From the NCBI GenBank assembly GCA_034439895.1, contig JAWXBF010000003.1, forward strand, positions 6,819-70,818: a DNA stretch of 64,000 nucleotides, in the 5' to 3' direction. Numbering within the stretch: position 1 is the first letter of the stretch; each line of letters begins with the position of its first letter. Under the pieces are notes generated by a model. That model made no database searches. It had not been told where the DNA came from and saw only the letters and a list, made by a program, of their open reading frames with translations. Shown in pieces: positions 1 to 64,000 of this stretch. The DNA comes from Deltaproteobacteria bacterium (GTDB lineage Bacteria > Myxococcota_A > Polyangia > Fen-1088). The position numbers and the translations under genes were made by a program.

Positions 1-25
1 TCATCGGTTCAATCGGGCAGCGCCA

Positions 26-505
26 TTAAGAGCGATCGATTTGCTGTTCTTTTTTCCGTTGGGCCTTCTCGACGGCTTCTTGAATCCGTTTCTCACGGGT
101 TTCAGATTTGGACGCGTCGTCGATGCGCCGGACGGTGTAGTTCTGCTGGCCGGGCGGAAGCGACTTGAAGTCTTTTAGGACTCGCTCGGATCGAAGGGCG
201 CTCATTGGGTCCTTGGGGATCGTCACGTGCGATCACCGTCTTTGATCTTCGTCTCTTTGCGGACCTTCGCACGAATGCAGCATGTAGTGCTGCCCTCCGC
301 CGGCGGGAAAGAGGCTCACCTTGAAAGGCTCTGAGCCGTTCAAGCGCGCCATAACCAGGACCGCGCTCTTCGTGCCCAAGGATTTCGTGACGCTCGCCGG
401 AACCGGAAGCGCGGAATAGTCCATGCCCGCAGCCCAGTTCTCGAGTTTTGATTGGAACGACAGTTGCTTGCCAGCTTTGGGGGATGGTTTGGGGGTCGGC
501 ATCGC
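26..505 (-). pseudogene. YdeI/OmpD-associated family gene (DUF1905-like N-domain, 233..505, plus OmdA-like C-domain, 26..226) interrupted by an in-frame TGA at 233-235
   Basis: Translation ...NGSEPFKVSLFPAGGGQHYMLH...DEDQRR-stop(TGA)-SHV-TIPKDP...YTVRRIDDASKSETREKRIQEAVE. The two domains of the YdeI architecture lie in the same frame, separated by a single stop. Confidence 0.5.
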
Positions 506-1434
506 TAGAGTTCCGTAGCACGTTTGCGCAACAGCCGTTGTTCGACAACGTTTTGGGTCAGTTGTGCGGCCTGCAACAATTCCGCGCGCGCCTCGTCCAA
601 CCGCCCAAGGCGGGCGAGGATATCGCCGCGCACAGCCGGTAGTAGGTGGAAGTTCGCAAGCGCGGGCTCTTGCGACAGCGCATCGATCATGGGCAATCCT
701 GCCTCCGGACCAAACGCCATCGAAACCGCGACAGCCCGATTCAACTCGACAATCGGAGAGGGTATTGCCTGCGCAAGTTGGCCATACAGCGTGGCAATGG
801 CCGCCCAATCGGTTTGTCCGTATGCGGTTGCGCGCGCGTGGCATGCGGCGATGGCGGCCTGTAAAACATAGGGACTCGTCGTGCCACCTCGCATTTGCGA
901 TCCGCGATCGAGGAGCGCCAGCCCGCGTCGAATCAGCAATTGGTCCCAAAGCAGTCGATTCTGTTGCGGCAACAACACCGGCTCGCCGTTTTTTTCCACG
1001 CGTGCGCCGTTTCGCGACGATTGCAATTCCATCAATGCCACAAGGCCAGTGGTGTCCGCCGAGTCCGGCATCAGCGCAAGCAAGACACGACCCATCCGAA
1101 GCGCCTCGCGACAGAGATCGATTCGCATCCAGTTTTCACCGCTGGTTGCAGCGTACCCTTCGTTGAAGACGAGGTAGATGACTTCCAATACCGAAGACAG
1201 CCGATGGGAACGTTCGTCGGCCGGAGGAATCTCGAACGGCACGGAGGCCTCGCGGAGTGTCCGTTTGGCGCGCACGATCCGTTGTGCAATCGTGGCACCG
1301 ATTCCAAGCGGGCACGGGGATTGCGTTGAAACCATTGTGATTTTAAGGATGGTTCCGAGCGCGCGAAGCGAGCCGTGCAACGCCCCCGTGTCGACCTTGA
1401 ACCGACCGATCACCCGCCCGCCATTCACCACCAA
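505..1434 (-). CDS. ECF-type RNA polymerase sigma factor, C-terminal part (region-4 HTH plus DUF6596-like extension). N-terminal sigma-2 region not found in frame, so possibly truncated or frameshifted.
   Basis: Motifs IAQRIVRAKRTL (sigma-70 region 4), LVFNEGY, SPYVLQAAIAACHA, TDWAAIATLYGQL and LNRAVAVSMAFGP typify the long ECF sigma family. A TAG stop lies immediately upstream of the first in-frame start. Confidence 0.5.
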   Translation of the reverse strand: MVVNGGRVIGRFKVDTGALHGSLRALGTILKITMVSTQSPCPLGIGATIAQRIVRAKRTLREASVPFEIPPADERSHRLSSVLEVIYLVFNEGYAATSGENWMRIDLCREALRMGRVLLALMPDSADTTGLVALMELQSSRNGARVEKNGEPVLLPQQNRLLWDQLLIRRGLALLDRGSQMRGGTTSPYVLQAAIAACHARATAYGQTDWAAIATLYGQLAQAIPSPIVELNRAVAVSMAFGPEAGLPMIDALSQEPALANFHLLPAVRGDILARLGRLDEARAELLQAAQLTQNVVEQRLLRKRATEL

Positions 1435-1738
1435 AACGGTATCCTATTTGCGGATCGATTGCCGGGCGACAATCGGGTCGCGGGCGGCAGTGGGCTTTCG
1501 AAGAGGACTCATACGACCCGGGCCGGTACGACGAGTGGGTTGAAAGCCAAGCCGAGAGAGCACGCGAAGCGTTCGGTCGCATGCCAAGAATATGGCCCCC
1601 TCCACGGCCGGGATACGATCGCGACGCGTCAGACTAAATTTTTATGACAGCTTTGTGTCCTGCAACCGAATTTTACGTTGCGTTTACGTTTTAACGACGT
1701 CTACTGACCGACTGCGACCCTAAACCTAGGATCCATCC

Positions 1739-2743
1739 ATGCGTCGCCACCACGTCCCTCATGCGTTCCAGGTCGTCCTCGTGGGGGGCATCGCCTTATT
1801 GGGCTGTCTTGGCTGTTCTGAATCGAGTTCACCCGAGGTTCAATCCGTCGACGCGGGCAGCGATGCTTCGGTGGGTGCCTTTGATCCAACCCGGCCGTGT
1901 GGGTATGACACGAGCGTTGGCGGCTTCAAATTCGCCATGAATGGTGCCGAAGGGTTCTCGGGATTCCAGGGCCGCGTCTTTTCAGGTCCGGGGGCACTCG
2001 GATTTTTTGAGACGCGCATGCAGGCCGAAGGCTGTCGCGTGCTCGTCAAGTCCAATCCGTTTTGTGCAACCCCATGTACGGGTGAGCAACAGTGTTCGGT
2101 TGATGGAAAATGTGTTGCGATTCCCCGTCAGCAAGATGTCGGCACGGTGCGGGTGGCGGGTCTCGCGACGGATCTCATGGTGAATCCCGGCATGAGCAAC
2201 TTTTACAACTATGCCGGCGACTTGCCCTTTCCGTTGGCGGCAGCGGGGACAACGTTGTCACTTTCTGTGCAAGGCGCCGGCGCAATCACAGGGTTTGCGC
2301 TCTCGGTCCGGGGGATTGCGTTACTCGAAGGGACGTCTTCTGATCCTATCCCGGCCGGTAGCACGCGCGGTCTCGATCTGGTCTGGACAGCGCCGGGTGA
2401 CATGGCGGCCGCATCCCGAATGCGCATCTTTGTCAATGTGGACAACCACGGCTCGTCGAGTGCGCGCGTCGAGTGCGATGTTTCCGATTCGGGTAAGTTC
2501 ACGGTGCCTCAATCCGTGATGGGCCGCTTGCTCGCTCTGGGTGCGACAGGGTTTCCAACCGTAACACTCATGCGCTCTTCGGCGTCTGCGACCCGGATGG
2601 AGGTGGGCTGTGTCGATTTCAGCGTCGAGTCATCGCGTACCCAGTTGCTCAACGTGGACGGTGTCCTATCCTGTCACGAGGATATGGAATGTCCCGAAGG
2701 ACAGCAGTGCGTTACCCCGGCGCAAATTTGTAAACCAAAGTAG
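1739..2743 (+). CDS. secreted Cys-rich hypothetical protein (probable lipoprotein)
   Basis: N-terminal signal peptide with a lipobox-like LLGCLGC, multiple Cys pairs, and no catalytic motif recognised. Confidence 0.45.
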   Translation: MRRHHVPHAFQVVLVGGIALLGCLGCSESSSPEVQSVDAGSDASVGAFDPTRPCGYDTSVGGFKFAMNGAEGFSGFQGRVFSGPGALGFFETRMQAEGCRVLVKSNPFCATPCTGEQQCSVDGKCVAIPRQQDVGTVRVAGLATDLMVNPGMSNFYNYAGDLPFPLAAAGTTLSLSVQGAGAITGFALSVRGIALLEGTSSDPIPAGSTRGLDLVWTAPGDMAAASRMRIFVNVDNHGSSSARVECDVSDSGKFTVPQSVMGRLLALGATGFPTVTLMRSSASATRMEVGCVDFSVESSRTQLLNVDGVLSCHEDMECPEGQQCVTPAQICKPK

Positions 2744-2767
2744 CGACTGAACCCAAAGGAAGTACCC

Positions 2768-3859
2768 GTGAATCCGAAGCAGTTCTCGAAATCAGTGATG
2801 ACGATCCGGGTGGGAGCAGTGAGTTTCTGGCTGGGTGCCGCGGCCCTTGTTGCCGGCGTTTCGTGCAAAGATTCAGGCAAAGGTGGAGGCGGCAGCGGCG
2901 GCAACACCGCTCTAGCTTCGGGCAACGGTGGGTCTGACAATCAGGCCGGCGGCGACGGCGGTCGTTCGGCGGGTGGCAGCGCTGGCGGTGATGCGGTTGG
3001 TGCAGGCGGCGCGGTTGACACGGGTGGCGCGGGTGGAACGGCAAACACCGCATCGGGTGGTGCCGGCAGTGGCGGGACGGGTGGAAAACAGACGGGCGGT
3101 ACCGGTGGAACCCCGACCGGTGGCATCCCCGGAACGGGTGGAACTGGTGGTACGGTTGCATCGGGTGATCCGAAACCAACCTTTACGTTTTTTACCGTCA
3201 GCCAGGCTGGACTGTTGACGTTTGCCACGGACAAGGTCAAGGGACTTGGAGGCGATCTCGGAGGTCTGGCGGGCGCCGACAAAATGTGCACCGAACTCGC
3301 CCGACGCGGGAGTCCCGGTGACACGAAACTGTGGAAGGCCTTTCTGAGTACGACCAAAGGTGGCGTCAACGAAGGCCCGATTCATGCCATCGATCGCATC
3401 GGCAACGGACCTTGGTTCGATTTCAACGGTCGCAAGTTGGCCAACAACAAACAGGATCTGATGCCGGCGGCGGGCGCATCGGGCGGTCGGCCGATGGGCG
3501 CGGCCCCTCAGCTTGCGGCGATGTTCACCGACGAAAACGGCGCTCCCGTCAGTGCCGACACGAACACCGTCGACAACCACGATATGCTCACGGGCTCCGA
3601 TGCGGCCGGCAAACTAAAGGGAACCTACGCGGAAACCTGCAATGACTGGACGAGCTTTGACGACAAGCTCGGTAAACCCTGGATCGGTCACGCCTGGCCG
3701 CGAACGCCAAGTAACGGTCGCAACTGGGTTTCCGATCACCAGGCCGGTGGGTGCGGCAAGGGCATTGATACCCGGAAGCAAGCCAGCAATGGGACGCCTA
3801 CCGTAGGAGCGGGTGGTGGGTACGGTGGCTTTTATTGCTTCGGCGAGGCGACGAAGTAG
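2768..3859 (+). CDS. lipoprotein with a long Gly-rich linker and a C-terminal Cys-containing domain of unknown function
   Basis: Signal peptide plus lipobox (VAGVSC), a ~110-aa GGxGG low-complexity linker, and a C-terminal domain carrying KMCTE...GCGKG...FYCFGE. Confidence 0.5.
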   Translation: MNPKQFSKSVMTIRVGAVSFWLGAAALVAGVSCKDSGKGGGGSGGNTALASGNGGSDNQAGGDGGRSAGGSAGGDAVGAGGAVDTGGAGGTANTASGGAGSGGTGGKQTGGTGGTPTGGIPGTGGTGGTVASGDPKPTFTFFTVSQAGLLTFATDKVKGLGGDLGGLAGADKMCTELARRGSPGDTKLWKAFLSTTKGGVNEGPIHAIDRIGNGPWFDFNGRKLANNKQDLMPAAGASGGRPMGAAPQLAAMFTDENGAPVSADTNTVDNHDMLTGSDAAGKLKGTYAETCNDWTSFDDKLGKPWIGHAWPRTPSNGRNWVSDHQAGGCGKGIDTRKQASNGTPTVGAGGGYGGFYCFGEATK

Positions 3860-3922
3860 GGTTCATCGAGCGCTTTTTGACGCCCATCCCACCGCGCCGT
3901 TACTTGCGGTACATTCACGCAG

Positions 3923-5227
3923 GTGTTCCGGCTGCCCGCATCCGCAAGCATCACGTGTGTGGTCGTGTTTGGCGTTGCAGCGACAGTGGATTCGGGTTGC
4001 CAGAAAAAGGTCGCAACCCCCGCTGATTCACGAACGGCGCAGAACGCGGCGGTTTCCAGGGTGTTGTCGCTGCCGTATCTAACCTCGAGGGCGATTTTGC
4101 CCGGTGATGAAAAGAAAATAGGATTGGTCTCGTCGGAGCCAACCCGTTTGTCGCGCGGGATCACGGTGCTGTGTTCAGAGCGCACCCGCGATCTGCGCTT
4201 CATCGATCTCGAAGGCAATCTTCTGCACGCAATCCAACTCCCGACGGCGAATTGTTTGTTTGGTATCGGCTACGACGACGACATCATCGCAGTCGGCCAC
4301 GATGGCCTGGCACGGCTCCGATGGGATTCCAGCGTCGTTTGGTTTAATACCGAGGCTCATTTCCACCACGACGTGACGGTGGATCACAAGGGCGACATCC
4401 ATACGCTCGATTGGAATCCACTTGAGGTTTCCCACCGTGGAACTACCACCAAGGTACTCGACATGGAGGTCGTCACGCTGGGATCGGATGGCAAGATCAA
4501 GGCACGTCTTTCCACCTTTGAGATCTTGCGTCCGCTGATTCCGGATTCGGCGCTCGATTCAACCGTTGCGTATTTCAAAGAAGGCAAAGGTGCCAAGGTC
4601 GACTGGAACAATCCAACCGATCTGTTGCACCTAAACACCGTGATCAAGGTGGACGACCCGTACGGGCCTTTGCACGCGGGCGATTTTCTGTTGAGCGCGC
4701 GCCATCTGGACGCCATTGTCGCGATTGATCCCGTTGGCAAACGAATTCGCTGGCACTACGGCAAGGGTTTTCTAGAGGGCCCACACCATCCGAGCCGGGT
4801 GGGTGACGACGGCTTGCTTATCTTTGACAACGGGCGTTTTCGTAAGCACTCGCGCGTTCTTGAGATCGACTTGGACGATACCGATTCGGATGACGATCCC
4901 GCGGATGCCGTGGAATGGTCCTACACAGGTGCGCCTGATTTTTATTCCAACTCTCGGAGCGGAGCCCAGAAGCTACCCAATGACAATCTACTCATCACCG
5001 ATTCGGAATCGGGCAGGATTTTTGAGATAACCGAAGAGGGAGACATCGTGTGGGACTACTGGAATCCCGACATCAAAAAAAGTCGGTCCGGCAAGCCTCC
5101 TGAACGGCGCATGATCTACCGGGCCTATCGATTCACACCGAACGAAATCAAATCCCCCGGATTCCTGTCGCTATTTCACAAGGGTCTCACACGCGCCGAA
5201 CGCATCGCGAACGGCGCGGTGAAATAG
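3923..5227 (+). CDS. arylsulfotransferase-like (ASST family) beta-propeller protein, secreted/lipoprotein
   Basis: N-terminal signal peptide, an HHD motif (EAHFHHDVTVDH), a later LPNDNLLITDSESGRIFEI...VWDYW repeat typical of the ASST fold, and size ~430 aa. Confidence 0.5.
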   Translation: MFRLPASASITCVVVFGVAATVDSGCQKKVATPADSRTAQNAAVSRVLSLPYLTSRAILPGDEKKIGLVSSEPTRLSRGITVLCSERTRDLRFIDLEGNLLHAIQLPTANCLFGIGYDDDIIAVGHDGLARLRWDSSVVWFNTEAHFHHDVTVDHKGDIHTLDWNPLEVSHRGTTTKVLDMEVVTLGSDGKIKARLSTFEILRPLIPDSALDSTVAYFKEGKGAKVDWNNPTDLLHLNTVIKVDDPYGPLHAGDFLLSARHLDAIVAIDPVGKRIRWHYGKGFLEGPHHPSRVGDDGLLIFDNGRFRKHSRVLEIDLDDTDSDDDPADAVEWSYTGAPDFYSNSRSGAQKLPNDNLLITDSESGRIFEITEEGDIVWDYWNPDIKKSRSGKPPERRMIYRAYRFTPNEIKSPGFLSLFHKGLTRAERIANGAVK

Positions 5228-5238
5228 GTCCTGCGTCC

Positions 5239-6336
5239 TCAGGGCAGCCTGGGTGCCTCGAAGGTTTCCTCGGAGGTCAACGACTGTACGAAGGCCATCA
5301 ACTGCGCGAGTTCCTGCTTGCTCAACTTTGCGGGTTTGAGCTTTTCATCCATGAACTTGTTCTTCTTTCCGCCGGCGACCATCAGCTTGACCGCATCTTC
5401 GAGGTTCGCGACGCTGCCGTCGTGGAAGTAGGGTCCTGACTTTGCGACCGAACGCAGGCTGGGTGTTTTGAAGGCGCCTGTGTGCTTCGGATCGTTTGAC
5501 ACCTTGAATCGTCCCACGTCAGGCTCCTTGGCATCCGAGCCGATGCCAACGTTGTGGAAATCGTGATCGGTGAAGAGCGGTGGTGCGTGGCACAACGCGC
5601 AGTGGGCTTTCTCGGTGAAGATCTTGTAACCTGCGATGACGTCTTCCGATACTGCGTTGGCTTCCGCTTTTTCGTGGCGATCCCAGGCCGAACCACCGCT
5701 GTTGAGGGTGCGTACAAAGGCAGCGATGGCAGCCGCGATGGTGTCGCCCGTGATGCCTGCTGCGCCGAAGGCATCTTCAAACCGAAGTTTGTATTCCTCG
5801 ATGGCCTGCAGTGCCGCAGCGGCTTTCCCTGGATCGCCGCTCATGTGGCCCTTCCAGGCCGCGGCGATCTGTTTTTCAAAATTCGCAGCACGACCATCCC
5901 AGTACCAGTGGGGTTGGAACCCAACGTTATAGAGGGTGGGCGAGTGGCGGGTGTTCACGGTGCCGTCGACCTTGGTCGAGAGCGCAAGTGCATCGGTCCA
6001 ACCCTTGTCGTGCTGGTGACACGTTTCGCAACTGGCCGATCCGTCGGCGGAAAGGCGTTTGTCGAAAAACAACATCTTGCCAAGCTGTACCTTCGCGGGT
6101 GAAAGCGCGCTTTCGGGTGGAATCGGCATTTCGGGCAGACCGGCCGGCATCGCGGTCAGTTCGGGAGAGGGTGGCGGCTCGGGCTTCGGCGCAGGAGCCG
6201 GTGCGGCGGGGACCGGTGGCGGCGGTGGCTCCGCTTTCTTGCAGGCCGCCACGCCTGCAACCGCGAATACAAGGGAGAGGTAAATTCTGAGAGTCCGTTT
6301 TGCCCGCATGGGCAGGGATTGTCGTTGTCCATTCAC
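5239..6336 (-). CDS. di-haem cytochrome c peroxidase (CCP/MauG family), lipoprotein
   Basis: Two CxxCH haem sites (CETCHQ, CALCHA), the conserved FKTPSLRSV and GPYFHDGS motifs, a lipoprotein signal and a Pro-rich linker. Confidence 0.85.
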   Translation of the reverse strand: MNGQRQSLPMRAKRTLRIYLSLVFAVAGVAACKKAEPPPPPVPAAPAPAPKPEPPPSPELTAMPAGLPEMPIPPESALSPAKVQLGKMLFFDKRLSADGSASCETCHQHDKGWTDALALSTKVDGTVNTRHSPTLYNVGFQPHWYWDGRAANFEKQIAAAWKGHMSGDPGKAAAALQAIEEYKLRFEDAFGAAGITGDTIAAAIAAFVRTLNSGGSAWDRHEKAEANAVSEDVIAGYKIFTEKAHCALCHAPPLFTDHDFHNVGIGSDAKEPDVGRFKVSNDPKHTGAFKTPSLRSVAKSGPYFHDGSVANLEDAVKLMVAGGKKNKFMDEKLKPAKLSKQELAQLMAFVQSLTSEETFEAPRLP

Positions 6337-6506
6337 TGCCGGTCAAGTACCAGCGCGGAACTCCTCACATAAATCCGCTTGCATGCTTCGGTGCGGCGGT
6401 CGGTTAACCCGGCTCCGGCGGAGACGCATTCGCAACACGTCAGGATCCTGTAAAAACTCGTTTCGCGACGGATCACGACCGCGGGTATGGGTGTAGATCA
6501 CCGCCC

Positions 6507-7661
6507 ATGATTCGTACGCCTTGCCCTGGATTGCCATGGTTGTTGCTCGGGATTGTCGTTGTATCGTCGATACACCCCGTCTTCGCTGCGGACGCGGTTG
6601 CCCCAAAGGCCGCGCCTCCGGACGAGCCCAAGCCGACTTTGTTGTGGCCCAAGGGTGCCCCGGGTGCGGTTGGAACCGAACCGAAAGATCAACCAAGCAT
6701 CGCTGTTTATCCGGCCCCCGCAAGCGACAAGGCCTCGGCCACTGCCGTGATCGTTTTTCCCGGTGGCGGTTATTCGATGCTGGCAGCCAATCACGAGGGT
6801 GCGCAGGTCGCCCGTTGGTTTAATGCCCAAGGTGTTACCGCCTTCGTCCTCCGGTATCGCCACGCGCCGTTTTACCAACATCCGATCCCCATCGGTGACG
6901 CGCAACGCGCGATTCGTACGGTTCGGAGCAGGGCGGCCGAGTATCACATCTCGCCGGATCGCATTGGCATCATGGGTTTTTCGGCAGGCGGACATCTTGC
7001 GGCGACGGCCTCGACGCGCTTTCTTCCGGGGAATCCGCGCGCAAGCGATCCCATTGATCGCGTGAGCAGCCGGCCAGACTTCGCTGTCTTGGCGTATCCC
7101 GTGATCTCGTTGGTGGCCCCGTTTTCGCACACGGGCTCGGCGGAGGCCTTGCTTGGCAAGGACGCCGATCCGCGTTTGTTGGATGAGCTGTCGGCCGAAA
7201 AACGTGTTACGGCCCGTACGCCGCCGACGTTTCTGTTCCATACGAGCGACGATCCGGGCGTCTCGGTTGATAACTCGATAGCGTATTACCAGGCCTTGCG
7301 CGCCTTCAAGGTCGCGGCCGAAATGCACATCTACCAAAAGGGCAAACACGGCGTCGGCCTCGCGCCCGACGATCCTGCTTTGTCGGGTTGGCCGGGTCGA
7401 CTCTCCGATTGGCTGAAGACGCGCGGAATGTTGGATCCTCCGCCGCCCTGCAAGCTTGCGCTCAAGGGCAATTCTCCTGTTGCCATCGCCTGTCGTGTTG
7501 GTGGCAAGCCTTCCGCCGGTGCAAAAATGCACGAGATGCAGGATCGGGCCAAGGCGCGCGGAGCGGATTTTTCGTGCGGCGATTGTCATAGCAAGGACAC
7601 GCTCACCGAAAACGCTGCGAAAGATTTCGAGCGTCTCGTGAAGTTGGCGAGCGGCCGATAG
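6507..7661 (+). CDS. secreted alpha/beta-hydrolase (esterase/lipase-type, GxSxG) with a C-terminal Cys-rich extension
   Basis: Signal peptide; VIVFPGGGY oxyanion-hole-like motif; nucleophile elbow GFSAGGH; later HTSDD and KGKHG (Asp/His of the triad). The C-terminal ~90 aa contain CKL...CRVGG...CGDCH. Confidence 0.75.
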   Translation: MIRTPCPGLPWLLLGIVVVSSIHPVFAADAVAPKAAPPDEPKPTLLWPKGAPGAVGTEPKDQPSIAVYPAPASDKASATAVIVFPGGGYSMLAANHEGAQVARWFNAQGVTAFVLRYRHAPFYQHPIPIGDAQRAIRTVRSRAAEYHISPDRIGIMGFSAGGHLAATASTRFLPGNPRASDPIDRVSSRPDFAVLAYPVISLVAPFSHTGSAEALLGKDADPRLLDELSAEKRVTARTPPTFLFHTSDDPGVSVDNSIAYYQALRAFKVAAEMHIYQKGKHGVGLAPDDPALSGWPGRLSDWLKTRGMLDPPPPCKLALKGNSPVAIACRVGGKPSAGAKMHEMQDRAKARGADFSCGDCHSKDTLTENAAKDFERLVKLASGR

Positions 7662-7673
7662 GGCTTGACTAAC

Positions 7674-8045
7674 TCAGTCGCATTCTCCACTTTGTTGTCC
7701 CGTGATCTGACCGCGCAGCGCCTCGACGTGTTCCAGCCAGCGTTGCCGGATGTCCTCGGGTACGTCGTGGGCGGCAAGGACGTTGCGCAATATCTGGGAT
7801 CGCCTGTCGAAGTGACCCCCCATGATCGGATGGCTTCGGTGCGCTTCTCGCATTGGCCGTCCGGTGTAGGGAAAATCAGCGCCCAGCATGCGTGCAGCGA
7901 GCTCGAACTCGCGTTGCTTGAGTGTCGTCGGGTCGATGTTGGCGAAGAAAAATCCGATCATCAGATCAGATGTGACACGGTTGATGAAATCGTCCACGAT
8001 CGCGCGCAACTTCGCCTCTCCGAGACGCAAATAAGCATCGGTCAT
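7674..8045 (-). CDS. glbN: truncated (2/2) haemoglobin
   Basis: Size is 123 aa. Motifs RLGEAKLRAIVDDF, GFFFANID, MLGADFPYTG and MREAHRSHPI match the trHb fold, including the proximal His. Confidence 0.8.
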   Translation of the reverse strand: MTDAYLRLGEAKLRAIVDDFINRVTSDLMIGFFFANIDPTTLKQREFELAARMLGADFPYTGRPMREAHRSHPIMGGHFDRRSQILRNVLAAHDVPEDIRQRWLEHVEALRGQITGQQSGECD

Positions 8046-8330
8046 GACAGCTTTCGCGTGGCGTCGTCAATCAACTTCACGCCGATCGCGTCCGTCGCAA
8101 TCTGTCTCTCTTGGTTTCGGACGGCCAGCGTCGATTGGCCCAGGCGGGTCCACTGGCGCGGTGCGTCTTGCGTGGGATTCTTCCGTGGTTTGAGAATGCG
8201 AAAACCTGGTTTCTCGTTCCCGGGTTGGGAGGTGTCCACATGGCGTAAGGGAGATTGTACCGCGGATAGAGAACTCTGGCGGGATTGCTCCTAAAGGAAG
8301 GCCTTCGGTAAGCCGAATCACAAAGACACG

Positions 8331-8771
8331 ATGGCGATTCACGCGAGCAAGAAGGATGTTCCCAGGGAATCCGCAGCCGGAAGCTCCCCGGACGACTCGA
8401 AGGGAGCCGAACCGGAGGGTTCTGACCGCCGCGAGTACAAGCGCTACGAGGTCAACGTCGACGTGAACTTCGAGAGCGCCAGTAACTTTTTCACGGGATT
8501 GACCCAGGACATCAGTCGGGGCGGACTCTTCGTGGCAACCTATGATTTGCGGGCGGTTGGCGAACAGGTCCTCGTGAAGTTTCAACTTCCGGACGAGCCC
8601 AATCCTCTTGAAATCACAGCGATCGTGCGTTGGGTTCGCGAAAACACCTCGCTGCAACGAGCCGAGACCTACGGCATTGGGTTGCAGTTCGTCGATCTTC
8701 CGGCTGAAACGGTTGCCATGATCGATCGGTTCATGACCAAGCGGGATTCCATATTCTACGACGTCGATTGA
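8331..8771 (+). CDS. PilZ-domain c-di-GMP receptor
   Basis: Canonical RxxxR (RREYKRYE) and D/NxSxxG (QDISRGGLFV) PilZ motifs. Confidence 0.8.
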   Translation: MAIHASKKDVPRESAAGSSPDDSKGAEPEGSDRREYKRYEVNVDVNFESASNFFTGLTQDISRGGLFVATYDLRAVGEQVLVKFQLPDEPNPLEITAIVRWVRENTSLQRAETYGIGLQFVDLPAETVAMIDRFMTKRDSIFYDVD

Positions 8772-8886
8772 GTTGCACGGGGGTGACGGAGATCTTGCGT
8801 TTCGTTCTGTTTGGGATGATACGGTTCGATGGCAAACTGGTAGGTGACTCGGGTTACAAGTTGGCCGTGGCCTTGAGGTTGTCGCC

Positions 8887-10521
8887 ATGATCCGTTCCGA
8901 AATGACGAAGCTTGCGCCACCGGAGGCCGCGCGCAAGCTGACTCGGCAGCGGTTTCGTGGGATCTTGATAGTGTTCATCACCGGGCTCGTACTCGGGGGG
9001 TCAACGATTGCGACTGTGCTCGTGTATCGCGTATTCGCAGAGTTCAACTCGGCCGTTGAAGCCGATCTGCGCTGGAAGGCCGTGCGCGGCGCACGTGAAG
9101 TGGCCACCGCAGCCGACGTGGCCATTGCCCTTGGCGATGTGCCTATGGTTACCGAATCCTTTGGTGACTATCGCTCGGGCGGCGACATTCGGTCGGTGGT
9201 TGCGGTCGATACAAAGGGTGTGGTGATTGCGAAGCACGGCAAGGTCCTCACCCCGATTGCCCAGTTTTTTGCTGGCAAAGAGGGCGATCTTCGCCAGGAC
9301 GAGGACGGCTTTTCCTCCTGGGTGTCGTCGCGCATTGAGGGGCAAGAAGTTGGACGTGTGGCGGTTGTGATTTCAAAAGATCGCTTGAAATCAGGCTATC
9401 GTTTGCGCCAACGCTTCCTGTTGCTTGCGGCAGCGGGTTGCGTGGCTGGGATTTTGATTAGCATCTTCTTCGTGAACGCCTACATCGCGCCTTTGCTGAA
9501 ATTCACCCTGCAAACGCTCGATTCATTGACCGAATTGAATGAAACCCTGGAACAGCGGGTCTCGGTTCGCACCGCCGAGTTGTCACGGGCAAACGGCGAT
9601 CTGGCGCACAGCCTTGAGGAACTCAACAACACTCAGGTTCAGCTTGTCGATGCCTCGCGGAGGGCCGGCATGGCGGATGTGGCCACCACCGTGTTGCACA
9701 ACGTCGGCAACGTTTTGAACAGCGTCAACGTATCTTCCGAGATGATTCACGAGGCGCTTCGGACCTCGGCGGGCGCCAATCTCGATAAAATGGCCCAGTT
9801 GCTGAAGGCTCAGGGCGCCAATGTTCACAGCTTTCTTGCAACGGATCCCCGAGGTCAAAAGGTTCCAACCTTCTTGATAGCGTTATCCGAGGCGGTGTCG
9901 AAGGAACGAAACCGCGTGATGCACGAGGTTGAATCCCTGCGCGACAATATCGATCACATCAAGAACATCATCACCCGCCAGCAAGAGCTGGCCAGAGTAC
10001 GCCACGGGGTAATCGAAATAATCCCGATTCACACCGTGCTCGACTCGGTGATCCGAATGGTGCAGCCCTCTTTTGAAAAACGCAGCATTGAGATTCTAGG
10101 GACCTATACCCAGAACCCACGCAAGGTGGCGATCGATCGGCACAAACTGTTCGAGGTTTTGATGAACCTTCTGACGAATGCGCGCCAGGCGGTTGAGGAT
10201 CAGGTCGGACCCAAGCGCGTGACGATCATCGTAGAATACGACGATGAAACCCTTCGCATCGAAGTCCAGGACAACGGTTCCGGCATCGCACCCGAGAATC
10301 TGGCGCACATTTTTGAACAGGGGTTCACGACCAAGGCCAAGGGTCACGGGTTTGGCCTGCATGGGAGCGCCTGCCACATGATCGAGATGGGTGGAAAACT
10401 TCGCGCTCGCAGCGCTGGATCGGGGCTCGGTGCCACGTTTGTGGTTGAGTTGCCACTTCCGGCGGAATCCCATGAACCGATGGGCCGAACGACGCAGGAG
10501 TTGGTCGCAATTCGAGCTTGA
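8887..10521 (+). CDS. membrane sensor histidine kinase (2 TM helices, periplasmic sensor domain, coiled coil, HisKA, HATPase)
   Basis: TM helices at about residues 25-47 and 178-200. The H-box is ATTVLHNVGNVLNSV. The N/D/G boxes are LLTNARQA, DNGSGI and GHGFGLHGSACHMIEMGG. Confidence 0.85.
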   Translation: MIRSEMTKLAPPEAARKLTRQRFRGILIVFITGLVLGGSTIATVLVYRVFAEFNSAVEADLRWKAVRGAREVATAADVAIALGDVPMVTESFGDYRSGGDIRSVVAVDTKGVVIAKHGKVLTPIAQFFAGKEGDLRQDEDGFSSWVSSRIEGQEVGRVAVVISKDRLKSGYRLRQRFLLLAAAGCVAGILISIFFVNAYIAPLLKFTLQTLDSLTELNETLEQRVSVRTAELSRANGDLAHSLEELNNTQVQLVDASRRAGMADVATTVLHNVGNVLNSVNVSSEMIHEALRTSAGANLDKMAQLLKAQGANVHSFLATDPRGQKVPTFLIALSEAVSKERNRVMHEVESLRDNIDHIKNIITRQQELARVRHGVIEIIPIHTVLDSVIRMVQPSFEKRSIEILGTYTQNPRKVAIDRHKLFEVLMNLLTNARQAVEDQVGPKRVTIIVEYDDETLRIEVQDNGSGIAPENLAHIFEQGFTTKAKGHGFGLHGSACHMIEMGGKLRARSAGSGLGATFVVELPLPAESHEPMGRTTQELVAIRA

Positions 10522-10544
10522 CCGGGCTGAAACTAACCGAGTCT

Positions 10545-11225
10545 CTAAACGGAGCCGGGTGTCCGCGCGGTTCGCGTCGGCGCTTGACCGGATGGTCCCA
10601 GCATCCGCCGGTAAAGCTGGCGGGTGACGTCTCCAATGGCGGTCGCCTGACTTTTGAGGAGGATCCGCCGTACCATGGTCTTCGTGCTGTTCTGACTGAT
10701 GCTCATCACATCGGGGATCTCTTTCAAGGCGATACCCGACGAGACGTGGCGGACAAGCTCGGTTTCCCGGGGCGACAGTTGGTGCTGTTCGCTCCATTCG
10801 CCGAGGCAACGTTCAAAATCCTGTCGAAAGGAGGGTTGTCGCATGGCCTGATCGACGAAGGCCTGCAAGTTGTCCTGGCTCCAGGGTTTCCAGAGGAACT
10901 GCGCTCCCAATCTCTGGGCGCGGCTGATGTGTTCGTGTTTGCTGTGCGCTGTCAGCACCAGCGCCGGGACCCGTATCTCTTTGCGACGAAGATTTTCCAG
11001 CACGTCGAGACCCGAACCATCCGGTAGATCCACATCGAGTAAGACCCCACAGCAGCGGTGGATGTTCGACAGGAGTGCCTCGGATTCTCCGAGTGTGGTC
11101 GCGTGCCGAACCGGCGCGTATTGCCCAAGAAAACGCGCAAGCGCCATCGATACCTGCGGATCATCTTCCAGCAGGAACCAATACGGCGATGCCGTCAAAT
11201 CGCGTTCGCTACGATCCGGTGGCAC
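10545..11225 (-). CDS. response regulator, NarL/FixJ (LuxR HTH) family
   Basis: REC motifs (LLEDD, LLDVDLPDGSG, ALVLTAH) followed by a LuxR HTH (LSPRETELVRHVSSGIALKEIPDVMSISQNSTKTMVRRILLK). Confidence 0.85.
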   Translation of the reverse strand: MPPDRSERDLTASPYWFLLEDDPQVSMALARFLGQYAPVRHATTLGESEALLSNIHRCCGVLLDVDLPDGSGLDVLENLRRKEIRVPALVLTAHSKHEHISRAQRLGAQFLWKPWSQDNLQAFVDQAMRQPSFRQDFERCLGEWSEQHQLSPRETELVRHVSSGIALKEIPDVMSISQNSTKTMVRRILLKSQATAIGDVTRQLYRRMLGPSGQAPTRTARTPGSV

Positions 11226-11295
11226 GCGTTACACTCTCACTTGAAAATTCGACCATTGATCCAGGTGGTCCCCACACTGCTGCCGTTCGGCTGAA

Positions 11296-12063
11296 GTGGC
11301 AATATATCGCGGAGTGCCTGTTTTGCCCAAAAATCTAAAATTTCCGGTCGGCGCATCGGAGGTATCCGAGGTTCTCGCGGCCGAACAAACTGCGACGGCG
11401 GCTTTCGTGGCAGGCAAGGTTTTGCACGAACTGGGCAATCCTGCGGCAGCCATCAAGAGCAACCTCAGCTTCGTTTTGGATGTCTTGCCGGGTCTGGCGG
11501 TACAACTATCGGGTCCGGATCGGGAGACCTTCGAGGAAGCCGTTGCCGCGGTACGGGAAACCGAGCAGGCCAATGACGCGCTGGTCGCACGGCTTGAACA
11601 GCTGCGGGCTGCTGACACCAACTTCGCCGCAGGTCCCACGACAGACATCGTCGTTCTGGCGCAGCGTTTCGCCGCTCCGGCGGGCGGTCCCATGTTCAAC
11701 TGCACGCTGTCCAACGCCGAGCCAGGGCTCATGATCATGGGCACTCCGGCCGTCTGGTCGGTAGTTTTCTTTCGTGTTGCCGCGATCCTGAAGGGTGGGG
11801 ACACCTTGGGTGTTGGCGTTGAACTTGAACTGGCGCGGGTCGGGTCCGAGTTGGAGCTTCGGTTTTCAAGCGCAAGCTGGTCCACGATTGCGGGTACCCC
11901 CCTTGAAGGCGTGGCCCCCTTTGTCCTCGCCCGGAAAGTCCGTCACGCGCGCATCGACGAGACGGCCCTGGACGACTTGCTGGGGCGACTCCAGGGTCGG
12001 TTGCAGAGGTCAGGATCGAGCGGCGCGTTGTTGGGGTTGACGATAACTGTTCCGTTGAAATGA
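11296..12063 (+). CDS. histidine-kinase-like protein with a HisKA-type H-box but a degenerate or absent ATPase (N/D/G) domain
   Basis: The H-box GKVLHELGNPAAAIKSNLSF is from the same family as the neighbouring HKs. The C-terminal half has no recognisable N, D or G boxes. Its stop overlaps the start of the next gene (ATGA). Confidence 0.45.
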   Translation: MAIYRGVPVLPKNLKFPVGASEVSEVLAAEQTATAAFVAGKVLHELGNPAAAIKSNLSFVLDVLPGLAVQLSGPDRETFEEAVAAVRETEQANDALVARLEQLRAADTNFAAGPTTDIVVLAQRFAAPAGGPMFNCTLSNAEPGLMIMGTPAVWSVVFFRVAAILKGGDTLGVGVELELARVGSELELRFSSASWSTIAGTPLEGVAPFVLARKVRHARIDETALDDLLGRLQGRLQRSGSSGALLGLTITVPLK

Positions 12064-13331
12064 CGCACACGACCCGACGCCAACTTTGGGGTGACGCTCC
12101 ACAACAGTTTTCTGACGCGTCTGTCGATGGGAAAGCGGGTGACCAAATGGCCAATGTGATTGGGTCGGTGTTGATAGCTGACGACGATCCGACGATTCTT
12201 CGTACACTCAAGCGGGCGTTGTCCGCGCTGGGATACGACGTGAGAACGGCAGACAATGGCAACGTGGCCGTGGAGGACACTCGCCAGTTTTCGTTCGACG
12301 CAATCATTGCCGACATCGATATGCCAGGCATGACAGGCATCGAGATGTTGAAGGCCGTTCGCGCGAGCGATCCCGATGTTCCCGTGTTGCTAATCACGGG
12401 CGATCCGGGTCTGGACACGGCCATGCGTGCCGTCCGATACGGCGCGTTTCGATACCTTCCGAAGCCCATCGAGATGGACGAGCTTGCCGAATCGCTGGCA
12501 TTTGCCGTTCAGGTTCACCGTTTGGCTCGCATCAAACGCGAGGCCCTGGCGCTGTTTGGCGAAAATGATCGTCAGGCCTCCGATCTTGCGGGACTCGAAC
12601 GCGATTTTGATTGCGCGATGTCTTCGATGTGGATGGCGTTTCAGCCGATCGTTTCGTGGCGCCAAAAGAAAATTATTGGATACGAAGCCTTGCTGCGCTC
12701 AGTTGAGCCGGCGTTGCCACATCCCGGCGCAATCCTCAGTGCTGCTGAACGACTCGATCGCATGCGTGAACTGGGCAACCGCGTGAGGGAGGCGTCTGCC
12801 GCGGAAATGACCGACCTTGCGCCCGATTTGACCGTGTTCGTGAATCTGGCGGCGCAAGATCTGGCAGACGAGTCGTTGTACTCAAATGTAGCACCCTTGT
12901 CGAAGGTGGCTTCGCGCGTGGTACTTGAAATCACCGAGCGCGTGAATCTCGATGGGATCTCGGATATCGAACGACGGATGTCCGCGTTGCGCGAGCTGGG
13001 CTTCCGCCTGGCGGTGGACGATCTCGGTGCCGGCTACGCAGGGCTCACAAGCTTCGTGAAGATTCGGCCGGATATCGTCAAGGTGGACATGAGTCTTGTG
13101 CGCAACATTCACCTGGACGCGGCCAAACGCAAGTTGGTGGGTGCTCTCATCGATCTCTCAACGAGCATGGGCATTCAAACCGTCATTGAGGGTATCGAGA
13201 ACGCCGATGAACTTGCCGTGGTGGTCGAGCTTGGCGCCGACCTGATGCAGGGCTTTCATTTCGCCGTTCCTGGCATTCCTTTCCCGACCGTTCCTCCCGC
13301 TCGTTTTGATCTGAAAAATTCCGAGAGCTGA
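12060..13331 (+). CDS. response regulator with EAL c-di-GMP phosphodiesterase domain (REC-EAL)
   Basis: REC (LIADDDP, IADIDMPGMTG, LLITG) and EAL catalytic residues (EALLR, FVNLA, EITER, DDLGAGYAG, KVD, EGIE, QGF) are all present. Confidence 0.9.
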   Translation: MTHTTRRQLWGDAPQQFSDASVDGKAGDQMANVIGSVLIADDDPTILRTLKRALSALGYDVRTADNGNVAVEDTRQFSFDAIIADIDMPGMTGIEMLKAVRASDPDVPVLLITGDPGLDTAMRAVRYGAFRYLPKPIEMDELAESLAFAVQVHRLARIKREALALFGENDRQASDLAGLERDFDCAMSSMWMAFQPIVSWRQKKIIGYEALLRSVEPALPHPGAILSAAERLDRMRELGNRVREASAAEMTDLAPDLTVFVNLAAQDLADESLYSNVAPLSKVASRVVLEITERVNLDGISDIERRMSALRELGFRLAVDDLGAGYAGLTSFVKIRPDIVKVDMSLVRNIHLDAAKRKLVGALIDLSTSMGIQTVIEGIENADELAVVVELGADLMQGFHFAVPGIPFPTVPPARFDLKNSES

Positions 13332-13335
13332 ACCC

Positions 13336-15345
13336 ATGAGAGCCAATCCTGCAGCCAAGGACCCTATGCCGAATCCCACTGCGCCGACCGGCTATCGCGT
13401 CCTCATCATTGATGACAATCCCGCAATCCACGAAGACATTCGCAAGATTCTGATTCCGTCTGCAAGGCGAGATGAATTGCTCGATCAGATGAGCGCCGAG
13501 TTATTTGGAGAGGTTGCACCAAAGGCCGATTTTTCGATGGTATTCAAAGCCGACTCGGCCTTGCAGGGCAAAGAAGGCTACGAGATGGTCAAGGCCAAGT
13601 TGGCCGCCGGCGAGCCCTACATGTTGGCGTTTGTGGACGTTCGAATGCCGCCGGGTTGGGATGGCATCGAGACCATCGAGCATCTGTGGAACGCGGATCC
13701 TTCGCTCCAGATCGTCTTGTGCACCGCGTACTCGGACCACTCCTGGAAAGAGATCTCACAACGCTTGCCACGCCTCGATGGGTGGCTGGTGCTGAAGAAG
13801 CCTTTCGATACCATCGAAGTTCTGCAGAGCGCCCACTCTCTGGCCAGCAAGTGGATGCTGGGCGAGCAACTCCGGCACGAATTTCAGGACCTTGAGGGGA
13901 TCGTTGCGGATCGCACCAAGGAACTCAAGCTCATCAATGAAAGATTGATGCACGAGATCACGGAACGCAAGGCGGCCGAGACCAATCTCAAACACCTGGC
14001 AACCCATGATGCGTTGACCGGGCTTTCCAATCGTTTGTTGTTGCGCGATCGACTGGATCTTGCCGTGGCGCGCGGGCGACGATTCAAGACTCCCACCGCC
14101 CTGATGATGTTGGACCTTGATGGCTTCAAAGAAGTCAATGACTCTCTCGGGCACGAAGCCGGCGACGCGTTGCTTAAAACAATGGCATCGAGACTCAAGA
14201 AGGCGGCCCGTGAATGTGATACGGTTTCCCGATTCGGCGGCGACGAGTTTGTCATCTTGCTCACTGATCTGGCAAACGAGGACGATACGCGCGTGGTGGC
14301 GGAAAGGGTTTTGGCCTCGGTGGCCGAGCCCGTTCCCTTTGGGGGCCAAAGCCTGTCGGTGACCACCAGCATTGGTATCGCGGTGTTCCCGCGCGACGGA
14401 GAAGATGCCGAGACCTTGCTCAAATGCGCCGACATCGCCATGTACGAAGCCAAGGCGGGTGGTCGCAATGGGTATCGTCACTACGTTGCAGGGACCGCCG
14501 TCAAGCTGACCGAACGAATGGCGCTGCGCGACGATCTAAAGCGCGCAATCGAAAACGACGAGCTGGATCTGCAATACCAGCCGCTCATTGATTTGAGAGA
14601 CGAATCCATTGTGGGCATCGAGGCCCTGTTGCGCTGGAACCACCCAATACACGGCGTCATCGATCCGATGCGCTTTCTGCCCAATGCCGAGGAATCCGGA
14701 CAAATCGGTTCGATTGGCAAATGGGTCGTTGAAAAGGCCTGTCGACAAAGCATGCTCTGGCGCCGGAAGGGCCTGCGACCGGTGCCGATGGCCGTCAATT
14801 TGACTGCCGCAGAGCTCGAGCGCGAAGACCTGGCATCGATGATAGAGGGTATATTGAAGGACACTGGGCTTGATCCCAAAGCGTTGCAGATCGAAGTCAC
14901 AGAAACCGCAGCCACCCGAAATTTGGAACTGTCGGAACGAAATCTCGTAAGCCTTTCGAATATGGGTGTTGGCATCGTCATCGACGATTTTGGTGCGGGA
15001 ACTTCTTCGTTGCGGCGCCTCAAACGATTGCCGGTGGACGCGATCAAGATCGATCGGCTGTTTATCAAGAATATCGCCGAAGATCCGCGGGATGCCGCCA
15101 TCGTTGCGGCGGTGGTGTCGCTCGCCCGATCGCTTGGCATTCGTGTGATAGCTGAAGGGATCGAGACCCGTGCTCAGCTTGAATTCCTGCGCGGGCTGAA
15201 GTGGCAGGTGCCCTCCGAGTTGCAGTGTCAGGCCGGGCAGGGGTTCCTGTTCTCGCGGCCGATCTCGGCACGTGAGATCGAGCGCATAATGGGCGAAGAC
15301 CGCGTCAGCGAATCCGATACACCCCGCATCAAGGACGAAAGGTAG
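13336..15345 (+). CDS. response regulator with GGDEF and EAL domains (REC-GGDEF-EAL)
   Basis: REC (LIIDDNP, FVDVRMPPGWDG); GGDEF with an I-site (RECD-TVSRF-GGDEF); EAL (EALLRWNHP, EVTET, DDFGAGTSSL, EGIE). Confidence 0.9.
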   Translation: MRANPAAKDPMPNPTAPTGYRVLIIDDNPAIHEDIRKILIPSARRDELLDQMSAELFGEVAPKADFSMVFKADSALQGKEGYEMVKAKLAAGEPYMLAFVDVRMPPGWDGIETIEHLWNADPSLQIVLCTAYSDHSWKEISQRLPRLDGWLVLKKPFDTIEVLQSAHSLASKWMLGEQLRHEFQDLEGIVADRTKELKLINERLMHEITERKAAETNLKHLATHDALTGLSNRLLLRDRLDLAVARGRRFKTPTALMMLDLDGFKEVNDSLGHEAGDALLKTMASRLKKAARECDTVSRFGGDEFVILLTDLANEDDTRVVAERVLASVAEPVPFGGQSLSVTTSIGIAVFPRDGEDAETLLKCADIAMYEAKAGGRNGYRHYVAGTAVKLTERMALRDDLKRAIENDELDLQYQPLIDLRDESIVGIEALLRWNHPIHGVIDPMRFLPNAEESGQIGSIGKWVVEKACRQSMLWRRKGLRPVPMAVNLTAAELEREDLASMIEGILKDTGLDPKALQIEVTETAATRNLELSERNLVSLSNMGVGIVIDDFGAGTSSLRRLKRLPVDAIKIDRLFIKNIAEDPRDAAIVAAVVSLARSLGIRVIAEGIETRAQLEFLRGLKWQVPSELQCQAGQGFLFSRPISAREIERIMGEDRVSESDTPRIKDER

Positions 15346-15355
15346 CGGGACGGTC

Positions 15356-16273
15356 GTGAAGGCGCCCGAGTCCAATACCGGCTCGTCCGTGCAAAACGGA
15401 GAACCGGATCCCACAACAGCTTTGCCACAGGGCACGGAAGCCATGTGGCGCCTGGCGTTGAATGCCCAAGCCGCAAACGGCATATTGCACAACCTCGGCA
15501 ATGTGATGACGAGTGTTAGCATTACGACCGACATGACTGTCGACCTCGTAGAAGGTTCAAGCGTGTCGAACGTTCGTCGGGTGGTTGAACTCATGCGGTC
15601 AAGGCAAGACGACTTGGCGACCTTCCTGACCATGGACGACAAAGGTCGATCCGTGTTGCCTTTCCTTGACCGGCTCGCCACCACATTGGAGGACGAGCGC
15701 CACGAATTGGCCGAAGAGCTAGGTCGGCTGCGTGAGCAACTGGGCCATGCGCGTCGAATCCTGAATCGTCACCAACAACTTTCTCATGCAAGTGGCGTGA
15801 CGGAGGTCTGCCGTCCCGGTGAGATGATTGAACAGGCGATTGAACTTGCGCTTCCGGACGGAACACGTGGAGATATGCGGGTATGGAATGATTGCGAAAC
15901 GGCAACTCGCCTCGTGGTCGATCGCCAGCTTGTGCTTCAAATCCTGGTGAACCTGTTGCGCAACGCCAAGGACGCGATTCACGTCGCAGAGGGTCGCGTC
16001 GGTCAGATTCGAATCAATGCGTTCACAACTGACACCGGCAAGATCCAATTTGAGGTCAGTGACAACGGCGCGGGAATTTCACCCGAGAATAAGCAACGCT
16101 TGTTCGCCTATCGATTTACCACGAAGAAGGGCGGCAACGGTCTTGGGCTTTATTCTAGCGGCATCGCAGCGCAGGAGCTCGGCGGTCGTCTGACCTGTAC
16201 AAGTCCACCAGGCAATGATGGGGCGACCTTTGTTCTCGAGCTGCCCGTGGTGTTGTCCGAGGGGCAACTCTAA
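15356..16273 (+). CDS. cytoplasmic histidine kinase (paralogue of the 8887 HK)
   Basis: H-box GILHNLGNVMTSVS, N box LLRNAKDA, D box DNGAGI, G box GGNGLGLYSSGIAAQELGG, and no TM segments. Confidence 0.8.
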   Translation: MKAPESNTGSSVQNGEPDPTTALPQGTEAMWRLALNAQAANGILHNLGNVMTSVSITTDMTVDLVEGSSVSNVRRVVELMRSRQDDLATFLTMDDKGRSVLPFLDRLATTLEDERHELAEELGRLREQLGHARRILNRHQQLSHASGVTEVCRPGEMIEQAIELALPDGTRGDMRVWNDCETATRLVVDRQLVLQILVNLLRNAKDAIHVAEGRVGQIRINAFTTDTGKIQFEVSDNGAGISPENKQRLFAYRFTTKKGGNGLGLYSSGIAAQELGGRLTCTSPPGNDGATFVLELPVVLSEGQL

Positions 16274-17307
16274 CGTCCGGATTGGCGGGTAACGAAGGTC
16301 CACTCGAAGGTGACCGGTTTGCCTCCCCTCGAGCCCGCCAGGCGAACGCGATAGCGTGTCATTCCACGCAGCGGTTCGTGGGTGTAGAGGAAATATTCGT
16401 CTTGCAGCAAGTCCGCTGCCACGGGATCCCCGGGGCCCACGAAGTGGTGAGCCAGATTTTGCTCGGTGCCATCAACCACGATGGAATGTTCCGTGATGGC
16501 AACGCCGGGGGCATGCAGGCTGACAGGATAGCCGCTTGGCCAGCCGCGCGGCGGTTCGGGCGGTAACGGTGATTCGTTGCCGTCAAACTCGGTCGGCACG
16601 TTGCTTTGGCCCGGTGCCGGATAGTAGATGGTCGAGCTTTTGTCGGTTGTACTGAGTCTGGAAAAATCCATCGTGTCGCAGAGGTTGACTGTGCCGTAGC
16701 CGACGGTCGCCACTTCGTGGGACAAAAGCGGTACACGATGCCAGACTGAGTTGAGCCACAGATCGACCGCCCATGCGCCGTCGCCGACATAGGCCATTAC
16801 CTCGTAGATGCCTTCTCCGTTGTACCCGGCTTTTTTGATGCGGTCGGTGAACCGCTCGCCTGTGAAGCCGGGGCATCCCGTTATCTCCCGATGGGGATTC
16901 AGCACGCATTCGGCCTTGGTTTCGTTCTGGCTGTAATAGTCGCAATGTTTCTTGGCTGCGGACGCTATTGCAGATTGATACGCAACACAGGGCAGCCCGA
17001 CGCCGGTTCGCAATGTATTCAGTCGGTCGAACGCGCGTTCCGCTTCGGTTCCAATTGTTGCGCCTGGGCCCGGACATTTGTGCGGCGCGAAGGGTAGTGC
17101 TTGGACCACCGGGTTGGGAAGTTCGCCGTCGTTGAGGCGAGATGGCATGGCGTCTGTCACCCCGGCGTCCGAGCGCGGCGTAAGCCGTCGATCCAGGATT
17201 GCCCCGTCGGTGAATGCCGGGACAATCTGGGCGATTGACGTGAAATCCGGACCGCAGGCAGATCCCAGCGCGAGGGAACAGAAGGCGACGCACGCAGACA
17301 GATGCAT
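16270..17307 (-). CDS. secreted CAP/SCP (PR-1-like) domain lipoprotein with a C-terminal extension
   Basis: Lipoprotein signal LALGSAC and the CAP motif WLNSVWHRVPLLSHEVATVGYG (HRxxLL), with a Cys-rich region. Confidence 0.5.
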   Translation of the reverse strand: MHLSACVAFCSLALGSACGPDFTSIAQIVPAFTDGAILDRRLTPRSDAGVTDAMPSRLNDGELPNPVVQALPFAPHKCPGPGATIGTEAERAFDRLNTLRTGVGLPCVAYQSAIASAAKKHCDYYSQNETKAECVLNPHREITGCPGFTGERFTDRIKKAGYNGEGIYEVMAYVGDGAWAVDLWLNSVWHRVPLLSHEVATVGYGTVNLCDTMDFSRLSTTDKSSTIYYPAPGQSNVPTEFDGNESPLPPEPPRGWPSGYPVSLHAPGVAITEHSIVVDGTEQNLAHHFVGPGDPVAADLLQDEYFLYTHEPLRGMTRYRVRLAGSRGGKPVTFEWTFVTRQSGR

Positions 17308-17310
17308 CGA

Positions 17311-18537
17311 TCAATATCGCTTGTAGAAGCGTTCCCAGGCCATCTTGTCGATGCCCGGAAGCGCGAAGAGCCGAACTTCGCTCATATTCGTTGTGTCGGA
17401 CTCGGTCAGCAAGATGCGACCGGAAACGGTGAGTGCGGGTTGCCCTTCTTCGGTGATTTCGACGCGCGACACCCCGCCTTCGGGCATGGGAGACGGGCAG
17501 GTGCAGATAAAGCCTTCTTCGGTGATGGTCGTAATTCGACAATCGACATCACCGTTCGAGCGGTGCCAACGTGCGGGGAGGTCAACCGTCTTGCGGTTTC
17601 CTTGCAGCAAGGAACTCGGGCGATTGATGCGTGCAGGCATGTGTTGCCAGGTAGGGTTCGCGCCGCCGAGGCTGTTGACGAATGACGGGATTAGCGGAAG
17701 CGTCTCCATGAGCGCGTCGGCTTCTCGATCATTTTGGATGGACGCGAGTTGGGTCAAGTCATGTGGAAGTAAGTATGGACAGTCTTCAATCAACTTGACG
17801 ATTTCGTCGGTTGCCACCATGACGTCGACGACGTTGCGATGTTCGCGTGCTGCTCCGGGCTCGTGGTGGTGGGCGATGGATTCACGCAACAGCGCCGAGA
17901 GATTCCACTTGGTTGCAACGAGTCCGCCGATCTGGACGTGGAATGAATCGACGACATCCATCCATTCCTGTGTGGTCAGATTGCCAGAGAATTTTCGCTC
18001 GATCAGTATTGTTTCTAGCCCCACGACAGCGACCAGACGGCCAATATCGTGAAGTAATCCGGCCATAAAGCCATGGTCTGCGTTTAATCGTCTGTAATAC
18101 GCCAGCGACTCTGCGATGATGGCGCTTGTCAGCGATTGACGCCAGATGGTTTGTCGCAGGATTGACAGGGGACTTGTCTGCATGACGGCATGGCCGAGCG
18201 TCGCGGCGATCGCGATTCGACATGCTTCGTCGGCTCCCAGGGTTGCGACCGCGCGCTCAACGGTGGATACCTCGACACCACTTCGTTTGAAGTGCACAGA
18301 ATTCGCAACACGCAGCATCGCGGCTGCAAGCGCCTGGTCCTTCTTGATGACGCCTGCGAGATCGGTCATTCGATACTCGCCGCTGCTCACCAATTGCCGC
18401 AGTTTCATGGCGACGGCGGGAAAGGGGGGAATGTCCAGCGTTCCCGTCTCCGCTTTTTGAGAAAGGTAGAGTCGAAGGTGATCCGCCGAGATCGGAACAG
18501 GGCTCTTGGGGGATAGCACGGTGTTCATGATGACCAC
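17311..18537 (-). CDS. HDOD-domain protein with a C-terminal, possibly PilZ-like, beta domain
   Basis: HDOD core (MLRVANSVHF...GLLHDIGRLV). The C-terminus carries R-rich and TITEEGF motifs that loosely resemble PilZ RxxxR...DxSxxG. Confidence 0.7.
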   Translation of the reverse strand: MVIMNTVLSPKSPVPISADHLRLYLSQKAETGTLDIPPFPAVAMKLRQLVSSGEYRMTDLAGVIKKDQALAAAMLRVANSVHFKRSGVEVSTVERAVATLGADEACRIAIAATLGHAVMQTSPLSILRQTIWRQSLTSAIIAESLAYYRRLNADHGFMAGLLHDIGRLVAVVGLETILIERKFSGNLTTQEWMDVVDSFHVQIGGLVATKWNLSALLRESIAHHHEPGAAREHRNVVDVMVATDEIVKLIEDCPYLLPHDLTQLASIQNDREADALMETLPLIPSFVNSLGGANPTWQHMPARINRPSSLLQGNRKTVDLPARWHRSNGDVDCRITTITEEGFICTCPSPMPEGGVSRVEITEEGQPALTVSGRILLTESDTTNMSEVRLFALPGIDKMAWERFYKRY

Positions 18538-18553
18538 AGCTCCATCGGCGGAA

Positions 18554-18871
18554 TCAGGGCACAGCCGAAGGGATCCGGCGCCGAATGTGGCGGGCAGCTT
18601 GCATCCGCTGGTTCAGCACGTGGCGCGCTCGGTCAAGGGCAGCCTGCCAGCGCGCGTCCCGGTCGTTGATCTCCGCAAGAACGGCCTGTCCTTCTCCCTC
18701 CACCGCACTGCTGTTCGCCATCACCTGTTGTAAGAGCGCGAGGCTCTCTTCGCGCGCTTCGGTCATCTGTTGCGCCAATGCAATCACGTCGCTCGGATCG
18801 GTCTCCCCATCGGGCGGCTCCGGGGTCGCTGCCAACACATCAAGCAACGCCTGCATGGCGAGCCCGTTCAT
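18554..18871 (-). CDS. small alpha-helical protein in the fliD-fliS operon, possibly a FliT-like chaperone
   Basis: Assigned by position only (immediately after fliS; 105 aa, acidic, helical). It has no diagnostic motif. Confidence 0.3.
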   Translation of the reverse strand: MNGLAMQALLDVLAATPEPPDGETDPSDVIALAQQMTEAREESLALLQQVMANSSAVEGEGQAVLAEINDRDARWQAALDRARHVLNQRMQAARHIRRRIPSAVP

Positions 18872-19242
18872 GCGGATCGTACCCTGGCTTCTGCGAAACC
18901 CGATTGAATGCCAGCGAGGATCGATTCGGCTTCAAGGATCGGTTCGATTTTCATCTTGACCGTAGCCTCGAGCAACCGTTCGCGCGCGTACTGGTAGAGG
19001 CGTGCCAGATTGTTGCAAACATCGGGTGCGGTCTTGTAATCGAGTGCACCGCGCAAGGCCCACAAAAGTTCAAGCGCGTGGGCGAGATGCGATCGCCCCG
19101 TGACTTGATCGTTGTTCTCGATGCACGTGCGTGCTTGCGAACAATCGCGCGAGAAACGAACGAAAACCTCGTCGAGTATACGCTCTGGCGTTGCTGAATC
19201 GAGAGAGACTTTTTTATAGGAACCAGCGGCACGGGCGTACAT
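18868..19242 (-). CDS. fliS: flagellar export chaperone FliS
   Basis: Size 124 aa with a FliS-like N-terminus (YARAAGSYKKVSLDSATPERIL...). It overlaps the fliD-operon neighbours. Confidence 0.8.
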   Translation of the reverse strand: MYARAAGSYKKVSLDSATPERILDEVFVRFSRDCSQARTCIENNDQVTGRSHLAHALELLWALRGALDYKTAPDVCNNLARLYQYARERLLEATVKMKIEPILEAESILAGIQSGFAEARVRSA

Positions 19243-19257
19243 GGATTCTCCTTGTTA

Positions 19258-20595
19258 TCAGAGCGAGCGAAGGTAGTTCGACTGGGCCTGCATGCGTGAG
19301 GTGATCTGTTCGAGGGCAAGAAACTGACGTTGCAACGACTCGCCTATCGAGGTTGCGCGACGCTCAACGCGAACAATCTGGTCGTCAAATCCTCGGATGG
19401 AACCGTTGATCGATTGTTGTTTGCTAACGAGGTGACCCGTTTGTTTACTCGGATCCGGATTGTATTGCGTCGAACCAACGCGCGTGAACTCGTCGACGAG
19501 TGCCACCAGGCCCGCGGCGAGTCCGTTGGCACCTGTGAATACGGCCGTGACAGCGGTGGGATCTGATTTGGCGATGGCATCAAAGACCTTCTCGTCGAGC
19601 TTTAACTTTCCGCCCGTGTCGAACTTGATGCCGAGCTGAACCGGCGAGACGTTGCCGGCCCCGTGGGAAAACTGCCGGGTGATGGCTGCGGACAACCGGC
19701 CCTGGAGCGAGCGAAAGGTTGAATCACCGAAGAAGCTGTTTTCGCCTTTTTTCGTGCCGTTGTAGGTGACCTGGCTGTTCACGATCTCGGCTGCGCCATT
19801 GTAGTCTTCGATGAGTGCCTTGAGCTTGGCCTTTTGTCCCTCAAGATCCGCCGTGACGTCGACCTTTGTTGCGGACTCTCCGACGGGTGTTTTCGCAACG
19901 GCGGTGAAGGTGACACCGGCTACAACGTCCGAAAACTCGTTGGTTGAACGCGTAATCGTGACACCGTTGAGTGTGATGCTGGCATCCACGGCGGCAGTTC
20001 GCTCAATGAGATCGAGCGTGGTTCCGCCTTCAACGAACGCAATCTGTTTGGCTGAGCCCGTCTCTTTTCCCGATATCGTAAGGTGGTAGTCGGTGCCGTC
20101 GTGCAAGACGCGGGCAATTACGCCGGTGACGTTGGTGTTGATGCGCGAAGCAATGGCATCAAGATTGTCGGCGCTTGTATAATTTACTGTCACGGGCGCA
20201 CCGGCACCTATCGTGATCTGAACGCTGCCATCGCCTGCGATACCGGCGGTATTTGATACGAAGCCCTTCGACTGGCTGGTGTGGGCCGTCGCCAGGTTGT
20301 TGACGAGCACGTCGAAACTTGCCGCGGTCGCGAGACTGGAAGCGGTGACACCGACGCGATCGGTGTTGCCGGATTTTGCGGAAAGGGCCTGGACTTCAAC
20401 GGGGGTGTCGAGTCCCTGCGCGTTGGTCTTGAGTGCCTTCAGGCGCGTGATCAGATTGCCGAGGGTCGAAAGACGCGTGTTCGCGGCGGTTTTGCGCTGG
20501 TTTAGCGTTGTAATCGGGGCCCGTTCAACCGCGATGAGCTGATCCACGATGGCCTGGGTATCAATGCCGGATGAGATGCCCGAAAACGAGATCAT
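19258..20595 (-). CDS. fliD: flagellar filament cap protein FliD (HAP2)
   Basis: N-terminus MISFSGISSGIDTQAIVDQLIAVERAPI and C-terminal heptads (ALEQITSRMQAQSNYL). Confidence 0.9.
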   Translation of the reverse strand: MISFSGISSGIDTQAIVDQLIAVERAPITTLNQRKTAANTRLSTLGNLITRLKALKTNAQGLDTPVEVQALSAKSGNTDRVGVTASSLATAASFDVLVNNLATAHTSQSKGFVSNTAGIAGDGSVQITIGAGAPVTVNYTSADNLDAIASRINTNVTGVIARVLHDGTDYHLTISGKETGSAKQIAFVEGGTTLDLIERTAAVDASITLNGVTITRSTNEFSDVVAGVTFTAVAKTPVGESATKVDVTADLEGQKAKLKALIEDYNGAAEIVNSQVTYNGTKKGENSFFGDSTFRSLQGRLSAAITRQFSHGAGNVSPVQLGIKFDTGGKLKLDEKVFDAIAKSDPTAVTAVFTGANGLAAGLVALVDEFTRVGSTQYNPDPSKQTGHLVSKQQSINGSIRGFDDQIVRVERRATSIGESLQRQFLALEQITSRMQAQSNYLRSL

Positions 20596-20638
20596 GTTTG
20601 ACCGCCTGCGCCTGGGGTTGGGGAAAGAAGGCCCGGGG

Positions 20639-20676
20639 AAAAAAAGAACGGGCGCCGGATGTGAACCCGGCGCCCG
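20639..20676 (-). terminator. Rho-independent terminator downstream of fliC
   Basis: A 10-bp perfect stem (CGGGCGCCGG / CCGGCGCCCG) with an 8-nt loop, followed on the minus strand by TTCTTTTTTT, 26 bp after the flagellin stop. Confidence 0.6.
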
Positions 20677-20701
20677 GAGGAACTCTCACGTTCGCTGCGG
20701 G

Positions 20702-21523
20702 TTAGCCGAGCAGCGACAAGGCCAGCGAAGGGAGCTGGTTGGCCTGTGCGAGGACCGAAACCGCAGCCTGTGACACGATTTGATTTCGTGTGAACTGAGC
20801 CGTTTCCTTGGCCACGTCCACATCGCGAATTCGCGAGTTGGCGGCCGACGCATTTTCGTGGGCGTTCGCGAGGTTCGAGACGGTGATGGAGAGGCGGTTT
20901 TGTGAGGCACCGATGTCGGCGCGTGTGGTCGACAGGGTCTCGATGGCCGTGTCGATGACTGCGAGGGCGCCTTGCGCGCCAGCTGCAGTACTGAAATCGG
21001 TGGCGGCGACGCCCAGGTCGGTAGCGGTTGTGGCACCGAAGGTCACCGTGACCACGTCGCCCGTCCCGCCCTGAATGCCGACCTGCATATCGATGGTCGC
21101 TCCCGCTGCCAGCATGTTGGTGCCGCTGAACTCGGTCACGTTCGCGATGCGGTCGATCTCCAGTTCGAGTGCAGCGCGTTCCGTTTCGACGTAACCGCGT
21201 TCCACGGTGCCGAGGGTGCCGTTGGCAGCTTGCATTGCGAGTTCGCGCATACGAACCAGGATTCCCGACTGTTCGTTCATCGCGCCTTCCGCGACCTGAA
21301 TCATCGAGATGCCGTCGTTCGCATTGCGTTCTGCCTGCGCCATGCTGCGGATGTCCGCCTTCAAGCCCTCGGAGATACCGAGGCCTGCAGCGTCGTCCGC
21401 CGCCTTGACGATGCGCATGCCCGATGCGAGGCGAGCGATGTTGTCGCCCAATTGTCCTTGAGCGCTGTTCAGGTGCCGCTGAGCGCTGAGGGACGCGGTG
21501 TTGGTATTCATTACGAGTGCCAT
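20702..21523 (-). CDS. fliC: flagellin
   Basis: N-terminus MALVMNTNTASLSAQRHLNSAQ; the conserved D0/D1 motifs; C-terminus NQIVSQAAVSVLAQANQLPSLALSLL. A strong SD (AAGGAG) precedes the internal ATG, which is therefore preferred over the longer ORF start. Confidence 0.9.
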   Translation of the reverse strand: MALVMNTNTASLSAQRHLNSAQGQLGDNIARLASGMRIVKAADDAAGLGISEGLKADIRSMAQAERNANDGISMIQVAEGAMNEQSGILVRMRELAMQAANGTLGTVERGYVETERAALELEIDRIANVTEFSGTNMLAAGATIDMQVGIQGGTGDVVTVTFGATTATDLGVAATDFSTAAGAQGALAVIDTAIETLSTTRADIGASQNRLSITVSNLANAHENASAANSRIRDVDVAKETAQFTRNQIVSQAAVSVLAQANQLPSLALSLLG

Positions 21524-21630
21524 TTTTTCTCCTTTTGTGATGGCGCTCTGTGCGCCCTTCAAGGAGATGGTTCGTCCAACCTCGGGAATCCTCTAGGGGG
21601 GAATTTGAGAAATTCACATTGCCCCTTGAA

Positions 21631-22503
21631 TTACCGGCCAAGTGCGATCGCAACGATGCGCTCAGCGACCGCGCGAGCGCTTTCCAACGCGGCGCTGGCT
21701 CGGGCGAAATCGGTTGCGGCGTCCACCGGATCGATTCCGATCGCCCGCTCTTGCATGCGGGCAAGTTCGACCTCGAATTCGCGGCGGGCGTTGTCAACGG
21801 CATCAAGCGCGGCCGATTGCGAACCGAGTTGGGTGCGGGTGTTTGCAACTTGATCGACGGCTGTTGATAGATCAGCCAGGTTCGCGCGAATCGCATCCCC
21901 ATCGTTGCCATTGAGTGAGGCGATGATGTTGTCGAGGGTTGTGAACACGTCAACCCCCGTGGCCGTCGTCAACGCTTCACCGGTGACGCCGAAGGTTCCG
22001 ACGTTCGCTTCGCTGGCTTCGATCTGTCGACGCGTACCATTGCCCGCATAGACGCCGTTGGCACCAAAGGGTGCAACGTTGCCCGCAGAACCTGCGAGCA
22101 GAAATTCTCCGTCGGGTCCTTGTGTGTTTGCGAGGCCCAGCATCTGAGCCCGCAAGGCTCGAACCTCCTCGGCGACTCCGGCGCGTTGGGCGGCGGTGTA
22201 GGTATCGTTGGCAGCCTGAACGGTCAGTTCTCGCACGCGGCTCAATCCCTCGCCGATACCCGAGAGTGCCCGATCAGTTTCTCCGAGCCGTTCGTTTGCA
22301 CGTGCGACGGCGTTGCCCCGTCGTTCGCTCAGGGTGTGGCGAACCTCGGCGCGCATTCCTTCAGCCCAATCCGTAACACCGTCGGACGGGCGATCCACGC
22401 GAACGCCGGTCTGGAGGGCATCGCTTGCCTCTTGCACCCGCGAGCGTTGACGAGAGGTCTGTTCCGAGGCCGTTTCGATCATTCGGGTTTCAGTAACACG
22501 CAT
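21631..22503 (-). CDS. flgL: flagellar hook-associated protein 3 FlgL
   Basis: Flagellin-like N and C termini (MRVTETRMIE...; ...RAVAERIVAIALG) and position after flgK. Confidence 0.8.
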   Translation of the reverse strand: MRVTETRMIETASEQTSRQRSRVQEASDALQTGVRVDRPSDGVTDWAEGMRAEVRHTLSERRGNAVARANERLGETDRALSGIGEGLSRVRELTVQAANDTYTAAQRAGVAEEVRALRAQMLGLANTQGPDGEFLLAGSAGNVAPFGANGVYAGNGTRRQIEASEANVGTFGVTGEALTTATGVDVFTTLDNIIASLNGNDGDAIRANLADLSTAVDQVANTRTQLGSQSAALDAVDNARREFEVELARMQERAIGIDPVDAATDFARASAALESARAVAERIVAIALGR

Positions 22504-22509
22504 GGCTTC

Positions 22510-23877
22510 TCACAGATTGGTGATGAGGAAATCGAGCATTTGGTCGACCGTGCCAATGAACCGTACGGCAGCTTCGGACGCATGTTGGTACTGAGAAAGG
22601 TTCGACGCTTCCTCGGCCAGACTTACGCCGGAGAGTCCGTCACGCAATCCAGCAAGAACCTCGGAACGGGCGAGTTCCAGCTCATGGGCACCTCGGGTGC
22701 TGGCAGCGGCCGCCCCGACGTTACCCAGCATGGTGATGGCCTGGTCGACAAACGTGCGGGTACCGTTACCCGCCACGGGCTGATCCTTCAAAGCCACGAG
22801 CTGGAGAAAGCCACTGTTATCTCCTGCGCCCGCGCCGAAAGTGGCCCCGGCCAATTTACTCGCGTCGGTGGCGATCTGCGTGTTGACGCTGAAAGCTGCA
22901 GCGGTTCCCGCCACCTGGGCCGGCTCATCAAACAAATCAAGACCCGTCGTGCCGTCTGGGGCCGCGCTGTTGCGATGAACCGCATTGATCTGCGTTGCCA
23001 TATCGAACGCGAGTTGGTCGAGTTCGGTGCTGGCCTGGGTCAAGGTTTGATCGCGGAAGGCGATCTCTCCACCGATCTTGCCTCCAGTGATACGATTGGT
23101 TACATCGTCGACATGGTTGCCATCCCGGAGCTCGATGCGCATGTCCCCTGTGGTGCTATCGGGGACGCCGACGATCTGGGCCGAACGGCCACCGTCGACC
23201 AGCATTCCCCCTCCGGGGACGACGATTCGCATTTGACCGTCGGAGTCGATTCTTGCCTGAGAGCCGATGATTTCCGCCAACCCCCGGGCGGCCTGGTCGC
23301 GTTTATCGGCGATCACCGGATCGTGATCAACCGCTAGCGCCCGGTTGGCGGCCGCCACCTGGGATGCGAGGCGTTCGGCCTCTCTGGCCATCGATTGAAT
23401 GCGCGCGTTGGTCTGAGAGCGTGAGGATGAAATGGCTCCGGCCGTAGTGGTGAAGGCGGTCGCCGTATCGTTCGCGCGCGACACCACGTCGGTGCGCAGG
23501 GCCGGATCAAGCGGAGAAGACGCGAGATCCAACAATCCTCCAAATAGGGCGGCGATGGCCTGAACCATATTACCCTGTGACGGCGCAACGCCCGCTTCGA
23601 GATTGGCAGTTGCGACCGAAAGGCTGCTGTACTGGCCGCGGCTGCTATCGGATGTGCGTTCACGCAACGAAAGCAGCTGATCATCAAATCGTTCGGGACC
23701 TTCGACGCGCACGCCACCAACGAGCGGCACGCCAAGCTCGGACTGCAAGTTGATACGTTGCCGCGAATAACCAACGGTATTGACGTTGGCGGTATTGCGG
23801 GCGGCAACAGCCACGCCAGCATTCTGCGCCACCATCGCGCCTGCACCCAGATCAAGAAGTCCCAATAGCCCAGACAT
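22510..23877 (-). CDS. flgK: flagellar hook-associated protein 1 FlgK
   Basis: N-terminus MSGLLGLLDLGAGAMVAQNAGVAVAARNTANVNTVGYSRQ and C-terminus QYQHASEAAVRFIGTVDQMLDFLI. Confidence 0.9.
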   Translation of the reverse strand: MSGLLGLLDLGAGAMVAQNAGVAVAARNTANVNTVGYSRQRINLQSELGVPLVGGVRVEGPERFDDQLLSLRERTSDSSRGQYSSLSVATANLEAGVAPSQGNMVQAIAALFGGLLDLASSPLDPALRTDVVSRANDTATAFTTTAGAISSSRSQTNARIQSMAREAERLASQVAAANRALAVDHDPVIADKRDQAARGLAEIIGSQARIDSDGQMRIVVPGGGMLVDGGRSAQIVGVPDSTTGDMRIELRDGNHVDDVTNRITGGKIGGEIAFRDQTLTQASTELDQLAFDMATQINAVHRNSAAPDGTTGLDLFDEPAQVAGTAAAFSVNTQIATDASKLAGATFGAGAGDNSGFLQLVALKDQPVAGNGTRTFVDQAITMLGNVGAAAASTRGAHELELARSEVLAGLRDGLSGVSLAEEASNLSQYQHASEAAVRFIGTVDQMLDFLITNL

Positions 23878-23891
23878 TTTGTCCTCCTTCG

Positions 23892-24311
23892 CTACAAGGC
23901 CTTGACCGTGCGCGCGGGTTGATAAGAACCCATCCGGGCACGGGCGTCATACGTTCCGGTTGGGCGGGTCATCCCGCGTACCTCGGCCATTGCGCTGACG
24001 GCATCCGCCAGCAGCAGTCGATTGGCTTCTGCGTTGGCGAGCACCCGCACTGCGGCTGCGCGAACCAGACGTCGTTTTTCCTCAAACACCGGTTCGAGGC
24101 TTTTGCGATAAGAACCGGCATCCTTGGAGAATCGAGCAAGCGTTTCACGCATTCGCTCGGACAAGAGCGCCTTTTCCGCGACCAGTGCAGGCAAGGCATC
24201 CACCTTCAAGGCAGAAACCGAAACACGTTCTTGCTCAAGCACGCTTTCGAGGGCGCGCGTGATCTCAAGCAAGGCGTCTGCGGTCTGATTGTGAAGGTCA
24301 GCGTTTTGCAC
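23892..24311 (-). CDS. flgN: flagellar chaperone FlgN-like
   Basis: Assigned by position (between flgM and flgK), size (139 aa) and helical composition. Confidence 0.5.
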   Translation of the reverse strand: MQNADLHNQTADALLEITRALESVLEQERVSVSALKVDALPALVAEKALLSERMRETLARFSKDAGSYRKSLEPVFEEKRRLVRAAAVRVLANAEANRLLLADAVSAMAEVRGMTRPTGTYDARARMGSYQPARTVKAL

Positions 24312-24313
24312 GT

Positions 24314-24607
24314 TTACTCCGGTTTGCCAAAGTGTGTGTTGCGCGCCGATTCGTCACTCAAGATGCGCTCAGCAAGTGCTGCCGTGTCGGTGTGATACCG
24401 ATTCGACTGTACTGCGACCTTCAATTCTTGAACCTTCTCTGCGCGTGCCGTCGCTACCCGATCGGAGATCGAGCTCACTTCGTCGACGGATGCGGCCACG
24501 ATGGCTCCACCGCTGTCGCCGGAGCCGGCCGGTGCCGGTACACCGCTTTCCGGTTTTTCACCCCGTGCGGGTCCGATTCGGTCGTTTGGTTGTCCCTGTA
24601 TGCGCAT
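24314..24607 (-). CDS. flgM: anti-sigma-28 factor FlgM
   Basis: A C-terminal sigma-28-binding helix (VDEVSSISDRVATARAEKVQELKVAVQSNRYHTD), 97 aa, with a good SD (AGAGGG). Confidence 0.75.
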   Translation of the reverse strand: MRIQGQPNDRIGPARGEKPESGVPAPAGSGDSGGAIVAASVDEVSSISDRVATARAEKVQELKVAVQSNRYHTDTAALAERILSDESARNTHFGKPE

Positions 24608-24629
24608 GCTTTTGCCCTCTATGTCGTGA

Positions 24630-24654
24630 GTCGGCCAGAATCTCTAGTCCTTTA
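24630..24654 (-). promoter_or_regulatory. putative sigma-28 (FliA) promoter for flgM: TAAAG-N14-GCCGAC
   Basis: On the minus strand, CTAAAGgactagagattctgGCCGACtcac. TAAA-N15-GCCGA spacing fits the sigma-28 consensus TAAA-N15-GCCGATAA, with 5/8 of the -10 matching. It lies 23 bp upstream of the flgM ATG. Confidence 0.35.
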
Positions 24655-25420
24655 GGCCTGGAATTTTCTCTTTAGGATCAATGGGTTGGCCGTCTCTTCG
24701 GACCTCGAAATGTAGGTGGGCGCCGGTCGAGCGCCCCGTTCTGCCCACACGGCCGACCTCGGTACCCGGACTGACGCGTTGTCCGATCTTCACCTCGACC
24801 TGCTGTAGGTGGGCGTACCGGGTCTCGATGCCGTTGCCGTGGTCCACCACCACCAGGTTGCCGTAGCTGCCTGCGGGACCCGCGTGTGCGACGATTCCAC
24901 GGCCAGAGCTCTGGACGGGCGTGCCCTCGCTTGCCGCGAGATCAAGTCCTGCATGGAAACGGTGCGAGCCATCGATCGGATCCACGCGCGGTCCGAAACT
25001 GGAGGTGTTTGCCACGAAGGTGTGCTGACTCGAAATCGGTGCGACGGAAAGCGACGGACGGCTCTCGGCAGGCTTTGTTGGTGTTGGTTCAAGCGGATAA
25101 AGACGGTCGATGAGGGCATCGTTGTTTTCGCCTTCGGGTTCGACCGCGGGTACCTGGCGGGTCATTTCCCGTTCGATCATTGCGGATAGGCCAGTGCCCT
25201 GCGATGCAGCCATCGAATCGGCCATTGCGCCGTCCAACATTTCCTGGAAGGTTGATTCGGCGAACCCGCCCGAAAACATGCCTTCGGGGCTGGATTTGCG
25301 GAACTCCGCAAAAATCTGGCGGAAGAAGTAGGCCTCAAACGACTTGGCCGCCGTCCGGACATCGTTGCCCTGGCCCGGCTCGGTCGTCATCGCATTTTCC
25401 AAACCAATTCCTGGAATCAA
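24644..25420 (-). CDS. flgJ: FlgJ-like rod-binding domain fused to an M23 (LytM) metallopeptidase domain
   Basis: The N-terminus AAKSFEAYFFRQIFAEFRKS is the FlgJ rod-binding motif. The C-terminus HAGLDLAA...YGNLVVVDHGNGIETRYAHL...GRTGRSTGAHLHFEV carries the M23 HxxxD / HxH motifs. Confidence 0.8.
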   Translation of the reverse strand: MIPGIGLENAMTTEPGQGNDVRTAAKSFEAYFFRQIFAEFRKSSPEGMFSGGFAESTFQEMLDGAMADSMAASQGTGLSAMIEREMTRQVPAVEPEGENNDALIDRLYPLEPTPTKPAESRPSLSVAPISSQHTFVANTSSFGPRVDPIDGSHRFHAGLDLAASEGTPVQSSGRGIVAHAGPAGSYGNLVVVDHGNGIETRYAHLQQVEVKIGQRVSPGTEVGRVGRTGRSTGAHLHFEVRRDGQPIDPKEKIPGLKD

Positions 25421-25430
25421 GACGAACTCC

Positions 25431-26564
25431 TTACATCACCTGAATTTCGGCTTGCAGGGCTCCGGCAGCCTTGAGCGCGTGTAAGATCGGAATCAAGTCG
25501 CGCGGCTTGGCCTTCAAGGCGTTGAGTGCGTTGGCCACATCGCCGACGGTCGCGGCAGCAGCGAGTGTGGTCAATTCGCCGTTGCGTTCCTGAACGTCCA
25601 CCGTGGTTTCTTGAATCCGCGCGGTATCACCCTGTGCAAGCGGACCAGGTTGTGAGACAGCCTGTCGCTCCGACACCCGCACATTCAACGTGCCAAACGC
25701 GACCGCGGCTGGAGAAAGTGTGACGGTTGCGCCGATGACGACGGTGCCCGTGCGTTCATCGATGATCACTCGGGCCGGCGCGTCCGGCTCGGCTTCAAGA
25801 CTGCTCACCTTGGCAATCAGTGCTGCCACCTTGTTTTTCCAGTCCGCCTTGATCGTAACGGAGACCGTAGCGCCATCGAGCGCAACGGCGATATCTTCGC
25901 CAGCGTCTTTGTTGATGGCATCCACGATGCGCGACGCCGTGGTAAAGCTGGGATCGCGCAGCTGGAGTTCAAGTTTTTCCACTGGCATCACCACCGGCGC
26001 GTCCTTCTCCACCGTCGCGCCCGACGGAATGCGACCGACGTTGGTGTGGTTGCGGAACGCCGCAGTACCGGTGATGCCCTCGAACGAAAATCCGCCGACC
26101 GTGATGGCACCCTGTGCAAGGGCGTAGGTTTTCATATCGGCGCCCTTCATGGGCGTGGCGATGAGTGTTCCGCCCTGGAGGCTACGCGCGGTACCCATCG
26201 AGGAAACCGTGACATCGAGTCGGGCACCGGAGCGTGAATGAGCGGGAAGTTTACCGGTAACCAGCACCATCGCCACGTTGCGTGCGCGTATGTCGTTTGG
26301 GGTAACGAAGATTCCGAGGTTCTTCATCAACTGTGCGACCGAGCTTCGGGTGGCCTGAGAGTTGATGAGATCACCGGTCCCCTGCAAACCCACTACCAGT
26401 CCATAACCAAGCAAGGGGTTTTCTCGGAAACCGCGCACGTCGATCATTTGATGCAGCCGCGCTGCGTGAGCCGGAGCGCCTATAGACATCACGGTGAGTA
26501 GCACGGTTGCGCAAACCACGCGGATGCCGGAGCGGATCGAATTGTGAATGGTTTCGTTTTTCAT
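25431..26564 (-). CDS. flgI: flagellar P-ring protein FlgI
   Basis: Signal peptide and the FlgI motifs IDVRGFRENPLLGYGLVVGL and GGTLIATPMKGADMKTYALAQGAITVGG. Confidence 0.9.
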   Translation of the reverse strand: MKNETIHNSIRSGIRVVCATVLLTVMSIGAPAHAARLHQMIDVRGFRENPLLGYGLVVGLQGTGDLINSQATRSSVAQLMKNLGIFVTPNDIRARNVAMVLVTGKLPAHSRSGARLDVTVSSMGTARSLQGGTLIATPMKGADMKTYALAQGAITVGGFSFEGITGTAAFRNHTNVGRIPSGATVEKDAPVVMPVEKLELQLRDPSFTTASRIVDAINKDAGEDIAVALDGATVSVTIKADWKNKVAALIAKVSSLEAEPDAPARVIIDERTGTVVIGATVTLSPAAVAFGTLNVRVSERQAVSQPGPLAQGDTARIQETTVDVQERNGELTTLAAAATVGDVANALNALKAKPRDLIPILHALKAAGALQAEIQVM

Positions 26565-26575
26565 GGCTTCCTCGC

Positions 26576-27262
26576 TTAGAACGGCCAGAACTTGGACAGG
26601 AATCGCGACACGATGCCGGGTCGCTGCACGTCGGTGGAATCGCCGCGGCCGGTGTATTCGATCTCTGCGTCGGCCACGCGCGATGACGAGACCGAGTTGT
26701 CGTATTGCACATCGATGGGTCGAACAACGCCGCTGACGTACAGGTGATGCTCTTCGTTCGACACCATTACGACCTTGTGTCCTTCGACAAAGAGGTCTCC
26801 GTTCCCGAGTACTTTGCGAACGCGCACCGGCAGAGTCGCACTTAACTTGCCGCTGCGCGAGGTCTTGCCGTTGCCATCAAAATCAGACTCGGAATTGGTT
26901 CCAAAAAGCTGCGATGGATCGAGATCTTGGCTGCGCAGGGCCTCCACCAGGCCAAAAGCGTGGGGAACACCGTAGTTTTGCGAACCTTTTTTGCTCAGCT
27001 GGGTCGTGGCCTGACGGGTCGCGTTCTCATTTTCATCAATACGTATGACCAACGAGTCGCCAATCTGGTTGGCTCGGTTGTTTTCAAGAAAACCCTGCTG
27101 TCCCATCGACATGAGGCTGGCGCCCCCTGGCTGCGATCGTTCTCCGACAGGATCGGGATTGTATTCGCGGCGTTTGGGTTCGTAGGGCGCAACGTGGGTA
27201 GATGCACAGGCCATGCCGCCGAGGCAAAGCAAGCAAAGCAGACCAAGCGATGTTTTGTTCAT
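26576..27262 (-). CDS. flgH: flagellar L-ring lipoprotein FlgH
   Basis: Lipobox LGGMACAS; motifs ANQIGDSLVIRIDENENA and NGDLFVEGHKVVMVSNEEHHLYVSGVVRPIDV. Confidence 0.9.
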   Translation of the reverse strand: MNKTSLGLLCLLCLGGMACASTHVAPYEPKRREYNPDPVGERSQPGGASLMSMGQQGFLENNRANQIGDSLVIRIDENENATRQATTQLSKKGSQNYGVPHAFGLVEALRSQDLDPSQLFGTNSESDFDGNGKTSRSGKLSATLPVRVRKVLGNGDLFVEGHKVVMVSNEEHHLYVSGVVRPIDVQYDNSVSSSRVADAEIEYTGRGDSTDVQRPGIVSRFLSKFWPF

Positions 27263-27759
27263 GGCGCCCCTCCAACTTGCAGGGTGTTCCCGTCGATCAA
27301 CTTGCCGGTGATGCGGGTATTCTGTCCGTCGAGTCGGACACTCGCAAAATCGCCCACACGCGCGTTGCGCTCAAGGCTGCCCGTGGTCGTGATCGAAACC
27401 GCACCGGATTTGACTACGACCCGAACCTCGGTGCCACGCTCGATCGGCGGATTGGTTTCGACAATCTCCATTCGAACCCAGCCTTTCGACAGGATCTTGT
27501 CGTCCTTGCGAATCACGACGAAGGCTGACGACTTGCCGGCGCGAATGGTACCGCGCCACTGCAGACTGAGTTCCGCGCCGCGCGGCAAATTCATCGACTG
27601 CGATGGTGATACGGATTCCAGTGATAGCCCGTCGGGAAGCCTGCTTTCTACTTCGGCGGTGATGGCGTCGATGGCGGACTGTGCATCGGAACGGTGTTTT
27701 GCCGAAACGGTCGCCGGTAAAACCAGCGCCAATGTCAGTGTAAGGATGAAGGATTTCAT
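27259..27759 (-). CDS. flgA: flagellar P-ring assembly chaperone FlgA
   Basis: Signal peptide, a C-terminal SAF-like domain (VRVVVKSGAVSITTTGSLERNARVGDFASVRLDGQNTRITGKLIDGNTLQVG) and position. Confidence 0.8.
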   Translation of the reverse strand: MKSFILTLTLALVLPATVSAKHRSDAQSAIDAITAEVESRLPDGLSLESVSPSQSMNLPRGAELSLQWRGTIRAGKSSAFVVIRKDDKILSKGWVRMEIVETNPPIERGTEVRVVVKSGAVSITTTGSLERNARVGDFASVRLDGQNTRITGKLIDGNTLQVGGAP

Positions 27760-28541
27760 TTGAGGTTCGCCGTTTGTTGAAGCATTTCATCGGCCGCACG
27801 GATGACGCGGGAGTTGATTTCGTAGGCGCGTTGGCCGGAAATGAGGTCGATCATTTCCTCGACAATCTGAACGTTGGAGGACTCGAGCTGGTTTTGCGCG
27901 AGTGTGCCGACACCCTCTTCACCCGGTGCACCGGAGACGGGGTTGCCCGACGAGGCGGTCTCGAAGTAGAGGTTACGGCCGTTGGCGGAAAGGCCCGCCG
28001 GATTTGCAAAGTTGGACAGTTCGATCTGTCCGAGTTCAACCGGGGTGTTGTTCCCCGGAAGCTTGGCAGTCACAAGACCATCCGCACCGATGATGATGCC
28101 TTCGGCGTCAGCGGGGATCTGGATGTCGGCATCGAGCGGATAACCGTCGGCGTTGACGAGCCGACCCTCTGTGTCTCGTTTGAACGAGCCGTCGCGGGTG
28201 TAGGCCAACTCGCCGGTTGGCATCGTCAGACGGAAGAACCCTGGTCCTTCGATCGCAACGTCAAGCGCATTGCCCGTTTGAACGGGTGTCCCCTGGGTGT
28301 GCATGCGCTGGGTGGCGACGGTGCGCACACCCATTCCGACCTGAACGCCCGTGGGATTGACACTGTTGGTTCCCGTTGCGCCGCCCGGGGCTCGCAGAGT
28401 TTGATACATCAGATCCTGGAATTCCGCGCGGCTTTTCTTGAATCCCGTCGTCGACACGTTGGCCATGTTGTTGGCGGTTACGTCAAGCCGGGTCTGCTGT
28501 GCTTCCATACCGGTTGCTGCTGTTGACAATGCCCTGATCAT
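27756..28541 (-). CDS. flgG: flagellar distal rod protein FlgG
   Basis: N-terminus [38 protein letters not shown] and C-terminus [32 protein letters not shown]. Confidence 0.9.
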   Translation of the reverse strand: [261 protein letters not shown]

Positions 28542-28571
28542 GATTGCTTCTCCTTTGTTCGTAAAACCAAG

Positions 28572-29297
28572 CTATTTCCCGCCACCCAGATCACGCGCAG
28601 CGCGATTGTTGATCTGGCGGTAAGTTTCGAGCATTCGGTGTTGCGCTTCGTGGATTCGTGACACCCGCACGATGTCGACCATGCCGCGGATCGCGGTAAA
28701 GTTGCTCTCCTCAAGTGAGCCCGACAAGAGCTGGTAGGTCCCTTCGCTGTCTCGCTCGGGCAATTCGACGCCGGTGAAGAGTCGGTTGGCCTCGCGCTGA
28801 ACCGTCTTCGGATCAAGCTGCACCACCGCGATGGTGCCGAAATCCTGGAATCCGTTTGAGACAATGCCGTCCGGGTTCACGCTCACGTTGGCCGTGTTGG
28901 GAGGGATCTGGATTTCGCTGCCGTCGCTGCCTCGAACCACGTGGCCGTCGAGGGTAACGAGGCGTCCATCCTCGTTCATCCGAAAGTCCCCGGCGCGGGT
29001 GTAACGGATGCCCGACGGCGTTTCAATCGCGAAGTACCCTTCGCCCGCGATGGCCAGATCGAGCGGATTGTCGGTCGCTACAATTAGTCCCTGACTGTGA
29101 TCCGTCAGCGAATCTGCCAGGCCAACGAACGACATTTCGCCCGTTTTGGTGGCGTTTTTGGCGAGCGTTTCGGCAAAGGTGATGCGCTCGGCCTTGAACC
29201 CCACCGTGTTGGTGTTGGCCAGATTGTTGGCGACCACGTCAAGGGCACGCTCTTGCGCGGCCGCACCGGACATTGCGATATAGATGCCATCGGACAT
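28572..29297 (-). CDS. flgF: flagellar proximal rod protein FlgF
   Basis: Rod-family termini (IYIAMSGAAAQERALDVVANNLANTNTVGFKAER...; ...GSLEESNFTAIRGMVDIVRVSRIHEAQHRMLE). Confidence 0.8.
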   Translation of the reverse strand: MSDGIYIAMSGAAAQERALDVVANNLANTNTVGFKAERITFAETLAKNATKTGEMSFVGLADSLTDHSQGLIVATDNPLDLAIAGEGYFAIETPSGIRYTRAGDFRMNEDGRLVTLDGHVVRGSDGSEIQIPPNTANVSVNPDGIVSNGFQDFGTIAVVQLDPKTVQREANRLFTGVELPERDSEGTYQLLSGSLEESNFTAIRGMVDIVRVSRIHEAQHRMLETYRQINNRAARDLGGGK

Positions 29298-29300
29298 GGG

Positions 29301-30014
29301 TTACTCCTCGTCCTCGGTTTTGAGTTCTGCTTTCAAACGCAGCACAGCGCGCGAGTGCAATTGCCACACGCGCGATTCGCTCACGCTCAAAACCGTTCCG
29401 ATTTCGGCGTAGCTCAGTTCCTCGACGTAGTAGAGCGCCAGGATCTGTGCGTCTCGTTCCGGAAGCCGCCTGAGCGCATCGTGGAGGCGGTCTCGCATTT
29501 GTGCACGCTCGGCGAGTGTGGAGGGCGAGTCTTGTGCGTCGTCAGATTTAAAGTTGCTCTCGAGTTCGGAGCCGAAATCGATGATGGAAACGTGGGTCAG
29601 GCTCTCGAGATCGTCCTGGTACTCCTCGACCGAAACGTTGAGGGCTTTGGCAATCTCATCGTCTTCGGGGTGTCGGCCCAGCTGTTGTTCGAGGTTGACG
29701 ATCGTTCGACCGACCTCGCGGGCCTTGGCGCGCAGGCGGCGGGGCATGATGTCACCTCGGCGCAGCTCATCCAGGACAGCGCCCCGGATGCGCTTTTCTG
29801 CAAATGCCACAAACGGTTCCTCGCGACCCTCGTCGTAGCGATCGGCGGCCTCGGCCAATCCCACCATTGCAGACGCAACGAGATCGTCCTCACTCAACCA
29901 GTCGGGCACTCGACGTGCCACGCGCAGGGCGATGCGACGGGCGACATCAACGTTCTCCGCGATCAAGCGATCCCGGCGATCATTGGCGCTGCCTGCTTTG
30001 GCGTATCCTTTCAT
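29301..30014 (-). CDS. fliA: flagellar sigma factor sigma-28 FliA
   Basis: Sigma-70 regions 2, 3 and 4 (DLVASAMVGLAEAADRYD; LSYAEIGTVLSVSESRVWQLHSRAVLRL) and position after flhG. Confidence 0.9.
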   Translation of the reverse strand: MKGYAKAGSANDRRDRLIAENVDVARRIALRVARRVPDWLSEDDLVASAMVGLAEAADRYDEGREEPFVAFAEKRIRGAVLDELRRGDIMPRRLRAKAREVGRTIVNLEQQLGRHPEDDEIAKALNVSVEEYQDDLESLTHVSIIDFGSELESNFKSDDAQDSPSTLAERAQMRDRLHDALRRLPERDAQILALYYVEELSYAEIGTVLSVSESRVWQLHSRAVLRLKAELKTEDEE

Positions 30015-30994
30015 CCGCCAACTTCCTTTTCGTTTCGGTCAAACGTACGGCGCAAGAACAAGCGCACGCCGCCTTGACGATCCTCGGGTCGCGCAAGTGC
30101 CTCGATGCGCCGTGCGACTTGCCGAATGGCCCGGCTTGCTGGCGCATCGGGATTGTAGACCAGTAAGGGAATGCCCTCTTCGTTGGACTGTGCCATTTGA
30201 GGGTCAAATGGAATCGGAGGTAGCGGCGTCAACGAGATGCCAAGGAATCGGTTCACCACCGAGGCCAGGCGATCGAAGAGTTCATCGCCATCGGAAGGGC
30301 GGCGAATCTTGTTGGGCAAGACCATGGCTCGGGTCAATCCGACGCGGTGATGCAGTGCCTTCAAGCAAGAGTAGGCATCCGCAAGCGAGAGCGATTCGGG
30401 TGTAATCACCACGATGATCTCGGAAGCCGCGGCGGCAAAATTGACGGTGTTGTCGGCGATGCCGGGCGCGGTGTCGATGACGAGCGTGTCAAAGCGATTG
30501 TCGAGGGTGTCGACTGCTGCGAACAAACGGTGCCGTGTGGCCTCGTCGATGTTGGCGAGAGGAAAGCTTCCGTTCAGAGCTGGCAATACATGAATACCGT
30601 GGGCTTCGACCAGGACATCATCGATGGGCATCCCCTCCATCACGTCGAGGAGGCTGTGTCCCGGTGCGAGGCCGAGCAGCAGGTTGAGGTCGGCCATGCC
30701 GAGATCGGCGTCGAGCGCGAGCGTGCGCGAGCCGCGTTGTGCGTAGGCGACAGCGAGATTTGCAGCGATGACGCTTTTCCCTGTGCCACCCTTGCCGCCC
30801 GAAATGGCGATCGCTCGAACGTTGGATGCAAGCGCGGGTTCGTTGCCCTCGCCGCGCAAGGTTGAAGCTTGATCTTCCTTGGGTTTGCGCGCGCGACCGA
30901 TCGGAATGATATCCGACTTGTCGCCCGCCTTGCTGGCCACTATTTTCGTGTTCCAGCGCGGCTCGATCATGGGAGCGAGGTTGAAGGCGCTCAT
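30011..30994 (-). CDS. flhG: flagellar number/placement ATPase FlhG (FleN/MinD-like)
   Basis: Deviant Walker A SGGKGGTGKS, the N-terminal DQAxxLR activator motif (EDQASTLRG) and the MinD-like fold. Confidence 0.9.
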   Translation of the reverse strand: MSAFNLAPMIEPRWNTKIVASKAGDKSDIIPIGRARKPKEDQASTLRGEGNEPALASNVRAIAISGGKGGTGKSVIAANLAVAYAQRGSRTLALDADLGMADLNLLLGLAPGHSLLDVMEGMPIDDVLVEAHGIHVLPALNGSFPLANIDEATRHRLFAAVDTLDNRFDTLVIDTAPGIADNTVNFAAAASEIIVVITPESLSLADAYSCLKALHHRVGLTRAMVLPNKIRRPSDGDELFDRLASVVNRFLGISLTPLPPIPFDPQMAQSNEEGIPLLVYNPDAPASRAIRQVARRIEALARPEDRQGGVRLFLRRTFDRNEKEVGG

Positions 30995-32040
30995 GCCGCG
31001 AGCTCCTCCTGTGAGAATCCGGTCGTGGCCATGGCAACGAGGCGCTCTTGCGAGGCCATCTCGATGTCCTCGGGAACGCGCTGTCCGGTGGTGACATAAG
31101 AAATCGGCAACTTCATGCGGGCCGGTGCTCGAACGATCTGTCCCAGATCTTCGGCCTCGTCGAGTTTGGTCATCAACAGCCGGTGAAGTCCGAGCGACTT
31201 GCAGCGCGCATACCAGGCATCCATCGAAGCGGGCGTGGTTGCCGCGGCGAGTGCGAGATGAACTTCTAGATCAGGCGTGTTGGCAAAGGCGGCTGCAAGT
31301 TGAGCAAGTGCCTTCGGATCGCGAGGGCTGCGGCCAGAGGTGTCAACGAAGATGCGATCGGCACTGTCGAGGCGATCGATCGCGTGGTCAAAGTGGGCTG
31401 CATCGCTTATCAAAACCAGCGGGACCCCGATGAGATCGGCGAAGATGCGAATTTGCTCTTCGCCGCCGACACGGTACGTATCGAGGCTGGCGATGGCAAC
31501 TTTCTTGTTCTCGACGAGTGCGGCGTGGGTCGCAAGCTTGGCGATGGTGGTGGTTTTGCCAACCCCGGTTGGGCCCACGATAACCGTGATTCGTTTCGTG
31601 GCGGGCGCGGCAATTCGGTGGGTTCGTGCAATGGTTTCAATTGACTCGCCGCCGTCTTCGGGCTGCAATCGGCTGCCGAGCGGTGCGATCGCCTGGCGAA
31701 GCGCCGCGACTTCTTCACGAAGGGCGCGGTCAACGCGATCTTCGGCGACCGTACGTAGCATCGCCCGCAATGAGCGCAGTTCGGCGCGCAGGGGAGACAG
31801 GATTCGATCGACATCGCTTTCGCCAAGGCCCTGCGTTGAATGACGTGGACTTGTGTTCAGGGGCGAGGGCGGTGACACGGGCACAGGCTCATCGATTGCC
31901 GCGGTGACTTCGATGCCGCTGCCGAGCAATCCGCGACGAACTGGTGTCGTTGACACGATCATCGCGTCTGCCCCCATTTCGGCTTTGACCTGGGCCAGTG
32001 CGTCTTTGAGTGTGGATGCCTGGAATTTACGGATTCTCAT
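30991..32040 (-). CDS. flhF: flagellar SRP-type GTPase FlhF
   Basis: G1 GPTGVGKTTTIAKLA, G3 DTSGRS, the NG-domain layout and 4-bp overlaps with neighbouring genes. Confidence 0.9.
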   Translation of the reverse strand: MRIRKFQASTLKDALAQVKAEMGADAMIVSTTPVRRGLLGSGIEVTAAIDEPVPVSPPSPLNTSPRHSTQGLGESDVDRILSPLRAELRSLRAMLRTVAEDRVDRALREEVAALRQAIAPLGSRLQPEDGGESIETIARTHRIAAPATKRITVIVGPTGVGKTTTIAKLATHAALVENKKVAIASLDTYRVGGEEQIRIFADLIGVPLVLISDAAHFDHAIDRLDSADRIFVDTSGRSPRDPKALAQLAAAFANTPDLEVHLALAAATTPASMDAWYARCKSLGLHRLLMTKLDEAEDLGQIVRAPARMKLPISYVTTGQRVPEDIEMASQERLVAMATTGFSQEELAA

Positions 32041-34145
32041 GCCTGCAGCTCCCTGTTGTTGGTGTTTCCAACCACGCCCCGTGTAACGAAGGGCAAGGTG
32101 GGATCGACTTCGCGATAACTCATGACACTCAGGCCGGGTACATGGCGCTGAGCGACGGCCGATACGGCGCGACGAACGTCAGGTGCCACGACCAGCACCG
32201 CGGGTTCGTCATTCTCAACCACGCGGCGAGCGGCTTCTTCAATCGAAGAAGTGACACGGGTAAGTGCCTGCGGATCTTGACCACGGCCGCCCTGGCGGAA
32301 TAGTTCTTCGGCGCGCGGGTCAAGTACGATGGGGCGCAACTCACCGCGCTCGTTGACGTGCATGAGGCTGATTTGGCGTCCAAGGCGCTGACGCACGAGC
32401 TCCATCAAATCGTTCGGATCCTTTGTGACGGCGGCGTTGTCAGCCAGCGTTTCGAGGATGGTACGGATGTCGCGGATCGAGATCCCTTCGGCCAGCAAGC
32501 CTCGCAAAACCTTGATGATGTCACCGAGCGGCATCAAATGCGGCACGAGTTCCTCGACAACCTTGGCATTGCGCTTGCCAGCGATGTCGAGCAACTCCTG
32601 GGTTTCGCGACGGCCAAGTAGTTCGCTGGCGTGCCGGCGGACAGACTCGGTGATATGTGTTGCGATTACTGCGGAAGGATCGACAACGGTGCAGCCCGCG
32701 GTTTCGGCACGAACGCGATCGGCGGGCAAAATCCACTTGGCGTTGAGGCCAAAGGTGGGCTCACGGACGGATTCGCCCGCGAGATTGGCCGTGGCAGAGC
32801 CCGTGGGATCGATCGCCAACAGTCGGCCTGTGCGGACTTCGCCCTGTGCCACCTTGCCGCCCGAGATGAGAATGCGGTAGGCATTGGGACGCAGGCGCAG
32901 GTTATCGCGAACATGTACGGGCGGAACGATGAAGCCAAGTTCGACTGCCATCTGCTTGCGCAGCGAGGCGATACGGCCCAGCAACTCGCCGTTGCGTTTC
33001 GAGTCGACCATCGGTAGCAGATCCAGGCCGACATCCAATGATAGTAACTCGACAGGCAAGAGCGTTTCGATTTCTGCCTTTTGTGCCTCGGGCCCCTGAA
33101 TCGCGCGATCGGCAGCCGCTGCGGCAGTGGTCGTCCTTGATTCGCTTCCACCCGCAAGCGCTTTGTTTTTGGACGAGCGATAGGCCGCGTATCCGGCGCC
33201 TGCCGAAAGTGCCGCGAATGCCAGGTGCGGCATGCCGGGAACGAGCGCCAGCACGCCGAGCACAACGCTCGAGATGGCGGCGGGTCGGGGTCGACCGAAG
33301 AGTTGGCTTGTCAACGTTGCGCCGAGTCCGCCACCACCCGAGTCGCGGGTGATGAGAATGGCAGCGCCCGTCGACACGAGGAGTGCCGGAACCTGGGTCA
33401 CAAGACCGTCACCAATCGAAAGAATCGAAAAGGTCTCGGCGGCGGTCAAAAACGACATCTTGTGTTGCAATACGCCAATGACGATGCCCGCAACGACGTT
33501 GATGCCCACGATGAGGAGACCCGCGACCGCATCGCCGCGCACAAACTTTGAGGCACCGTCCATCGCGCCGTGAAAGTCGGCTTCACGCTCAATTTCGCGG
33601 CGTCGGCTGCGGGCTTCTGCCTCGTTGATGAGACCGGCGCCCAGATCGGCATCAACGGCCATCTGCTTGCCCGGCATCGAATCGAGGGTAAATCGAGCGG
33701 CAACTTCGGAAACGCGCTCGGCACCCTTCGTGATGACCACGAAGTTCACGATGACGAGGATCAAGAAGACGACCGCGCCGATGACGAAGTTGCCGCCGAT
33801 GGCGAACTCGCCAAATGCCTTGATGACGCTGCCGGCAGCATCCGTGCCTTCTCCGCCATGTATCAAGATCACCCGGGTCGAGGCAACGTTGAGGGCAAGG
33901 CGGAACAGCGTGACGAGCAAGAGCACCGAGGGAAACGACGAGAACTCAAGTGGCCGTTCGACGTAGATGGCGACGAGGAAAACGAGAATCGAAGCACAAA
34001 GGCTTCCGGCGAGTAGCAAGTCCAGAATCATGGCTGGTAGAGGCAGGATGGCGAGCGCCATGATTCCCAGCATCGCGACCGCGCCGAGTGCATCGCCGGA
34101 AAAACGACGCGTCATAGACCCACCCACGACGGCAGCCTGGCTCAT
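32037..34145 (-). CDS. flhA: flagellar export apparatus protein FlhA
   Basis: 702 aa, 8 TM helices, and a conserved FHGAMDGASKFVRGDA cytoplasmic loop. Confidence 0.95.
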   Translation of the reverse strand: MSQAAVVGGSMTRRFSGDALGAVAMLGIMALAILPLPAMILDLLLAGSLCASILVFLVAIYVERPLEFSSFPSVLLLVTLFRLALNVASTRVILIHGGEGTDAAGSVIKAFGEFAIGGNFVIGAVVFLILVIVNFVVITKGAERVSEVAARFTLDSMPGKQMAVDADLGAGLINEAEARSRRREIEREADFHGAMDGASKFVRGDAVAGLLIVGINVVAGIVIGVLQHKMSFLTAAETFSILSIGDGLVTQVPALLVSTGAAILITRDSGGGGLGATLTSQLFGRPRPAAISSVVLGVLALVPGMPHLAFAALSAGAGYAAYRSSKNKALAGGSESRTTTAAAAADRAIQGPEAQKAEIETLLPVELLSLDVGLDLLPMVDSKRNGELLGRIASLRKQMAVELGFIVPPVHVRDNLRLRPNAYRILISGGKVAQGEVRTGRLLAIDPTGSATANLAGESVREPTFGLNAKWILPADRVRAETAGCTVVDPSAVIATHITESVRRHASELLGRRETQELLDIAGKRNAKVVEELVPHLMPLGDIIKVLRGLLAEGISIRDIRTILETLADNAAVTKDPNDLMELVRQRLGRQISLMHVNERGELRPIVLDPRAEELFRQGGRGQDPQALTRVTSSIEEAARRVVENDEPAVLVVAPDVRRAVSAVAQRHVPGLSVMSYREVDPTLPFVTRGVVGNTNNRELQA

Positions 34146-35260
34146 TGTGCACCTTCAGGGTTTAGCCGCAATGCACGGCGGTTTTCGGGGGCAGGGCGTG
34201 CGCCGCCCTGGCGCTTGCGCAGGCGATACACGTATGCGAGCACTTCGGCCACGGCGTGGAAAAGGTGCGCCGGGATCTCTTTGCCTTCGGGGACGACCTT
34301 GAACAACAGCCGGGCGAGCGGCGGTTGCGCAATGATCGGAACGCCGTTCTTGCGAGCAATCTCGCGAATCTTTTCCGCAACACGCTTGCGACCCTTGGCG
34401 ACGACGCGCGGAGCGTTGCCTTCCCTGGAATCGTAGCGCAAGGCGACGGCGTATTCGGTTGGGTTGACGAGCACCACATCCGCGGTCTTCACCGTGACGG
34501 CGAGTCGGCGACGTGCCAGCTCGCGCATGCGAACCCGACGGCGACGGCGGATCTGGGGATCGCCTTCCATCTCGCGCATTTCGCGCTTCATTTCCTCGGT
34601 CGTCATGCGCATCTGGGCGGCAACACGACGGCGGGAAAGAATGAGGTCAATGACTGCAAGCGTGGCGAGCGCTGCGCAACAGTAAAGCGCCACGCGGCCG
34701 ACGATTTCTCCGAGTCGGACGCCAATGGCACCGCTCGAAAGCGCCGGCTCATACAGAAACCGGTTGCTTTCCTGGCGCAGAGCCATCACGGCGACGGCAG
34801 CGACGAACGCAACCTTGGCAGCAGACTTCAGGGTTCGGCCACCGGCCGCTTTGAGATCAAAGATCTGCTTGATGTTGTTCGGATCGACGATGCGAGAAAG
34901 ATCGAACTCGATTTTCTTGAGAGCGGGCGGCCATCCGAGTTGCAGTGCACCGGTCGTGAGGTATCCAGCAAGCGAGCCCACACACACCGGCGCGGAGGCC
35001 CATGCGAGCGCCTCGACGGCACCCGGGAATGCTGAGTTCACCGTCAAGGTCGAGATGGCGGCAGTGTGAGAACGCACGAGGTCCGTCAGCATTTGTGCTG
35101 AAAAATCCGAGTAGGAAAGCAACGCAATCGTACCACCACTGATCGTGCCGACCATGGTGAGATCTTTTGAGAGTCCGATGTCGCCGCGTTTACGGAAGTC
35201 CTGCTCACGCTTGGGCGAGGCCTTGTGTGTGCGCCGATCGAGATCGCCTGTGCCGCTCAT
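34142..35260 (-). CDS. flhB: flagellar export switch protein FlhB (autocleavage motif variant NPTE)
   Basis: N-terminus DLDRRTHKASPKREQDFRKRGDIGLSKDL, 4 TM helices, and VVLVNPTEYAVALRY where the canonical motif is NPTHY. Confidence 0.9.
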   Translation of the reverse strand: MSGTGDLDRRTHKASPKREQDFRKRGDIGLSKDLTMVGTISGGTIALLSYSDFSAQMLTDLVRSHTAAISTLTVNSAFPGAVEALAWASAPVCVGSLAGYLTTGALQLGWPPALKKIEFDLSRIVDPNNIKQIFDLKAAGGRTLKSAAKVAFVAAVAVMALRQESNRFLYEPALSSGAIGVRLGEIVGRVALYCCAALATLAVIDLILSRRRVAAQMRMTTEEMKREMREMEGDPQIRRRRRVRMRELARRRLAVTVKTADVVLVNPTEYAVALRYDSREGNAPRVVAKGRKRVAEKIREIARKNGVPIIAQPPLARLLFKVVPEGKEIPAHLFHAVAEVLAYVYRLRKRQGGARPAPENRRALRLNPEGAQ

Positions 35261-35994
35261 GGATGCACCATGCTTTCGGGCAACATGGCCTCGGTTGACA
35301 TCACACCGATCCCCTGCAAATCACGGATAAAGGCCGGCGCCGTGGCGATCAGAACGCCAATGCCAACCATCATCACGAGCGCGAGCATCACTGAAAAAAC
35401 GTTGAGTCCCGGTGCCGCACGCGACATCAAACCCATCGCGACGTTGGCGACCATCGCGGCGATGAGAACCGGTGCCGCGAAACGAAGGGCAACCGGCAAA
35501 ATGGTTCCGGTCTGATTCACAACCGACATCATCATGTCGGGCAAAGCGGCGGCAGGAACGGGCGCGGCGGCCATCACGTGCACCGCCGCCTCGACCCCAC
35601 CGGCCATGACAAAGGCAAGTCCACCCAACACCATCACGATGCGACGTACCGGCATGGCCACTTCGCCAAGGGAAGGATCGTAGGCCGCGGCGAATCCAAG
35701 TCCGAGTTGCAATCCGATCAACTCGGCCCCGGCAGCGGCCCCGGCAACCACGATGCGTCCTGTAAATCCGGCTGCCAGGCCAACTAAAATTTCGGCGGGC
35801 AACACAAACAGAATGTCTTCGGGTGCAAGGGTAGGACGGGTTGACATCACCGCCATGGCGATGAGTGCCGCCGTGGCGACACGAACCTTTGCAGGTACCG
35901 TTCGGTCGGAAATGACGGGCGCGGCATACATGAACGCCGCACCTCGGCCAAATGTGGCCGCGAACGTTGCAACCGTGGAAGGCGACACGATCAT
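35257..35994 (-). CDS. fliR: flagellar export apparatus protein FliR
   Basis: 6 TM helices, a FliR-like hydrophobic pattern and position. Confidence 0.85.
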   Translation of the reverse strand: MIVSPSTVATFAATFGRGAAFMYAAPVISDRTVPAKVRVATAALIAMAVMSTRPTLAPEDILFVLPAEILVGLAAGFTGRIVVAGAAAGAELIGLQLGLGFAAAYDPSLGEVAMPVRRIVMVLGGLAFVMAGGVEAAVHVMAAAPVPAAALPDMMMSVVNQTGTILPVALRFAAPVLIAAMVANVAMGLMSRAAPGLNVFSVMLALVMMVGIGVLIATAPAFIRDLQGIGVMSTEAMLPESMVHP

Positions 35995-36263
35995 CGGCCT
36001 GCCTCCGCGGCAATCTGGACCAGCATGTCCATGGAGTGATCGGCAAATCCGACCAGTTGGCCAAGCAACCAGTGACCCATGAGCGCGAAGATGACACCCA
36101 CAACCGCAATCTTTGGCACGAAGGAAATCGCGTTCTCCTGCAGCTGTGTCGCGGCCTGCAATAGCGACGTGGCTACGCCCACCACCAGGGCTGCGACCAA
36201 AAACGGTGCGCTAACCAGCGCAACCGTCTCGAGCGTCTTTTGCCACATGTCGAGGAGATTCAT
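35991..36263 (-). CDS. fliQ: flagellar export apparatus protein FliQ
   Basis: 90 aa, 2 TM helices, and a FliQ-like N-terminus MNLLDMWQKTLETVALVSAPFL. Confidence 0.9.
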   Translation of the reverse strand: MNLLDMWQKTLETVALVSAPFLVAALVVGVATSLLQAATQLQENAISFVPKIAVVGVIFALMGHWLLGQLVGFADHSMDMLVQIAAEAGR

Positions 36264-37009
36264 GATGACATGGCCCCCTTGAGCAACGATGAAACGAGGA
36301 GGTGCCAGCCATCGGCAGTCACGAAAACCAGGATCTTGATGGGAAGTGATACGAATACAGGCGGCAACATCACCATGCCCAGGCTCGACAGAACGATCGC
36401 AACCGCGAGATCGATGACGAGAAATGGCAACAGAATCACGAGGCCCATCTGGAACGCCGTCCGCAACTCGGAAACCACAAAGGCGGGAATCGCGATGCGC
36501 AGTGGAACTTCGGAGGCCTGGGTGGGACGTGCCAGGTCGGTAAATTGGTAGAAGAGGGCGAGATCATCCTGACGCGTACGGGGCAACAAAAACCCTTGCA
36601 GAATCGGTGTTGCAGCTTCGAGGGCTTTTTCTTCGTCGATTAGGCCCGCAAAATAGGGTTTTGCAACCTCGCTGTGGATTCGGTTGGCGACCGGAGACAT
36701 GACGAAGAAGGTCATGAACATCGCGAGGCCAGCCATGATCTGGCTCGGGGGTGCGCCTTGCGTGCCGAGGCCACTTTTCAAGAACGAAAATACAATCGCG
36801 AAGCGGGCGAAGGTGGTGCAGGTCAAGATGATGGCAGGCGCAAGTGACGCCAGCGCCATCATCACCACCAACTGAATCACACTGGAGCCGGTCGCGGTTT
36901 TTGCAGCGTCGACCACGGTTGGCGTCCCGACAACGGGCGCGGCCCAGGCATTGCTGGAAAATAGCAATCCCGGAATGACGAGCGCGGTGAGTCGGGCGAA
37001 ACGTGTCAT
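36260..37009 (-). CDS. fliP: flagellar export apparatus protein FliP
   Basis: Signal peptide; motifs IQLVVMMALASLAPAIILTCTTFARFAIVFSFL and GLAMFMTFFVMSPV. The internal start MTRFAR overlaps the fliO stop (ATGA). Confidence 0.9.
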   Translation of the reverse strand: MTRFARLTALVIPGLLFSSNAWAAPVVGTPTVVDAAKTATGSSVIQLVVMMALASLAPAIILTCTTFARFAIVFSFLKSGLGTQGAPPSQIMAGLAMFMTFFVMSPVANRIHSEVAKPYFAGLIDEEKALEAATPILQGFLLPRTRQDDLALFYQFTDLARPTQASEVPLRIAIPAFVVSELRTAFQMGLVILLPFLVIDLAVAIVLSSLGMVMLPPVFVSLPIKILVFVTADGWHLLVSSLLKGAMSS

Positions 37010-38058
37010 ACGAAATTGCGCCTTCCGGTGATGGTGGAGGGACCACTCTCGGTGGCTTCGGCCAGCGCGCGTTCCCATTCGCGGTCTTGTTCGGCATCAC
37101 CCGAGGCATTCTCGAGATTGACGCCATCCGTGCGGCGGTTCTTGAGCTTCAGGATCCCCGATACAAGAGGGCTGGAAGGTGAAAGCATGGTCTTCTTCGG
37201 CGCAACGGGTTCGTCTGACGGTTCAACCACGGCAACCGATTCGTCGGATTCGAGTTCGGCCGGCCAGGCATCGAGCAGATTCATCCGGTTGTCAGATACG
37301 CCGATCAGAAGTTCACGTCCCTTGACCTTCAAGAGGACAATGCGGTTTTTGCCGCCGAGCGAGCGGTGGGTCACGAGATCAAGGGTCGTGAGATCCGCCC
37401 GGTTGCCCTTCTTGCGGTTCTTCATGGCGACGAACGCAGCGAGGCCAGCGACGAGCACGACCGAGAACACGACCGGTAGGTTCGAGTTTGCAGGAGGAAG
37501 GGTTTGCAGGCCGCCGCCTTTGCTTCGCACGGGCTTGCCGGGCATGGCAGCCGCGACTTCCTCGGTCGAAACCGTGGCCACCGCTGTCTCGCGACCTTGG
37601 GTCGGAGTGGGAATCTCGACGGGCGCAACCGACGCAACGGGCGCAACCGCCGCGACGGGCTTCACCGCGGCTGGCAGCCAGTTGCTCACGGTTTCCTTGC
37701 GGGGCAGCAACACGCGCAACCCGGTCTTGGTGTTTTCGATCCGGGCTGCGTTGGCGATCTTCTGAGTCGTGCGGCGGCCATGCGAAAGCGTGATGCCGAG
37801 GTAGCCATCCGTGGTCTCGATTCGACGGACGGTTGGGTCCAGGATCGGGGTGTTGCTATTCAGCTTGCCGTCAATGGCGAGTTCGAGATGGTCGCCCGAT
37901 GCTGTCAGTTTATTCTGTGTGGTACGAACGCCCGGGATCGTGATCTCGATGTGTTCTATGTCGGCGGCAAAGTTGACGGTTGGATCGGCCGCACGGGCAG
38001 CGCCCAATGAAAGTCCCTGTGCCACGACCCATGCGGCGACGGCAGTGTTACGGATCAC
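37006..38058 (-). CDS. fliO: FliO-like protein with an atypical ~200-aa N-terminal signal-peptide-bearing periplasmic extension
   Basis: Single TM (LPVVFSVVLVAGLAAFVAM) followed by the FliO core LGGKNRIVLLKVKGRELLIGVSDNRMNLLDAW. A cleavable-looking signal peptide and an Ala/Pro/Val-rich region precede the TM. Confidence 0.6.
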   Translation of the reverse strand: MIRNTAVAAWVVAQGLSLGAARAADPTVNFAADIEHIEITIPGVRTTQNKLTASGDHLELAIDGKLNSNTPILDPTVRRIETTDGYLGITLSHGRRTTQKIANAARIENTKTGLRVLLPRKETVSNWLPAAVKPVAAVAPVASVAPVEIPTPTQGRETAVATVSTEEVAAAMPGKPVRSKGGGLQTLPPANSNLPVVFSVVLVAGLAAFVAMKNRKKGNRADLTTLDLVTHRSLGGKNRIVLLKVKGRELLIGVSDNRMNLLDAWPAELESDESVAVVEPSDEPVAPKKTMLSPSSPLVSGILKLKNRRTDGVNLENASGDAEQDREWERALAEATESGPSTITGRRNFV

Positions 38059-38378
38059 GATGCCCCATCCTTGTCGTTGCGGACGATCTCGACGATGCGT
38101 GCGCCATAGCGATCCCCAATTGCAACGGCTTCGGCGCGGGCGACGAGTCGTTCGTTCACCCGCACATCCAGTTTGTCGCCGGTCAACTTGGACAGCGGAA
38201 TGATGGACCCTGGACCAAGTCGCGAACCTACTTCTTTCAGGCTCATGATGACCCGTCCCAGTTCAACCGACAACTCAACCGGAACATCGCCGAGCAAAAG
38301 ATCGAAGGACTCGACCCTCGCCGCGTTGTCGGACTGTCCCTTGGGATTCTCGCCTGGGTTTTTTCCCTCGGTGCTCAT
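38055..38378 (-). CDS. fliN: flagellar switch protein FliN (SpoA domain)
   Basis: LLGDVPVELSVELGRVIMSLKEVGSRLGPGSIIPL...VRVNERLVARAEAVAI. Confidence 0.85.
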   Translation of the reverse strand: MSTEGKNPGENPKGQSDNAARVESFDLLLGDVPVELSVELGRVIMSLKEVGSRLGPGSIIPLSKLTGDKLDVRVNERLVARAEAVAIGDRYGARIVEIVRNDKDGAS

Positions 38379-39322
38379 GATGGGCGGCCTTTCGTGTTGG
38401 TGTTTCCGATTACCTCGACGGCCATCGTGCCGCGGGAAACGAGTGCGCGTCCGTGCCCTTTGACTTTTCCGCCGACGCGGATTGGCAGTGGATCGTCCAG
38501 AAACTTGTCGAGGGGCAAAATGGTGCCCGGCTGGAGACGCGACAGAGCGTTCATCGTCATTCGGACGCGTCCTAGCTCGACGTTCACCTCGACGGGAACT
38601 CCACCAAGCGCTGCCTCGACGGCGCCGGGCGGTGCCGGCACGGAGCCCACGGGTACGGGCGGAACCACCATGGTCTCCGGCCGAGCGATCAGACCAATCG
38701 TACCACGGGTGTCGCCTTCGATGGCGATCGTGGTGCTGACCACGAGATCGCCCGGGGAAAGACTGCGGCGCCAGAGTTCGGTGCGGGCGGCATCGTCAAG
38801 CAGGTTGACGCTGCATCCCTGTTCCTCGAACCAGGCGTCCGTCAAACCGCGCGTGATGGCTTCTCCGACGCGTCCGAACAACTGACGCGCCACTTGCGAC
38901 GGGGGTCGGTCGTTCTCGGATTGTTCAAGCTGCGCACCCAACAAACAGGCCGACAAAATTTCGACCATGGGTCCCGATGCGGTCATCAAGGCCAGGTCCG
39001 ACCGCTTGTCGACCCGGAGGCAACGAACCCAGGCTTCCCCGAGGGCGTCGCGCAATCCACCGCCGTCTACAACCTCGACGTTTTGCACCGTGGCTTCCAC
39101 GTCGACCCGGCAAAGGCGGGCGATGAGCTGTGGAATTGTCTTGATCCAGCGTGCCGCAATTTTCTGGGCGTTGGGGCGGGCGCGCTCGGCGGCGCGATCG
39201 TCGGCGATGAGCGCTATCGGCTCCGCCTGGAGTTCCAGATCCTCGGCAGGGGTCGAGCGTCGACCTTTGCCCATGGCAGTCTGAATGGCCTCGAATTCTT
39301 CGGATGAGAGCTTGTCGCCCAT
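38375..39322 (-). CDS. fliM: flagellar switch protein FliM
   Basis: The N-terminal CheY-P binding motif LSSEEFEAIQ (consensus LSQxEIDALL), the middle domain and a C-terminal SpoA-like domain. Confidence 0.9.
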   Translation of the reverse strand: MGDKLSSEEFEAIQTAMGKGRRSTPAEDLELQAEPIALIADDRAAERARPNAQKIAARWIKTIPQLIARLCRVDVEATVQNVEVVDGGGLRDALGEAWVRCLRVDKRSDLALMTASGPMVEILSACLLGAQLEQSENDRPPSQVARQLFGRVGEAITRGLTDAWFEEQGCSVNLLDDAARTELWRRSLSPGDLVVSTTIAIEGDTRGTIGLIARPETMVVPPVPVGSVPAPPGAVEAALGGVPVEVNVELGRVRMTMNALSRLQPGTILPLDKFLDDPLPIRVGGKVKGHGRALVSRGTMAVEVIGNTNTKGRPS

Positions 39323-39339
39323 GACATCGACTTACCGAT

Positions 39340-39355
39340 GCAAGCGACGGGCCAG
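39340..39355 (-). promoter_or_regulatory. putative sigma-54 promoter (TGGCCC-N5-TTGCA) 18-20 bp upstream of fliM
   Basis: The minus strand reads cTGGCCCgtcgcTTGCa, one mismatch from the TGGCAC-N5-TTGCW consensus. It has the same geometry as the flgB promoter. Confidence 0.45.
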
Positions 39356-39531
39356 AAAAATATCGTGTATTTACAGTACCTTACGAAATGGCCGCCTTCT
39401 TGACGTTGCCGCCGTTGACGACCGCGCCAAAAAGGACAACGCGACGACGCGACACGCTGTTGGAAAAACGGACGCACCGGGTCGCGGGGTGTTTGCCCCG
39501 GAACCCCGTGCATCGCGATGCGTCTTGAACC

Positions 39532-40818
39532 TCAACGCTTGAGGTTTGCGATTTCCGCCAGCATCTCGTCTGCCGTGGAAATTGTCCGCGCGTTGGCCTG
39601 GAAGGCGCGCTGATAGGCGATGAGCGAGACCAGTTCGTTGCCGAGGTCCACGTTTGAGTTTTCAAGTGAACCGGCAGAGATGGCCCCACGGGTCCCTGAA
39701 GCGGCCGTGCCAACGAGCGCCTGACCGGAATCGGGCGTTTCGAGGAACAACTGGCTCCCTGCGCGAACGAGGCCCTGTTCGCTCTGGAACGACGCCAGTC
39801 CCACCCGTGCCACGGCCCGGCTCTGACCGTTCGAGAACATGCCCGTCACCGTTCCATCATCGCCGATAAGCAGGTTCGTGAGCTCACCTGACCCGTATCC
39901 GTTTTGTACGAGACCGGTGATGCTGTTGGCACCTGCGTACTGAACCGTACCACTTTGTCCAGTACCGGTGTCAGTCGTGATGGAATCACCAAAGTCGAAT
40001 GCAATGACCTGTCCCGGTGTCGCGTTCAAGAAGTCGGCGCTGGAGGCCGTCGTCGTTTCGGTGTCGAGTGCGCCGTTCGGGGTGAACGTCAACGTTCCAG
40101 CGGCGATCTCCTGTGGTACGCCGGCGGTTCCACCCGTGACCTCCGACCCGTCGACCAACGCGTGCCATTGCCACGTGCCCGCACCATTGGTGATGAAATA
40201 GACGTCGGCTCGATGCGCCTGTCCAAGCGAGTCATAGACCGTCGTGGGTGCGGACGAGTTGGATGTCGCCGAGGCATTGGCCGGATCCCAGGGCAGCGCG
40301 GGGGCGATGGATCCGGAATCGAGGTTCATCGATACCGCAAGTTCTGTCGTGGCATTGGGTGGGCTGGTTCCACCGACCTGCAGATCGCTCAGTGTCGCTG
40401 AAAGCTGACCCGATGGTTGCAGCATATACCCCTGCACACGCAGGCCTTCCCCGTTGACCACCACGCCTTCGCTGTTGAGGTTGAAACGTCCATCGCGGGT
40501 GTAGTACGAACCTTCGGCGCCATCGTGGTTTCCGTTGAGAATGAAGAAGCCATTTCCACGGATCGCCATGTCGAGGGTCGCGCCTGTTTGTTGAATTGCA
40601 CCCTGGTTGTGCAACGTATCGACACCCCCAAGTCGGACACCGGCACCCATGCGCTGACCGTTGGGTGCGTTGCCGCCCAGGACATCCTGGAAGCTGGCCC
40701 GCGATCCACGGAATCCTACCGTGGAGGCATTGGCGATGTTGTCACCGACGGTGCTGATGGCCTCGCCATGGGCTTGCAGTCCGCTTGCACCTGTTCTTAA
40801 CGACGTCCAGATTGACAT
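39532..40818 (-). CDS. flgE: flagellar hook protein FlgE
   Basis: N-terminus MSIWTSLRTGASGLQAHGEAISTVGDNIANASTVGFR and C-terminus LENSNVDLGNELVSLIAYQRAFQANARTISTADEMLAEI. Confidence 0.9.
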   Translation of the reverse strand: MSIWTSLRTGASGLQAHGEAISTVGDNIANASTVGFRGSRASFQDVLGGNAPNGQRMGAGVRLGGVDTLHNQGAIQQTGATLDMAIRGNGFFILNGNHDGAEGSYYTRDGRFNLNSEGVVVNGEGLRVQGYMLQPSGQLSATLSDLQVGGTSPPNATTELAVSMNLDSGSIAPALPWDPANASATSNSSAPTTVYDSLGQAHRADVYFITNGAGTWQWHALVDGSEVTGGTAGVPQEIAAGTLTFTPNGALDTETTTASSADFLNATPGQVIAFDFGDSITTDTGTGQSGTVQYAGANSITGLVQNGYGSGELTNLLIGDDGTVTGMFSNGQSRAVARVGLASFQSEQGLVRAGSQLFLETPDSGQALVGTAASGTRGAISAGSLENSNVDLGNELVSLIAYQRAFQANARTISTADEMLAEIANLKR

Positions 40819-40856
40819 GTTTGGTTTCCTTTCAGTGGGGCGTGAGGCGTCAGCCA

Positions 40857-41543
40857 TCACGGGGTTGGCAGTGGAATGGTTGGTTTCTCACCGTCGAGCG
40901 ACGCGATATCGGACGGTGCGATCGTGACGGAGCCCACCTGGAAGGCGGCTCCTCCTTGCTCAAATGCGACGGCCGTGATTTCGCCGTGAAGAATGACCTG
41001 GCCGGGGACCGTTGCGCCGGCCTGATCCCGGGCATCAACCGAGATGCTGTAGTTTCCAGCGACGACATCATGGCCGTTGTCATCCTTGCCATCCCAGTGA
41101 AGCGCCGTTTCGCCCGAATTCGTAGCACTCAGGTCGATGTGTCGCACGGCGACGCCGTCGGCGTTGTTGATGACGATTTCCACTTTCGATGCTGGCTTGG
41201 CCAGGTGCACGTTCAGATCGGGCACGGGGCCGTCTTCGGGGTTGTAATCGATCTGCGATGCGGCCGCCGTGACATTCCGTCCGGTCAGCCCAACGAGCGC
41301 TGCCCGAGAGGCCGTGTCCTGTCCCGCTTCAAGGCTTGCCAGTCTCGTGTTCATCTCAACCGATTGCTCAAGCGAGGTGAACTGCGCGAGCTGTGCGACG
41401 AATTCCGCCCCTTTCTGCGGATCAAGCGGATTTTGATACTGAAGCTGTGCCACCAGTAGTCGGAGGAACTCGTCCTTCGTCGACTTGGGCGGCGCTTGTG
41501 TTCGTTGCTGGGTAAGGCTATCGGGAAGATTTTCAACTCTCAT
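40857..41543 (-). CDS. flgD: flagellar hook cap protein FlgD
   Basis: KDEFLRLLVAQLQYQNPLDPQKGAEFVAQLAQFTSLEQ and a C-terminal FlgD Ig-like domain. The internal start MRVEN has an SD (AGGAT). Confidence 0.85.
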   Translation of the reverse strand: MRVENLPDSLTQQRTQAPPKSTKDEFLRLLVAQLQYQNPLDPQKGAEFVAQLAQFTSLEQSVEMNTRLASLEAGQDTASRAALVGLTGRNVTAAASQIDYNPEDGPVPDLNVHLAKPASKVEIVINNADGVAVRHIDLSATNSGETALHWDGKDDNGHDVVAGNYSISVDARDQAGATVPGQVILHGEITAVAFEQGGAAFQVGSVTIAPSDIASLDGEKPTIPLPTP

Positions 41544-41559
41544 GGTTTTATCCTCTTGC

Positions 41560-42540
41560 TCAGGCGATCGCGCGCAGATCGCGCGTTGTTTCGGGCGTTG
41601 GTTGTATCGACGAATCGTCGTCGTGCTCCGGCAGTGTCTCTGGTTGTCGCGGTTCACCCCCGTTGCCCCCCGTCTCGAAGTCGAAGGACAACGTGTCGAG
41701 GTTCAGGCCATGCTTCGCGAGTGCAGTCCCCAGTTCCTGGGCGTGCTCACGCAAATGGAGTGCGACCTCGGGTGTGGCAACCGTGGCACTGACCCGCACG
41801 TGTTGGCCTTGCGCGGCGATCGATAGGTCCACCCGACTGTCGCCGTCCCCCACCACGATGTCGGCCGTATCCTTGCCAAAGTGCGCACGACGGATGTCGT
41901 TTATCGCCTCGACGGGACGCAACGTGGCGGCTTCGGGGGAGGGCACTTGCGCAGGGGCGGCTGCCGTTGCGGGCAACGAGACATCTCTTGAATGCGTTGG
42001 GTTGTGCTCGGCAAGCGCTGCGACAATTGCCGAGCTGATGTCGCTTCCCACAACGATTGCCTTTGGCGGGGCCTCCGCGTCTTTCACCATGTCCTGCAAA
42101 ATAGGCGTCATTTCCATCAAAGGCGCAGGCTCTTTCGTTGCTCTCGCTTTGTAAGCCACCTCGGGTTCTGGTGTGGCCGCTTCGCCGAATTCGACCGGCT
42201 CCATCCACGCGGGTAGTTCCAGCGTTGGCGTCTCGTTCGGGTTGGATTCTGGCGCGGCGACCTTCGCAGGGGTTTTCGCAATGATCGGCAACGAGGCCGT
42301 CGCCTCAACGGTTGGGCGCGCGCCCGGAATCGTTTCTCCGGATGGCGAGACAGGGACAGGGACGGCGCCGTTTACGGGAGTGTTGGTTGGGTTCACGGTC
42401 ATCATTCCCGCCAGCAATGCCAGCGCGGCAGCGAAGTCATTCGGCCTGCCTTCTTCAGAGTCAGCGGGGCGCAACCCTTCGGCCTTTGAATTCTCCGATG
42501 ACAACCATCCGTTGGGACGCGACGGAAATCCGGTGTTCAT
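41560..42540 (-). CDS. fliK: flagellar hook-length control protein FliK-like (Pro/Ala-rich)
   Basis: Position between fliJ and flgD, a Pro-rich N-terminal part and a C-terminal T3S4-like segment (VALHLREHAQELGTALAKHGLNLDTLSF). Confidence 0.65.
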   Translation of the reverse strand: MNTGFPSRPNGWLSSENSKAEGLRPADSEEGRPNDFAAALALLAGMMTVNPTNTPVNGAVPVPVSPSGETIPGARPTVEATASLPIIAKTPAKVAAPESNPNETPTLELPAWMEPVEFGEAATPEPEVAYKARATKEPAPLMEMTPILQDMVKDAEAPPKAIVVGSDISSAIVAALAEHNPTHSRDVSLPATAAAPAQVPSPEAATLRPVEAINDIRRAHFGKDTADIVVGDGDSRVDLSIAAQGQHVRVSATVATPEVALHLREHAQELGTALAKHGLNLDTLSFDFETGGNGGEPRQPETLPEHDDDSSIQPTPETTRDLRAIA

Positions 42541-42980
42541 GGTTTGTTCCTGTATTGAGTCGCGACGCGATCGTCGCTTTGTTTTTGTTCAAGTTTGTTC
42601 TGGACCTCGGCGACGTGATCCCGTTCGCGGTCCAGAAGCTTCTCCGCGCGACGGAGTTCCTGTTCTTTGCCGACCAGAACTTCACGGCGTGCGGCGCTGT
42701 GCTGTTCCGATTTTCGCCGCTCTTCGTTCGCGGATACCAGTCGGTGGGTTGCGGCGCGACGGGCATATTCGAAATCGAAGAATGCATTGACGCTTTCGGC
42801 TTTGCCAAGGTTTTGGCTTGCGTCGTCGTACGATTGTTCGATCTCCGCGTGAACGTGTTCCAAATGTTCGTTGGCCTGTTGTGCTGCGATCTCGGCCGCC
42901 GTGAGCTCGCCTGCTGCGGCATCGCGCAGGCGTTTTCGGGTGCGCTCCACCCTTGTCAGCAAACGAAAGCGTGGTGTCAT
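42537..42980 (-). CDS. fliJ: flagellar export protein FliJ
   Basis: A 147-aa coiled-coil protein immediately after fliI, with FliJ-like N-terminus MTPRFRLLTRVERTRKRL. Confidence 0.7.
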   Translation of the reverse strand: MTPRFRLLTRVERTRKRLRDAAAGELTAAEIAAQQANEHLEHVHAEIEQSYDDASQNLGKAESVNAFFDFEYARRAATHRLVSANEERRKSEQHSAARREVLVGKEQELRRAEKLLDRERDHVAEVQNKLEQKQSDDRVATQYRNKP

Positions 42981-44356
42981 TTGCTTTCAACCGCCCTAGA
43001 ACGAGGTTTGGTCAACTTTGCGGACTCCGTGGCCATCAGTTGATCCGCGGTTGCAATGACTTCCTGAAGTTGATTCATGCCGGCGCCGTAGGCAGTCGAC
43101 TCTTCCGGATTCTGTCTCGCCCAGCGATCAAACGCTTCGCCCGTGGCGACCGCAGCGTCGTACACCGGGTTGTGTCCCGGAACGTAGGCGCCGAGGCTGC
43201 GCAACTCGTCGGCCTCCCGCCGGGTTGCAAGCAGTTGGCGGCCGCGGGTCATCAACTTGTGCGCTTCGTCCACGGTAACTTGTCGGGCCGCACGCGAGGC
43301 GCTCGCGAGCAAATCAATCGCAGGGAAGTGACCTCGAGCGGCGAGATCCCGAGACAAGACAATGTGACCGTCGAGCAACGAGCGCGCCGAGTCAGCGACG
43401 GGATCGGCCAGATCGTCGCCTTCGACAAGGACCGTGAAAAACCCCGTGATGGAACCACCGTTTTTGATCGGGCAGACGCGTTCCAGAAGGCGCGGCAAGG
43501 TCGCAAATACGCTCGGTGGATAGCCCTTCGTTGCGGGTGGCTCGCCCGCCGCGAGTCCGATTTCACGCAGCGCCATCGCATAGCGGGTCAGCGAATCGAG
43601 AATCAACAACACCCGCGCACCGCGATCTCGGAAGTACTCGGCGATGGCAACTGCAGAAAGCGCGCCCCGTGCGCGCTCAGCAGGCGGACGATCGGAAGTT
43701 GAAACGACGAGCACACCGCGCTCAAGCTGGAAATTGGTTAGCAGATCCTGAACCTCGCCACCGCGTTCGCCGATGAGGCCGATGACGGTTACATCGACAT
43801 CCGACTGGCGTGCGATCTGCCGCATCAAGATGGTTTTCCCGACGCCGGCACCCGCAAAGATGCCGACCCGTTGTCCTGCACCGCAGGTCAACAACGAATC
43901 GATGGCACGGACGCCGGTATCGAAGCGGTTGTGAATGGCAACGCGTTTTTCAGGCAGCGGTGCCGCCGCATCGATCGGGACAAACGCGTCGGGTCGCAAC
44001 GCTTCTTTTCCGTCGAGTGGATTTCCGAATGCATCGACGATCCGACCTAGCAACCGTTCGGATACGCCGAGGCGGGCGCCGTCTCCGCGGCTTGTGACTC
44101 GGGCTCCCGGCGCGACGTTGATGAGTCTTCCGAAGGGAATGATGAGCGCATTCGAATCCTTGAAACCAACCACTTCACCGAAGAGCGGCTCGCCCGGGCG
44201 TTCGATCTCGACCATGTCACCCACTCGACCGTTGGGTACGTGGCTTTCAACCAGCATGCCCGTGACACGCGTGACTTTCCCGTGTTGCGCCGGTGTTGCC
44301 GCCCGGGCCAGAAGCGGCGTGATGCGATCAATAAAGCCCGGATCTGCGCCCATCAT
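42977..44356 (-). CDS. fliI: flagellum-specific ATPase FliI
   Basis: Walker A GIFAGAGVGKT, Walker B LLILDSLTRYA and an F1/T3SS ATPase fold. Confidence 0.95.
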   Translation of the reverse strand: MMGADPGFIDRITPLLARAATPAQHGKVTRVTGMLVESHVPNGRVGDMVEIERPGEPLFGEVVGFKDSNALIIPFGRLINVAPGARVTSRGDGARLGVSERLLGRIVDAFGNPLDGKEALRPDAFVPIDAAAPLPEKRVAIHNRFDTGVRAIDSLLTCGAGQRVGIFAGAGVGKTILMRQIARQSDVDVTVIGLIGERGGEVQDLLTNFQLERGVLVVSTSDRPPAERARGALSAVAIAEYFRDRGARVLLILDSLTRYAMALREIGLAAGEPPATKGYPPSVFATLPRLLERVCPIKNGGSITGFFTVLVEGDDLADPVADSARSLLDGHIVLSRDLAARGHFPAIDLLASASRAARQVTVDEAHKLMTRGRQLLATRREADELRSLGAYVPGHNPVYDAAVATGEAFDRWARQNPEESTAYGAGMNQLQEVIATADQLMATESAKLTKPRSRAVESK

Positions 44357-45078
44357 GGTGTTTCGCCCCCGGCGTCATTTGCGCCACGTTCGGCGAGGTA
44401 TTCGTCCAAAAACGGCACCAGCGCGAGACGTACTTTGTCAAGACGCGCATCCACCGTGGCATCGACGATGCGTTCGATGTTCTCCAGCAGAAAGCCGCCC
44501 GAGGCGATGTGAAGGTCGCGGACAATGCGAGCCGACTGACCAATCTCGGGTGCGGCTGCCAGAATCGAGTCGGCATCCGAAGGGCAAAGGTGTAGTACCA
44601 ATGGCAACGGGCTTTCGACGCCATCGATGAGTTTCTGGACCGTCTCTGCAAGGGATCGGGAATCGATCGAGATCTCCCGTGAAACCAGCTGTCGAGCAAT
44701 GGCAATGGCCATGTCTGCAATCTCGCCTGCCCGGGGCATTCGAATTCGTTTCGTGGCAACCAACAGCCTTTCGGTGCCCTGCGCGAACTGTTCAATCGCA
44801 GCACCAATTTTTTGTTCGGCTTGGGCCATGCCTTCTTTTTCCGCCCGTGCGATCGCGACATTCATTCGGGTGGAATACTCGGGATGCTCCTCGATGGGCA
44901 AGGACAGTTGCTGGGCGAGGGCCGGTGGCAAAAATGCCTGACGAACCTCCGCTTTACCATCCGTGTTTCCGGACCACGCCGCCGCCGCACCCGCGTTGCC
45001 GACGCGCATGCGCTGGTGAAGCGGCACTTCGGTGCCATCTCCCATGCCGAAATCGGTGAACGATTCGTTTCTTCTCAA
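44353..45078 (-). CDS. fliH: flagellar export protein FliH
   Basis: Position between fliG and fliI, 241 aa, and a FliH/YscL-like C-terminal region. Confidence 0.7.
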   Translation of the reverse strand: MRRNESFTDFGMGDGTEVPLHQRMRVGNAGAAAAWSGNTDGKAEVRQAFLPPALAQQLSLPIEEHPEYSTRMNVAIARAEKEGMAQAEQKIGAAIEQFAQGTERLLVATKRIRMPRAGEIADMAIAIARQLVSREISIDSRSLAETVQKLIDGVESPLPLVLHLCPSDADSILAAAPEIGQSARIVRDLHIASGGFLLENIERIVDATVDARLDKVRLALVPFLDEYLAERGANDAGGETP

Positions 45079-46082
45079 ACGAGTTGCTCCCCGCCGCCGG
45101 TGGGCAAGGTGATTTGACCTTCAGAGGCAAGGCGCATCGCGCACTCGACAATTTCGCGTTGTGCGCGTTCGACCTCGGAAAGTCGTGTCGGCGGCAACAG
45201 TTGGAGATCTTCTCGCATTTGCTCGGCTGCCCGCGAAGAAACGGCCGACAGGAAATGGTCACGCAAATCTTCAGGAGAGGTCTTGAGCGCCAACAACATC
45301 GTATCGCTTGGAACCTCGCGCATGAGGGTCTGCAGCGCGCGGCCTGTTATCTTGCGCAGATCCTCGAAGCGGAACATGCCTTCTCTAATCTTCGGACCCA
45401 ACTGGCTGTCGGCTTCTTCGATGGCGCCGATCAAACGCTCGGAGTCTTCGGAAGGGACTTGCTTCAAAAGTTCGGCAGTGAACTCAATTCCATTGAACTC
45501 CATTTGCTTGCTGGCGTCCGTCAGACCGCCCGCAAGGGCAAGGGCCTTCACGAGGGCCTGCGATGCGAGGAGGATTTCGTCCGTCGGGACCTCGGTCAAT
45601 TGCGCAACACGTTTAAGCAGATCAACCTGAGCCTCTTGCGGCATGACAAGCAAGATCTGTCCGGCCTGCGTTCGACCGAGTTGCGACAGGATGGCAGCCG
45701 CGATCTGCGGATGCTCCTGCGCCAGTAGCTCTGCGAGGGTTGCCGTCCGTGCCGTTCGTATGACATCGATCGGAGCGAGGTTTGCGTTCGGGTTGGCATC
45801 CAGGATTTCACGTGCCCTGGCTTCGCCGAGTGCACTTGCGGCCAGACTGCGAACGTACGCACCGCCCGAGCGGGGCAGCATGGGGGAACGCATTTTCTCT
45901 GAGAATTCTGCGAAGACGCTTTCCAGAACGGTGGGCTCTACGCCGTCGAGATCCTCGACGGATTTCACGAGTTTGCGCAACTCATCGGCTTCCAGGTTTC
46001 GTAGCACCTCGCACGCAAGCGTCTCCTCAAGGGCCAGAATCACGAGCGCTGCTTTTTGTCGGTTGTTGATCGTGGCGGTCAT
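45075..46082 (-). CDS. fliG: flagellar rotor/switch protein FliG
   Basis: N-terminus QKAALVILALEE...LRNLEADELRKL and a C-terminal torque helix (EVERAQREIVECAMRLASEGQI). Confidence 0.9.
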   Translation of the reverse strand: MTATINNRQKAALVILALEETLACEVLRNLEADELRKLVKSVEDLDGVEPTVLESVFAEFSEKMRSPMLPRSGGAYVRSLAASALGEARAREILDANPNANLAPIDVIRTARTATLAELLAQEHPQIAAAILSQLGRTQAGQILLVMPQEAQVDLLKRVAQLTEVPTDEILLASQALVKALALAGGLTDASKQMEFNGIEFTAELLKQVPSEDSERLIGAIEEADSQLGPKIREGMFRFEDLRKITGRALQTLMREVPSDTMLLALKTSPEDLRDHFLSAVSSRAAEQMREDLQLLPPTRLSEVERAQREIVECAMRLASEGQITLPTGGGEQLV

Positions 46083-47890
46083 CGCTTCGCTCCTCCGGAT
46101 TCAGCAGGCTCACCGACCCACTGGGCCAGCACGCGTGCGGCCCTACCGGCGTCAGCCTTTACCGATTGCACCGCGCGATCCCGAGCGGATTGTTCGGGAA
46201 GTCCGGCGGCGGCTCGCGTGCCGCCCGACATGGCGGCCAAAACCCGAGCGGCGTCGTCCCCCGCGGGCAACGCGGCCTCAAGATCGCCCACGCGGGCTGG
46301 CAACGAATGAATCAGTTCGGCGCGCAACCCCTTGGCCATCTTGTTGCGCAACATGAACACCGAGAGCACACCGAGTACCAACAGGCCGAGGCCCGCGATG
46401 GCAAGCACCAACAGTCGAGGCGAAATCGGCAACAGATGCGAGGCCAAACCATCCTCTTCGACCGGTGTCGTGGTGGTCACGAACGGCACGCTATGGACTT
46501 CGATGCGATCGCCGCGCTCGGGATCAAGGCCAGCTGCTTCGCGGGCCAATGATTCGATTTGCGTCAGTTCTTCCTTGCTTCGCGGAATCAACTCGATCTT
46601 TGCGACCGCGGTGGCGCCGTCTTCCGCCGCTTCCTTGGGATTCTCTTTATCCTTCGCAGCGGGCGCTTCGGACGCGGGCTTGGCTGCGGCGGCCGGATCG
46701 ATAGGCCTCGGAACGCCGTCGACGAGCACCGCGACGTGGAGTCGCTTTACACGGTTTTTCGCACCGACCATTCGACTCACAACCCGGTTGACTTCAAAAT
46801 TGCGAGTCTCCGAAAGCCGAGACAAACCCTTGGTTGAGGTCGTGGTGGTGCTGGCGGGCGGTGGTGTGGTGGCCGGAGCGACAGCCGCGACGGCCGGGAC
46901 GGCGTTGGGATCGGTCGGCGCGACGGCAAGCGGTGCCTCGGGCAGCGGCGACGAATTGGGCAGATTTCCACGCGCGCCAATGAGGCCACCCGTTGAACTG
47001 CCCGCGGCACCTTCGCCCTCAACGGTTCGTTGCTCACTTCGGAGCGTAAGCTTTTGCGGATCGTAGAGCTCCTCGGTTTTCTCGATTTGAGATTGATCCA
47101 TTTCTGCGGTCACCGTGACGGCGACGTGCCCGGAGCCCACGACCGGTTCGAGAATCGAGATGATTCGTTTTTCCAGACTGCGTTCAAGATCGTGGTGCGT
47201 CGAGTTGCCGCCGCCGCCTTCGCGATCGCCCGCCGACAACACGTTCCCCGCGTCATCAATGATGGTCACGCGGTCGGGCTGCAGTCCTTCGACGCTCGAT
47301 GCGACAAGATGGACAATCCCGCTTGTTTGCGAGCGCGATAACGCTCGCCCGCGCTTGAGTTTCAGCACCACCGAGGCCGAGGGTGGCTCGTCGTCGTCCT
47401 TGTAGAGCGAGCGCTCCTGTATTGCGATGTGAACCCGTGAGCTTTCGACCACAGACAGTGTCGCAATCGTACGCTGCAATTCACCCTGTAGGGCGCGCCG
47501 GTAGTTCATTTTTTCGACGAAGCTTGTCGTTCCAAAGGTCTGTTTCTCGAAGACCTCGAAGCCGACGCCACCGCCGCTTGGCATGCCGTTGGCGGCAAGA
47601 GACAAACGCAATTTGTGAACTTGAGATTCAGGAACCAGGATGGTTCCACCACTGTTTTCAAGGCGATAGGGCACCTTTTCGGCGTCGAGTTGCGCAACAA
47701 TCGCGCCGGCATCTTCGTTGGGAAGGCCCGAAAACAGGACGGAATAGCCGTCTGATGACTCCATCGTGATAAGCCCGAGGCCAATGAAGCTTGCAGCCAA
47801 TACAGCCATCAGGATCACCCGACGCAAGGGTGGCAGGCGTTCCCAAAGTGCGCGGGTTTGTGCAGTGACGTTTCTGAGATCAGGAGCCAT
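46079..47890 (-). CDS. fliF: flagellar MS-ring protein FliF
   Basis: 603 aa with two TM helices bracketing a large periplasmic domain; motifs LSLAANGMPSGGGVGFEVF and RSEQRTVEGEG. Confidence 0.9.
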   Translation of the reverse strand: MAPDLRNVTAQTRALWERLPPLRRVILMAVLAASFIGLGLITMESSDGYSVLFSGLPNEDAGAIVAQLDAEKVPYRLENSGGTILVPESQVHKLRLSLAANGMPSGGGVGFEVFEKQTFGTTSFVEKMNYRRALQGELQRTIATLSVVESSRVHIAIQERSLYKDDDEPPSASVVLKLKRGRALSRSQTSGIVHLVASSVEGLQPDRVTIIDDAGNVLSAGDREGGGGNSTHHDLERSLEKRIISILEPVVGSGHVAVTVTAEMDQSQIEKTEELYDPQKLTLRSEQRTVEGEGAAGSSTGGLIGARGNLPNSSPLPEAPLAVAPTDPNAVPAVAAVAPATTPPPASTTTTSTKGLSRLSETRNFEVNRVVSRMVGAKNRVKRLHVAVLVDGVPRPIDPAAAAKPASEAPAAKDKENPKEAAEDGATAVAKIELIPRSKEELTQIESLAREAAGLDPERGDRIEVHSVPFVTTTTPVEEDGLASHLLPISPRLLVLAIAGLGLLVLGVLSVFMLRNKMAKGLRAELIHSLPARVGDLEAALPAGDDAARVLAAMSGGTRAAAGLPEQSARDRAVQSVKADAGRAARVLAQWVGEPAESGGAKR

Positions 47891-47919
47891 GGGGTGTTGG
47901 ACGCTTCCGGGTTACAGTC

Positions 47920-48231
47920 CTAGATCGGGGTGTTCATCAGATCGCGATAGGCTTCGAGAAGCTTGTTTTTCATGGTGACGGCGTACCGTACGGCGATTGC
48001 GGCTTTCTCGGACGCGATCATCACCTCGTGGATACCGACGCTCGGATCGCCGTTGGCGAATTTTTGCGAAAGAGACTGGGCCGTTTGTTCGGCGCCGCGT
48101 CCCTCGGACAGGGCGCCCGCGAGGGCCGAGCCGAAGTCGTCTTTCGCGGCGGATGCCGGGCTCGCCTTGCCGGCGCCTGGCGTCGCTTCGGGCCAGTCGA
48201 TTTTCATGGGACCTATGCCGTCGATTGCCAT
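47920..48231 (-). CDS. fliE: flagellar hook-basal body protein FliE
   Basis: 103 aa with FliE C-terminus HEVMIASEKAAIAVRYAVTMKNKLLEAYRDLMNTPI. Confidence 0.85.
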   Translation of the reverse strand: MAIDGIGPMKIDWPEATPGAGKASPASAAKDDFGSALAGALSEGRGAEQTAQSLSQKFANGDPSVGIHEVMIASEKAAIAVRYAVTMKNKLLEAYRDLMNTPI

Positions 48232-48233
48232 GA

Positions 48234-48653
48234 TTACCTTCCAATACTCAGTGCGCGTTCAGCCATCGTGACGGCGGTCCCGAGTGCGGTTACACCCGCT
48301 TCGTAGGCGCGGGATGCGGTGATCATGTCAACCATCTCTTCGATGAGGTTGACGTTGGGGTAGGCAACCATGCCGTCTGCATCCGCATCGGGATGTCCCG
48401 GATCGTGTTGCAGCCGCGGTTCTGCCTGATCCGTTTGTATTTCCGAAACCTCGACCTTGCGCACGTAGTCGGCGAATCCAGCGGGCAGATCGCGAACCGG
48501 GTTTGCGGATACCACCACGTCTTTGCGCCGATAGGGACCGCCTTCGGGCGTCCGTGTCGTGGCAATGTTTGCGAGATTGGACGATGCCACATTCAAACGT
48601 GTTCGTTGAACCGCCAGTCCTGATGCCGAGACATCCATCGCCAAAAAATCCAT
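48234..48653 (-). CDS. flgC: flagellar proximal rod protein FlgC
   Basis: MDFLAMDVSASGLAVQRTRLNVASSNLANIATTRTPEGGPYRRKDVV...VNLIEEMVDMITASRAYEAGVTAL. The internal ATG is chosen; the longer ORF start overlaps flgB. Confidence 0.9.
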   Translation of the reverse strand: MDFLAMDVSASGLAVQRTRLNVASSNLANIATTRTPEGGPYRRKDVVVSANPVRDLPAGFADYVRKVEVSEIQTDQAEPRLQHDPGHPDADADGMVAYPNVNLIEEMVDMITASRAYEAGVTALGTAVTMAERALSIGR

Positions 48654-48687
48654 CGTTGCACCGCCCTGTTGAGTGTTTGAACGTTTC

Positions 48688-49083
48688 CTAGCCAACTCCG
48701 TCCGAGGACGTGTATCGCAGCAACGCGAGTCGTCTGGATACGAGCTCGGAATTCGTCGCGTACCGCACGCGATTCGAATCAATCTTTGCCATCTCGTGTT
48801 CGAGACTGACCGCGTTGCCGTCCGCGCCGATTGGTCCTGAGCCATCGGCCACGACCTGACCCGTCATCGTTCCCCCCGCACTCGGCATATGTCCGTCGGC
48901 AGTCCGTGCCATCACGACCGAACCGAGCGTGTTTGGATCGCCTTCAGGAATGATCTCGAGATCGATCGGCTTGTAGTTGGGCGTATCGATGTTGGCAACG
49001 TTGGATGCCAGCACACCATGTCGTTCGCGATGAAAGGACATCGCATTCGACATTTGATCGACGCTGTTGAGTAGGGCTTTCAT
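48688..49083 (-). CDS. flgB: flagellar proximal rod protein FlgB
   Basis: VLASNVANIDTPNYKP and a C-terminal MAKIDSNRVRYATNSELVSRRLALLR. Confidence 0.85.
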   Translation of the reverse strand: MKALLNSVDQMSNAMSFHRERHGVLASNVANIDTPNYKPIDLEIIPEGDPNTLGSVVMARTADGHMPSAGGTMTGQVVADGSGPIGADGNAVSLEHEMAKIDSNRVRYATNSELVSRRLALLRYTSSDGVG

Positions 49084-49100
49084 TGCGGAAAGGTTTTAAA

Positions 49101-49115
49101 GCAAGCGCCGTGCCA
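49101..49115 (-). promoter_or_regulatory. sigma-54 promoter, exact consensus TGGCAC-N5-TTGC, 18 bp upstream of flgB
   Basis: The minus strand reads tTGGCACggcgcTTGC. An exact match like this is expected ~0.1 times by chance in the window, and it sits at the head of the first flagellar operon, next to the sigma-54 activator gene. Confidence 0.5.
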
Positions 49116-49207
49116 ACAGCGAGCTCGCAAACCATCCACAAGAAATCCAGTAGTTACGTTCCACCAGGCGGAGCCGTTGGCAAAACTGGCGGCAGTTTTG
49201 ACGTCGG

Positions 49208-50239
49208 TCAGACCGCGATCTTGCGAAGACGCTCGACGAGCGTGGTGCGGTTCAAACCCAGAAGGGCAGCCGCTTCTGTTCGGTTTCCAGCCGTTCGCTC
49301 AAGCGCGGTACGAATGAACTTTTCCTCGACCGTATCGACCGCCTTGCGGAGATTGAGGTCGTTGGCTGCCGCTTCGGTTGTATCGTTCGTCGGAAAAGCC
49401 GAGTTCACGACCGCCATCACCGCGCGAATCGGACGCGCCTTTTTCCCGGAGAAACGAATATCCGCGGCCGTCAAAACGCCGCCGCGCTTCATGACGATGC
49501 TGCGCTCAATGGTATGCGCAAGCTCACGGACGTTGCCGCGCCAGGCGTGTTCTTTCAGAACGCGTTCCGCAGAGGCATCGAGTCCGGTTACCGAGCGTTG
49601 CAACCGGGCATTGGTCTCGGTCAGAAAGCGATGCGCCATCGGTGCGATGTCGTCGGCGCGTTCGCGCAATGCCGGCAAGTCGATCTGGATCACCGTCAAA
49701 CGGTAATACAAGTCGGCACGAAAGGTTCCCTCGTCGACCATTTGTTCGAGGTCGCGATTCGTCGCTGCGATCACGCGCACGTCGATGCGGATCTCCTTGT
49801 CAGCGCCAACCGGCGTGAGCATTCCGTCCTGCAAAACGCGAAGCAATTTCGCTTGCGCCTGCAGCGGCAGTTCGCCGATCTCGTCTAGAAAGAGCGTGCC
49901 GCCATCGGCTGACGCCAGGCGTCCTTCGCGGGCGGCGATGGCGCCGGTGAAAGCACCCTTCGTGTGTCCGAAAAGTTCGGCCTCGATTAGGCTGTCTGGA
50001 ATCGCAGCACAATTCAGGGGGACGAGTGCGCGGTTGGCTCGAGGTGAAGCGCCGTGAATCATGCGCGCGACAAGCTCTTTGCCGGTGCCGGTTTCGCCGG
50101 TGACCAACACCGTGCAGTCGGTGTCCGCCACGTTGCGCGCTTCGGTCAGCGATTCCAGGATGCGGGGATCGTCGCCAATGAACTCGGGCGCGAAGGCGAT
50201 GCGCCAGGTTTCAAGGTCAGCATTTGGATCCAACTTCAT
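49208..50239 (-). CDS. sigma-54-dependent transcriptional activator (AAA+ central domain plus Fis-type HTH) lacking any N-terminal receiver or sensor domain; probable flagellar master regulator (FleQ/FlrA-like, PspF-type architecture)
   Basis: Walker A GETGTGKE, the GAFTGA sigma-54 contact motif, Walker B and arginine finger, and a C-terminal HTH (AAALLGLNRTTLVERLRK). The AAA+ domain starts at about residue 25. Confidence 0.9.
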   Translation of the reverse strand: MKLDPNADLETWRIAFAPEFIGDDPRILESLTEARNVADTDCTVLVTGETGTGKELVARMIHGASPRANRALVPLNCAAIPDSLIEAELFGHTKGAFTGAIAAREGRLASADGGTLFLDEIGELPLQAQAKLLRVLQDGMLTPVGADKEIRIDVRVIAATNRDLEQMVDEGTFRADLYYRLTVIQIDLPALRERADDIAPMAHRFLTETNARLQRSVTGLDASAERVLKEHAWRGNVRELAHTIERSIVMKRGGVLTAADIRFSGKKARPIRAVMAVVNSAFPTNDTTEAAANDLNLRKAVDTVEEKFIRTALERTAGNRTEAAALLGLNRTTLVERLRKIAV

Positions 50240-50487
50240 CGAGACAAGGACATCGTCGGGGCCGTCGACCGAGTTGAGGATTTCTTGTGAGAAAACGTGA
50301 CGAATGAGTCATTAAAACATGTCTCTAGAAAGTCTCTCGGTGAACCCAGGCTAGCTCTCCATGGGTGACGGGTTTGGGCGGGAAAGAGAATGATCACGAG
50401 CCCGTACGGCAGGCGCTTTTATCAAAAAAATACGGTAAATTCATCGAAAAATGGCGGTGTCCCGGGTCGCTCTGTTCTTGTGGAAAA

Positions 50488-50527
50488 GGTGACAACTGTC
50501 AATGTGGCGTCACCCAGAGCAGGTGAC
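50488..50527. promoter_or_regulatory. GGTGAC repeats (GGTGAC-N15-GTCACC inverted pair plus a third GGTGAC) in the AT-richer divergent intergenic region
   Basis: GGTGACaactgtcaatgtggcGTCACCcagagcagGTGACacg, in the 428-bp region between the sigma-54 activator gene and the FHA gene. Confidence 0.3.
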
Positions 50528-50667
50528 ACGCAGCAGGTAAACAACGCGATGCGCTTTGCCTAATAACCCGAACGAGGTGTCATGGTTCCCGCGCTTTTTC
50601 ACACACATCGCATCAAGCAGTTCGGCCCAACTGTCGATGTCATAATTCGAGTGCAATCCAGCGGCCC

Positions 50668-51240
50668 ATGGCGATAAACCGAGTCCCACTCCGAGAGCTG
50701 CGACCGCCCACCTCGGGGGGCGGCGCTGCGCAGTATCTCGCTGATTTCATTGAAGATATGCGCAAGGGCGAGGTTAGCTTTGCGTACCAGTACCGCTGGC
50801 CGGCCATGATTGTCACGGGCCTCACCGGCACCTTGAGCGATCTCGGCAGCAGGACCGGGACCCTCGTCACCGACGATCACAGCGCCGATGTGCGCCTCGC
50901 GAGTCTGCTCGTCGGACGGGTGTTCCTGTTGCGCAAGAACGCCAACGCCCAGCCCGGTCAAATTCGGATAGGGCGGGTTGCTGAAAACGACGTTCCCATT
51001 CCCGAGTTTTCGATATCAAAGCATCACTGTCTTTTACGACCTGCGCCAAATCGTACCACGATCGAAGACATGGGCTCGACCAACGGATCTCTCGTCAACG
51101 GAACGAAGCTGATTCCACACCAGCAGTATGCCGTCGAGGATGGCTCCGAAATCGTTCTCGGCCGTTTCGTCTTCCTCTTTTTCACCGCCCGTGGCTTCGT
51201 CGACTACGTCAAGCGTGAACTCGCCGACCTCTCGGCCTAG
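50668..51240 (+). CDS. FHA-domain protein
   Basis: A C-terminal FHA core (IRIGRVAENDVPIPEFSISKHHCLL...IEDMGSTNGSLVNGTKL...DGSEIVLG). Confidence 0.75.
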   Translation: MAINRVPLRELRPPTSGGGAAQYLADFIEDMRKGEVSFAYQYRWPAMIVTGLTGTLSDLGSRTGTLVTDDHSADVRLASLLVGRVFLLRKNANAQPGQIRIGRVAENDVPIPEFSISKHHCLLRPAPNRTTIEDMGSTNGSLVNGTKLIPHQQYAVEDGSEIVLGRFVFLFFTARGFVDYVKRELADLSA

Positions 51241-51251
51241 GAGAAGGTCGA

Positions 51252-52166
51252 ATGGCGAACGACAAGCCAGTCAGTTTGGACGATGTCCTCGCTCGGGTCG
51301 ACAACCTACCGACGATCTCCCATGTTGCAATTCGCGTTGGTGAACTTGTCAACGATCCCAAAATGGGTGCACGCGAGATCTCGAAGGTCATGACTCAGGA
51401 TCCGAGCCTGAGTGCCAAGGTGCTCAAGCTTGTCAATTCGTCCTACTATGCCATTCCGGGCGGCGTGACCGACGTGGAACGCGCGATTTCGTTTATCGGA
51501 TTCAATGCGCTCTATCAGCTGGTTTTGACCGTTTCGGTGTTTCGCGCGTTGAAGACACCGGGCGGTGCCACGTTTGATGCTCGAGGCCTTTGGCTTCACT
51601 CGTTGGCCGTGGGATCGTGTTCGGAAGCACTCGCCCGGCGGATCGGGCATCCCGATCCCAGTACATGCTTCACGGCGGGACTGCTACATGACTTCGGAAA
51701 AATCGCGCTCGCGAAAGCCGAGGGAGAGCGTTTTGCGATGGCGCTCGACAGCGCCCGTCGCGATGGTGTGCCCATGCACATTGCCGAGGCCGAGGTGGGT
51801 TTGCCACCGCACGAGCGCGTGGGCAGTCGTCTCGCCAAGCGGTGGCGTTTTCCGGCGACGCTTCTGATACCGATCGAAAACCACCACAAGAGGCACCACC
51901 AGAGCGTACGTCGCGATCTCTCCACGCCACTGCTGGGTATGCTCGACATCGTCTCGCTTGCAGACGACGTGTGTCGTTTCCACGCGATTGGCGACAGCGG
52001 TTCACCCAAGCCCGAAGCACCGGATGCGGATGCGCTGGACGCTCTCGGCATGACAACGCTGTCGCTTGATGGCATCTACACGGACTTGATGCGCGTCCTC
52101 GAGAAATCGCGTACCTTCCTCGCCCTCATCGACGAGCCTACCGCCAAGTTGGACAAGCTCGGCTAG
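51252..52166 (+). CDS. HDOD-domain protein
   Basis: AKVLKLVNSSYYAIPGGVTDVERAISFIGFNAL...CFTAGLLHDFGKIAL. Confidence 0.8.
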   Translation: MANDKPVSLDDVLARVDNLPTISHVAIRVGELVNDPKMGAREISKVMTQDPSLSAKVLKLVNSSYYAIPGGVTDVERAISFIGFNALYQLVLTVSVFRALKTPGGATFDARGLWLHSLAVGSCSEALARRIGHPDPSTCFTAGLLHDFGKIALAKAEGERFAMALDSARRDGVPMHIAEAEVGLPPHERVGSRLAKRWRFPATLLIPIENHHKRHHQSVRRDLSTPLLGMLDIVSLADDVCRFHAIGDSGSPKPEAPDADALDALGMTTLSLDGIYTDLMRVLEKSRTFLALIDEPTAKLDKLG

Positions 52167-52181
52167 CGAAGCCCGCCTTGT

Positions 52182-53642
52182 TTACTCGGGCTCGCTTGTC
52201 ATCGTTCGCGGCAAGGTCACGACAAAACACGCACCACGATTCGCATGTTTGGCGTACGAGATCGTGCCTTGATGGTCTTTCAGAATCTGCGCCGAGATCG
52301 CAAGGCCAAGACCGCAGCCAGTCCCCGCTGATTTTGAGGTGACATAGGGCTCGAAGAGGTGGTCGATGATGTCGGGAGCAACCCCGGGTCCGTCGTCGAT
52401 GACCTGGACCGATACTGTTTTTGCTGTGGTCTCCACGCTCACGTCGATGGTGCTTCCGTCTGGAGTCGCCTCCCCGGCGTTTCGTATGACGTTGACGAGA
52501 ACCTGCGTCAGCAGCGTCGCATCGCCAACGACCAGGGCTTTGGGCAACCGCGCTATCTGAATCGAGCGACGCTTGCGCGTGTGAATTCTGCAGATCGAGA
52601 CCGCCGAGGCCACCAAATCGGCAACACGACACTGCACCGGGTTTTCCTCACCGGAATGGATGTAGTTGCGCAACGAACGGTACAAGTTGACAAGGCGTTG
52701 CGAACTTTCGATTGCCCCGGCCATGCTTTCCTGCAAATCCGCGTCGCCACCACTTTCAATCGTGGGCGCAAGATCCCCAACGCAGAGTTGAACGTTCTGC
52801 ACGAGCGATGCCAGCTCGTGGGTAATGGAGGCCGTCATCGCACCCAGCGTCGCACGACGATTTAAACCGAAGAGCTGTGCGCGTGCCACTGGGTCGGCGA
52901 GCGCCAACTTGATCACGTTGGGGGCGCCGTTGTCTCCCGACCAGCGCGCCGCCCGTTGAATGAGAAACACGGTTATCGCGTGACTGGTGGCACCAAATCC
53001 ACTCGCCAGCGTTCTAACTTTGCCGTCACTTGTCATCGCCTGGTCAATCCGCCAGTCGGATCCATTTGATCCACCGCTCGGTTGCCCGAAGCCCGCGAGG
53101 GTATGGCTTTGTCCGTCCACGAGCATCGATACGGAAAGTCCGTGGACCTCTCGGATGGTGCGCGCTCGCTCAGCTAAAATTTTCGAGATCTCCACCAAGC
53201 CCTCGGCGCTCGCAAATTGATCGTCTATTCCCGCGGTATCGAGCAGGCTATCGAACGAGGCAGACATGTTGCGAATGCGCTCCCGGTGTTCCAGCGCCCT
53301 TCGCAAGGTCACATCGAGGGCATCGTGCCATGGTTTACCGATCTTGAAAGGTGCTCCGAATCCCATGGTGGCTTTGCGGGCATCTTCGTCGAGGTGACCC
53401 GTCAACATGATCCGGATCGTCTCGGGATTGCACCGACGGGCCGCGTCGAGAACCTGCACGCCGTTGATTTCCGGCATTCGCAAGTCGGCAACCACCGCGT
53501 CGTAAGGCGTTTGGCGCAAACGTTCAATCGCTTCTTTGCCGCTCGACACCGCCTCGACGTCAAAGCTCGCGGCGAGCTCATCGTGTATCGATTCCAGAAC
53601 GTCGATGTCATCGTCGACAACCAATATTCGTTCACGCGGCAT
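52182..53642 (-). CDS. hybrid response-regulator/histidine kinase (N-terminal REC, central GAF-like region, HisKA, HATPase)
   Basis: REC (ILVVDDDIDV, VVADLRMPEINGVQ, IMLTGH); H-box MTASITHELASLVQNV; N box VNVIRNAGEA; DDGPGV; GTGCGLGLAISAQILKDHQG. The start is taken at the internal M (MPRERIL), giving an 11-bp overlap with the upstream PAS-HK. Confidence 0.8.
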   Translation of the reverse strand: MPRERILVVDDDIDVLESIHDELAASFDVEAVSSGKEAIERLRQTPYDAVVADLRMPEINGVQVLDAARRCNPETIRIMLTGHLDEDARKATMGFGAPFKIGKPWHDALDVTLRRALEHRERIRNMSASFDSLLDTAGIDDQFASAEGLVEISKILAERARTIREVHGLSVSMLVDGQSHTLAGFGQPSGGSNGSDWRIDQAMTSDGKVRTLASGFGATSHAITVFLIQRAARWSGDNGAPNVIKLALADPVARAQLFGLNRRATLGAMTASITHELASLVQNVQLCVGDLAPTIESGGDADLQESMAGAIESSQRLVNLYRSLRNYIHSGEENPVQCRVADLVASAVSICRIHTRKRRSIQIARLPKALVVGDATLLTQVLVNVIRNAGEATPDGSTIDVSVETTAKTVSVQVIDDGPGVAPDIIDHLFEPYVTSKSAGTGCGLGLAISAQILKDHQGTISYAKHANRGACFVVTLPRTMTSEPE

Positions 53643-54876
53643 GACTCTCCTTGGAGGGCAGTTGGATCTCGAAGCGGGCCCCGGTTTCACTCGGACAAAA
53701 TCTCACGTCGCCACCAGACTGACGCGCGAGGCGTCTTGCGGTGACGAGGCCAAGACCACTGCCGTCGGGCCGGGTTGTCACAAACGGCTCGAACAGTGCC
53801 TTGCGACGGTCGGGCGCAACGCCTTCCCCGCTGTCCTGCAGGGCCACCGTGATGCCAGCGTCCGACGCCGTTGCCTCGATTCGCAACTGGCCACCGGTTG
53901 GCATCGCGAGAACCGCGTTGTCGATGAGGTTCCACAAAATATGCTGGAAATCAGCGGCGGATGCCCATGCCGACGTTCCGTCCGCAATGTTCGTGGCGAC
54001 CTTGATGCCGTTCAAGCGCGGCTCGAAGAGTGCAATCGCAATGTCAATCTCCTTTCGAACGGCCAGAGTTTCCGGCTCCGACGCGATGTTGCCGCTGCGG
54101 TGGGCGCGCCTGACCGCCGCAATGATGGTCTCCATCCTCGAAGCGGTATCGGACCCCCGTTTCAAAAAACGTGAAGCGCCATCTTTGAGCTCGTCCGAGC
54201 CCTTTTCGCCAATCAATCGATCCAACTGTCGGTGTGCGCTGACGAGCGCCGCAAGCGGATTGTTCAGGCTGTGGGCGATGCCCGCCGACAGTTCGCCGAT
54301 GAGCGCGCGCCGACTGGCCTGTGACAGGCGTGTGCCCATCACCCTGAGTTCGTGGTTTTTCTCGGCCAGTTCACGGTTTCGCATTTCGAGATCGGATACC
54401 GCTTTTTCCAGCTCCGAATGAGCCGAAAAAAGGGCGAGATGCTTTGAGATGAGTTCACGTTCGAGCATCTGCCGCTCGGTGATGTCGCGGGCGATGCATG
54501 CGGCCAGCGGCCCCGTGTTACTGTGTTCGATATGCGCGACGGTCAAGGCAACCGTCACGGGGTAACCATCGATTCGAGCGATGGCTATTTCGTCGTGCAA
54601 GCCCTGACGTTCAATCACCCGTGTGGCACGTTCTCCAGCATCGCAATCATCACTCGGTAGAAACAAGCTGGCCGCAGGTTGGCCCACCAAGACAGCCATT
54701 GAGCTGCCAGTCAGATCCTCCAGCCGACTGTTGGCGCTAACGATGCGCATATCGGAACGCGATACGGCGAACGCAGCTTCGGACGTATGCTCGAAGAGCA
54801 ATCCGAAGATTTTCCTGTCGATATCGCGGATCGGCGCCGATGCGTGCGTTTGCATCCAGATTCTTGCTTCGGCCAT
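53632..54876 (-). CDS. PAS-domain sensor histidine kinase (cytoplasmic)
   Basis: An N-terminal PAS region, H-box SAGIAHSLNNPLAAL, N box WNLIDNAV, DSGEGV and GSGLGLVTARRLARQSGG. Confidence 0.8.
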   Translation of the reverse strand: MAEARIWMQTHASAPIRDIDRKIFGLLFEHTSEAAFAVSRSDMRIVSANSRLEDLTGSSMAVLVGQPAASLFLPSDDCDAGERATRVIERQGLHDEIAIARIDGYPVTVALTVAHIEHSNTGPLAACIARDITERQMLERELISKHLALFSAHSELEKAVSDLEMRNRELAEKNHELRVMGTRLSQASRRALIGELSAGIAHSLNNPLAALVSAHRQLDRLIGEKGSDELKDGASRFLKRGSDTASRMETIIAAVRRAHRSGNIASEPETLAVRKEIDIAIALFEPRLNGIKVATNIADGTSAWASAADFQHILWNLIDNAVLAMPTGGQLRIEATASDAGITVALQDSGEGVAPDRRKALFEPFVTTRPDGSGLGLVTARRLARQSGGDVRFCPSETGARFEIQLPSKESHAA

Positions 54877-54970
54877 GTATGGCGTTTCTGGAGGCCCGAA
54901 ATCTAGACCGTCGCCCCGGACGGGTGACAGCCGAAAGTCCCTTCAGTAACAAGCCCGGCAAGACGATTCC

Positions 54971-56545
54971 TTGGGGACGGTGAGGCGTAGTTTAGGCGAA
55001 GGAGAACCCGAAGAGACCACACAGACCGATGGTCCGGTCCTGGAGCGTGGGCGTTTGCGTTCCGATCGGCCCCGGCTGGTGGTCATCGGGGGGATTGCAA
55101 AGGGCCGACAATTTGCCATTGCCGACGACGGTGCCACGATCGGGCGTTCCTCAGAAGCGACGGTAACGATCGAGGATCGTCGGCTGTCACGGGTGCACGC
55201 CCGCATCGTGACGACGCGGCCCGGCACCTGGATTCTCGAAGACCTCGATAGTAAAAACGGCACGATCGTCAACGGTGAAGCCGTCAAACGCAAGACGCTT
55301 TCCTATGGTGACGAGATTCGCATCGGCGACTCGGCCTTGATCTTCACGCACCATAATCCTGTCGAAGAACAGATCTTTCAGCGCGAGCGGATGGAACTTT
55401 TGGGTCGTCTGGGTGCGGGCGTTGCGCATGACTTCAACAATTTGCTCAGTGCTGCACGTGCAAGCATCGAGTTTCTTGATTCGCTTCCGCCAAACTCCCG
55501 GATCGACGAACCCGATATCCTTGAATGCCGTCGCGACGCGCTGAGCGCGCTCTCGCAAGCCACGACCCTGTCTGCGCGTTTGCTTGGGATGAGCCGGCAA
55601 CAGGCCTATGTTCTCGGTCGCGTGGATGTTGCGGATCTTTGTCGAGATGCGGTCGATCTGTTAAAGCGCACCGTCACGCGATCGATCGCGATCGATTTGC
55701 AGACAGAGCCGAATCTGTTCACGATGGGTGATCGGGGTCAGTTGCATCAAGTGATCATGAATCTGGGCGTCAATGCGCGTGACGCCATGCCGGCGGGGGG
55801 CAAGTTGACGGTTTCTTGTCGACGCGGTAGCGCGCTTGACTATCCGGTTTCCGGTCGCACCGACGGTGACGTTGTGATTCTCAGCGTTTCAGATACTGGC
55901 CAGGGTATGGACGAGGAGACCCGGGAAAATGCCTTTGATCCCTTCTTCTCGACGAAAACCGACCGCGGCGGTACGGGACTTGGCCTCGCCACCGTGCTTG
56001 AGATCGTAAAGTACCACGGCGGTTCGATTGACCTACAATCCGAGCTTGCCAAAGGAACAATGTTTCGCATCTTCCTACCGGCGCCACAAGATGTCGTCGC
56101 TACGGGTCGTGACACGTATGCCGAGTTGCCGTCCCTTGATCGGGCTCGCAGCATCAGCTCGGAATCCATGGTGCGGACGGCTCTTGTGGTGGACGACAAT
56201 CCCGTGATGCGCAGAAGCCTCGCTCGCCTCTTGAAGGCGCAGGGTTTTGAGGTGACGCTTGCCACCAACGGGCAGGAAGGTGTCGAGAGGTTCAGTGAAA
56301 GTCGTCCCGACTTCGTGCTACTCGATTTCGATCTGCCAATTCTGTCGGGTGCCAAGGTTTTTGAACGGCTGCGAACGCTCGATCCCGATATTCCAATCAT
56401 CCTCATGTCGGGTCACGCGACCGCGACGATCGAGCGCATGTCGCAGTGGTTCGGTGATCCGCCACTGTTTCTGCAAAAGCCTTATGGCGCACAGGATCTG
56501 CGCAATGCCATCAGCGAAGTTCTTACCCGAAAAGGTCGGGGATGA
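54971..56545 (+). CDS. FHA-domain / histidine kinase / receiver hybrid (FHA-HisKA-HATPase-REC)
   Basis: FHA (ATIGRSSEATVTIEDRRLSRVHARI...EDLDSKNGTIVNGE...YGDEIRIG); H-box GAGVAHDFNNLLSA; N box MNLGVNARDA; DTGQGM; GGTGLGLATVLEIVKYHGG; C-terminal REC (ALVVDDNPVM, VLLDFDLPILSG, IILMSGH). Confidence 0.85.
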   Translation: MGTVRRSLGEGEPEETTQTDGPVLERGRLRSDRPRLVVIGGIAKGRQFAIADDGATIGRSSEATVTIEDRRLSRVHARIVTTRPGTWILEDLDSKNGTIVNGEAVKRKTLSYGDEIRIGDSALIFTHHNPVEEQIFQRERMELLGRLGAGVAHDFNNLLSAARASIEFLDSLPPNSRIDEPDILECRRDALSALSQATTLSARLLGMSRQQAYVLGRVDVADLCRDAVDLLKRTVTRSIAIDLQTEPNLFTMGDRGQLHQVIMNLGVNARDAMPAGGKLTVSCRRGSALDYPVSGRTDGDVVILSVSDTGQGMDEETRENAFDPFFSTKTDRGGTGLGLATVLEIVKYHGGSIDLQSELAKGTMFRIFLPAPQDVVATGRDTYAELPSLDRARSISSESMVRTALVVDDNPVMRRSLARLLKAQGFEVTLATNGQEGVERFSESRPDFVLLDFDLPILSGAKVFERLRTLDPDIPIILMSGHATATIERMSQWFGDPPLFLQKPYGAQDLRNAISEVLTRKGRG

Positions 56546-58599
56546 CTGCACCCACTGGCAGCGGCGGAATGCAACCTGACGCCGGACCCGCAGGGCTTTT
56601 TGGCAGTCAGGTTGGGCCGTATCGAATCCGTTCGTTGCTAGGCGAAGGCGGCATGGGGGTTGTGTATCTCGCCGAGCACGAGCTGATCGGTCGAAAAGCG
56701 GCGATCAAGATGTTGGCGGCGGACGTGGCCGGCGATTCAGAGGCCGTGTCACGTTTCTTCCTGGAAGCGCGCACGGTCAATCAGATAAGGCACCCCAATA
56801 TCGTTGATGTGACGGATCTCGGACATCACGACACTCAGCCGTACATCGTGATGGAGTATCTCGAGGGCGAAACATTGGCCGATCGCCTGAAGCGGGCGGG
56901 GCCGATGGATTCAACCGTCGCATTGAAAGTCACGCGACAGGTGGCGTCTGCCCTTGGTGCGGTCCATGAGCATGGACTGGTTCATCGCGATCTCAAGCCC
57001 GCCAATATTTTCATATGCGCCCATCCGGATTACCCCGACTTCACGAAGGTTCTTGATTTCGGGATCGCGAAGCTTGTCTCGGTCCATGAAGACGTTGGCC
57101 ACAAGACCCGCGCCGGTGCGTTGTTGGGAACACCGCAATACATGTCACCCGAGCAATGTTTGGGTCAAAGGGATATTGATCCGCGCAGTGACATCTACTC
57201 GCTTGGTGTTGTTTTGTACGCCATGCTGACGGGACGGTTGCCGTTCGCCAATCGTCCGTTTGGCCAGTTGATTGTGGCGCATGTGATGGAGGTACCTGCG
57301 TCACCGCATCAAGTGAATTCGGGGGTTGCCCCCGTCTTGAGTGCACTCGTGATGAAAATGCTCGAAAAGCGACGCGAAGAACGGCCTGCGAACATGTTCG
57401 TCTTGCGTGATTCGATTGATTCCTTGCTGGGCATAGAACACGAAATTCCGGGCGTCCCTATCATGTCGCTCGGCAGCGATGGCACCGGTCCCATTGGTCT
57501 TGCGGCGGCCGCCTTTGCCGATGAAGGCCATACCGCCGAAATGCGGGCGCGGTTGCTGGCAGTCAATCTCGAAGCCACCGAGACCTCCGCAGGAAGTTTC
57601 CGAGACGAAGATTTCGATTCCGATACTTCTGGCTCGCCCGGTACACCTGAACCGACTTCGGCCGTAGTCGGTGGTGCCAGCCGTGCACTTCCCGATCACG
57701 CGACGCTTGTGGAACGGGTTGGTGACTTCATCGACGAACGTCTCGCCGTCGAAAAGATACCCTTGCCGGTGCTGTCGCGGGCATCGGCGCAATGCCTCGA
57801 ACTGATGCGCTTGCCGGGCTTTTCGTTTGCGGATCTTTCCGAGGCCATGATGCGTGAACCGAACCTCGCTCGCCGAATCGTTGCACAAGCGAATCGAGTG
57901 GTGGGTAGCGCATCCACTCAGCGCGTGGTCGGCATCGCGCAGGCGGTTCGTCGGATTGGCGCTGCCGGCCTGCAGCGGACTCTGGTCGAAATGGCAGCTC
58001 GTCCGGCGTTCTGTCCACCGAATTCTCGTTTTGCCCAGGCACTCAAGCGTCCCTGGCACCATGCAATTGCAACCGCGCTGCTGGCGGAACGCATAGGCTC
58101 AAATGCGCAACTGCCGCAGCTTCAACCCATCACGGAATCGCTCTACATCGCGGGCCTCTTGCACTCGATCGGGCGTTGCGTCCTGACGAATTTCCTCTTG
58201 ACCAGTGAACGCCGGATCGCCCGACGCTATGATCTACCCCGTTTACCCTGGGCAGCCTTGCTCGACGCTGCGGATGCCGCGTCGATTCGCGTTTCGGTTG
58301 CCGTCGCACGGGGTTGGAACTTGCCCGAGGACGTCGTGGGTATGTTGGCATCGTGTGGCCTGGTTGGAAGTCGAACCGACAATGGCGCCGCGGCTCCTGC
58401 GGCTGCGGTGGTACTCCGCCTCGCACACGGGATTGCACTTCGCGAAGGGTTCGTGCTTCGTGACGAGGACAAATCCGGTGTATCGAACGACATTCGCGCG
58501 AGCCGAATGCGTCTTGGCCTCGATGAATCCGTGATCGATCGAATGCTTTTCGATCTCCAGAATCACGTGGCTCGACTCGCACGCACGCGCGGCGAGTGA
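56542..58599 (+). CDS. Ser/Thr protein kinase (Hanks type) fused to a C-terminal HDOD domain
   Basis: Kinase motifs (GEGGMGVVYLAEH, AIKML, HRDLKPANIF, DFGIAK, TPQYMSPEQ). A long linker leads to an HDOD domain (IVAQANRVVGSAS...IAGLLHSIGRCVL). The start overlaps the stop of the previous gene (ATGA). Confidence 0.85.
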   Translation: MTAPTGSGGMQPDAGPAGLFGSQVGPYRIRSLLGEGGMGVVYLAEHELIGRKAAIKMLAADVAGDSEAVSRFFLEARTVNQIRHPNIVDVTDLGHHDTQPYIVMEYLEGETLADRLKRAGPMDSTVALKVTRQVASALGAVHEHGLVHRDLKPANIFICAHPDYPDFTKVLDFGIAKLVSVHEDVGHKTRAGALLGTPQYMSPEQCLGQRDIDPRSDIYSLGVVLYAMLTGRLPFANRPFGQLIVAHVMEVPASPHQVNSGVAPVLSALVMKMLEKRREERPANMFVLRDSIDSLLGIEHEIPGVPIMSLGSDGTGPIGLAAAAFADEGHTAEMRARLLAVNLEATETSAGSFRDEDFDSDTSGSPGTPEPTSAVVGGASRALPDHATLVERVGDFIDERLAVEKIPLPVLSRASAQCLELMRLPGFSFADLSEAMMREPNLARRIVAQANRVVGSASTQRVVGIAQAVRRIGAAGLQRTLVEMAARPAFCPPNSRFAQALKRPWHHAIATALLAERIGSNAQLPQLQPITESLYIAGLLHSIGRCVLTNFLLTSERRIARRYDLPRLPWAALLDAADAASIRVSVAVARGWNLPEDVVGMLASCGLVGSRTDNGAAAPAAAVVLRLAHGIALREGFVLRDEDKSGVSNDIRASRMRLGLDESVIDRMLFDLQNHVARLARTRGE

Positions 58600-58616
58600 G
58601 CTACCGGGGAATTGAC

Positions 58617-59117
58617 CTACTGAACGACGAACTCAGCGAAGTACAGATGGCTGATGGCCCCGCCACCAAGTGCCTTGTCAATGCGGGCAAGGATCGCTTC
58701 GCCAATCGTATTTTTGCCGCTCTCGCCGAGGGTATCGGCGACCGCCAAGCTTGACAGGTATCGCAATATGTCATCCCGGATGGCGACTTTTTTGGTTTCC
58801 AATTTGGCCTTTGCCCCGTCGTTTCGCAGCTCCAGATCAAACTTCGCCTTGAGATAGCGGGCGCGCCCCTGTTCGTTCAGGTTCACGACGAAGGGATCAA
58901 GGGTAACCATGGGCTTGATCTCGGATTCAGGCCCGGGCCCGTGGTCCTTGGGCAACGATTTCTCCACCTCGGTCACCTTGTGTGAAATCCCCATCGTCTG
59001 AACCACGATGAAAGCCGAAACTGCGATGTTTACGATGCCCAAAATCATCCCAAGTTTGGAGCCACCTGCTTTGGGGACGGCGTCTGATGGTGTTTCTGCT
59101 TTTTTTTCTTCGGACAT
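58617..59117 (-). CDS. fliL: flagellar basal-body-associated protein FliL
   Basis: A single N-terminal TM and a FliL core (TLDPFVVNLNEQGRARYLKAKFDLEL...ILRYLSS). Confidence 0.8.
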   Translation of the reverse strand: MSEEKKAETPSDAVPKAGGSKLGMILGIVNIAVSAFIVVQTMGISHKVTEVEKSLPKDHGPGPESEIKPMVTLDPFVVNLNEQGRARYLKAKFDLELRNDGAKAKLETKKVAIRDDILRYLSSLAVADTLGESGKNTIGEAILARIDKALGGGAISHLYFAEFVVQ

Positions 59118-59175
59118 GATAACCCGCTATGCAGATTGAATCGTCTGGAATTCCGCGAACTTGAGTGGAACCGTG

Positions 59176-60690
59176 CTATCCGGCTGCACTGATTGGCGCC
59201 ACAATCGGATCGGCCGCGCAAACGCGATTGCGGCCAGACTCCTTTGCCCGGTACATCGCGGCGTCGGCTGCGGCAATCAGGGCCGGAATCGAAACCGTTT
59301 GACCTGCGCCGACCGTGGCGCAACCGAAGGATGCCGTCAAGGGAATGGGCGTTCCGTCTTGCGTTTGAACGGTGAGCTGCGAAACCCGCTCTCGTACCCG
59401 TTCTGCGACGATGAGGGCGCCCGGCGTCGGCGTTTCGGGCAACACCACCACGAACTCTTCACCGCCCCAGCGGGCCGGGAGATCGCGCGGGCGGAAGTTC
59501 TTCAAGAGAAGTCCACCGATCGCTTTCAGGACCGCATCGCCGACGAGGTGTCCGTGTTTGTCGTTGACCTTTTTGAAGTGATCCACGTCCACCATGATGA
59601 TGCTCAGCGGCGTTTTGGTGATGCGCGCTTTGGTCAGCTCGTGTTCAATGAACGTCTCGAACCGATTGCGATTGGCCAACCCAGTCAAGAGATCAGTTAC
59701 CGACTTTCCCTCGGCTTTTTCAGCCCGATCGGTCAGCGAGAGCATCGTTTCGGTCATCTGGATTTCGGTCGAAACAGCAGATAGCAGGAGGGCCTCGCGG
59801 GCTTCTTCCAGGATCTCGTCGATGGTTTCTTGCGAGTCCATCGGTGCTTCGAGCAGCGTGAACAACTCGCCCATTGTGTCGTGTACCCTGGCGAGCAACT
59901 CGTCAAACTTTTCGTCCGTCAAGTTGAGAATCTTTGAGGCGAACGCCCGTGCGTGCCGTGTGGGCAACGCGCGATCAGGCGCCAGCCAGATGTCGGTGAC
60001 GTGGTTTGCGGTCGCGACGATGCGCGAGAGCGTCACCACGCTGGGCTCCGTCTTGTCGTCCGTGATCCCGAACTTGTGACTGTGGGCAATGATCATTGCG
60101 AACTGGGCAGGCAGTCTCCATTTTTCAGCGAGCCAGGCGCCCACTTCGGCGTGATCCGAGCCGAATAACTCCGTTTCCTGCGCGCTCAATTCGCCATGGT
60201 TGTGAATGGATTTCTCAAGGATCGCGCCGTACGTCGGCTCAATCGTTGCCAGGGTCAAGATGCCGATATCCTGCATCAATCCCGCCAAGAAGGCCTCTTC
60301 CAGATCGCGAACTCCGACCAGGGCAGCGAGGTGCCGCGAAACGAGCCCCGACAAAGCAGATCGTTTCCAGTACGCGCGAAACCAGGGCGTTTGAGCTGCC
60401 TTGACCGTCCGTGCAAGCGTAAATGACAGCGCCATGGCGCGCAAGGAGTTGAGCCCCAGCATCGCAACGGCGTGTGATACGGTTGTGACCTCGCGGCGAA
60501 CGCCTAGCATGGGCGAGTTGGCCATCTTGAGAACCTTGGCGGACAGGGCGGCGTCCGTCGTGATGGTGGACACCACGTCGCGAACGTTGGGTTCCGCTTT
60601 TTGGCATTGCTCGAGCACCTTCATGGTGACCGCGGGCAACGTGGGCATACTCTTGGCCTGGGTGAGTCTCGTTTGTAGTGCCGGATCCAT
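59176..60690 (-). CDS. HDOD-GGDEF protein (diguanylate cyclase with an N-terminal HDOD domain)
   Basis: HDOD (AKVLKMANSPMLGVRREVTTVSHAVAMLG...AGLMQDIG). GGDEF with an I-site (RPRD-LPARW-GGEEF) and the preceding DVDHFKKVND. Confidence 0.85.
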   Translation of the reverse strand: MDPALQTRLTQAKSMPTLPAVTMKVLEQCQKAEPNVRDVVSTITTDAALSAKVLKMANSPMLGVRREVTTVSHAVAMLGLNSLRAMALSFTLARTVKAAQTPWFRAYWKRSALSGLVSRHLAALVGVRDLEEAFLAGLMQDIGILTLATIEPTYGAILEKSIHNHGELSAQETELFGSDHAEVGAWLAEKWRLPAQFAMIIAHSHKFGITDDKTEPSVVTLSRIVATANHVTDIWLAPDRALPTRHARAFASKILNLTDEKFDELLARVHDTMGELFTLLEAPMDSQETIDEILEEAREALLLSAVSTEIQMTETMLSLTDRAEKAEGKSVTDLLTGLANRNRFETFIEHELTKARITKTPLSIIMVDVDHFKKVNDKHGHLVGDAVLKAIGGLLLKNFRPRDLPARWGGEEFVVVLPETPTPGALIVAERVRERVSQLTVQTQDGTPIPLTASFGCATVGAGQTVSIPALIAAADAAMYRAKESGRNRVCAADPIVAPISAAG

Positions 60691-60769
60691 GACGCTTCGA
60701 CGTCAGTCCATCGACAGCTCGATGTCAGTTCTTGAGCGCCCGGGAGTCCTTGACTCGTTGCATGCAACG

Positions 60770-62128
60770 TTACCCGTGATCGTGGTTTTTGCGGACATTT
60801 CCCGACGGCGGCGCCGGCGCAACGATCCCGTCATTCTTCATGCGCACGGGATCGGCCAGCGTGGCGACCGAACCTGGCGGATGCGGGTACCACCCGGCTT
60901 TGTCGGCGGCGTCTGCCCGCTCTCGCACCTTCAAGAGCGTGAACATGCCACCCATATCTATGTAGCTGAAGGGTCCCGCTCCACCCCGCATTGGCAAGCT
61001 GTTTGGTGGAATGTCCATTTCCATCTCGGCCATGTTGCCCATTCCGGTTGTGCCCATCGTCATGTACCGGGGCACCACACGGTCCATGCGAGCGTCGAGT
61101 TTCGCGGTGTTCGCCCCGAGCATCGGCGGCAACCCGTGTCCCATCTGTGTCATCACGTGATGGGTCATGTGGCAATGCATCGCCCAGTCGCCGAGTTCCT
61201 CGGGCACAAATTCGATCACGCGTGTGCTACCGGTGGGAATCAGAACGGTGGTGTCCGGATGTTGGGCCGATTCGGGAATGTATCCGCCGTCGGTCGCCGT
61301 CGTCTTGAACGACAACCCGTGCAAGTGCACCGGATGATGGTCCATCGGACTCAGGTTGCCGAATCGAATGCGAACCCGTTCGCCCCGTCCAACCACAAGC
61401 GGTGCGGTCCCCGGGAAAGACTTGCTGTTGAAGGTCAGGACGTTGAAGTCTTTCATTTCGCTCGGATTCGGACGGCGCGCCCCGACGTCGACGCGAAACT
61501 CGTGCGTCATGAGCACAAAGTCTCGATCAACCCGCGGTCCGCGCGGCCGGCGCGGATGAACGATGAGCATCCCCGTCATCCCCAGCGCGATCTGGGTCAT
61601 CTCATCGAAGTGCGGATGGTACATGTACGTTCCGGGGTGTCGCACCGTGAATTCGTACATGTAGGTTTCACCCGGTTCGATGGGCGACTGGGTCAGCCCC
61701 GCCACGCCATCCATGCCGTTGGGTAGTACGATTCCGTGCCAGTGTACCGACGTGGGTTCCGGCAAACGGTTGCTGACATAAAGGCGGAGTCTGTCGCCCT
61801 CGACCGCCTCGATCGTTGGGCCGGGCGTGCTGCCATTGTATCCCCAGCACAGAGCCCGAAGACCCGGTGCAAATTCGTGGTCGACTTCCTCGGCCACGAG
61901 GTGACCCACCTTGACGCCATTGACGACCCGCAGGGGTAGGGTAGCCCCATTGGGCGTCTGCACGGCGATCTGTCCGCCGGGCGCGACGATGGGCGCCTTC
62001 TCTGAAACGTGTGACGGTTCAAGCGGCGCCGCGGCCGCAATCGCCTTGGCCTCGGCTGGCGAAACCCGGGTGACGATGGCACCACACACGGCAGAGCCAC
62101 CCATGCCGAAAAAGTTGCGTCGATCCAT
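60770..62128 (-). CDS. TAT-exported multicopper oxidase (CopA/CueO-like)
   Basis: Twin-arginine signal RRNFFG; copper-site motifs HWHG, HPHF, HPVHLHG and HCHMTHH. The start is taken at MDRRNFF and overlaps the stop of the upstream efflux-factor gene. Confidence 0.85.
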   Translation of the reverse strand: MDRRNFFGMGGSAVCGAIVTRVSPAEAKAIAAAAPLEPSHVSEKAPIVAPGGQIAVQTPNGATLPLRVVNGVKVGHLVAEEVDHEFAPGLRALCWGYNGSTPGPTIEAVEGDRLRLYVSNRLPEPTSVHWHGIVLPNGMDGVAGLTQSPIEPGETYMYEFTVRHPGTYMYHPHFDEMTQIALGMTGMLIVHPRRPRGPRVDRDFVLMTHEFRVDVGARRPNPSEMKDFNVLTFNSKSFPGTAPLVVGRGERVRIRFGNLSPMDHHPVHLHGLSFKTTATDGGYIPESAQHPDTTVLIPTGSTRVIEFVPEELGDWAMHCHMTHHVMTQMGHGLPPMLGANTAKLDARMDRVVPRYMTMGTTGMGNMAEMEMDIPPNSLPMRGGAGPFSYIDMGGMFTLLKVRERADAADKAGWYPHPPGSVATLADPVRMKNDGIVAPAPPSGNVRKNHDHG

Positions 62129-62129
62129 C

Positions 62130-63620
62130 TCAGTGTCCTCCCCGGGATTCGCTTGCACTGTCGAGGGTCATCACGGATGTCCCTCCGCCGGGGTCAACGC
62201 GTTTGCCCGCCAAGATTGCCTCAAGTTCGGCGACTGCGCTCCAGTATTCTCGCAAGGTTTCGACCTCGGCGAGTTTGACCTCAAGGGCCTCCCGCCGGGC
62301 TTGCAGGATGTGGTAGATGCCAATCTGCATCGCGTTGTATTGCAAAAGGGTTTGCTCAGTCACGCGCTCCAGGGCCGGTACGATGATTTGCTGATAGTGG
62401 CGGGCACGCGCATGCGCCGATTCAACGCGGTTGCGCGCTTCGCGGGCGGCCGAACGCAGATCGATCGCCATGCCGTAGTACCGTTCCATCAGCGCATCAA
62501 ACTCGGCGTCGAGCGCCGCAGTTGTTCCCTGTCGTCGATTGAAAAGCGGAACTCCGACGCTGACACCCGCACCGAATGCCCAGTTGGGATCGCCCCTTCC
62601 GGTTGCATCGGCCTCGGGATTGCCCCTTAGCCCGTGGGCATCGATCGCGATGTCTGGAAGCCAGCCCTCGGTGCGAGCAACACCGGTTCGGCGCGCAAGG
62701 CTTTCGAGCCGATGTCGCGTCTCCGACAGCTCAAGGCTCGCGCGCAGCGCCCGTGTTTCAAGCTCGGCCGGTGTGTTTGATTTATCCGGGACGGCCCCAA
62801 GTTCTGTTGCTACGCGCCACTGCGCATCGGCACCGTGGGTTCCCAGCAACCGTTGCACGCGTTCGCGTTCGGTGGCGACTTCAAGCGCAAGCTGCGCCAC
62901 GATGATTCGGCCGCGCTCAAACGCGGCTTCTTGATTGGCAAGGTCGAGCGCAGGGATGTTGCCCGCGGATGCCATGGCGCGCGCCGCATCCCGAGCCGCG
63001 GCAGAGCCATCCAGTACTTGCTGCGCGATGCGGAGGCGCTGTTGAGCGGATTGCAACCGGTAAAAGCCGACGCGAACGCGATACCCAACGTCGATTACAG
63101 CCGCTGCGGCGCGAAGCCGTGCGGCTTCGACCTCGGGGCGTGCGGCATTTGAACGTCGCGGGGCAAGCAAGAAAGACGTGAGATCCAATTCCACCCGTAC
63201 CTCCATCGCGGTGTTGCGTTCGGGCAGCAGCTCAACCTCGGCAACTGGGTTCGGAAGCAAACCCGCCTGAAGCAAGTGCCCGCGTGCGATGCCAACGTCG
63301 CGTAGGGTCGCACGCAGTTCACGGTTGTTGAGCAATGCCACCCGGACGGCGCCATTGGCATCAAGCGCCTGTTGCGACACGGCATGGGCGCCCGGGACCG
63401 ACGCGGAATCGGCTTCGTTCAGGCCGTCCCAACCTTCGGTCGACTCGCCCGGCAAGGGCGGTTCTTCCGTCAACGAACGCGTCGTCCGGACCGCGGCACC
63501 TTCCGGGGAGTCAGGCGAAGCGGCCGAGTTGTCTGGAAAGTGATCGGGGACGCTCCGCGTGGCACAGCCGGATACCAGCACGACTGCAAACAAAAATTTG
63601 AAGTTCAAACGCAAATTCAT
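62130..63620 (-). CDS. outer-membrane efflux factor (TolC/CusC/CzcC family) lipoprotein
   Basis: Lipobox LVSGCA; OMF N-terminal repeat motif (VRVALLNNRELRA...ARGHLLQAGLLPNP) and a second repeat. Size ~500 aa. Confidence 0.8.
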   Translation of the reverse strand: MNLRLNFKFLFAVVLVSGCATRSVPDHFPDNSAASPDSPEGAAVRTTRSLTEEPPLPGESTEGWDGLNEADSASVPGAHAVSQQALDANGAVRVALLNNRELRATLRDVGIARGHLLQAGLLPNPVAEVELLPERNTAMEVRVELDLTSFLLAPRRSNAARPEVEAARLRAAAAVIDVGYRVRVGFYRLQSAQQRLRIAQQVLDGSAAARDAARAMASAGNIPALDLANQEAAFERGRIIVAQLALEVATERERVQRLLGTHGADAQWRVATELGAVPDKSNTPAELETRALRASLELSETRHRLESLARRTGVARTEGWLPDIAIDAHGLRGNPEADATGRGDPNWAFGAGVSVGVPLFNRRQGTTAALDAEFDALMERYYGMAIDLRSAAREARNRVESAHARARHYQQIIVPALERVTEQTLLQYNAMQIGIYHILQARREALEVKLAEVETLREYWSAVAELEAILAGKRVDPGGGTSVMTLDSASESRGGH

Positions 63621-64000
63621 GACACTCGTATTATCTAGGCCCATACGGGAAGATCGTGACAGAAAAATTCAGCAAACAGTGGATTCCGAGATCGAGCAGC
63701 TGAGTCCCGACACCTGTTCGATGAGCGAGTTGCTCGGCAGCGCCACCAACACCTGATATGAATATCGGGTGTTTCGAGTTGCAGCCGTTCTTGGCAAAAG
63801 TTGGCGGTCGGCCGGCGTGTTCGCGCTTTCGATTCTCGGCGTCCTTTGGTTCCATCATATGGTGGCTGCGCGCGAGCCGACGACAACCTGGTTGCTGTGG
63901 GATCTGCTGCGGCTGTGGTCCTGGCAAGTGGTGCTTTCAAGCGCCTGTCTTTGTGCCGGCTACCGTGTTCTGAGTTGGCTAGACGATCCTGCTCGACCGG

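Follow-up and report, generated by a model that had tools for sequence, protein, structure and literature searches.

A Ser/Thr kinase, FHA and histidine kinase gene cluster between a flagellar sigma-54 activator and fliL in a myxobacterium-like bacterium

RESULTS

Gene content of the activator-fliL interval

The stretch of DNA analysed here (64 kb, hereafter the window) belongs to the MAG of an uncultured, flagellated, myxobacterium-like bacterium. In this genome, the gap between a sigma-54 activator gene and fliL is filled by six signalling genes, all of which are intact. A first-pass annotation had described the interval as containing six signalling genes and nothing else, flanked by a receiver-less activator and by fliL. 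The open reading frames and the Pfam assignments of both flanks agree with this description, and in the NCBI annotation of the identical MAG the accessions run consecutively from MDZ4693585 (activator, 100% identical protein) to MDZ4693591 (the kinase STK-HDOD), which gives a count of exactly six genes after the activator. A hydrophobicity check found no membrane segment in any of the six proteins, indicating that they are cytoplasmic, and the GC and GC3 of the cluster are those of the flagellar genes. No Rfam family was found anywhere in the window.

On the plus strand, the cluster starts with a small FHA protein, FHA190 (50668-51240; Pfam FHA 6.9e-19), followed 11 bp downstream, in the same operon, by the stand-alone HDOD protein HDOD304 (51252-52166; Pfam HDOD 1.1e-54). 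FHA190 belongs to a family of ∼165-200-aa proteins and consists of a conserved N-terminal module, Thr65 and a canonical FHA domain, with T65, G102, R103, S117, H120 and N139 invariant in the family alignment. It matches the PDB structures of the Rv1747 FHA domain, OdhI, GarA and ArnA, as well as positions 37-130, the FHA region, of the NCBIfam EspA model. The resemblance of its FHA domain to those of GarA and OdhI and the invariant Thr upstream of this domain suggest that FHA190 is a GarA/OdhI-like phospho-switch. HDOD304 shares His116, His146-Asp147 and the HH motif with the Geobacter HDOD structure 3HC1, a di-iron HDOD protein (PMC12075610).

The minus strand carries two histidine kinase genes, a PAS-HisKA-HATPase kinase of 414 aa (PAS-HK, 53632-54876; Pfam PAS_9, HisKA and HATPase_c) and a 486-aa protein (REC-HK, 52182-53642) in which a receiver (Response_reg 2.5e-18) and a histidine kinase (HATPase_c 5.2e-25) are separated by a middle region of ∼150 aa. 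The two genes overlap by 11 bp (53632-53642), as can be read directly in the sequence, and REC-HK starts at an ATG at 53642 preceded by the ribosome-binding site AAGGAGAG. The GAF domain formerly assigned to REC-HK found no support, as residues 120-280 have no Pfam match even at E≤1; the single-sequence AlphaFold (AF2) model of this protein (mean pLDDT 41) is too poor to judge the middle region.

The last two genes, again on the plus strand, encode a hybrid histidine kinase of 524 aa (FHA-HK-REC, 54971-56545; Pfam FHA, HATPase_c and REC), whose TTG start is uncertain by a few codons, and a Hanks-type Ser/Thr kinase fused to an HDOD domain (STK-HDOD, 685 aa, 56542-58599; Pkinase 8.3e-51, HDOD 4e-20). 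The ATGA overlap between them (56542-56545) was read directly, and the two genes are translationally coupled. In the AF2 model of the hybrid kinase, FHA strands occupy residues 35-126 (block means ∼78-92) and the DHp helix, modelled with less confidence (block means ∼52-77), begins at residue 130; as modelled, the FHA domain is the only input domain and directly abuts the DHp helix. An alignment of 16 family members shows R59, S73, H76, N96, H153, N264/268, D308, G310, G312, G334, G336 and G338 to be invariant, together with D408, D409, D452 and K503. Degeneration of the FHA or kinase domains, considered in the first-pass annotation, was not observed: the Arg, Ser, His and Asn that recognize phospho-Thr are kept in both FHA domains, and the kinase motifs K56, D150, N155 and D172 (DFG) of STK-HDOD are kept in 15 family members. 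The HDOD domain of STK-HDOD is degenerate, its HD dyad being replaced by HS in the window's clade with loss of the aspartate. No Hpt protein, output response regulator or PP2C phosphatase is encoded in the cluster, so that any output assigned to the module is a guess.

fliL and the surrounding c-di-GMP genes

Convergent with STK-HDOD lies fliL (58617-59117, minus strand), which encodes a protein of 166 aa with one membrane helix (residues 22-40; Pfam FliL 1.4e-21); no second FliL was found among the window ORFs scanned. At 58 bp upstream of fliL and in the same direction, we noted a seventh signalling gene that had gone unmentioned, which encodes an HDOD-GGDEF diguanylate cyclase (59176-60690, minus strand; HDOD 7.4e-52, GGDEF 4.8e-47). 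Its translation contains the motifs RPRD, LPARW and GGEEF, i.e. an RxxD I-site and an active site, and synteny of the gene extends to L001, L005, L006 and L172. Copper-resistance genes follow directly beyond fliL and HDOD-GGDEF, and the flagellar context therefore stops there. The opposite flank of the flagellar cluster encodes a fourth HDOD protein, REC-EAL and REC-GGDEF-EAL proteins and two histidine kinases. Taking both sides together, four HDOD proteins and five c-di-GMP or two-component genes surround the flagellar cluster.

The activator and the flgB promoter

The activator (49208-50239, minus strand) is a sigma-54 enhancer-binding protein of 343 aa composed of Sigma54_activat (GAFTGA), AAA_lid and HTH_8 domains. 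Its lack of a receiver is borne out by Pfam and by the 428 bp upstream, which contain no REC remnant. The protein scores below cutoff against the NCBIfam FlbD, NtrC and NorR models, and its family comprises receiver-less orthologues of ∼335-360 aa with an invariant HTH. Just downstream of the activator gene and before flgB, a -24/-12 promoter, TGGCACGGCGCTTGC (49101-49115, minus strand), is the sole zero-mismatch sigma-54 promoter within the 64 kb. In L001 its sequence is the same, and L167, L169, L168 and L170 have a match with at most one mismatch at the corresponding position, downstream of their orthologous activators.

A scan for sigma-54 and sigma-28 promoters recognized none for the operons of the cluster, and their membership in the flagellar regulon is thus not obvious. 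The divergent region of 428 bp between the activator gene and the FHA190 operon (50240-50667) is non-coding, with stops in all six frames; it contains no sigma-54 or sigma-70 consensus and no Rfam match, and the best sigma-28 candidate is a 3-mismatch match at 50538.

Conservation of the arrangement in related loci

The question of conserved synteny, raised in the first-pass annotation, received a divided answer. Three metagenomic contigs (56-93% protein identity) carry the arrangement wholly or partly: L001 has the complete set (93%); L005 (82-88%) extends from REC-HK through the copper genes, its contig stopping before FHA190/HDOD304 and the activator; and L006 (56-60%) has STK-HDOD, fliL, HDOD-GGDEF and the gene upstream of STK-HDOD, of which the contig holds the HK-REC half only. 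However, as judged from sequence comparison, beyond the window's clade the kinase alone is kept beside flagellar genes and the other five genes are not. In L167 (activator 62% identical), fliL, STK-HDOD, the activator and flgBC-fliEF have the order and orientation of the window, with STK-HDOD as the only gene of the cluster between fliL and the activator. L171 contains fliL, REC, STK, REC-HK and the activator in sequence, and in L169 genes for an STK, a REC-HDOD and a REC-HD_5 protein are situated 4-8 kb upstream of the activator-flgB unit. The kinases of L169 and L171 are no closer to the window STK than generic kinases, indicating that the recurrence is not simple orthology. L168 and L170 have no kinase in the activator-fliL interval; in both, a second, receiver-containing activator lies directly upstream and fliL has different neighbours (neuB glycosylation genes).

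In a small sample of flagellar activator loci from six lineages, a kinase match was present within 10 kb in five of the six, versus 2 of 15 generic delta/Myxococcota activator loci (Fisher p = 0.006) and 4 of 80 among all activator loci (Fisher p = 2e-5). Ser/Thr kinases, FHA proteins and hybrid histidine kinases abound in Myxococcota genomes, and the high kinase density could account for part of this recurrence.

DISCUSSION

The cluster appears to be native and to have grown in a slot, bounded by fliL and by the activator of the flgB operon, that recurs in uncultured, flagellated bacteria of Myxococcota type. The element shared across lineages would be the Hanks kinase, which in this case carries a degenerate HDOD domain, and the window's clade would have added five genes to it: FHA-HK-REC, the PAS-HK/REC-HK pair and the FHA190/HDOD304 pair. 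As only the kinase recurs in this slot in related genomes, we regard the cluster as a probable lineage-specific regulator of motility assembled from known parts.

The explanation that we prefer, tentatively and at somewhat less than even chance, is an Esp-like module accreted at a flagellar signalling slot, in which phospho-Thr read by FHA domains modulates His-Asp signalling and, through it, motility. STK-HDOD may phosphorylate Thr residues of its own acidic Thr-rich linker or of partner proteins. The hybrid kinase would read this phospho-Thr through its FHA domain; since that domain is fused straight to DHp with no other sensor, binding would, as has been proposed for EspA of Myxococcus, alter autokinase or phosphatase activity. 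FHA190, as an adaptor, would read phospho-Thr too, and a branched phosphorelay may connect the three soluble histidine kinases with the two receiver domains. The output could reach c-di-GMP enzymes (candidates being the HDOD-GGDEF protein beside fliL and the REC-EAL and REC-GGDEF-EAL proteins on the other flank), control the receiver-less activator by protein-protein contacts, or both.

A rather unlikely alternative is a generic signalling cluster with no dedicated flagellar role, which settled in a permissive gap and serves, for example, development, stress or metabolism. Homologues in non-flagellar contexts, regarded in the first-pass annotation as evidence against a flagellar role, exist in part. 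STK-HDOD and FHA-HK-REC both belong to populous Myxococcota families (∼49 clusters for the latter), some of whose members lie outside flagellar neighbourhoods. Outside the clade, the STK-HDOD proteins most similar to that of the window (45-47% identity) are encoded next to ABC-F and transketolase genes, whereas the flagellum-linked STK-HDOD of L167 is only 36% identical to it, and in non-flagellar marine contigs STK-HDOD lies downstream of GAF-PAS-HK-REC and PAS-HK genes. Likewise, one FHA-HK-REC member adjoins PilZ and an RND pump, a homologue (45%) in MAG GCA_022184915.1 is non-flagellar and unlinked to the STK-HDOD of that genome, and a second paralogue of the same organism occurs ∼4 kb past the right end of the window, outside any flagellar gene. 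The copper-resistance genes and the lack of a sigma-54 or sigma-28 promoter in the scan point the same way. However, L167, L171 and L169 all have a Hanks kinase between fliL and the activator or next to them, despite the absence of close orthology, and at a frequency above that around generic activators. Moreover, the STK-HDOD/fliL/HDOD-GGDEF order persists down to 56% protein identity, and HDOD, c-di-GMP and two-component genes bracket the flagellar cluster.

It is less probable still that Thr phosphorylation replaces the missing receiver, STK-HDOD acting directly on the activator or else on FHA190, which would bind the AAA+ ring and gate it. In that case, phosphorylation on Thr and not on Asp would govern class II flagellar transcription. 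For activators reduced to AAA+ and HTH domains, such as PspF and HrpR/S, control is exerted in trans through binding partners. FHA190, the divergent neighbour of the activator, could be a detached FHA input domain or the GarA-like switch suggested by its invariant Thr, and a kinase is the immediate divergent neighbour of the orthologous activator in L167 and lies two genes away in L171. FHA-activator fusions beside kinases also exist, in L110 and in Myxococcus (Jelsbak et al. 2005, as cited in PMC4320627). An FHA190 homologue (P0362, 45%) apparently lies on the same 56.6-kb contig as L167; however, in L167, L169 and L171 the 10 kb on either side of the activator contain none. In addition, the alignment of the activator family reveals no conserved Thr in the N-terminus or linker, and L168 and L170 instead have the receiver-containing activator upstream, with no kinase between activator and fliL. 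The flagellar cluster encodes FlhG/FleN (30011-30994), which usually antagonizes flagellar activators without a receiver and could suffice.

Least probable is that the module tunes the motor rather than transcription, its HDOD adaptors linking kinase and c-di-GMP state to FliL, the stator or the switch and adjusting rotation or stator engagement post-translationally: STK-HDOD adjoins fliL throughout the clade and in L167 and HDOD-GGDEF and fliL appear co-transcribed, but we know of no interaction between HDOD and flagellar proteins, no PilZ/YcgR-type brake was seen among the ORFs scanned, and the surroundings of fliL differ in L168 and L170. The loss of the HD aspartate in STK-HDOD is consistent with a non-catalytic adaptor like SadB (PMC12075610). 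In Pseudomonas, HDOD proteins influence flagellar motility; in P. syringae, swimming declines when a single-domain HDOD protein is deleted or overexpressed (PMC11813219).

We found no bacterial flagellar system of such composition described in the literature, in keeping with the first-pass annotation, which had called the combination undescribed; the principle, however, is known from Myxococcus. The NCBIfam models nearest to the kinases of the cluster are those of EspA and EspC, and in the EspA/EspC system with PktA5/PktB8, Ser/Thr kinases feed FHA-bearing hybrid histidine kinases (PMC4320627). The cluster resembles the Esp system in pairing a Ser/Thr kinase with an FHA-bearing hybrid histidine kinase.

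The signalling island and its origin

The interval 50668-58599, between the gene of the receiver-less sigma-54 activator and fliL, contains six open reading frames, arranged as the first-pass annotation had placed them. According to Pfam, these encode an FHA protein of 190 aa (FHA190, 50668-51240, plus strand), an HDOD protein of 304 aa (HDOD304, 51252-52166, plus), a REC...HATPase_c protein of 486 aa counted from the ATG at 53642 (REC-HK, 52182-53642, minus), a PAS-HisKA-HATPase_c protein of 414 aa (PAS-HK, 53632-54876, minus), an FHA-HATPase_c-REC protein of 524 aa (FHA-HK-REC, 54971-56545, plus) and a Pkinase-HDOD protein of 685 aa (STK-HDOD, 56542-58599, plus). Both gene overlaps described earlier could be read directly: the stop and start codons of FHA-HK-REC and STK-HDOD share an ATGA at 56542-56545, and PAS-HK and REC-HK overlap by 11 bp (53632-53642), where a ribosome-binding site, AAGGAGAG, is located. 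The proteins are 100% identical to those of consecutive NCBI records of a 'Deltaproteobacteria bacterium' MAG (MDZ4693585 to MDZ4693591), so that an independent annotation also has exactly six genes past the activator. A hydrophobic segment was found in none of the six proteins, and the GC content (0.58-0.60) and GC3 (0.62-0.71) of the island are like those of the flagellar genes. This indicates that the cluster is cytoplasmic and native; on the agreement in GC and GC3, its recent horizontal acquisition was rejected.

The intergenic regions of the island contain no convincing sigma-54, sigma-28 or sigma-70 consensus; a sigma-28-like site at 50538 was rejected for its three mismatches, and the sigma-70 and terminator scans of the island were at or below chance. 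Rfam returned no family over the whole window, and a PP2C phosphatase gene was not found in the island. The divergent non-coding region between the activator and FHA190 genes (50240-50667) is unusually long (428 bp) and includes an A/T-rich stretch, tatcaaaaaaatacggtaaattcatcgaaaaatgg, with no recognisable promoter or RNA family.

Conserved residues of the kinases and FHA domains

The earlier interpretation presumed functional Ser/Thr kinase and FHA domains, and the alignments argue that none of them is degenerate. STK-HDOD belongs to the Hanks-type kinases (PF00069, 173 bits against a cutoff of 31.7) and carries the motifs GEGGMGVVY, AIK (K56), HRDLKPAN (D150, N155), DFG (D172) and SPE; the Gly loop, K56, D150, N155 and D172 are kept in an alignment of 15 STK-HDOD proteins. 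Its HDOD domain scores 72.6 bits (PF08668 cutoff, 22.9), and in the same alignment HS replaces HD in the window's clade, HD being found in the relatives.

FHA-HK-REC has an FHA domain (PF00498, 65.8 bits against 20.7) in which G58, R59, S73, H76, N96 and G97 are invariant among 16 proteins, and phospho-Thr binding is predicted. The same 16 proteins share the histidine kinase residues H153, N264/N268, D308, G310, G312, G334, G336 and G338, as well as the receiver residues D408, D409, D452 and K503. The protein thus belongs to the hybrid histidine kinases, Pfam HisKA itself being below threshold. In an alignment-based AlphaFold model (mean pLDDT 72), the domain order is FHA-DHp-CA-REC; residues 35-126 form the FHA sandwich, and the DHp helix starts at 130. 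This suggests that the FHA is the sole input domain and is fused straight to the kinase core. The family comprises ∼49 clusters in Myxococcota. A second paralogue (512 aa, 49% identical) is encoded at 10001-11539 of L172, a locus from the same organism as the window, ∼4 kb past the right end of the window; the copper-resistance genes precede it, as do two genes whose unannotated products measure 769 and 484 aa.

FHA190 is likewise an FHA protein (68.5 bits against the PF00498 cutoff of 20.7), with G102, R103, S117, H120, N139 and G140 invariant in 16 relatives, and is predicted to bind phospho-Thr. Its family consists of proteins of ∼165-200 aa with a conserved N-terminal module of ∼60 residues, and Thr65, ∼15 residues ahead of the FHA core, is invariant. 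PDB matches of its FHA domain were Rv1747, OdhI, GarA and, weakly, ArnA. The nearest FHA190 homologue outside the clade, P0362, appears to share a 56.6-kb contig with L167, a minimal related locus.

HDOD304 is a member of the HDOD family (185 bits against the PF08668 cutoff of 22.9). The positions of His116, His146-Asp147 and HH are common to HDOD304 and the Geobacter HDOD structure 3HC1, a di-iron protein (PMC12075610); Cj0248 (1VQR) was a weak PDB match. The GAF domain initially assigned to REC-HK was not recovered, no Pfam family matching residues 120-280 at E<=1, and a single-sequence AlphaFold model of this protein was too poor for a reading of the fold (pLDDT below 50 from residue 93 on).

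The receiver-less activator and the flagellar surroundings

The flagellar cluster, from fliD (19258) to flgB (49083) on the minus strand, is complete and contains an FlhG/FleN gene. The activator beside flgB (49208-50239, minus strand) does lack a receiver, as had been claimed: its 343 aa comprise AAA+, lid and HTH_8 and no N-terminal domain. A degraded receiver upstream of the gene was ruled out by stops in every frame across the 428 bp. The protein scores 237 bits with Sigma54_activat, its GAFTGA motif is intact and HTH_8 is present, and its scores with named equivalogs are 308 against 750 (FlbD) and 255 against 750 (FlgR). Judged by its context, we regard it as flagellum-linked and outside any curated equivalog.

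Over the 64 kb, a sigma-54 promoter without any mismatch occurs once, as TGGCACGGCGCTTGC (49115-49101, minus strand), between the activator gene and flgB. It is separated from the start of flgB as annotated by ∼18 nt; the leader would then be too short, and translation probably begins at the Met 10 codons further on. A site with one mismatch, TGGCCCGTCGCTTGC (39340-39354, minus strand), was noted just upstream of a fliN-like gene (38375-39322, minus strand). The 315-aa product of this gene, the sole switch candidate scanned, is matched by FliM, FliN and SctQ models over its C-terminal ∼70 residues only, and an N-terminal or middle domain of FliM was not detected in it; the canonical CheY-binding FliM may be divergent or located elsewhere. 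Among other components, the FliO-containing ORF (37006-38058, minus strand) is unusually long (350 aa), and the FlgJ-like protein (24644-25420, minus strand) combines a rod-binding domain with Peptidase_M23, not glucosaminidase.

On the other flank of the flagellar genes, a second signalling cluster (8887-18537) encodes a histidine kinase (8887-10521), a REC-EAL protein (12060-13331), a REC-GGDEF-EAL protein (13336-15345), another histidine kinase (15356-16273) and a fourth HDOD protein, of 408 aa (17311-18537). Thus, HDOD and c-di-GMP genes bracket the flagellar cluster on both sides. Next to the island, fliL (58617-59117, minus strand) stands apart from fliM/fliN and the main flagellar cluster. 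An HDOD-GGDEF gene (59176-60690, minus strand; HDOD, 176 bits against 22.9) precedes fliL on the same strand with a gap of 58 bp; its product contains RPRD-LPARW-GGEEF, with an RxxD I-site and an intact GGEEF active site. Synteny of the two genes extends to L172 and to the related loci L001, L005 and L006. HDOD-GGDEF is directly followed by copper-resistance genes (60770-63644, minus strand), for a multicopper oxidase and an outer-membrane efflux protein, whose synteny is kept in L001, L005 and L172; L001 also has a P-type ATPase.

A Hanks kinase recurs between fliL and the activator

Synteny of FHA-HK-REC plus STK-HDOD beside flgB/fliL in related genomes had been proposed as a check, and it was borne out in part: the island is repeated, wholly or partly, on contigs at three levels of divergence, but five of the six genes are missing in L167. 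L001 (93% identity) has all six genes and both flanks, L005 (82-88%) has the stretch from a REC-HK gene truncated at the end of the contig up to and including the copper genes, and L006 (56-60%) contains the C-terminal half of an HK-REC gene, STK-HDOD, fliL and HDOD-GGDEF. The HK-REC half upstream of STK-HDOD in L006 is 60% identical to FHA-HK-REC, and the contig stops before any FHA region.

Further loci were chosen through orthologues of the receiver-less activator (53-62% identity). L167 repeats the window in the order and orientation of fliL, STK-HDOD, the activator and flgBC-fliEF. In L171, fliL is followed by a receiver protein, a 421-aa kinase, a REC-HK protein and the activator, and in L169 genes for a 320-aa kinase, a REC-HDOD and a REC-HD_5 protein precede the activator-flgB unit at a distance of 4-8 kb. 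In L168 and L170, the receiver-less activator stands between a receiver-containing activator and fliL, and no kinase gene intervenes. Downstream of the activator, L167, L169, L168 and L170 each have a sigma-54 promoter with one mismatch at most. Since fliL in L168 and L170 comes directly after the receiver-less activator behind such a promoter, this adjacency looks ancestral and the signalling genes seem to have been inserted between the two. The tandem activators (L168, 8414-11020; L170, 8415-11062) recall two-tier hierarchies of the FleQ/FleR type, of which the window shows the receiver-less member only.

As a background, we used a genome-collection scan with the activator, in which the matches (best, 51%) were for the most part generic regulators of the NtrC type spread over many phyla. 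A kinase match within 10 kb was present in five of the six flagellar activator lineages compared with 2 of 15 generic activator loci from delta/Myxococcota (Fisher p = 0.006, for a small sample and a background that is not strictly matched) and 4 of 80 activator loci overall (Fisher p = 2e-5, again for a small sample and a background that is not strictly matched).

The first-pass annotation had named as refuting evidence homologous modules in non-flagellar contexts whose deletion leaves motility unaffected; homologues outside flagellar contexts exist for both STK-HDOD and FHA-HK-REC. The window STK-HDOD is 45-47% identical to paralogues in non-flagellar neighbourhoods versus 36% to the L167 protein, and genes of this type also occur downstream of GAF-PAS-HK-REC and PAS-HK genes in non-flagellar contigs. 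One MAG has an FHA-HK-REC member (45%), adjoining a PilZ gene, and an STK-HDOD paralogue on separate contigs. When metagenomes were scanned with the STK-HDOD alignment, which captures generic kinase motifs, the HDOD fusions among the matches listed were only L087 and L088, neither of them flagellar. By pairwise scores, the L169 and L171 kinases are no nearer to the window kinase than generic kinases, and a single ancestral 'flagellar kinase' found no support, as those of L167, L169 and L171 are no closer than non-flagellar paralogues. With such paralogues, a generic signalling cluster at a permissive site remains a rival explanation of the island; against it stands the recurrence of a Hanks kinase in the slot between fliL and the activator. 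Given that the non-flagellar paralogues are closer and the kinases no close orthologues, the recurrent feature is a Hanks kinase in this slot, and neither the six-gene island nor one orthologous kinase.

Proposed mechanism and implications

What was observed is the set of parts, their conserved residues, the order of the domains, the coupling within operons and the synteny; from these we infer a five-step mechanism as the most economical reading. STK-HDOD would produce phospho-Thr marks, and the FHA domain of the translationally coupled hybrid kinase would read them and alter its His-Asp activity. FHA190 would serve as a second reader or, via Thr65, as a GarA-like switch, while PAS-HK and REC-HK would feed in further inputs. 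The output would reach motility via the c-di-GMP enzymes or by control of the receiver-less activator in trans. Two other explanations remain beside this mechanism. The activator could be controlled directly by Thr phosphorylation; a kinase is encoded close to its orthologues in L167 and L171, but no conserved Thr that could be a candidate phospho-site was found in the activator family. The motor could instead be controlled post-translationally through HDOD and FliL, of which the island's neighbour is the only match among the ORFs scanned.

A wider proposal, which we put forward as a long shot, would be that in flagellated Myxococcota eukaryote-like Ser/Thr signalling replaces the receiver of the activator, the Hanks kinase in the fliL-activator slot gating class II flagellar transcription either directly or via an FHA adaptor of the GarA kind together with a hybrid histidine kinase gated by FHA. 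If true, a bacterial flagellar hierarchy would be headed by Thr phosphorylation, in convergence with the control of the archaellum by archaeal ArnA/B/C/D.

What deserves most attention, and also has the best support, is that Ser/Thr kinases are found repeatedly next to a receiver-less flagellar sigma-54 activator in uncultured Myxococcota. In textbooks, the flagellar hierarchies of bacteria exemplify control by His-Asp signalling, sigma factors and c-di-GMP; our literature searches found no description of one that incorporates a Ser/Thr kinase and FHA readers. If functional, the recurrent kinase would show how swimming is regulated in flagellated, uncultured branches of a kinase-rich phylum known for gliding. 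The island would moreover offer a compact natural case of FHA-gated histidine kinase signalling, with FHA as sole input domain, and a role that could be tested for HDOD, a domain still poorly understood. Without a function in motility, the locus would still show the accretion of signalling genes at a fixed slot of a flagellar cluster.

Comparison with known systems

The Esp system of Myxococcus xanthus, also a member of Myxococcota, resembles the island in possessing a hybrid histidine kinase that begins with an FHA domain and ends with a receiver, and several histidine kinases together with Hanks kinases (PktA5/PktB8 in Esp). For all three kinases of the island, the NCBIfam models of EspA/EspC ranked among the best named matches, and FHA190 aligns with the FHA segment of the EspA model. 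EspA and EspC are hybrid kinases, and PktA5 has been proposed to interact with EspA (PMC4320627). FHA-HK-REC was rejected as an EspA equivalog (NF052573; 168 bits against a cutoff of 1400): EspA is FHA-PAS-PAS-HK-REC, whereas FHA-HK-REC has no PAS domain and FHA as its only input. By analogy, it might in principle work like EspA without being a member. Unlike Esp, the island has a kinase fused to HDOD, no EspB-like gene and a flagellar instead of a developmental neighbourhood; the Esp output is MrpC proteolysis, and an MrpC-like target is not evident at the island. The novelty claimed for the island is thus reduced: the principle of coupling a Ser/Thr kinase to a hybrid histidine kinase is already known from EspA/EspC with PktA5 (PMC4320627), and what our literature search on FHA and Hanks kinases in flagellar sigma-54 regulation did not find described is this combination.

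FleQ of Pseudomonas and FlrA of Vibrio, among the top PDB sequence matches of the activator (255 and 233 bits), are AAA+/HTH sigma-54 activators, with no receiver or a degenerate one, that head a flagellar hierarchy without Asp phosphorylation, a place that the window activator may share. FleQ acts with FleN and c-di-GMP, and the window also has FlhG/FleN in the cluster and c-di-GMP enzymes around it. The window activator differs in lacking any N-terminal domain (343 aa), and we know of no Ser/Thr kinase or FHA protein in the FleQ or FlrA systems. In M. xanthus, FHA-containing sigma-54 activators have been described (Jelsbak, Givskov & Kaiser 2005, as cited in PMC4320627), so that FHA domains link Ser/Thr-kinase signalling to sigma-54 activators in the same phylum; an FHA-activator fusion beside a kinase is also present in the metagenomic locus L110. 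There the FHA is fused to the activator, whereas in the window it is found on the small protein of a separate, divergent gene and on a histidine kinase.

GarA and OdhI of Actinobacteria resemble FHA190 in being small and in carrying an FHA domain behind an N-terminal segment with a Thr. FHA190 was rejected as a member of this family (NF041660; 27.4 bits against a cutoff of 200), since the FHA part alone matches; GarA/OdhI have a short disordered ETTS tail, in contrast to the conserved ∼60-residue N-terminal module of FHA190, which has no TCA-cycle context. Thr65 is therefore taken as a resemblance and not as membership, and a GarA-like switch function of FHA190 would be speculative. Regarding HDOD, effects on flagellar motility are known for GsmR of Xanthomonas and Cj0248 of Campylobacter. 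The Pseudomonas proteins SadB and, in P. syringae, PSPTO_4229 tie HDOD domains to the control of flagellar synthesis or swimming (PMC11813219, PMC12075610; see also PMC6543031). For none of the four is a fusion to a Hanks kinase or a gene neighbourhood with FHA proteins known, unlike the HDODs of the island, and a literature search for HDOD together with threonine kinases found nothing relevant.

In the T6SS, the PpkA-Fha1-PppA pathway regulates a secretion machine through a Hanks-type kinase and an FHA reader. The archaeal Arn system, with ArnA/ArnB and the kinases ArnC/ArnD, represses the archaellum in Sulfolobus (PMC6509490). Both thus share with the island a Hanks-type kinase and an FHA reader at a motility or secretion nanomachine, and ArnA/ArnB may serve as its conceptual analogue; they differ in acting on other machines, Arn in another domain of life, and in having no known histidine kinase or HDOD component. 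Set against these systems, the island consists of known kinds of parts in a new assembly, and its earlier interpretation is partly supported.

Follow-up and report, generated by a model that had tools for sequence, protein, structure and literature searches.

A Ser/Thr kinase-HDOD fusion family of uncultured Polyangia adjoins flagellar-gene regulators in several of its branches

The locus

The window analysed here is a stretch of 64,000 nucleotides from a deltaproteobacterial assembly (GCA_034439895.1, JAWXBF010000003.1:6819-70818), in which a gene encoding a Hanks-type kinase fused to an HDOD domain adjoins a complete flagellar cluster. The features on which the following description is based are listed below in window coordinates.

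49100..49115, minus strand: sigma54 (-24/-12) promoter with the perfect consensus TGGCACGGCGCTTGCT (motif scan)
49208..50239, minus strand: sigma54 enhancer-binding protein, 343 aa (Sigma54_activat 21-186, HTH_8 302-340)
50668..51240, plus strand: FHA-only protein, 190 aa (FHA, E 6.9e-19)
51252..52166, plus strand: standalone HDOD protein, 304 aa (HDOD, E 1.1e-54; HD, E 7.5e-9)
52182..53690, minus strand: REC-HK gene (Pfam)
53632..54876, minus strand: PAS-HK gene (Pfam)
54971..56545, plus strand: FHA-histidine kinase-receiver hybrid, FHA-HK-REC (Pfam FHA at 56-119, HATPase_c, Response_reg)
56542..58599, plus strand: kinase-HDOD fusion gene (685-aa ORF with ATG start; Pfam Pkinase and HDOD)
56620..57399, plus strand: Hanks-type kinase domain, residues 27-286 (Pkinase, E 8.3e-51)
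57430..57696, plus strand: disordered linker, about residues 297-385 (AF2 pLDDT below 50 for 299-380)
57697..58590, plus strand: HDOD-fold domain, structural residues about 386-683 (Pfam HDOD at 408-602)
58617..59117, minus strand: fliL (FliL, E 1.4e-21)
59176..60690, minus strand: HDOD-GGDEF protein, putative diguanylate cyclase (HDOD, E 7.4e-52; GGDEF, E 4.8e-47)

The reading frame of the kinase-HDOD gene is uninterrupted in the window. Five contigs encode the 685-aa protein with 100% identity, and no fewer than four separate samples are represented among them (four of the five contigs represent four separate samples from JGI, ENA and Logan). Because the identical protein recurs on five contigs in a continuous frame, the fusion did not arise from misassembly or a frameshift, and it is confirmed as a genuine intact fusion gene. 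HMM searches place the Pkinase domain at residues 27-286 and the HDOD domain at 408-602, and the Pfam search of the whole protein gives nothing beyond these two, which leaves HDOD as the sole C-terminal domain, in agreement with an earlier note made from the window sequence. Together with the ORF and the five contigs, this Pfam result refutes the idea of an artefact or of a C-terminus other than HDOD, to which we assign a practically negligible chance. The maximum 19-residue hydropathy of the protein is 1.5 and falls within the folded HDOD domain; the hydropathy scan predicts no transmembrane helix and the protein is therefore predicted to be soluble.

The start codon of the kinase-HDOD gene overlaps the stop codon of the FHA-HK-REC gene by 4 bp (ATG and TGA in the sequence ATGA). 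Gene order and overlap are kept in relatives at 93% and 56% identity, and the FHA-HK-REC ortholog with its overlap at 59% and 56%. The overlap noted earlier is thus present, and translational coupling of the two genes is what we infer from it. The phospho-threonine-binding residues (GR, SRVH and NGT) are present in the translated FHA domain of the hybrid.

Upstream of this pair, the REC-HK and PAS-HK genes are divergent from the FHA-HK-REC/kinase operon, and both are kept in the relatives at 93% and 81% identity. The 304-aa standalone HDOD protein has all six metal ligands (H, HD, H, HH) in an alignment with 3hc1. The FHA-only gene of the window is, by alignment and synteny, the ortholog of the FHA gene which is located between the kinase-HDOD gene and a sigma54 activator gene in other clades. 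Alignment of the FHA-only orthologs reveals an N-terminal region with a conserved Gly-Thr and intact GR, S..H and NG(T/S) motifs. The 343-aa sigma54 activator has the GAFTGA motif and is devoid of a receiver or any other N-terminal sensory domain. The promoter TGGCACGGCGCTTGCT, with the activator gene on one side and the flgB-flgC-fliE-fliF operon on the other, is the sole perfect sigma54 match in the window, where 0.05 would be expected by chance. On the other side, fliL is convergent with the kinase-HDOD gene at 17 bp from its stop codon, and the HDOD-GGDEF gene that follows is kept in the 93% and 81% relatives. No gene for a PP2C-type phosphatase was seen near the kinase-HDOD gene.

Kinase, linker and HDOD domain

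The kinase domain is complete, as had been proposed, with PF00069 scoring 173.3 bits (cut-off 31.7) over profile positions 1-256 of 263. All motifs could be located: GEGGMG (34-39), AIK with K56, E75, HRDLKPAN (148-155), DFG (172-174) and SPE (202-204). Residues K56, E75, H148/R149/D150, N155 and D172, together with the activation-segment threonines T189 and T197, do not vary among the 46 relatives aligned, on account of which the domain is predicted to be catalytically competent. A family-specific insert, HPDYPDF, precedes the DFG motif. The closest solved structure is that of Mycobacterium tuberculosis PknB (38% identity, target-normalised TM-score up to 0.91), and the PknB-GarA complex 6i2p is among the structure matches. 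Assignment as a PASTA kinase (PknB/Stk1) was rejected: NF033483 (PknB_PASTA) gives 284.5 bits against a cut-off of 450 with the match confined to the kinase domain, and the protein has neither a transmembrane segment nor a PASTA match.

Many PADLOC models of the PD-T4-6 type also match the protein (E down to 2e-89), as do the NCBIfam models MADS6 and PglW, which could suggest an anti-phage defence kinase. However, the available PD-T4-6 models, made for a single-gene defence kinase, describe the kinase domain, and all of the matches stay within this generic domain (about residues 20-300, up to 323 in the longest case). The NCBIfam scores fall far short of the cut-offs (157 versus 460, for example), and the neighbouring genes give no PADLOC match except weak receiver-domain matches for FHA-HK-REC. 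The position of the gene in a conserved chromosomal arrangement of regulatory and flagellar genes also speaks against a defence role, which we regard as very improbable.

The linker between the Pfam boundaries is 121 aa long (287-407), somewhat shorter than the roughly 130 aa estimated earlier. Predicted disorder covers 82 of its residues (299-380), while a helix at 386-402 is part of the HDOD fold. In the window protein the linker is rich in Ala, Gly, Ser, Thr, Pro and acidic residues; across the family its length ranges from 25 to 142 aa and its composition includes 19% Pro, 14.5% Ala, 12% Thr and 10% Ser. Several of the linker Thr and Ser residues might be phosphorylation sites. The full-length AF2 model (pTM 0.50) gives no confident contact between kinase and HDOD domain.

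PF08668 matches the HDOD domain over profile positions 1-190 of 196 (E 4e-20); its 72.6 bits exceed the cut-off of 22.9 and are far below the scores of the neighbouring HDOD proteins (185 and 176 bits). The region has an all-helical HDOD fold and is nearer to solved HDOD structures (among which are 3i7a, 3m1t, 3hc1 and 3mem) than to other folds of the HD superfamily. The combination of HD dyad, GYP motif and HD-GYP-type fold that would indicate an HD-GYP c-di-GMP phosphodiesterase was not found, and this candidate was rejected. A complete metal site of the 3HC1 type consists of five His and one Asp in the order H, HD, H, HH (PMC12075610). The corresponding residues of the window protein are H, H-S, S and C-G. 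It keeps two of the six ligands and has lost the dyad Asp and three more of the His. The last two His ligands are missing in all 156 other family sequences compared, and none of the family members compared has the full six-ligand site. Accordingly, a metal-dependent HD phosphohydrolase or a metal-binding HDOD of the 3HC1 type was rejected as a candidate. Since most ligands are lost, the domain is degenerate and a role as an enzyme or as a metal-dependent sensor, one way of taking the earlier proposal of a sensor, is unlikely. At the same time the HDOD domains of the family have conserved residues of their own, for example C418, R471, E556 and W592. We tentatively take the domain to be a regulatory or docking module, perhaps one that binds a ligand. 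There is an analogy in SadB, whose HDOD domain has an incomplete ligand set and acts as an adaptor without ligand binding (PMC12075610), and which has been reported to behave as a dimer (PMC6543031).

It is possible, though doubtful, that the HDOD domain is the sensor suggested earlier and that it responds to a small molecule such as c-di-GMP or a related nucleotide, acting as an allosteric switch through which a second messenger would be converted into Ser/Thr phosphorylation. Enzymes of c-di-GMP metabolism are plentiful at the locus (the HDOD-GGDEF gene is 0.6 kb away, and REC-EAL and REC-GGDEF-EAL genes are situated beyond the flagellar cluster), a REC-EAL gene is also found near one of the type B loci, and Pseudomonas fluorescens SadB has been reported to bind c-di-GMP (PMC6543031). 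The first His and the HD dyad are present in most members of the family, and a conserved pocket is typical for HDOD domains. However, P. aeruginosa SadB does not bind c-di-GMP and mutations in its pocket are without effect (PMC12075610), the window protein has lost the ligands named above, and no HDOD domain has an established ligand.

The family and its neighbourhoods

We define the family by the signature H-x-D-Y-P-D-F-x-K-x-L-D-F-G, a disordered Pro/Thr/Ser-rich linker and a C-terminal HDOD domain devoid of the HH ligands. The window protein carries the signature as HPDYPDFTKVLDFG, scores 353 bits against the HDOD profile of the family and is placed in a clade of its own, with at most 47% identity to other clades. 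The Pkinase and HDOD architecture is present in all of the best 120 database relatives, and HDOD is found in 75 of 75 metagenomic ORFs having the signature HPDYPDF.K.LDFG and an intact C-terminus; the fusion is an obligate and ancient architecture. The survey reveals a large family from uncultured Polyangia (Myxococcota). Among the 150 representatives (at 50% identity) that are closest to the HDOD part, 41 or more are kinase fusions. Many members also bear the automatic IMG name 'serine/threonine protein kinase/HD-like signal output (HDOD) protein', and neither result agrees with the earlier view of the fusion as unusual. A paper describing the architecture was not found in the literature searched. 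In contig L185, from a relative at 81% identity, two in-frame stop codons are present in the kinase N-lobe and the gene is therefore broken in that one contig.

In several branches of the family the kinase-HDOD gene adjoins regulators of flagellar genes, and neighbourhood patterns follow the clades obtained by clustering of kinase similarity. The recurrent partners are a small FHA protein, a receiver-less sigma54 activator, histidine kinases, standalone HDOD proteins and a sigma54-driven flagellar operon. Downstream sequence of 2 kb or more is available for 42 loci; in 23 of these a receiver-less activator gene follows on the same strand within 3 kb, and in 11 of the 42 an FHA-only gene is located between the two; among 58 loci with enough upstream sequence, a histidine kinase is encoded immediately upstream in 24 and standalone HDOD genes are found upstream in 25; at least one partner (activator, FHA-only, histidine kinase or standalone HDOD) is present in 26 of the 31 loci with both flanks, all of these counts being drawn from loci that are not independent (77 full-length sequences form 50 clusters at 90% and 9 at 55% identity). 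In both loci whose coordinates were read, the FHA gene shares a single base with the activator gene. Three clades, mutually 38-41% identical, have the common partner set in differing arrangements beside a sigma54-driven flagellar operon. Sigma54 sites with one mismatch occur in 15 other loci, of type A and type B, at the same relative position as in the window, and over 350 kb there are 17 sites on the strand of the kinase gene versus 4 on the opposite strand. In the window the FHA-only and activator genes are about 5-6 kb from the kinase gene, an arrangement unlike that of the type A and type B loci.

Three or four clades have none of these neighbours. They include L006/L007, where the nearest relatives of the window protein outside its own clade (47% identity) are found. 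A dedication to flagella is thus not a property of the entire family. This raises the possibility that the fusion is a general-purpose paralog of the myxobacterial kinase repertoire, placed near flagellar genes incidentally, with HDOD serving merely in dimerisation or stability. The very large kinase repertoires (an atlas of bacterial Ser/Thr kinases lists two Myxococcota families with 12,000 sequences) and the deviating arrangement in the window clade are in line with such a reading. The partner set common to three independent clades and the conserved 4-bp overlap with an FHA-containing histidine kinase are not, and we consider it unlikely.

The proximity of fliL could be taken to mean that HDOD brings the kinase to the motor or basal body of the flagellum, for instance by way of FliL, so that motor or export components would be phosphorylated. 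The order FHA-HK-REC, kinase-HDOD and convergent fliL is indeed kept in the window clade down to 56% identity, next to the flagellar cluster. However, fliL is a neighbour in only 2 of 100 tabulated loci, both of the window clade (as are two more members fetched later that have it too), and this adjacency is absent from other clades. Across clades the partners are cytoplasmic regulators (sigma54 activator, FHA protein, histidine kinases and HDOD proteins), the kinase-HDOD protein has no membrane anchor, and convergent genes do not have a common transcript. Docking at the motor, as suggested in the earlier note, is thus decidedly unlikely, because what recurs across clades is the sigma54 activator, the FHA protein and the sigma54 promoter before flgB. 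The link to flagella itself is borne out by gene neighbourhood, mostly on the side of transcriptional control. The EAL-like partner suggested in the same note finds no counterpart, as no EAL gene is conserved beside the family and the HDOD-related neighbours that recur are standalone HDOD proteins.

A proposed role and its relation to known systems

From the observed domains, catalytic residues, metal-ligand loss, obligate fusion, clade-specific synteny and sigma54 promoter, we tentatively propose, with a probability that we put just short of even, that the kinase-HDOD protein is the kinase arm of a phospho-threonine/FHA pathway controlling sigma54-dependent expression of flagellar genes, with HDOD as its regulatory or docking end. 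The protein-protein and phosphorylation steps and the direction of information flow are our interpretation, and the functional links between the components rest on gene neighbourhood. The kinase would autophosphorylate its activation loop and the Thr-rich linker and would phosphorylate partner proteins, and the resulting phospho-threonines might be read by the FHA-HK-REC hybrid and the small FHA-only protein. The output would be the activity of the receiver-less sigma54 activator, situated before the perfect sigma54 promoter driving flgB-flgC-fliE-fliF. In this model HDOD would in all likelihood either pair with the standalone HDOD proteins encoded nearby, in which the metal site is intact, or bind a small ligand, and either could set the activity of the kinase or its choice of partner. 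Sensing of a small molecule is compatible with the proposed pathway and differs from it only in what HDOD binds. We know of no direct precedent for an HDOD-HDOD interaction that could be cited, the sole support being the report of a SadB dimer.

A more specific version of this proposal is speculative and we hold it with low confidence. It states that the top of the flagellar gene hierarchy in flagellated, uncultured Polyangia may be run by eukaryotic-like Ser/Thr phosphorylation instead of a two-component system. The kinase-HDOD protein would phosphorylate a GarA-like FHA adaptor or be read by it, the adaptor would gate the receiver-less sigma54 activator of the flgB-fliF operon, and control of the pseudo-enzymatic HDOD domain would come from its heterodimers with the co-encoded, metal-binding standalone HDOD sensors. 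If true, HDOD, which has lacked a known function for some 20 years, would gain a defined biochemical role as part of a kinase-regulating pair of sensor and pseudo-sensor.

Among known systems, the mycobacterial set used for comparison (PknB/PknG with GarA, OdhI and FhaA) provides a parallel. Like PknB, the fusion protein is an RD kinase with conserved activation-loop threonines, and FHA proteins with intact phospho-threonine-binding residues are co-encoded. The FHA-only protein resembles GarA and OdhI in its N-terminal extension with a conserved Thr. Unlike PknB, the fusion protein has no transmembrane helix and no PASTA domains, and a C-terminal HDOD domain takes the place of the extracellular sensor. 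It also belongs to Myxococcota and not Actinobacteria, and its presumed output is a sigma54 activator in place of metabolic enzymes or cell-wall machinery.

Comparison with other HDOD proteins places the fusion apart from SadB (YbaK-HDOD, Pseudomonas) and GsmR (REC-HDOD, Xanthomonas), which function in motility or biofilm formation. Its HDOD domain is joined to a Hanks kinase and not to YbaK, REC, GGDEF or EAL, is C-terminal behind a long disordered linker and has conserved residues of its own.

FHA-containing sigma54 enhancer-binding proteins of Myxococcus xanthus were reportedly described by Jelsbak, Givskov and Kaiser in 2005. A logic leading from Ser/Thr kinase through FHA to sigma54 activator has been established or hypothesised in M. 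xanthus, and the system proposed here has this logic and the phylum in common with it. However, FHA is here a separate small protein, encoded by a gene overlapping or adjoining that of the receiver-less activator, and not fused to it. The kinase moreover bears HDOD, and the regulated operon is flagellar (flgB-fliF) and not developmental.

Examples of flagellar sigma54 activators that are receiver-less or regulated in trans are FleQ with FleN (Pseudomonas), FleQ with FleT (Rhodobacter sphaeroides) and FlbD with FliX (Caulobacter). Control of such activators by FHA proteins or Ser/Thr kinases was not found described in the literature searched. As in FleQ- and FlbD-type systems, a sigma54 activator heads a flagellar basal-body operon and control would come from a partner protein in place of a cognate histidine kinase. 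Unlike in those systems, the candidate controllers are an FHA protein and a Ser/Thr kinase.

The kinase-HDOD gene and its signalling island

A complete flagellar cluster, with genes for FliF, FliG, FliI, FlgE, FlhB, FlhA, FlhF, FlgI, FlgK and FliD together with those for FlgB, FlgC and FliE, is bordered by a signalling island of 10 kb. The kinase-HDOD gene, which encodes a Ser/Thr kinase with a C-terminal HDOD domain, is part of this island.

Genes of the signalling island (window coordinates and strand)
49208-50239 (-): sigma54 activator, 343 aa, AAA+ from residue 21, without receiver or other sensory domain
50668-51240 (+): FHA-only protein, 190 aa
51252-52166 (+): standalone HDOD protein, ligands intact
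52182-53690 and 53632-54876 (-): REC-HK and PAS-HK
54971-56545 (+): FHA-HK-REC
56542..58599 (+): kinase-HDOD, a single uninterrupted ORF with an ATG start, 685 aa
58617-59117 (-): fliL, convergent with kinase-HDOD and 17 bp away
59176-60690 (-): HDOD-GGDEF

The overlap with the upstream gene described in the earlier note is present: the ATG of kinase-HDOD shares ATGA with the preceding TGA stop, and the upstream gene encodes an FHA-HATPase-receiver hybrid histidine kinase. REC-HK and PAS-HK overlap by 59 bp in a mechanical ORF list and by 11 bp with the later REC-HK start of the gene caller (486 aa). These two genes probably form a single operon, transcribed divergently from that of FHA-HK-REC and kinase-HDOD. 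Past the 3' end of the window, about 9 kb downstream of kinase-HDOD, there is a gene for a second FHA-HATPase-REC hybrid kinase (source contig L001, 21111-22058), and at least three FHA-domain proteins are found near kinase-HDOD in this lineage.

The only perfect sigma54 promoter consensus of the 64-kb window, TGGCACGGCGCTTGCT at 49100-49115 (-), is located between the receiver-less activator gene and flgB, where 0.05 such sites in the window are expected by chance. Nothing convincing as a sigma54 promoter for the FHA-HK-REC/kinase operon was found in the intergenic region 54877-54970. A one-mismatch site at 39339-39354 (-) lies within the flagellar cluster, 17 bp upstream of an ORF starting at 39322.

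The far side of the flagellar cluster (12060-18537) carries further c-di-GMP and HDOD signalling genes, listed here with a pair of HATPase proteins.

Further signalling genes (window coordinates and strand where noted)
8887-10521 and 15356-16273: two HATPase proteins
12060-13331 (+): REC-EAL
13336-15345 (+): REC-GGDEF-EAL
17311-18537 (-): fourth HDOD protein, 408 aa

Adjoining the signalling island at 60770-63644 (-) are a multicopper oxidase (Cu-oxidase_2/_3) and an outer-membrane efflux protein (OEP), next to which a copper-type P-type ATPase is found in a relative at 93% identity; the pair is probably a copper-resistance unit unrelated to kinase-HDOD. For two ORFs of 334 and 363 aa at 1739-3859 (+), Pfam gave nothing at an E-value of 1e-5 or below.

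Domain structure of kinase-HDOD

Pfam assigns residues 27-286 to a protein kinase domain (E 8.3e-51) and residues 408-602 to HDOD (PF08668; E 4e-20, 72.6 bits vs a gathering score of 22.9). Further Pfam matches are weaker, belong to kinase-like families (PK_Tyr_Ser-Thr, ABC1, APH, Kdo) and all fall inside residues 30-283. The kinase motifs that had been read by eye were all located, namely GEGGMG at 34, AIK with K56, HRDLKPAN at 148, DFG at 172 and SPE at 202. In an alignment of 46 relatives these motifs are invariant, as are the alphaC glutamate E75 and the activation-segment residues T189 and T197. Since the catalytic motifs are complete and invariant, the kinase should be active, as predicted by sequence. 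In structure the domain matches M. tuberculosis PknB best, and the PknB-GarA complex 6i2p is among these matches. A PASTA kinase was ruled out by an NCBIfam score of 284 bits against a cut-off of 450 and by the lack of a transmembrane helix and of PASTA domains, and a defence-system kinase is very unlikely, as the PADLOC and NCBIfam matches are to generic kinase-domain models only. With no 19-residue stretch of transmembrane-like hydropathy (the maximum, 1.5, lies inside the helical HDOD), the protein is predicted to be cytoplasmic.

A linker between the two domains is present as proposed earlier, although the suggested length of about 130 aa is slightly too long, with 121 residues between the Pfam boundaries. 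In the AlphaFold2 model, 82 of its residues (299-380) are disordered (pLDDT below 50) and the remainder forms a helix packing into the HDOD fold. The full-length model (pTM 0.50) gives no confident relative placement of the kinase and HDOD domains. An HPDYPDF insert between the catalytic loop and DFG (57022-57042 in the window; residues 161-167) is conserved in all family members and may be a communication surface with the HDOD.

The assignment of the C-terminal domain as HDOD held in every test applied, and by profile as well as by fold it is a true member of PF08668. The solved HDOD structure 3HC1 binds two iron ions via five histidines and one aspartate, whereas SadB, which is without three of these histidines, acts as a proteolysis adaptor without ligand binding (PMC12075610). 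Mapping to 3HC1 reveals WHHA, LLHSIG, SIRVS and ASCG at the ligand positions of kinase-HDOD, so that two of six ligands are kept. All six are kept in the standalone HDOD protein at 51252-52166 (WLHS, LLHDFG, HERVG, NHHK). Among 156 other non-redundant family sequences, the first histidine is retained in 88%, the histidine of the HD dyad in 72%, its aspartate in 81% and the third histidine in 49%; the last two histidine ligands are retained in none (0/156). A binuclear site of the 3HC1 type would thus be impossible in any compared family member, and the loss is most advanced in the lineage of the window. The kinase's HDOD lacks the metal-ligand set that defines an HD phosphohydrolase, and with this incomplete set phosphohydrolase activity is unlikely; a docking, regulatory or pseudo-enzyme role is the economical reading. 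The window encodes four HDOD proteins, whose His/Asp ligand state differs in each where checked.

Family extent and clade-wise synteny

An assembly or frameshift artefact is ruled out, as the identical 685-aa protein is present on five contigs, of which the four listed come from separate samples (JGI, ENA, Logan). The best 120 matches among 5.8 billion proteins carry both Pkinase and HDOD without exception, down to 36% identity, and are 567-739 aa long save one with a truncated kinase domain. The earlier note regarded the fusion as unusual. It is instead common in metagenomes and already labelled by annotation pipelines; many relatives appear in JGI as 'serine/threonine protein kinase/HD-like signal output (HDOD) protein'. 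The kinase-HDOD family is large and conserved; it has been annotated automatically but not studied, and the bare architecture is not a new category.

A hand-made DNA pattern for the family kinase signature (H-P-D-Y-P-D-F-x-K-x-L-D-F-G) retrieved 96 stretches from a metagenome collection. The family HDOD is present in 75 of 75 signature-bearing ORFs with their C-terminus inside the contig, and the 12 signature ORFs without it are every one cut by a contig end. By these intact ORFs, the fusion is obligate and old. Family-type HDOD was absent from 80 ordinary kinases of many phyla in a genome-contig scan with the generic motifs HRD[LI]KP..NI and K[VL]LDFGIAK. A search of 1.84 billion representatives with the HDOD part alone gave 3,523 matches; kinase fusions make up at least 41 of the 150 closest 50%-identity representatives, and most of the others are standalone HDOD proteins (about 290 aa), with a few REC-HDOD proteins. 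The NCBI names of a handful of MAG proteins are the only organism labels that members bear, and they read Polyangia, Myxococcales or 'Deltaproteobacteria'.

One relative at 81% identity (L185 3707-5764; JGI Ga0169931_10015039) has two in-frame stops in the kinase N-lobe, a TGA at the position of window Ser70 and a TAG at that of Gln98. The gene caller splits it into products of 69 and 582 aa, with the HDOD part open; the stops reflect either a pseudogene in this strain or sequencing errors.

Of the 96 signature loci, 95 entered a comparison of neighbourhoods, which with four relatives found by protein identity and the lineage of the window itself covered 100 loci. Their ORFs were searched with the proteins of the window and the family HDOD profile. 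The threshold was at least 35 bits, with the window's own proteins as queries (so that divergent partners are under-counted), and the loci are not independent, since the 77 full-length sequences group into 50 clusters at 90% identity and into only 9 at 55%. Downstream sequence of 2 kb or more is available for 42 loci; in 23 of them a sigma54 activator without a receiver lies within 3 kb on the strand of kinase-HDOD, and in 11 an FHA-only gene stands between the two. Upstream sequence of 2 kb or more is available for 58 loci; in 24 of them a histidine kinase gene is located directly upstream, and 25 carry between one and three standalone HDOD genes on the other strand. One or more of these partners occur in 26 of the 31 loci with both flanks. 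The patterns track the clades obtained by average-linkage clustering of the kinase sequences.

Neighbourhood patterns by clade
Clade 8, type A: three standalone HDOD genes and HK-REC on the opposite strand; kinase-HDOD, FHA, activator, sigma54-like promoter and flgB...fliF in this order
Clade 7, type B: PAS-HK, kinase-HDOD, activator, (gene), second activator, promoter and flagellar operon in this order
Clade 5, type C: standalone HDOD gene divergent from the adjoining kinase-HDOD gene

The activators of types A and B are without a sensory domain. A single base is shared by the FHA and activator genes in the two type A loci for which coordinates were read. In type B (L098, L106, L135, L152, L158, L162 and L187), two receiver-less sigma54 activators stand in tandem downstream of kinase-HDOD. 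They are separated by an uncharacterised ORF, of about 450 aa where checked, and the second activator gene has a sigma54-like promoter at its 3' end. The tandem pair recalls two-activator flagellar systems such as FleQ/FleT.

No perfect sigma54 consensus was found in family loci outside the clade of the window. A relaxed search, with one mismatch permitted and the GG and GC cores required, revealed sites just upstream of the flagellar operon in 15 type A or B loci. Over 350 kb, 17 sigma54 sites are on the kinase strand against 4 on the opposite strand.

The window protein stands in a clade of its own, with no more than 47% identity to the others. Its arrangement, FHA-HK-REC followed with a 4-bp overlap by kinase-HDOD and then by convergent fliL, is kept in relatives at 93%, 81% and 56% identity. 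Docking at the motor through FliL, in line with the flagellar-motor docking suggested in the earlier note, is nevertheless improbable, as the FliL link is supported in the window's own clade only.

Three clades that are mutually only 38-41% identical share the partner set beside a sigma54-driven flagellar operon in differing arrangements, which argues for a functional module of kinase-HDOD and its partners rather than chance adjacency. Clades 2, 3, 4 and 6 showed none of these partners in the neighbour search of the 100 loci. These clades would fit an incidental paralog lying beside flagellar genes, a reading we consider unlikely, if somewhat less so than motor docking. The fusion alone matters less than was assumed earlier, and the conserved module is the main point of interest.

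A possible phosphothreonine pathway and its relation to known systems

The canonical phosphothreonine-binding residues are kept both in the hybrid (GR...SRVH...NGT) and in the small FHA protein (GR...SKHH...NGS). Alignment places the small FHA proteins of 17 loci in one orthologous family, to which those of window 50668-51240 (+), L008, L090, L110, L117, L123, L127, L137, L169, L177, L183 and others belong. Its members have in common about 60-70 conserved aa at the N-terminus, with the consensus YLA.F..EYRRLG.QSF.RAY.WPVLIV.G.GG...GTM.A, and a conserved Gly-Thr lies in this region. This layout, an N-terminal threonine region followed by FHA, resembles that of GarA/OdhI, in which a phosphorylated N-terminal threonine folds back onto the protein's own FHA domain.

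Taken together, kinase-HDOD, the FHA proteins, the receiver-less activator and the sigma54 promoter at flgB suggest that Ser/Thr phosphorylation controls flagellar genes in a Myxococcota lineage. Our model, held tentatively at somewhat short of even chances and with its functional links drawn from synteny, is that kinase-HDOD is the kinase arm of a phosphothreonine/FHA pathway controlling flagellar gene expression, with HDOD as its input end. The kinase would autophosphorylate its activation loop and perhaps also the Thr/Ser-rich linker; FHA-HK-REC and the FHA-only protein would read these marks or be substrates themselves. The FHA-only protein may then gate the receiver-less activator in trans, by which transcription of the flagellar basal-body operon would be controlled. 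Input could reach the HDOD end through pairing with the intact standalone HDOD proteins or through binding of a small molecule. The main rival, in which HDOD is a nucleotide sensor, differs from this pathway only in what HDOD binds and appears distinctly less probable, though ahead of the incidental paralog.

The signalling domain HDOD is widespread and, to our knowledge, no biochemical function has been established for it; Myxococcota are better known for gliding motility and very large kinase repertoires. The function of HDOD becomes tractable in a family where it is obligately fused to an easily assayed kinase and where genes for intact standalone HDOD proteins lie alongside. The module thus makes two questions testable, namely what HDOD does and whether Ser/Thr phosphorylation acts in flagellar control of these Myxococcota.

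No published mention of the kinase-HDOD architecture was found in the literature searched; the accessible part of the 2025 Atlas of bacterial STKs contains no mention of HDOD, and the architecture is not among the family-defining ones there. A survey of c-di-GMP proteins counted HDOD with EAL in 128 proteins and with GGDEF in 28 (PMC2952852). The flagella-linked HDOD proteins SadB and GsmR carry YbaK or REC as partner domain (PMC6543031), whereas kinase-HDOD carries a kinase instead. In how it works, kinase-HDOD may be likened to the PknB/FHA system. It may also be likened to the logic proposed for Myxococcus development, in which a Ser/Thr kinase acts through FHA on a sigma54 activator, and our model, if true, would extend that logic to flagellar regulation.

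Follow-up and report, generated by a model that had tools for sequence, protein, structure and literature searches.

FHA proteins and hybrid kinases related to the locus

EspA of Myxococcus xanthus, for which NCBIfam curates a dedicated model (NF052573, 'serine histidine kinase EspA'), has an N-terminal FHA domain, a CckA-like HisKA/HATPase core and, at its C terminus, a receiver; it operates in developmental timing. Some 250 model positions (~127–374) separate its FHA domain from the DHp domain, a region that we take to be two PAS domains (FHA-PAS-PAS-HK-REC). In one study (PMC4320627), EspA is described as an orphan hybrid kinase and phosphorylates its own receiver; an interaction with a Ser/Thr kinase complex and a link to the Ser/Thr kinase PktA5 are also reported. 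CckA of Caulobacter and Brucella is likewise a hybrid kinase with a C-terminal receiver. In the actinobacterial proteins GarA and OdhI, a regulatory tail precedes the FHA domain and there is no catalytic output domain; a Ser/Thr kinase (STK) phosphorylates an acidic-Thr-Thr motif in this tail, which the protein's own FHA domain then binds. This tail mechanism is also supported by PMC12189002. DgcB of Bdellovibrio bacteriovorus (Bd0742; structures 6hbz and 6hc0) is built from a disordered tail of about 30 residues, an FHA domain, a short linker and a dimeric diguanylate cyclase (FHA-GGDEF), and its FHA domain binds pT14 of its own tail, 18 residues before the FHA domain (PMC6733907). Two further sources state that the FHA domain of MDC1 binds phosphothreonine (pThr) in its own N-terminal region (PMC3351156) and that FHA domains are pThr-specific (PMC3146460). 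The mechanism of crosstalk between Ser/Thr and His-Asp signalling in bacteria is poorly understood, and the analysis of EspA, the one FHA-bearing kinase to have been studied, is complicated by its additional sensor domains.

We analysed a 64,000-nucleotide stretch of a Deltaproteobacteria bacterium contig (hereafter the window), which encodes a hybrid histidine kinase with the order FHA (residues 34–127), CckA-type DHp (H153), CA and REC (D452) from N to C terminus (Table 1). The earlier note had read this gene as an FHA domain joined to a complete hybrid histidine kinase, and the open reading frame and domain profiles bear this out, with all catalytic residues intact. Translation probably starts at GTG 54980, giving 521 rather than 524 residues; this codon is preferred over the upstream TTG because the deposited protein, MDZ4693590.1, is the 521-residue form and because a stop codon lies just upstream in an 88% identical relative. 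From its sequence, the kinase is probably soluble and catalytically competent, with a predicted pThr-binding FHA domain as its sole input domain. A scan of positions 54700–58900 was uninformative: it gave no promoter-like sites and fewer terminator-like ones than the mean of the shuffles.

Table 1 Features of the FHA kinase gene and its surroundings (window positions; res, residues of the encoded protein).
Feature	Position	Strand	Basis
FHA-DHp-CA-REC hybrid histidine kinase gene	54971..56545	+	ORF, domain profiles; 524 aa counted from TTG 54971
Disordered N-terminal tail (res 1–33)	54971..55069	+	AF2 pLDDT <50, res 1–31
Thr cluster T16-T17-Q-T19 in E14-E-T-T-Q-T-D20, candidate phospho-acceptor/FHA ligand	55016..55027	+	Relatives, spacing, motifs
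FHA domain (res 34–127); pThr-contacting G58 R59, S73 R74 V75 H76, S94 K95 N96 G97 T98	55070..55351	+	Pfam, AF2, alignment
DHp helix 1 (res 130–170) with junction H128-N-P-V-E-E-Q	55352..55480	+	AF2 helix, CckA alignment
Phospho-acceptor H153, H-box AHDFNN	55427-55429	+	CckA DHp alignment; kept in 140/140
DHp helix 2 (res 181–208)	55511..55594	+	AF2, CckA alignment
CA domain (res 216–372)	55616..56086	+	Pfam HATPase_c, res 253–372, E 5.9e-24
Disordered CA-REC linker (res 375–399)	56093..56167	+	AF2 pLDDT <50; alignment-variable
Receiver domain (res 402–520)	56174..56530	+	Pfam Response_reg (PF00072), res 405–514, E 2.1e-21
Receiver phospho-acceptor D452	56324-56326	+	Kept in 140/140
ATGA stop/start overlap, FHA kinase/STK-HDOD (translational coupling)	56542..56545	+	Sequence; same overlap in L086
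Hanks-type Ser/Thr kinase (Pkinase, res 27–286) fused to HDOD (res 408–602)	56542..58599	+	Pfam 8.3e-51, 4e-20
Sigma54 enhancer-binding protein, no receiver or other N-terminal input domain, flagellar cluster edge	49208..50239	-	Pfam Sigma54_activat 1.4e-70
Small FHA-only protein (190 aa), second candidate pThr reader	50668..51240	+	Pfam FHA 6.9e-19
Stand-alone HDOD protein	51252..52166	+	Pfam HDOD 1.1e-54
REC-HK, N-terminal receiver and kinase core, possible phosphotransfer partner	52182..53690	-	Pfam; partnership proposed by EspA/EspC analogy
PAS-HisKA-HATPase kinase, divergent to FHA kinase	53632..54876	-	Pfam; arrangement kept in L086, L087
FliL	58617..59117	-	Pfam FliL 1.4e-21
HDOD-GGDEF diguanylate cyclase	59176..60690	-	Pfam HDOD 7.4e-52, GGDEF 4.8e-47
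Receiver protein, >40 kb from FHA kinase	10545-11225
REC-GGDEF-EAL, >40 kb from FHA kinase	13336-15345

Against the EspA model, residues 43–132 match positions 36–126 (E 3.3e-16) and residues 135–515 match positions 375–747, so that the two matches, far apart in EspA, lie about 2 residues apart here. With 168 bits for the whole protein, where the model's cut-off is 1400, it is not an EspA ortholog; it also sits in a flagellar/c-di-GMP setting rather than a developmental one. Among solved structures, CckA (5idj) matches the DHp-CA portion best, yet the protein scores 235.5 and 201.5 bits on the CckA models NF046020 and NF046026, against cut-offs of 1000, and matches only positions 458–867 and 287–646, which excludes CckA orthology. 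The unmatched regions before position 458 (Brucella) and 287 (Caulobacter) presumably hold transmembrane and PAS input. The Y and W of the CckA segment ATVYGIVKQSDGWI, which we assume to be c-di-GMP contacts, are replaced by L343 and S352, and a CckA-style control by c-di-GMP thus appears doubtful. DgcB shares the order of tail, FHA domain, short linker and output, but its output is a cyclase rather than a histidine kinase, and its linker is partly disordered where the FHA kinase has a continuous predicted helix. When the full model was searched against the PDB with Foldseek, only histidine kinases appeared among the matches listed, with no FHA-kinase fusion there.

A fixed-length FHA-DHp fusion in a large kinase family

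The Pfam FHA profile (PF00498) matches residues 56–119 with an E-value of 4.8e-18 (65.8 bits against a gathering threshold of 20.7), and the AF2 model places residues 34–127 in an 11-strand beta-sandwich (block pLDDT 77–92). The closest solved relatives, GarA/OdhI (a canonical FHA match, E ~1e-8), FhaA, Rv1747, EmbR and DgcB, are proven pThr readers, and the pThr residues of the kinase align with the same residues of GarA/OdhI. Among 140 family representatives of at most 50% mutual identity, G58, R59 and S73 are invariant, H76 and N96 are each kept in 139, and the pThr-contacting set overall is kept in 138–140, with T98 in 127. The FHA assignment had been made dependent on an FHA fold and on the Gly-Arg, Ser-x-x-His and Asn-Gly residues; the fold is the predicted beta-sandwich, and these residues are all present, in 139–140 of the 140 representatives.

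The kinase core is equally complete. Pfam HisKA (PF00512) has no match in the kinase at E≤0.01, and some other family members do carry a precomputed match to this profile. Despite the missing match, residues 137–371 align end to end with the CckA DHp-CA structure 5idj (E 2e-32), including the GVAHDFNNLL stretch, and a DHp domain is therefore present. The CA domain retains its N (N264, N268), G1 (D308, G310, G312), F (F322, F325) and G2 (G336, G338) boxes, invariant or nearly so, and the receiver has its full active-site set (D408, D409, D452, S480 and K503, the last kept in 137/140). The H-box is of the HDFNN type, as claimed before (H153-D-F-N-N157), but this type, which had been called common in deltaproteobacterial hybrid kinases, is not particular to them: the pattern G[VI]AHDFNN matched at least 600 stretches, from which 80 loci were retained, spread over many phyla.

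The AF2 model has only two residues between the last FHA strand (121–127) and the unbroken helix that carries H153 (130–170). G119 and H153 are 35 residues apart in 112 of the 140 representatives and 34 apart in the other 28, with no other length, and the junction consensus F-T-H-H-D/N-P-x-E-E-Q is conserved across the 140 sequences. We conjecture from this model that FHA occupancy may re-pack the two FHA domains atop the dimeric bundle and so switch the kinase/phosphatase state. FHA domains are rigid, which makes an allosteric route through the helix a conjecture.

The same end-to-end architecture recurs in about 138 of the 150 best representatives (50%-identity clusters). The description of this architecture as unusual is therefore wrong: the family is large, and EspA is a studied precedent. 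A scan of contigs with the family alignment used patterns from the generic kinase core, and the true family loci among the matches listed were L006 and L007. H153 and D452 are both invariant in the 140 representatives, and their conservation together with G58, R59, S73, H76 and N96 indicates that selection acts jointly on pThr binding and on His and Asp phosphorylation. The connection that the kinase makes between two forms of phospho-signalling in bacteria is real, although not a rare one given its large family in Myxococcota-type bacteria. New here are the fixed-length FHA-DHp fusion, the Thr-specific enrichment of tail motifs and the signalling-island setting.

Threonine motifs in the disordered tail

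The tail of the window's kinase contains the stretch EETTQTDGPV, which the 93% and 88% relatives share unchanged, and T17 lies 18 residues before R35, a spacing equal to that from pT14 to V32 in DgcB. Across the family, Thr makes up 10.8% of tail residues against 5.7% of the remainder of the protein, and is found in 121 of 125 tails. The motif TT is present in 47/125 tails, compared with 30.6 ± 4.2 after shuffling (reached in 0/1000 shuffles), and [DE]TT in 16 against 5.9 (reached in 1/1000); the Ser controls, SS and [DE]SS, were not enriched over shuffles in the same 125 tails. These counts are to be read with the caveats that S, T and P are generally abundant in disordered tails and that metagenomic gene calls give unreliable N-termini. 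Hydrophobic residues are over-represented at T+1 (1.47x) and T+3 (1.59x) in family tails; the +3 residues of the tail Thr residues in the window's kinase are D, T and P, none of them hydrophobic.

The Thr-rich disordered tails, with TT and [DE]TT enriched and Ser flat, suggest a self-ligand like that of DgcB or Chk2. By this analogy, the version that we prefer has pThr in the kinase's own tail (T16, T17 or T19), where it would be bound by the FHA domain in cis or across the dimer. A fixed Thr at -18 was considered and set aside: it is found in 17/30 of a 32-sequence set dominated by one clade, and spreads out in the 140 representatives, where Thr occupancy peaks at -11 (33%) and from -22 to -18 (16–20%) and there is no single conserved position. 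Homology to the GarA/OdhI ETTS site was likewise rejected. The tails fail to align, T16 being set opposite GarA residue 37, and the likeness to GarA/OdhI is therefore one of analogy, not homology.

Genomic setting and competing roles for the FHA domain

The translation of the STK-HDOD gene, which overlaps the FHA kinase gene, shows the G-loop, AIK, HRD, DFG and GTPxYMSPE motifs of a Ser/Thr kinase. Its architecture recurs in all of the best 120 homologs, and a tblastn search of the window for further kinase domains found none, leaving it the sole Hanks kinase there. It adjoins the FHA kinase in the window and in its 93% (L086) and 88% (L087) relatives, and in this lineage it is the candidate for writing the pThr mark. 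The adjacent STK had been called the obvious writer; the co-operonic kinase is real in these three loci, but the claim does not extend beyond the lineage, as the visible flanks of seven others (L001, L002/3, L006, L007, L088, L089 and the P0251 locus) hold no kinase gene. In L093, two unrelated Pkinase genes lie 1–4.4 kb upstream of the FHA kinase. A Pkinase gene thus occurs within ~8 kb in only 2 of 9 independent lineages, and STK-HDOD only in that of the window. The STK/FHA operon pair is lineage-specific and not conserved family-wide, and by rough estimate kinase linkage is not clearly above chance in the kinase-rich Myxococcota.

The surrounding genes form a signalling island at a flagellar cluster (Table 1), and the output of the FHA kinase is probably tied to its flagellar, sigma54 and c-di-GMP genes. 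Just beyond the window, the same island holds a second FHA-kinase paralog (P0003, L004/L005). Its locus was rejected as an independent kinase-less lineage: L004 1–4349 is 99.98% identical to window positions 59652–64000, and the accessions are 8 apart. The earlier note had suggested looking for a cognate Hpt or response regulator. None turned up: among 39 window ORFs scanned there was no Hpt, PP2C phosphatase or dedicated response regulator near the gene. The analogy behind a partnership with the REC-HK is that of EspA and EspC, as presented in PMC4320627.

In the reading that we favour, a Hanks Ser/Thr kinase would write the pThr mark, the co-translated STK-HDOD in the window's lineage and an unlinked kinase elsewhere. 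The FHA domain would capture the mark, and its occupancy would re-pack the FHA pair on the DHp bundle and switch the autokinase/phosphatase state, a route suggested because the FHA beta-sandwich is joined at fixed length to the H153 helix. The phosphoryl group would then pass from H153 to D452 of the attached receiver. The preferred pThr site would lie in the kinase's own Thr-rich tail, as in DgcB, Chk2 and MDC1. We infer these phosphorylation and binding events, which way the switch turns and what it controls with somewhat better than even confidence. More tentatively, the family, of at least ~138 clusters at 50% identity, might be a self-contained Thr-to-His-to-Asp integrator, in which a Hanks kinase would phosphorylate a Thr of the protein's own disordered tail; an FHA domain of the same dimer, probably across protomers, would bind this pThr and directly switch the fused DHp domain through the helix of invariant length.

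The FHA domain may instead serve recruitment only, docking the kinase on the pThr of another protein with no allosteric control of catalysis; the target would be the autophosphorylated STK-HDOD, through its Thr-rich linker (residues ~290–400), or an STK-HDOD substrate, and a constitutively active phosphorelay would thereby be brought into a complex, such as one close to the flagellar/c-di-GMP machinery. Docking is what bacterial FHA domains most often do, and N-terminal autophosphorylation of PknG is described as creating a recruitment site for GarA, with an FhaA interaction as well (PMC12189002). At this locus, the FHA kinase gene shares an operon with an STK whose linker holds TETS and DTSGSPGTPEPTS stretches, and the three FHA proteins and one kinase of the island fit one writer with several docked readers. 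A pure tether, however, needs no conserved, length-invariant junction between the FHA domain and the H153 helix. Nor does it predict Thr-specific motifs in the kinase's own tail, and in most of the family no kinase gene lies close by. We consider docking alone rather unlikely.

Phospho-independent function, with the FHA domain as a dimerisation or protein-binding module and the kinase adjacency as an accident of the lineage, is less probable still. The adjacency is indeed confined to one lineage, and the FHA surface of GarA presumably binds unphosphorylated enzymes, which would speak for such a module; the DgcB FHA dimer is stable regardless of ligand and also binds the unphosphorylated tail (PMC6733907). 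The near-invariance of GR, S-R-x-H and S-x-N-G-T over 140 sequences at most 50% identical argues against it, as do the 4 bases shared with the kinase gene, an overlap kept in the 93% relative, and the kinase gene directly 3' in the 88% relative. Finally, the wiring could run in reverse, the histidine kinase and receiver controlling STK-HDOD or the small FHA/sigma54 module, for instance through binding of the phosphorylated receiver to an HDOD domain, while the FHA domain merely holds the complex together. Three HDOD-encoding genes lie within 10 kb, three occur in tandem in L092, and none of the 39 ORFs scanned was identified as a downstream Hpt or response regulator for the receiver. The FHA domain is nevertheless N-terminal, the usual site of histidine kinase input domains, and STK-HDOD occurs in other genomes without an FHA kinase beside it; we regard this arrangement as very improbable.

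The FHA-DHp-CA-REC family offers a minimal case of crosstalk between Ser/Thr and His-Asp signalling: an FHA domain, a fixed-length helix, the phospho-acceptor His, and catalytic and receiver domains in ~510 soluble residues. With a candidate writer in the same operon in this genome, it would allow a clean in vitro test of whether a histidine kinase can be gated allosterically by pThr binding. What makes it valuable is its tractability and the size of the family rather than any surprise, the domain combination being already known and common in Myxococcota-type genomes. If the integrator is real, the principle by which tail pThr staples the FHA domain in Chk2, MDC1 and DgcB would extend to bacterial histidine kinases, and FHA would be a genuine allosteric sensor domain comparable to PAS. 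In this genome, one STK-HDOD writer would then feed three FHA readers, namely the two paralogous FHA kinases and the pair of small FHA protein and sigma54 activator, which would jointly control flagellar and c-di-GMP output.

In L092, STK-HDOD is followed by a small FHA-only protein beside a sigma54 activator, not by an FHA kinase. This small protein, encoded directly 3' of STK-HDOD, is the ortholog of the one in the window (40% identity, E 4e-41), and the enhancer-binding protein that follows it is 52% identical to the window's sigma54 activator.

Architecture and family of the FHA kinase

The hybrid kinase described in the earlier note is borne out: the ORF lies at 54971..56545(+) and encodes an FHA domain followed by a phospho-acceptor helical hairpin (DHp), a catalytic ATP-binding (CA) domain and a receiver (REC). 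Pfam gives no HisKA call at E ≤ 0.01, and the hairpin is identified by the CckA DHp-CA structure 5idj, which aligns full length to residues 137-371 (E 2e-32), including the H-box GVAHDFNNLL. The Pfam model PF00512 thus misses a CckA-type DHp (window 55352-55594) despite this alignment. The same call is absent from most family members in the 90%-identity search, and Pfam-only architecture counts will under-report complete kinases of this family. An AlphaFold2 model based on a family alignment of 32 sequences (mean pLDDT 75) runs from a disordered tail to the receiver; no membrane segment is evident in it, all predicted helices being assigned to DHp, CA or REC. Translation likely starts at GTG 54980 rather than TTG 54971, because a relative with 88% identity carries a stop codon directly before the equivalent of this GTG, an in-frame TAA lies 8 codons 5′ of the TTG, and the deposited MDZ4693590.1 is the 521-aa form.

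Features of the FHA kinase and of the loci discussed (residues numbered from TTG 54971; L004 and L092 are compared loci)
Feature	Position	Strand	Basis or remark
FHA	residues 56-119	+	Pfam, E 4.8e-18
HATPase_c	residues 253-372	+	Pfam
Response_reg	residues 405-514	+	Pfam
Disordered tail	residues 1-31		AlphaFold2
Beta-sandwich (FHA)	strands between residues 34 and 127		AlphaFold2
Single unbroken helix with H153	residues 130-170		AlphaFold2; starts 2 residues after the FHA strands
Second DHp helix	residues 181-208		AlphaFold2
Alpha/beta CA domain	residues 216-370		AlphaFold2
Disordered linker	residues 375-399		AlphaFold2
Receiver	residues 402-520		AlphaFold2
STK-HDOD	56542..58599	+	Hanks kinase with G-loop, AIK, HRD, DFG and GTPxYMSPE motifs; HDOD fused
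Histidine kinase	8887-10521
Receiver protein	10545-11225
REC-GGDEF-EAL	13336-15345
Flagellar regulon	19258-47890	mostly -	complete
Small FHA/sigma54 activator trio locus	49208-51240; L092 6001-9852		two lineages, both flagellar
HDOD, stand-alone	51252-52166
HDOD, kinase-fused	57763-58347
HDOD, GGDEF-fused	59176-60690
Two large genes (769, 484 aa)	L004 4166-7899		between OEP gene and P0003; no Pfam match on record
P0003, second FHA-DHp-CA-REC	L004 8001-9539 (~67652-69190)		512 aa

An exhaustive HMMER search covered 1.84 billion cluster representatives. Among the best 150, about 138 are proteins of 480-560 aa with one continuous match from FHA to receiver; 520 bits were still scored at the end of these 150. 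The family comprises at least about 138 clusters at 50% identity. The 90%-identity search yields 49 clusters of the same architecture, and all named members come from metagenome-assembled genomes (MAGs) labelled 'Deltaproteobacteria', Myxococcales, Polyangiales or Myxococcota. The domain combination, which had been thought unusual, is neither rare nor without precedent, the characterised case being EspA of Myxococcus xanthus. Against the curated NCBIfam model of EspA, the FHA domain of the window protein aligns to positions 36-126 and its kinase-receiver core to 375-747, whereas the roughly 250 positions between them are absent. Although its layout resembles that of EspA, the FHA kinase scores 168 bits over the whole protein, where the cut-off is 1400, and is therefore not EspA. 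What is new in this hybrid kinase is an FHA domain that serves as the sole input and is fused directly to the DHp. Large and entirely uncharacterised, the family offers an unusually clean test of the connection between Ser/Thr and His-Asp signalling.

Identity with CckA was ruled out separately (235 and 201 bits, with both cut-offs at 1000). The HDFNN-type H-box is present, but it extends well beyond deltaproteobacteria: the pattern G[VI]AHDFNN has at least 600 matches in the scan, and the 80 loci listed belong to Gemmatimonadota, Acidobacteriota, Verrucomicrobiota, Actinomycetota, Alphaproteobacteria and others. This H-box is a general CckA-type feature.

The adjoining Ser/Thr kinase

The ATG of STK-HDOD overlaps the FHA-kinase stop codon (ATGA), and no other Hanks kinase domain is encoded in the 64 kb of the window. 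The linkage is kept in relatives with 93% and 88% identity, syntenic across 10-11 kb. The operon is good evidence that the two proteins form a functional pair in this lineage. STK-HDOD itself belongs to a large family, the Pkinase+HDOD architecture recurring in 120/120 of its best homologs. The 88% relative's kinase gene is called as two pieces of 69 and 582 aa (L087 3707-5764), yet the tblastn alignment of the kinase domain is unbroken from 3767; the split could reflect a sequencing error, an in-frame stop or a pseudogene.

Elsewhere the family is not tied to an adjoining kinase. Gene calls and tblastn find no kinase domain near the FHA kinase at the compared loci L001, L002/3, L006, L007, L088 and L089, nor do gene calls at the locus of family member P0251. 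Two unrelated, convergent Pkinase genes without HDOD lie 1-4.4 kb upstream of the member P0300 (L093 3639-10188), which has a His_Phos_1 phosphatase-family gene directly downstream. Both families occur in GCA_022184915.1, on separate contigs. The adjacent kinase proposed as writer is therefore real, operonic and retained in the close relatives, but not a family-wide partner.

Probable phosphothreonine reading and its proposed coupling to the kinase

In an alignment of 139 representatives and the window protein, FHA residues G58, R59 and S73 are invariant (140/140) and H76 and N96 are each kept in 139; the phospho-acceptor H153, N157, the G1-box residues D308, G310 and G312, and receiver D452 are likewise found in all 140, with K503 in 137. 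This pattern indicates functional residues that are intact and strongly selected. Because the binding residues are kept and the segment aligns across them with the experimentally established pThr readers GarA/OdhI, FhaA, Rv1747, EmbR and DgcB, the concern that they might be lost, or the fold not FHA, is set aside.

The FHA kinase is probably active as a hybrid histidine kinase, with its activity or its placement dependent on the binding of its FHA domain to a pThr mark added by a Hanks kinase. In the window lineage the co-translated STK-HDOD would write the mark, the FHA domain would bind it, and phosphate would pass from H153 to D452. Between G119 and H153 the distance is 35 residues in 112 of the 140 sequences and 34 in the other 28, and the junction F-T-H-H-(D/N)-P-x-E-E-Q is conserved with the helix after it. 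A length-invariant helical junction is expected where an FHA input domain transmits through a coiled coil, and is not needed by a mere tether. We tentatively favour allosteric gating through this junction, the ligand being the FHA kinase's own tail, ahead of the somewhat less probable recruitment, in which the FHA domain docks to a pThr carried either by the kinase or by a substrate. A phospho-independent role for this FHA domain, with its pThr-binding residues so uniformly kept, seems unlikely, and reverse wiring, in which the histidine kinase and its receiver would act on STK-HDOD or on the small FHA/sigma54 module, more improbable still.

On the tail as ligand, Thr makes up 10.8% of the N-terminal tails against 5.7% elsewhere in the protein. 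Of 125 tails, 47 contain TT, where composition-preserving shuffles give 30.6 ± 4.2 (the observed count is reached by 0/1000), and 16 contain [DE]TT, where shuffles give 5.9 (reached by 1/1000). These figures are to be read in light of the general Ser/Thr/Pro richness of disordered tails and the uncertainty of metagenomic start codons. SS and [DE]SS show no enrichment in the same test, and positions T+1 and T+3 have an excess of hydrophobic residues. FHA domains are specific for pThr (PMC3146460) and do not recognise pSer, so this Thr-specific signal is suggestive of a possible FHA ligand. The window tail E14-E-T16-T17-Q-T19-D20 is identical in both close relatives, and T17 lies 18 residues ahead of the first FHA strand, the same spacing as for pT14 of DgcB (PMC6733907). 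Tail Thr residues share no one conserved position, those of the window have no hydrophobic residue at +3, and the GarA ETTS site does not align with the tail.

The cognate Hpt that had been suggested as a check was not found among the 39 window ORFs scanned. The adjoining REC-HK suggests a possible partner for inter-kinase phosphotransfer, by analogy with EspA/EspC (PMC4320627), and the genomic surroundings point to an output in flagellar and c-di-GMP control.

The flagellar and signalling island

The flagellar regulon comprises flagellin, FliD, FlgJ-like, FlgI, FlgA, rod proteins FlgF/G, FliA, an FlhG-like ATPase, FlhA, FliO/N/M, FlgE, FliK, FliI and FliF. The genome's signalling proteins have their closest relatives in MAGs labelled Myxococcales, Polyangiales or Deltaproteobacteria, groups whose cultured members are not known to be flagellated. 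Past the regulon follow a receiver-less sigma54 activator, a small FHA-only protein, HDOD, REC-HK, PAS-HK, the FHA kinase, STK-HDOD, FliL and HDOD-GGDEF. P0003 (49% identity) was ruled out as an independent lineage: L004 1-4349 matches window 59652-64000 at 99.98% identity, and the accessions run from MDZ4693590 (FHA kinase) through ...591 (STK-HDOD) to ...598 (P0003). It is thus a paralog in the same island, ~3.65 kb past the window end and eight genes after the first FHA kinase, giving the island a single Hanks kinase alongside its three FHA proteins.

At L092, from an unrelated lineage, the genes directly after STK-HDOD are an ortholog of the small FHA protein (40% identity, E 4e-41) and one of the sigma54 activator (52% identity); three HDOD genes, a PAS-HK-REC and fliE/fliF flank this locus. 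The conserved core at a flagellar locus therefore appears to consist of STK-HDOD with these two partners, and the FHA kinases look like extra readers recruited to the island in the window lineage. The small FHA protein (~190 aa) has a conserved non-FHA N-terminal half, and the activator lacks a receiver or other input domain. The trio resembles the FHA-containing enhancer-binding proteins of M. xanthus in split form; in that case, flagellar transcription would be controlled by Ser/Thr phosphorylation.

Three HDOD domains are encoded in one 10-kb stretch of the window, and the three HDOD genes of L092 are in tandem (807-3997). In two places an FHA gene is paired with an HDOD gene: the small FHA gene with the stand-alone HDOD, and the FHA kinase with STK-HDOD. 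Another two-component/c-di-GMP set occupies 8887-15345. The PAS-HK and REC-HK ORFs as listed overlap by 59 bases (53632-53690); a more likely start for the REC-HK is the ATG of M18 (about 53639), which would leave a short overlap typical of translational coupling.
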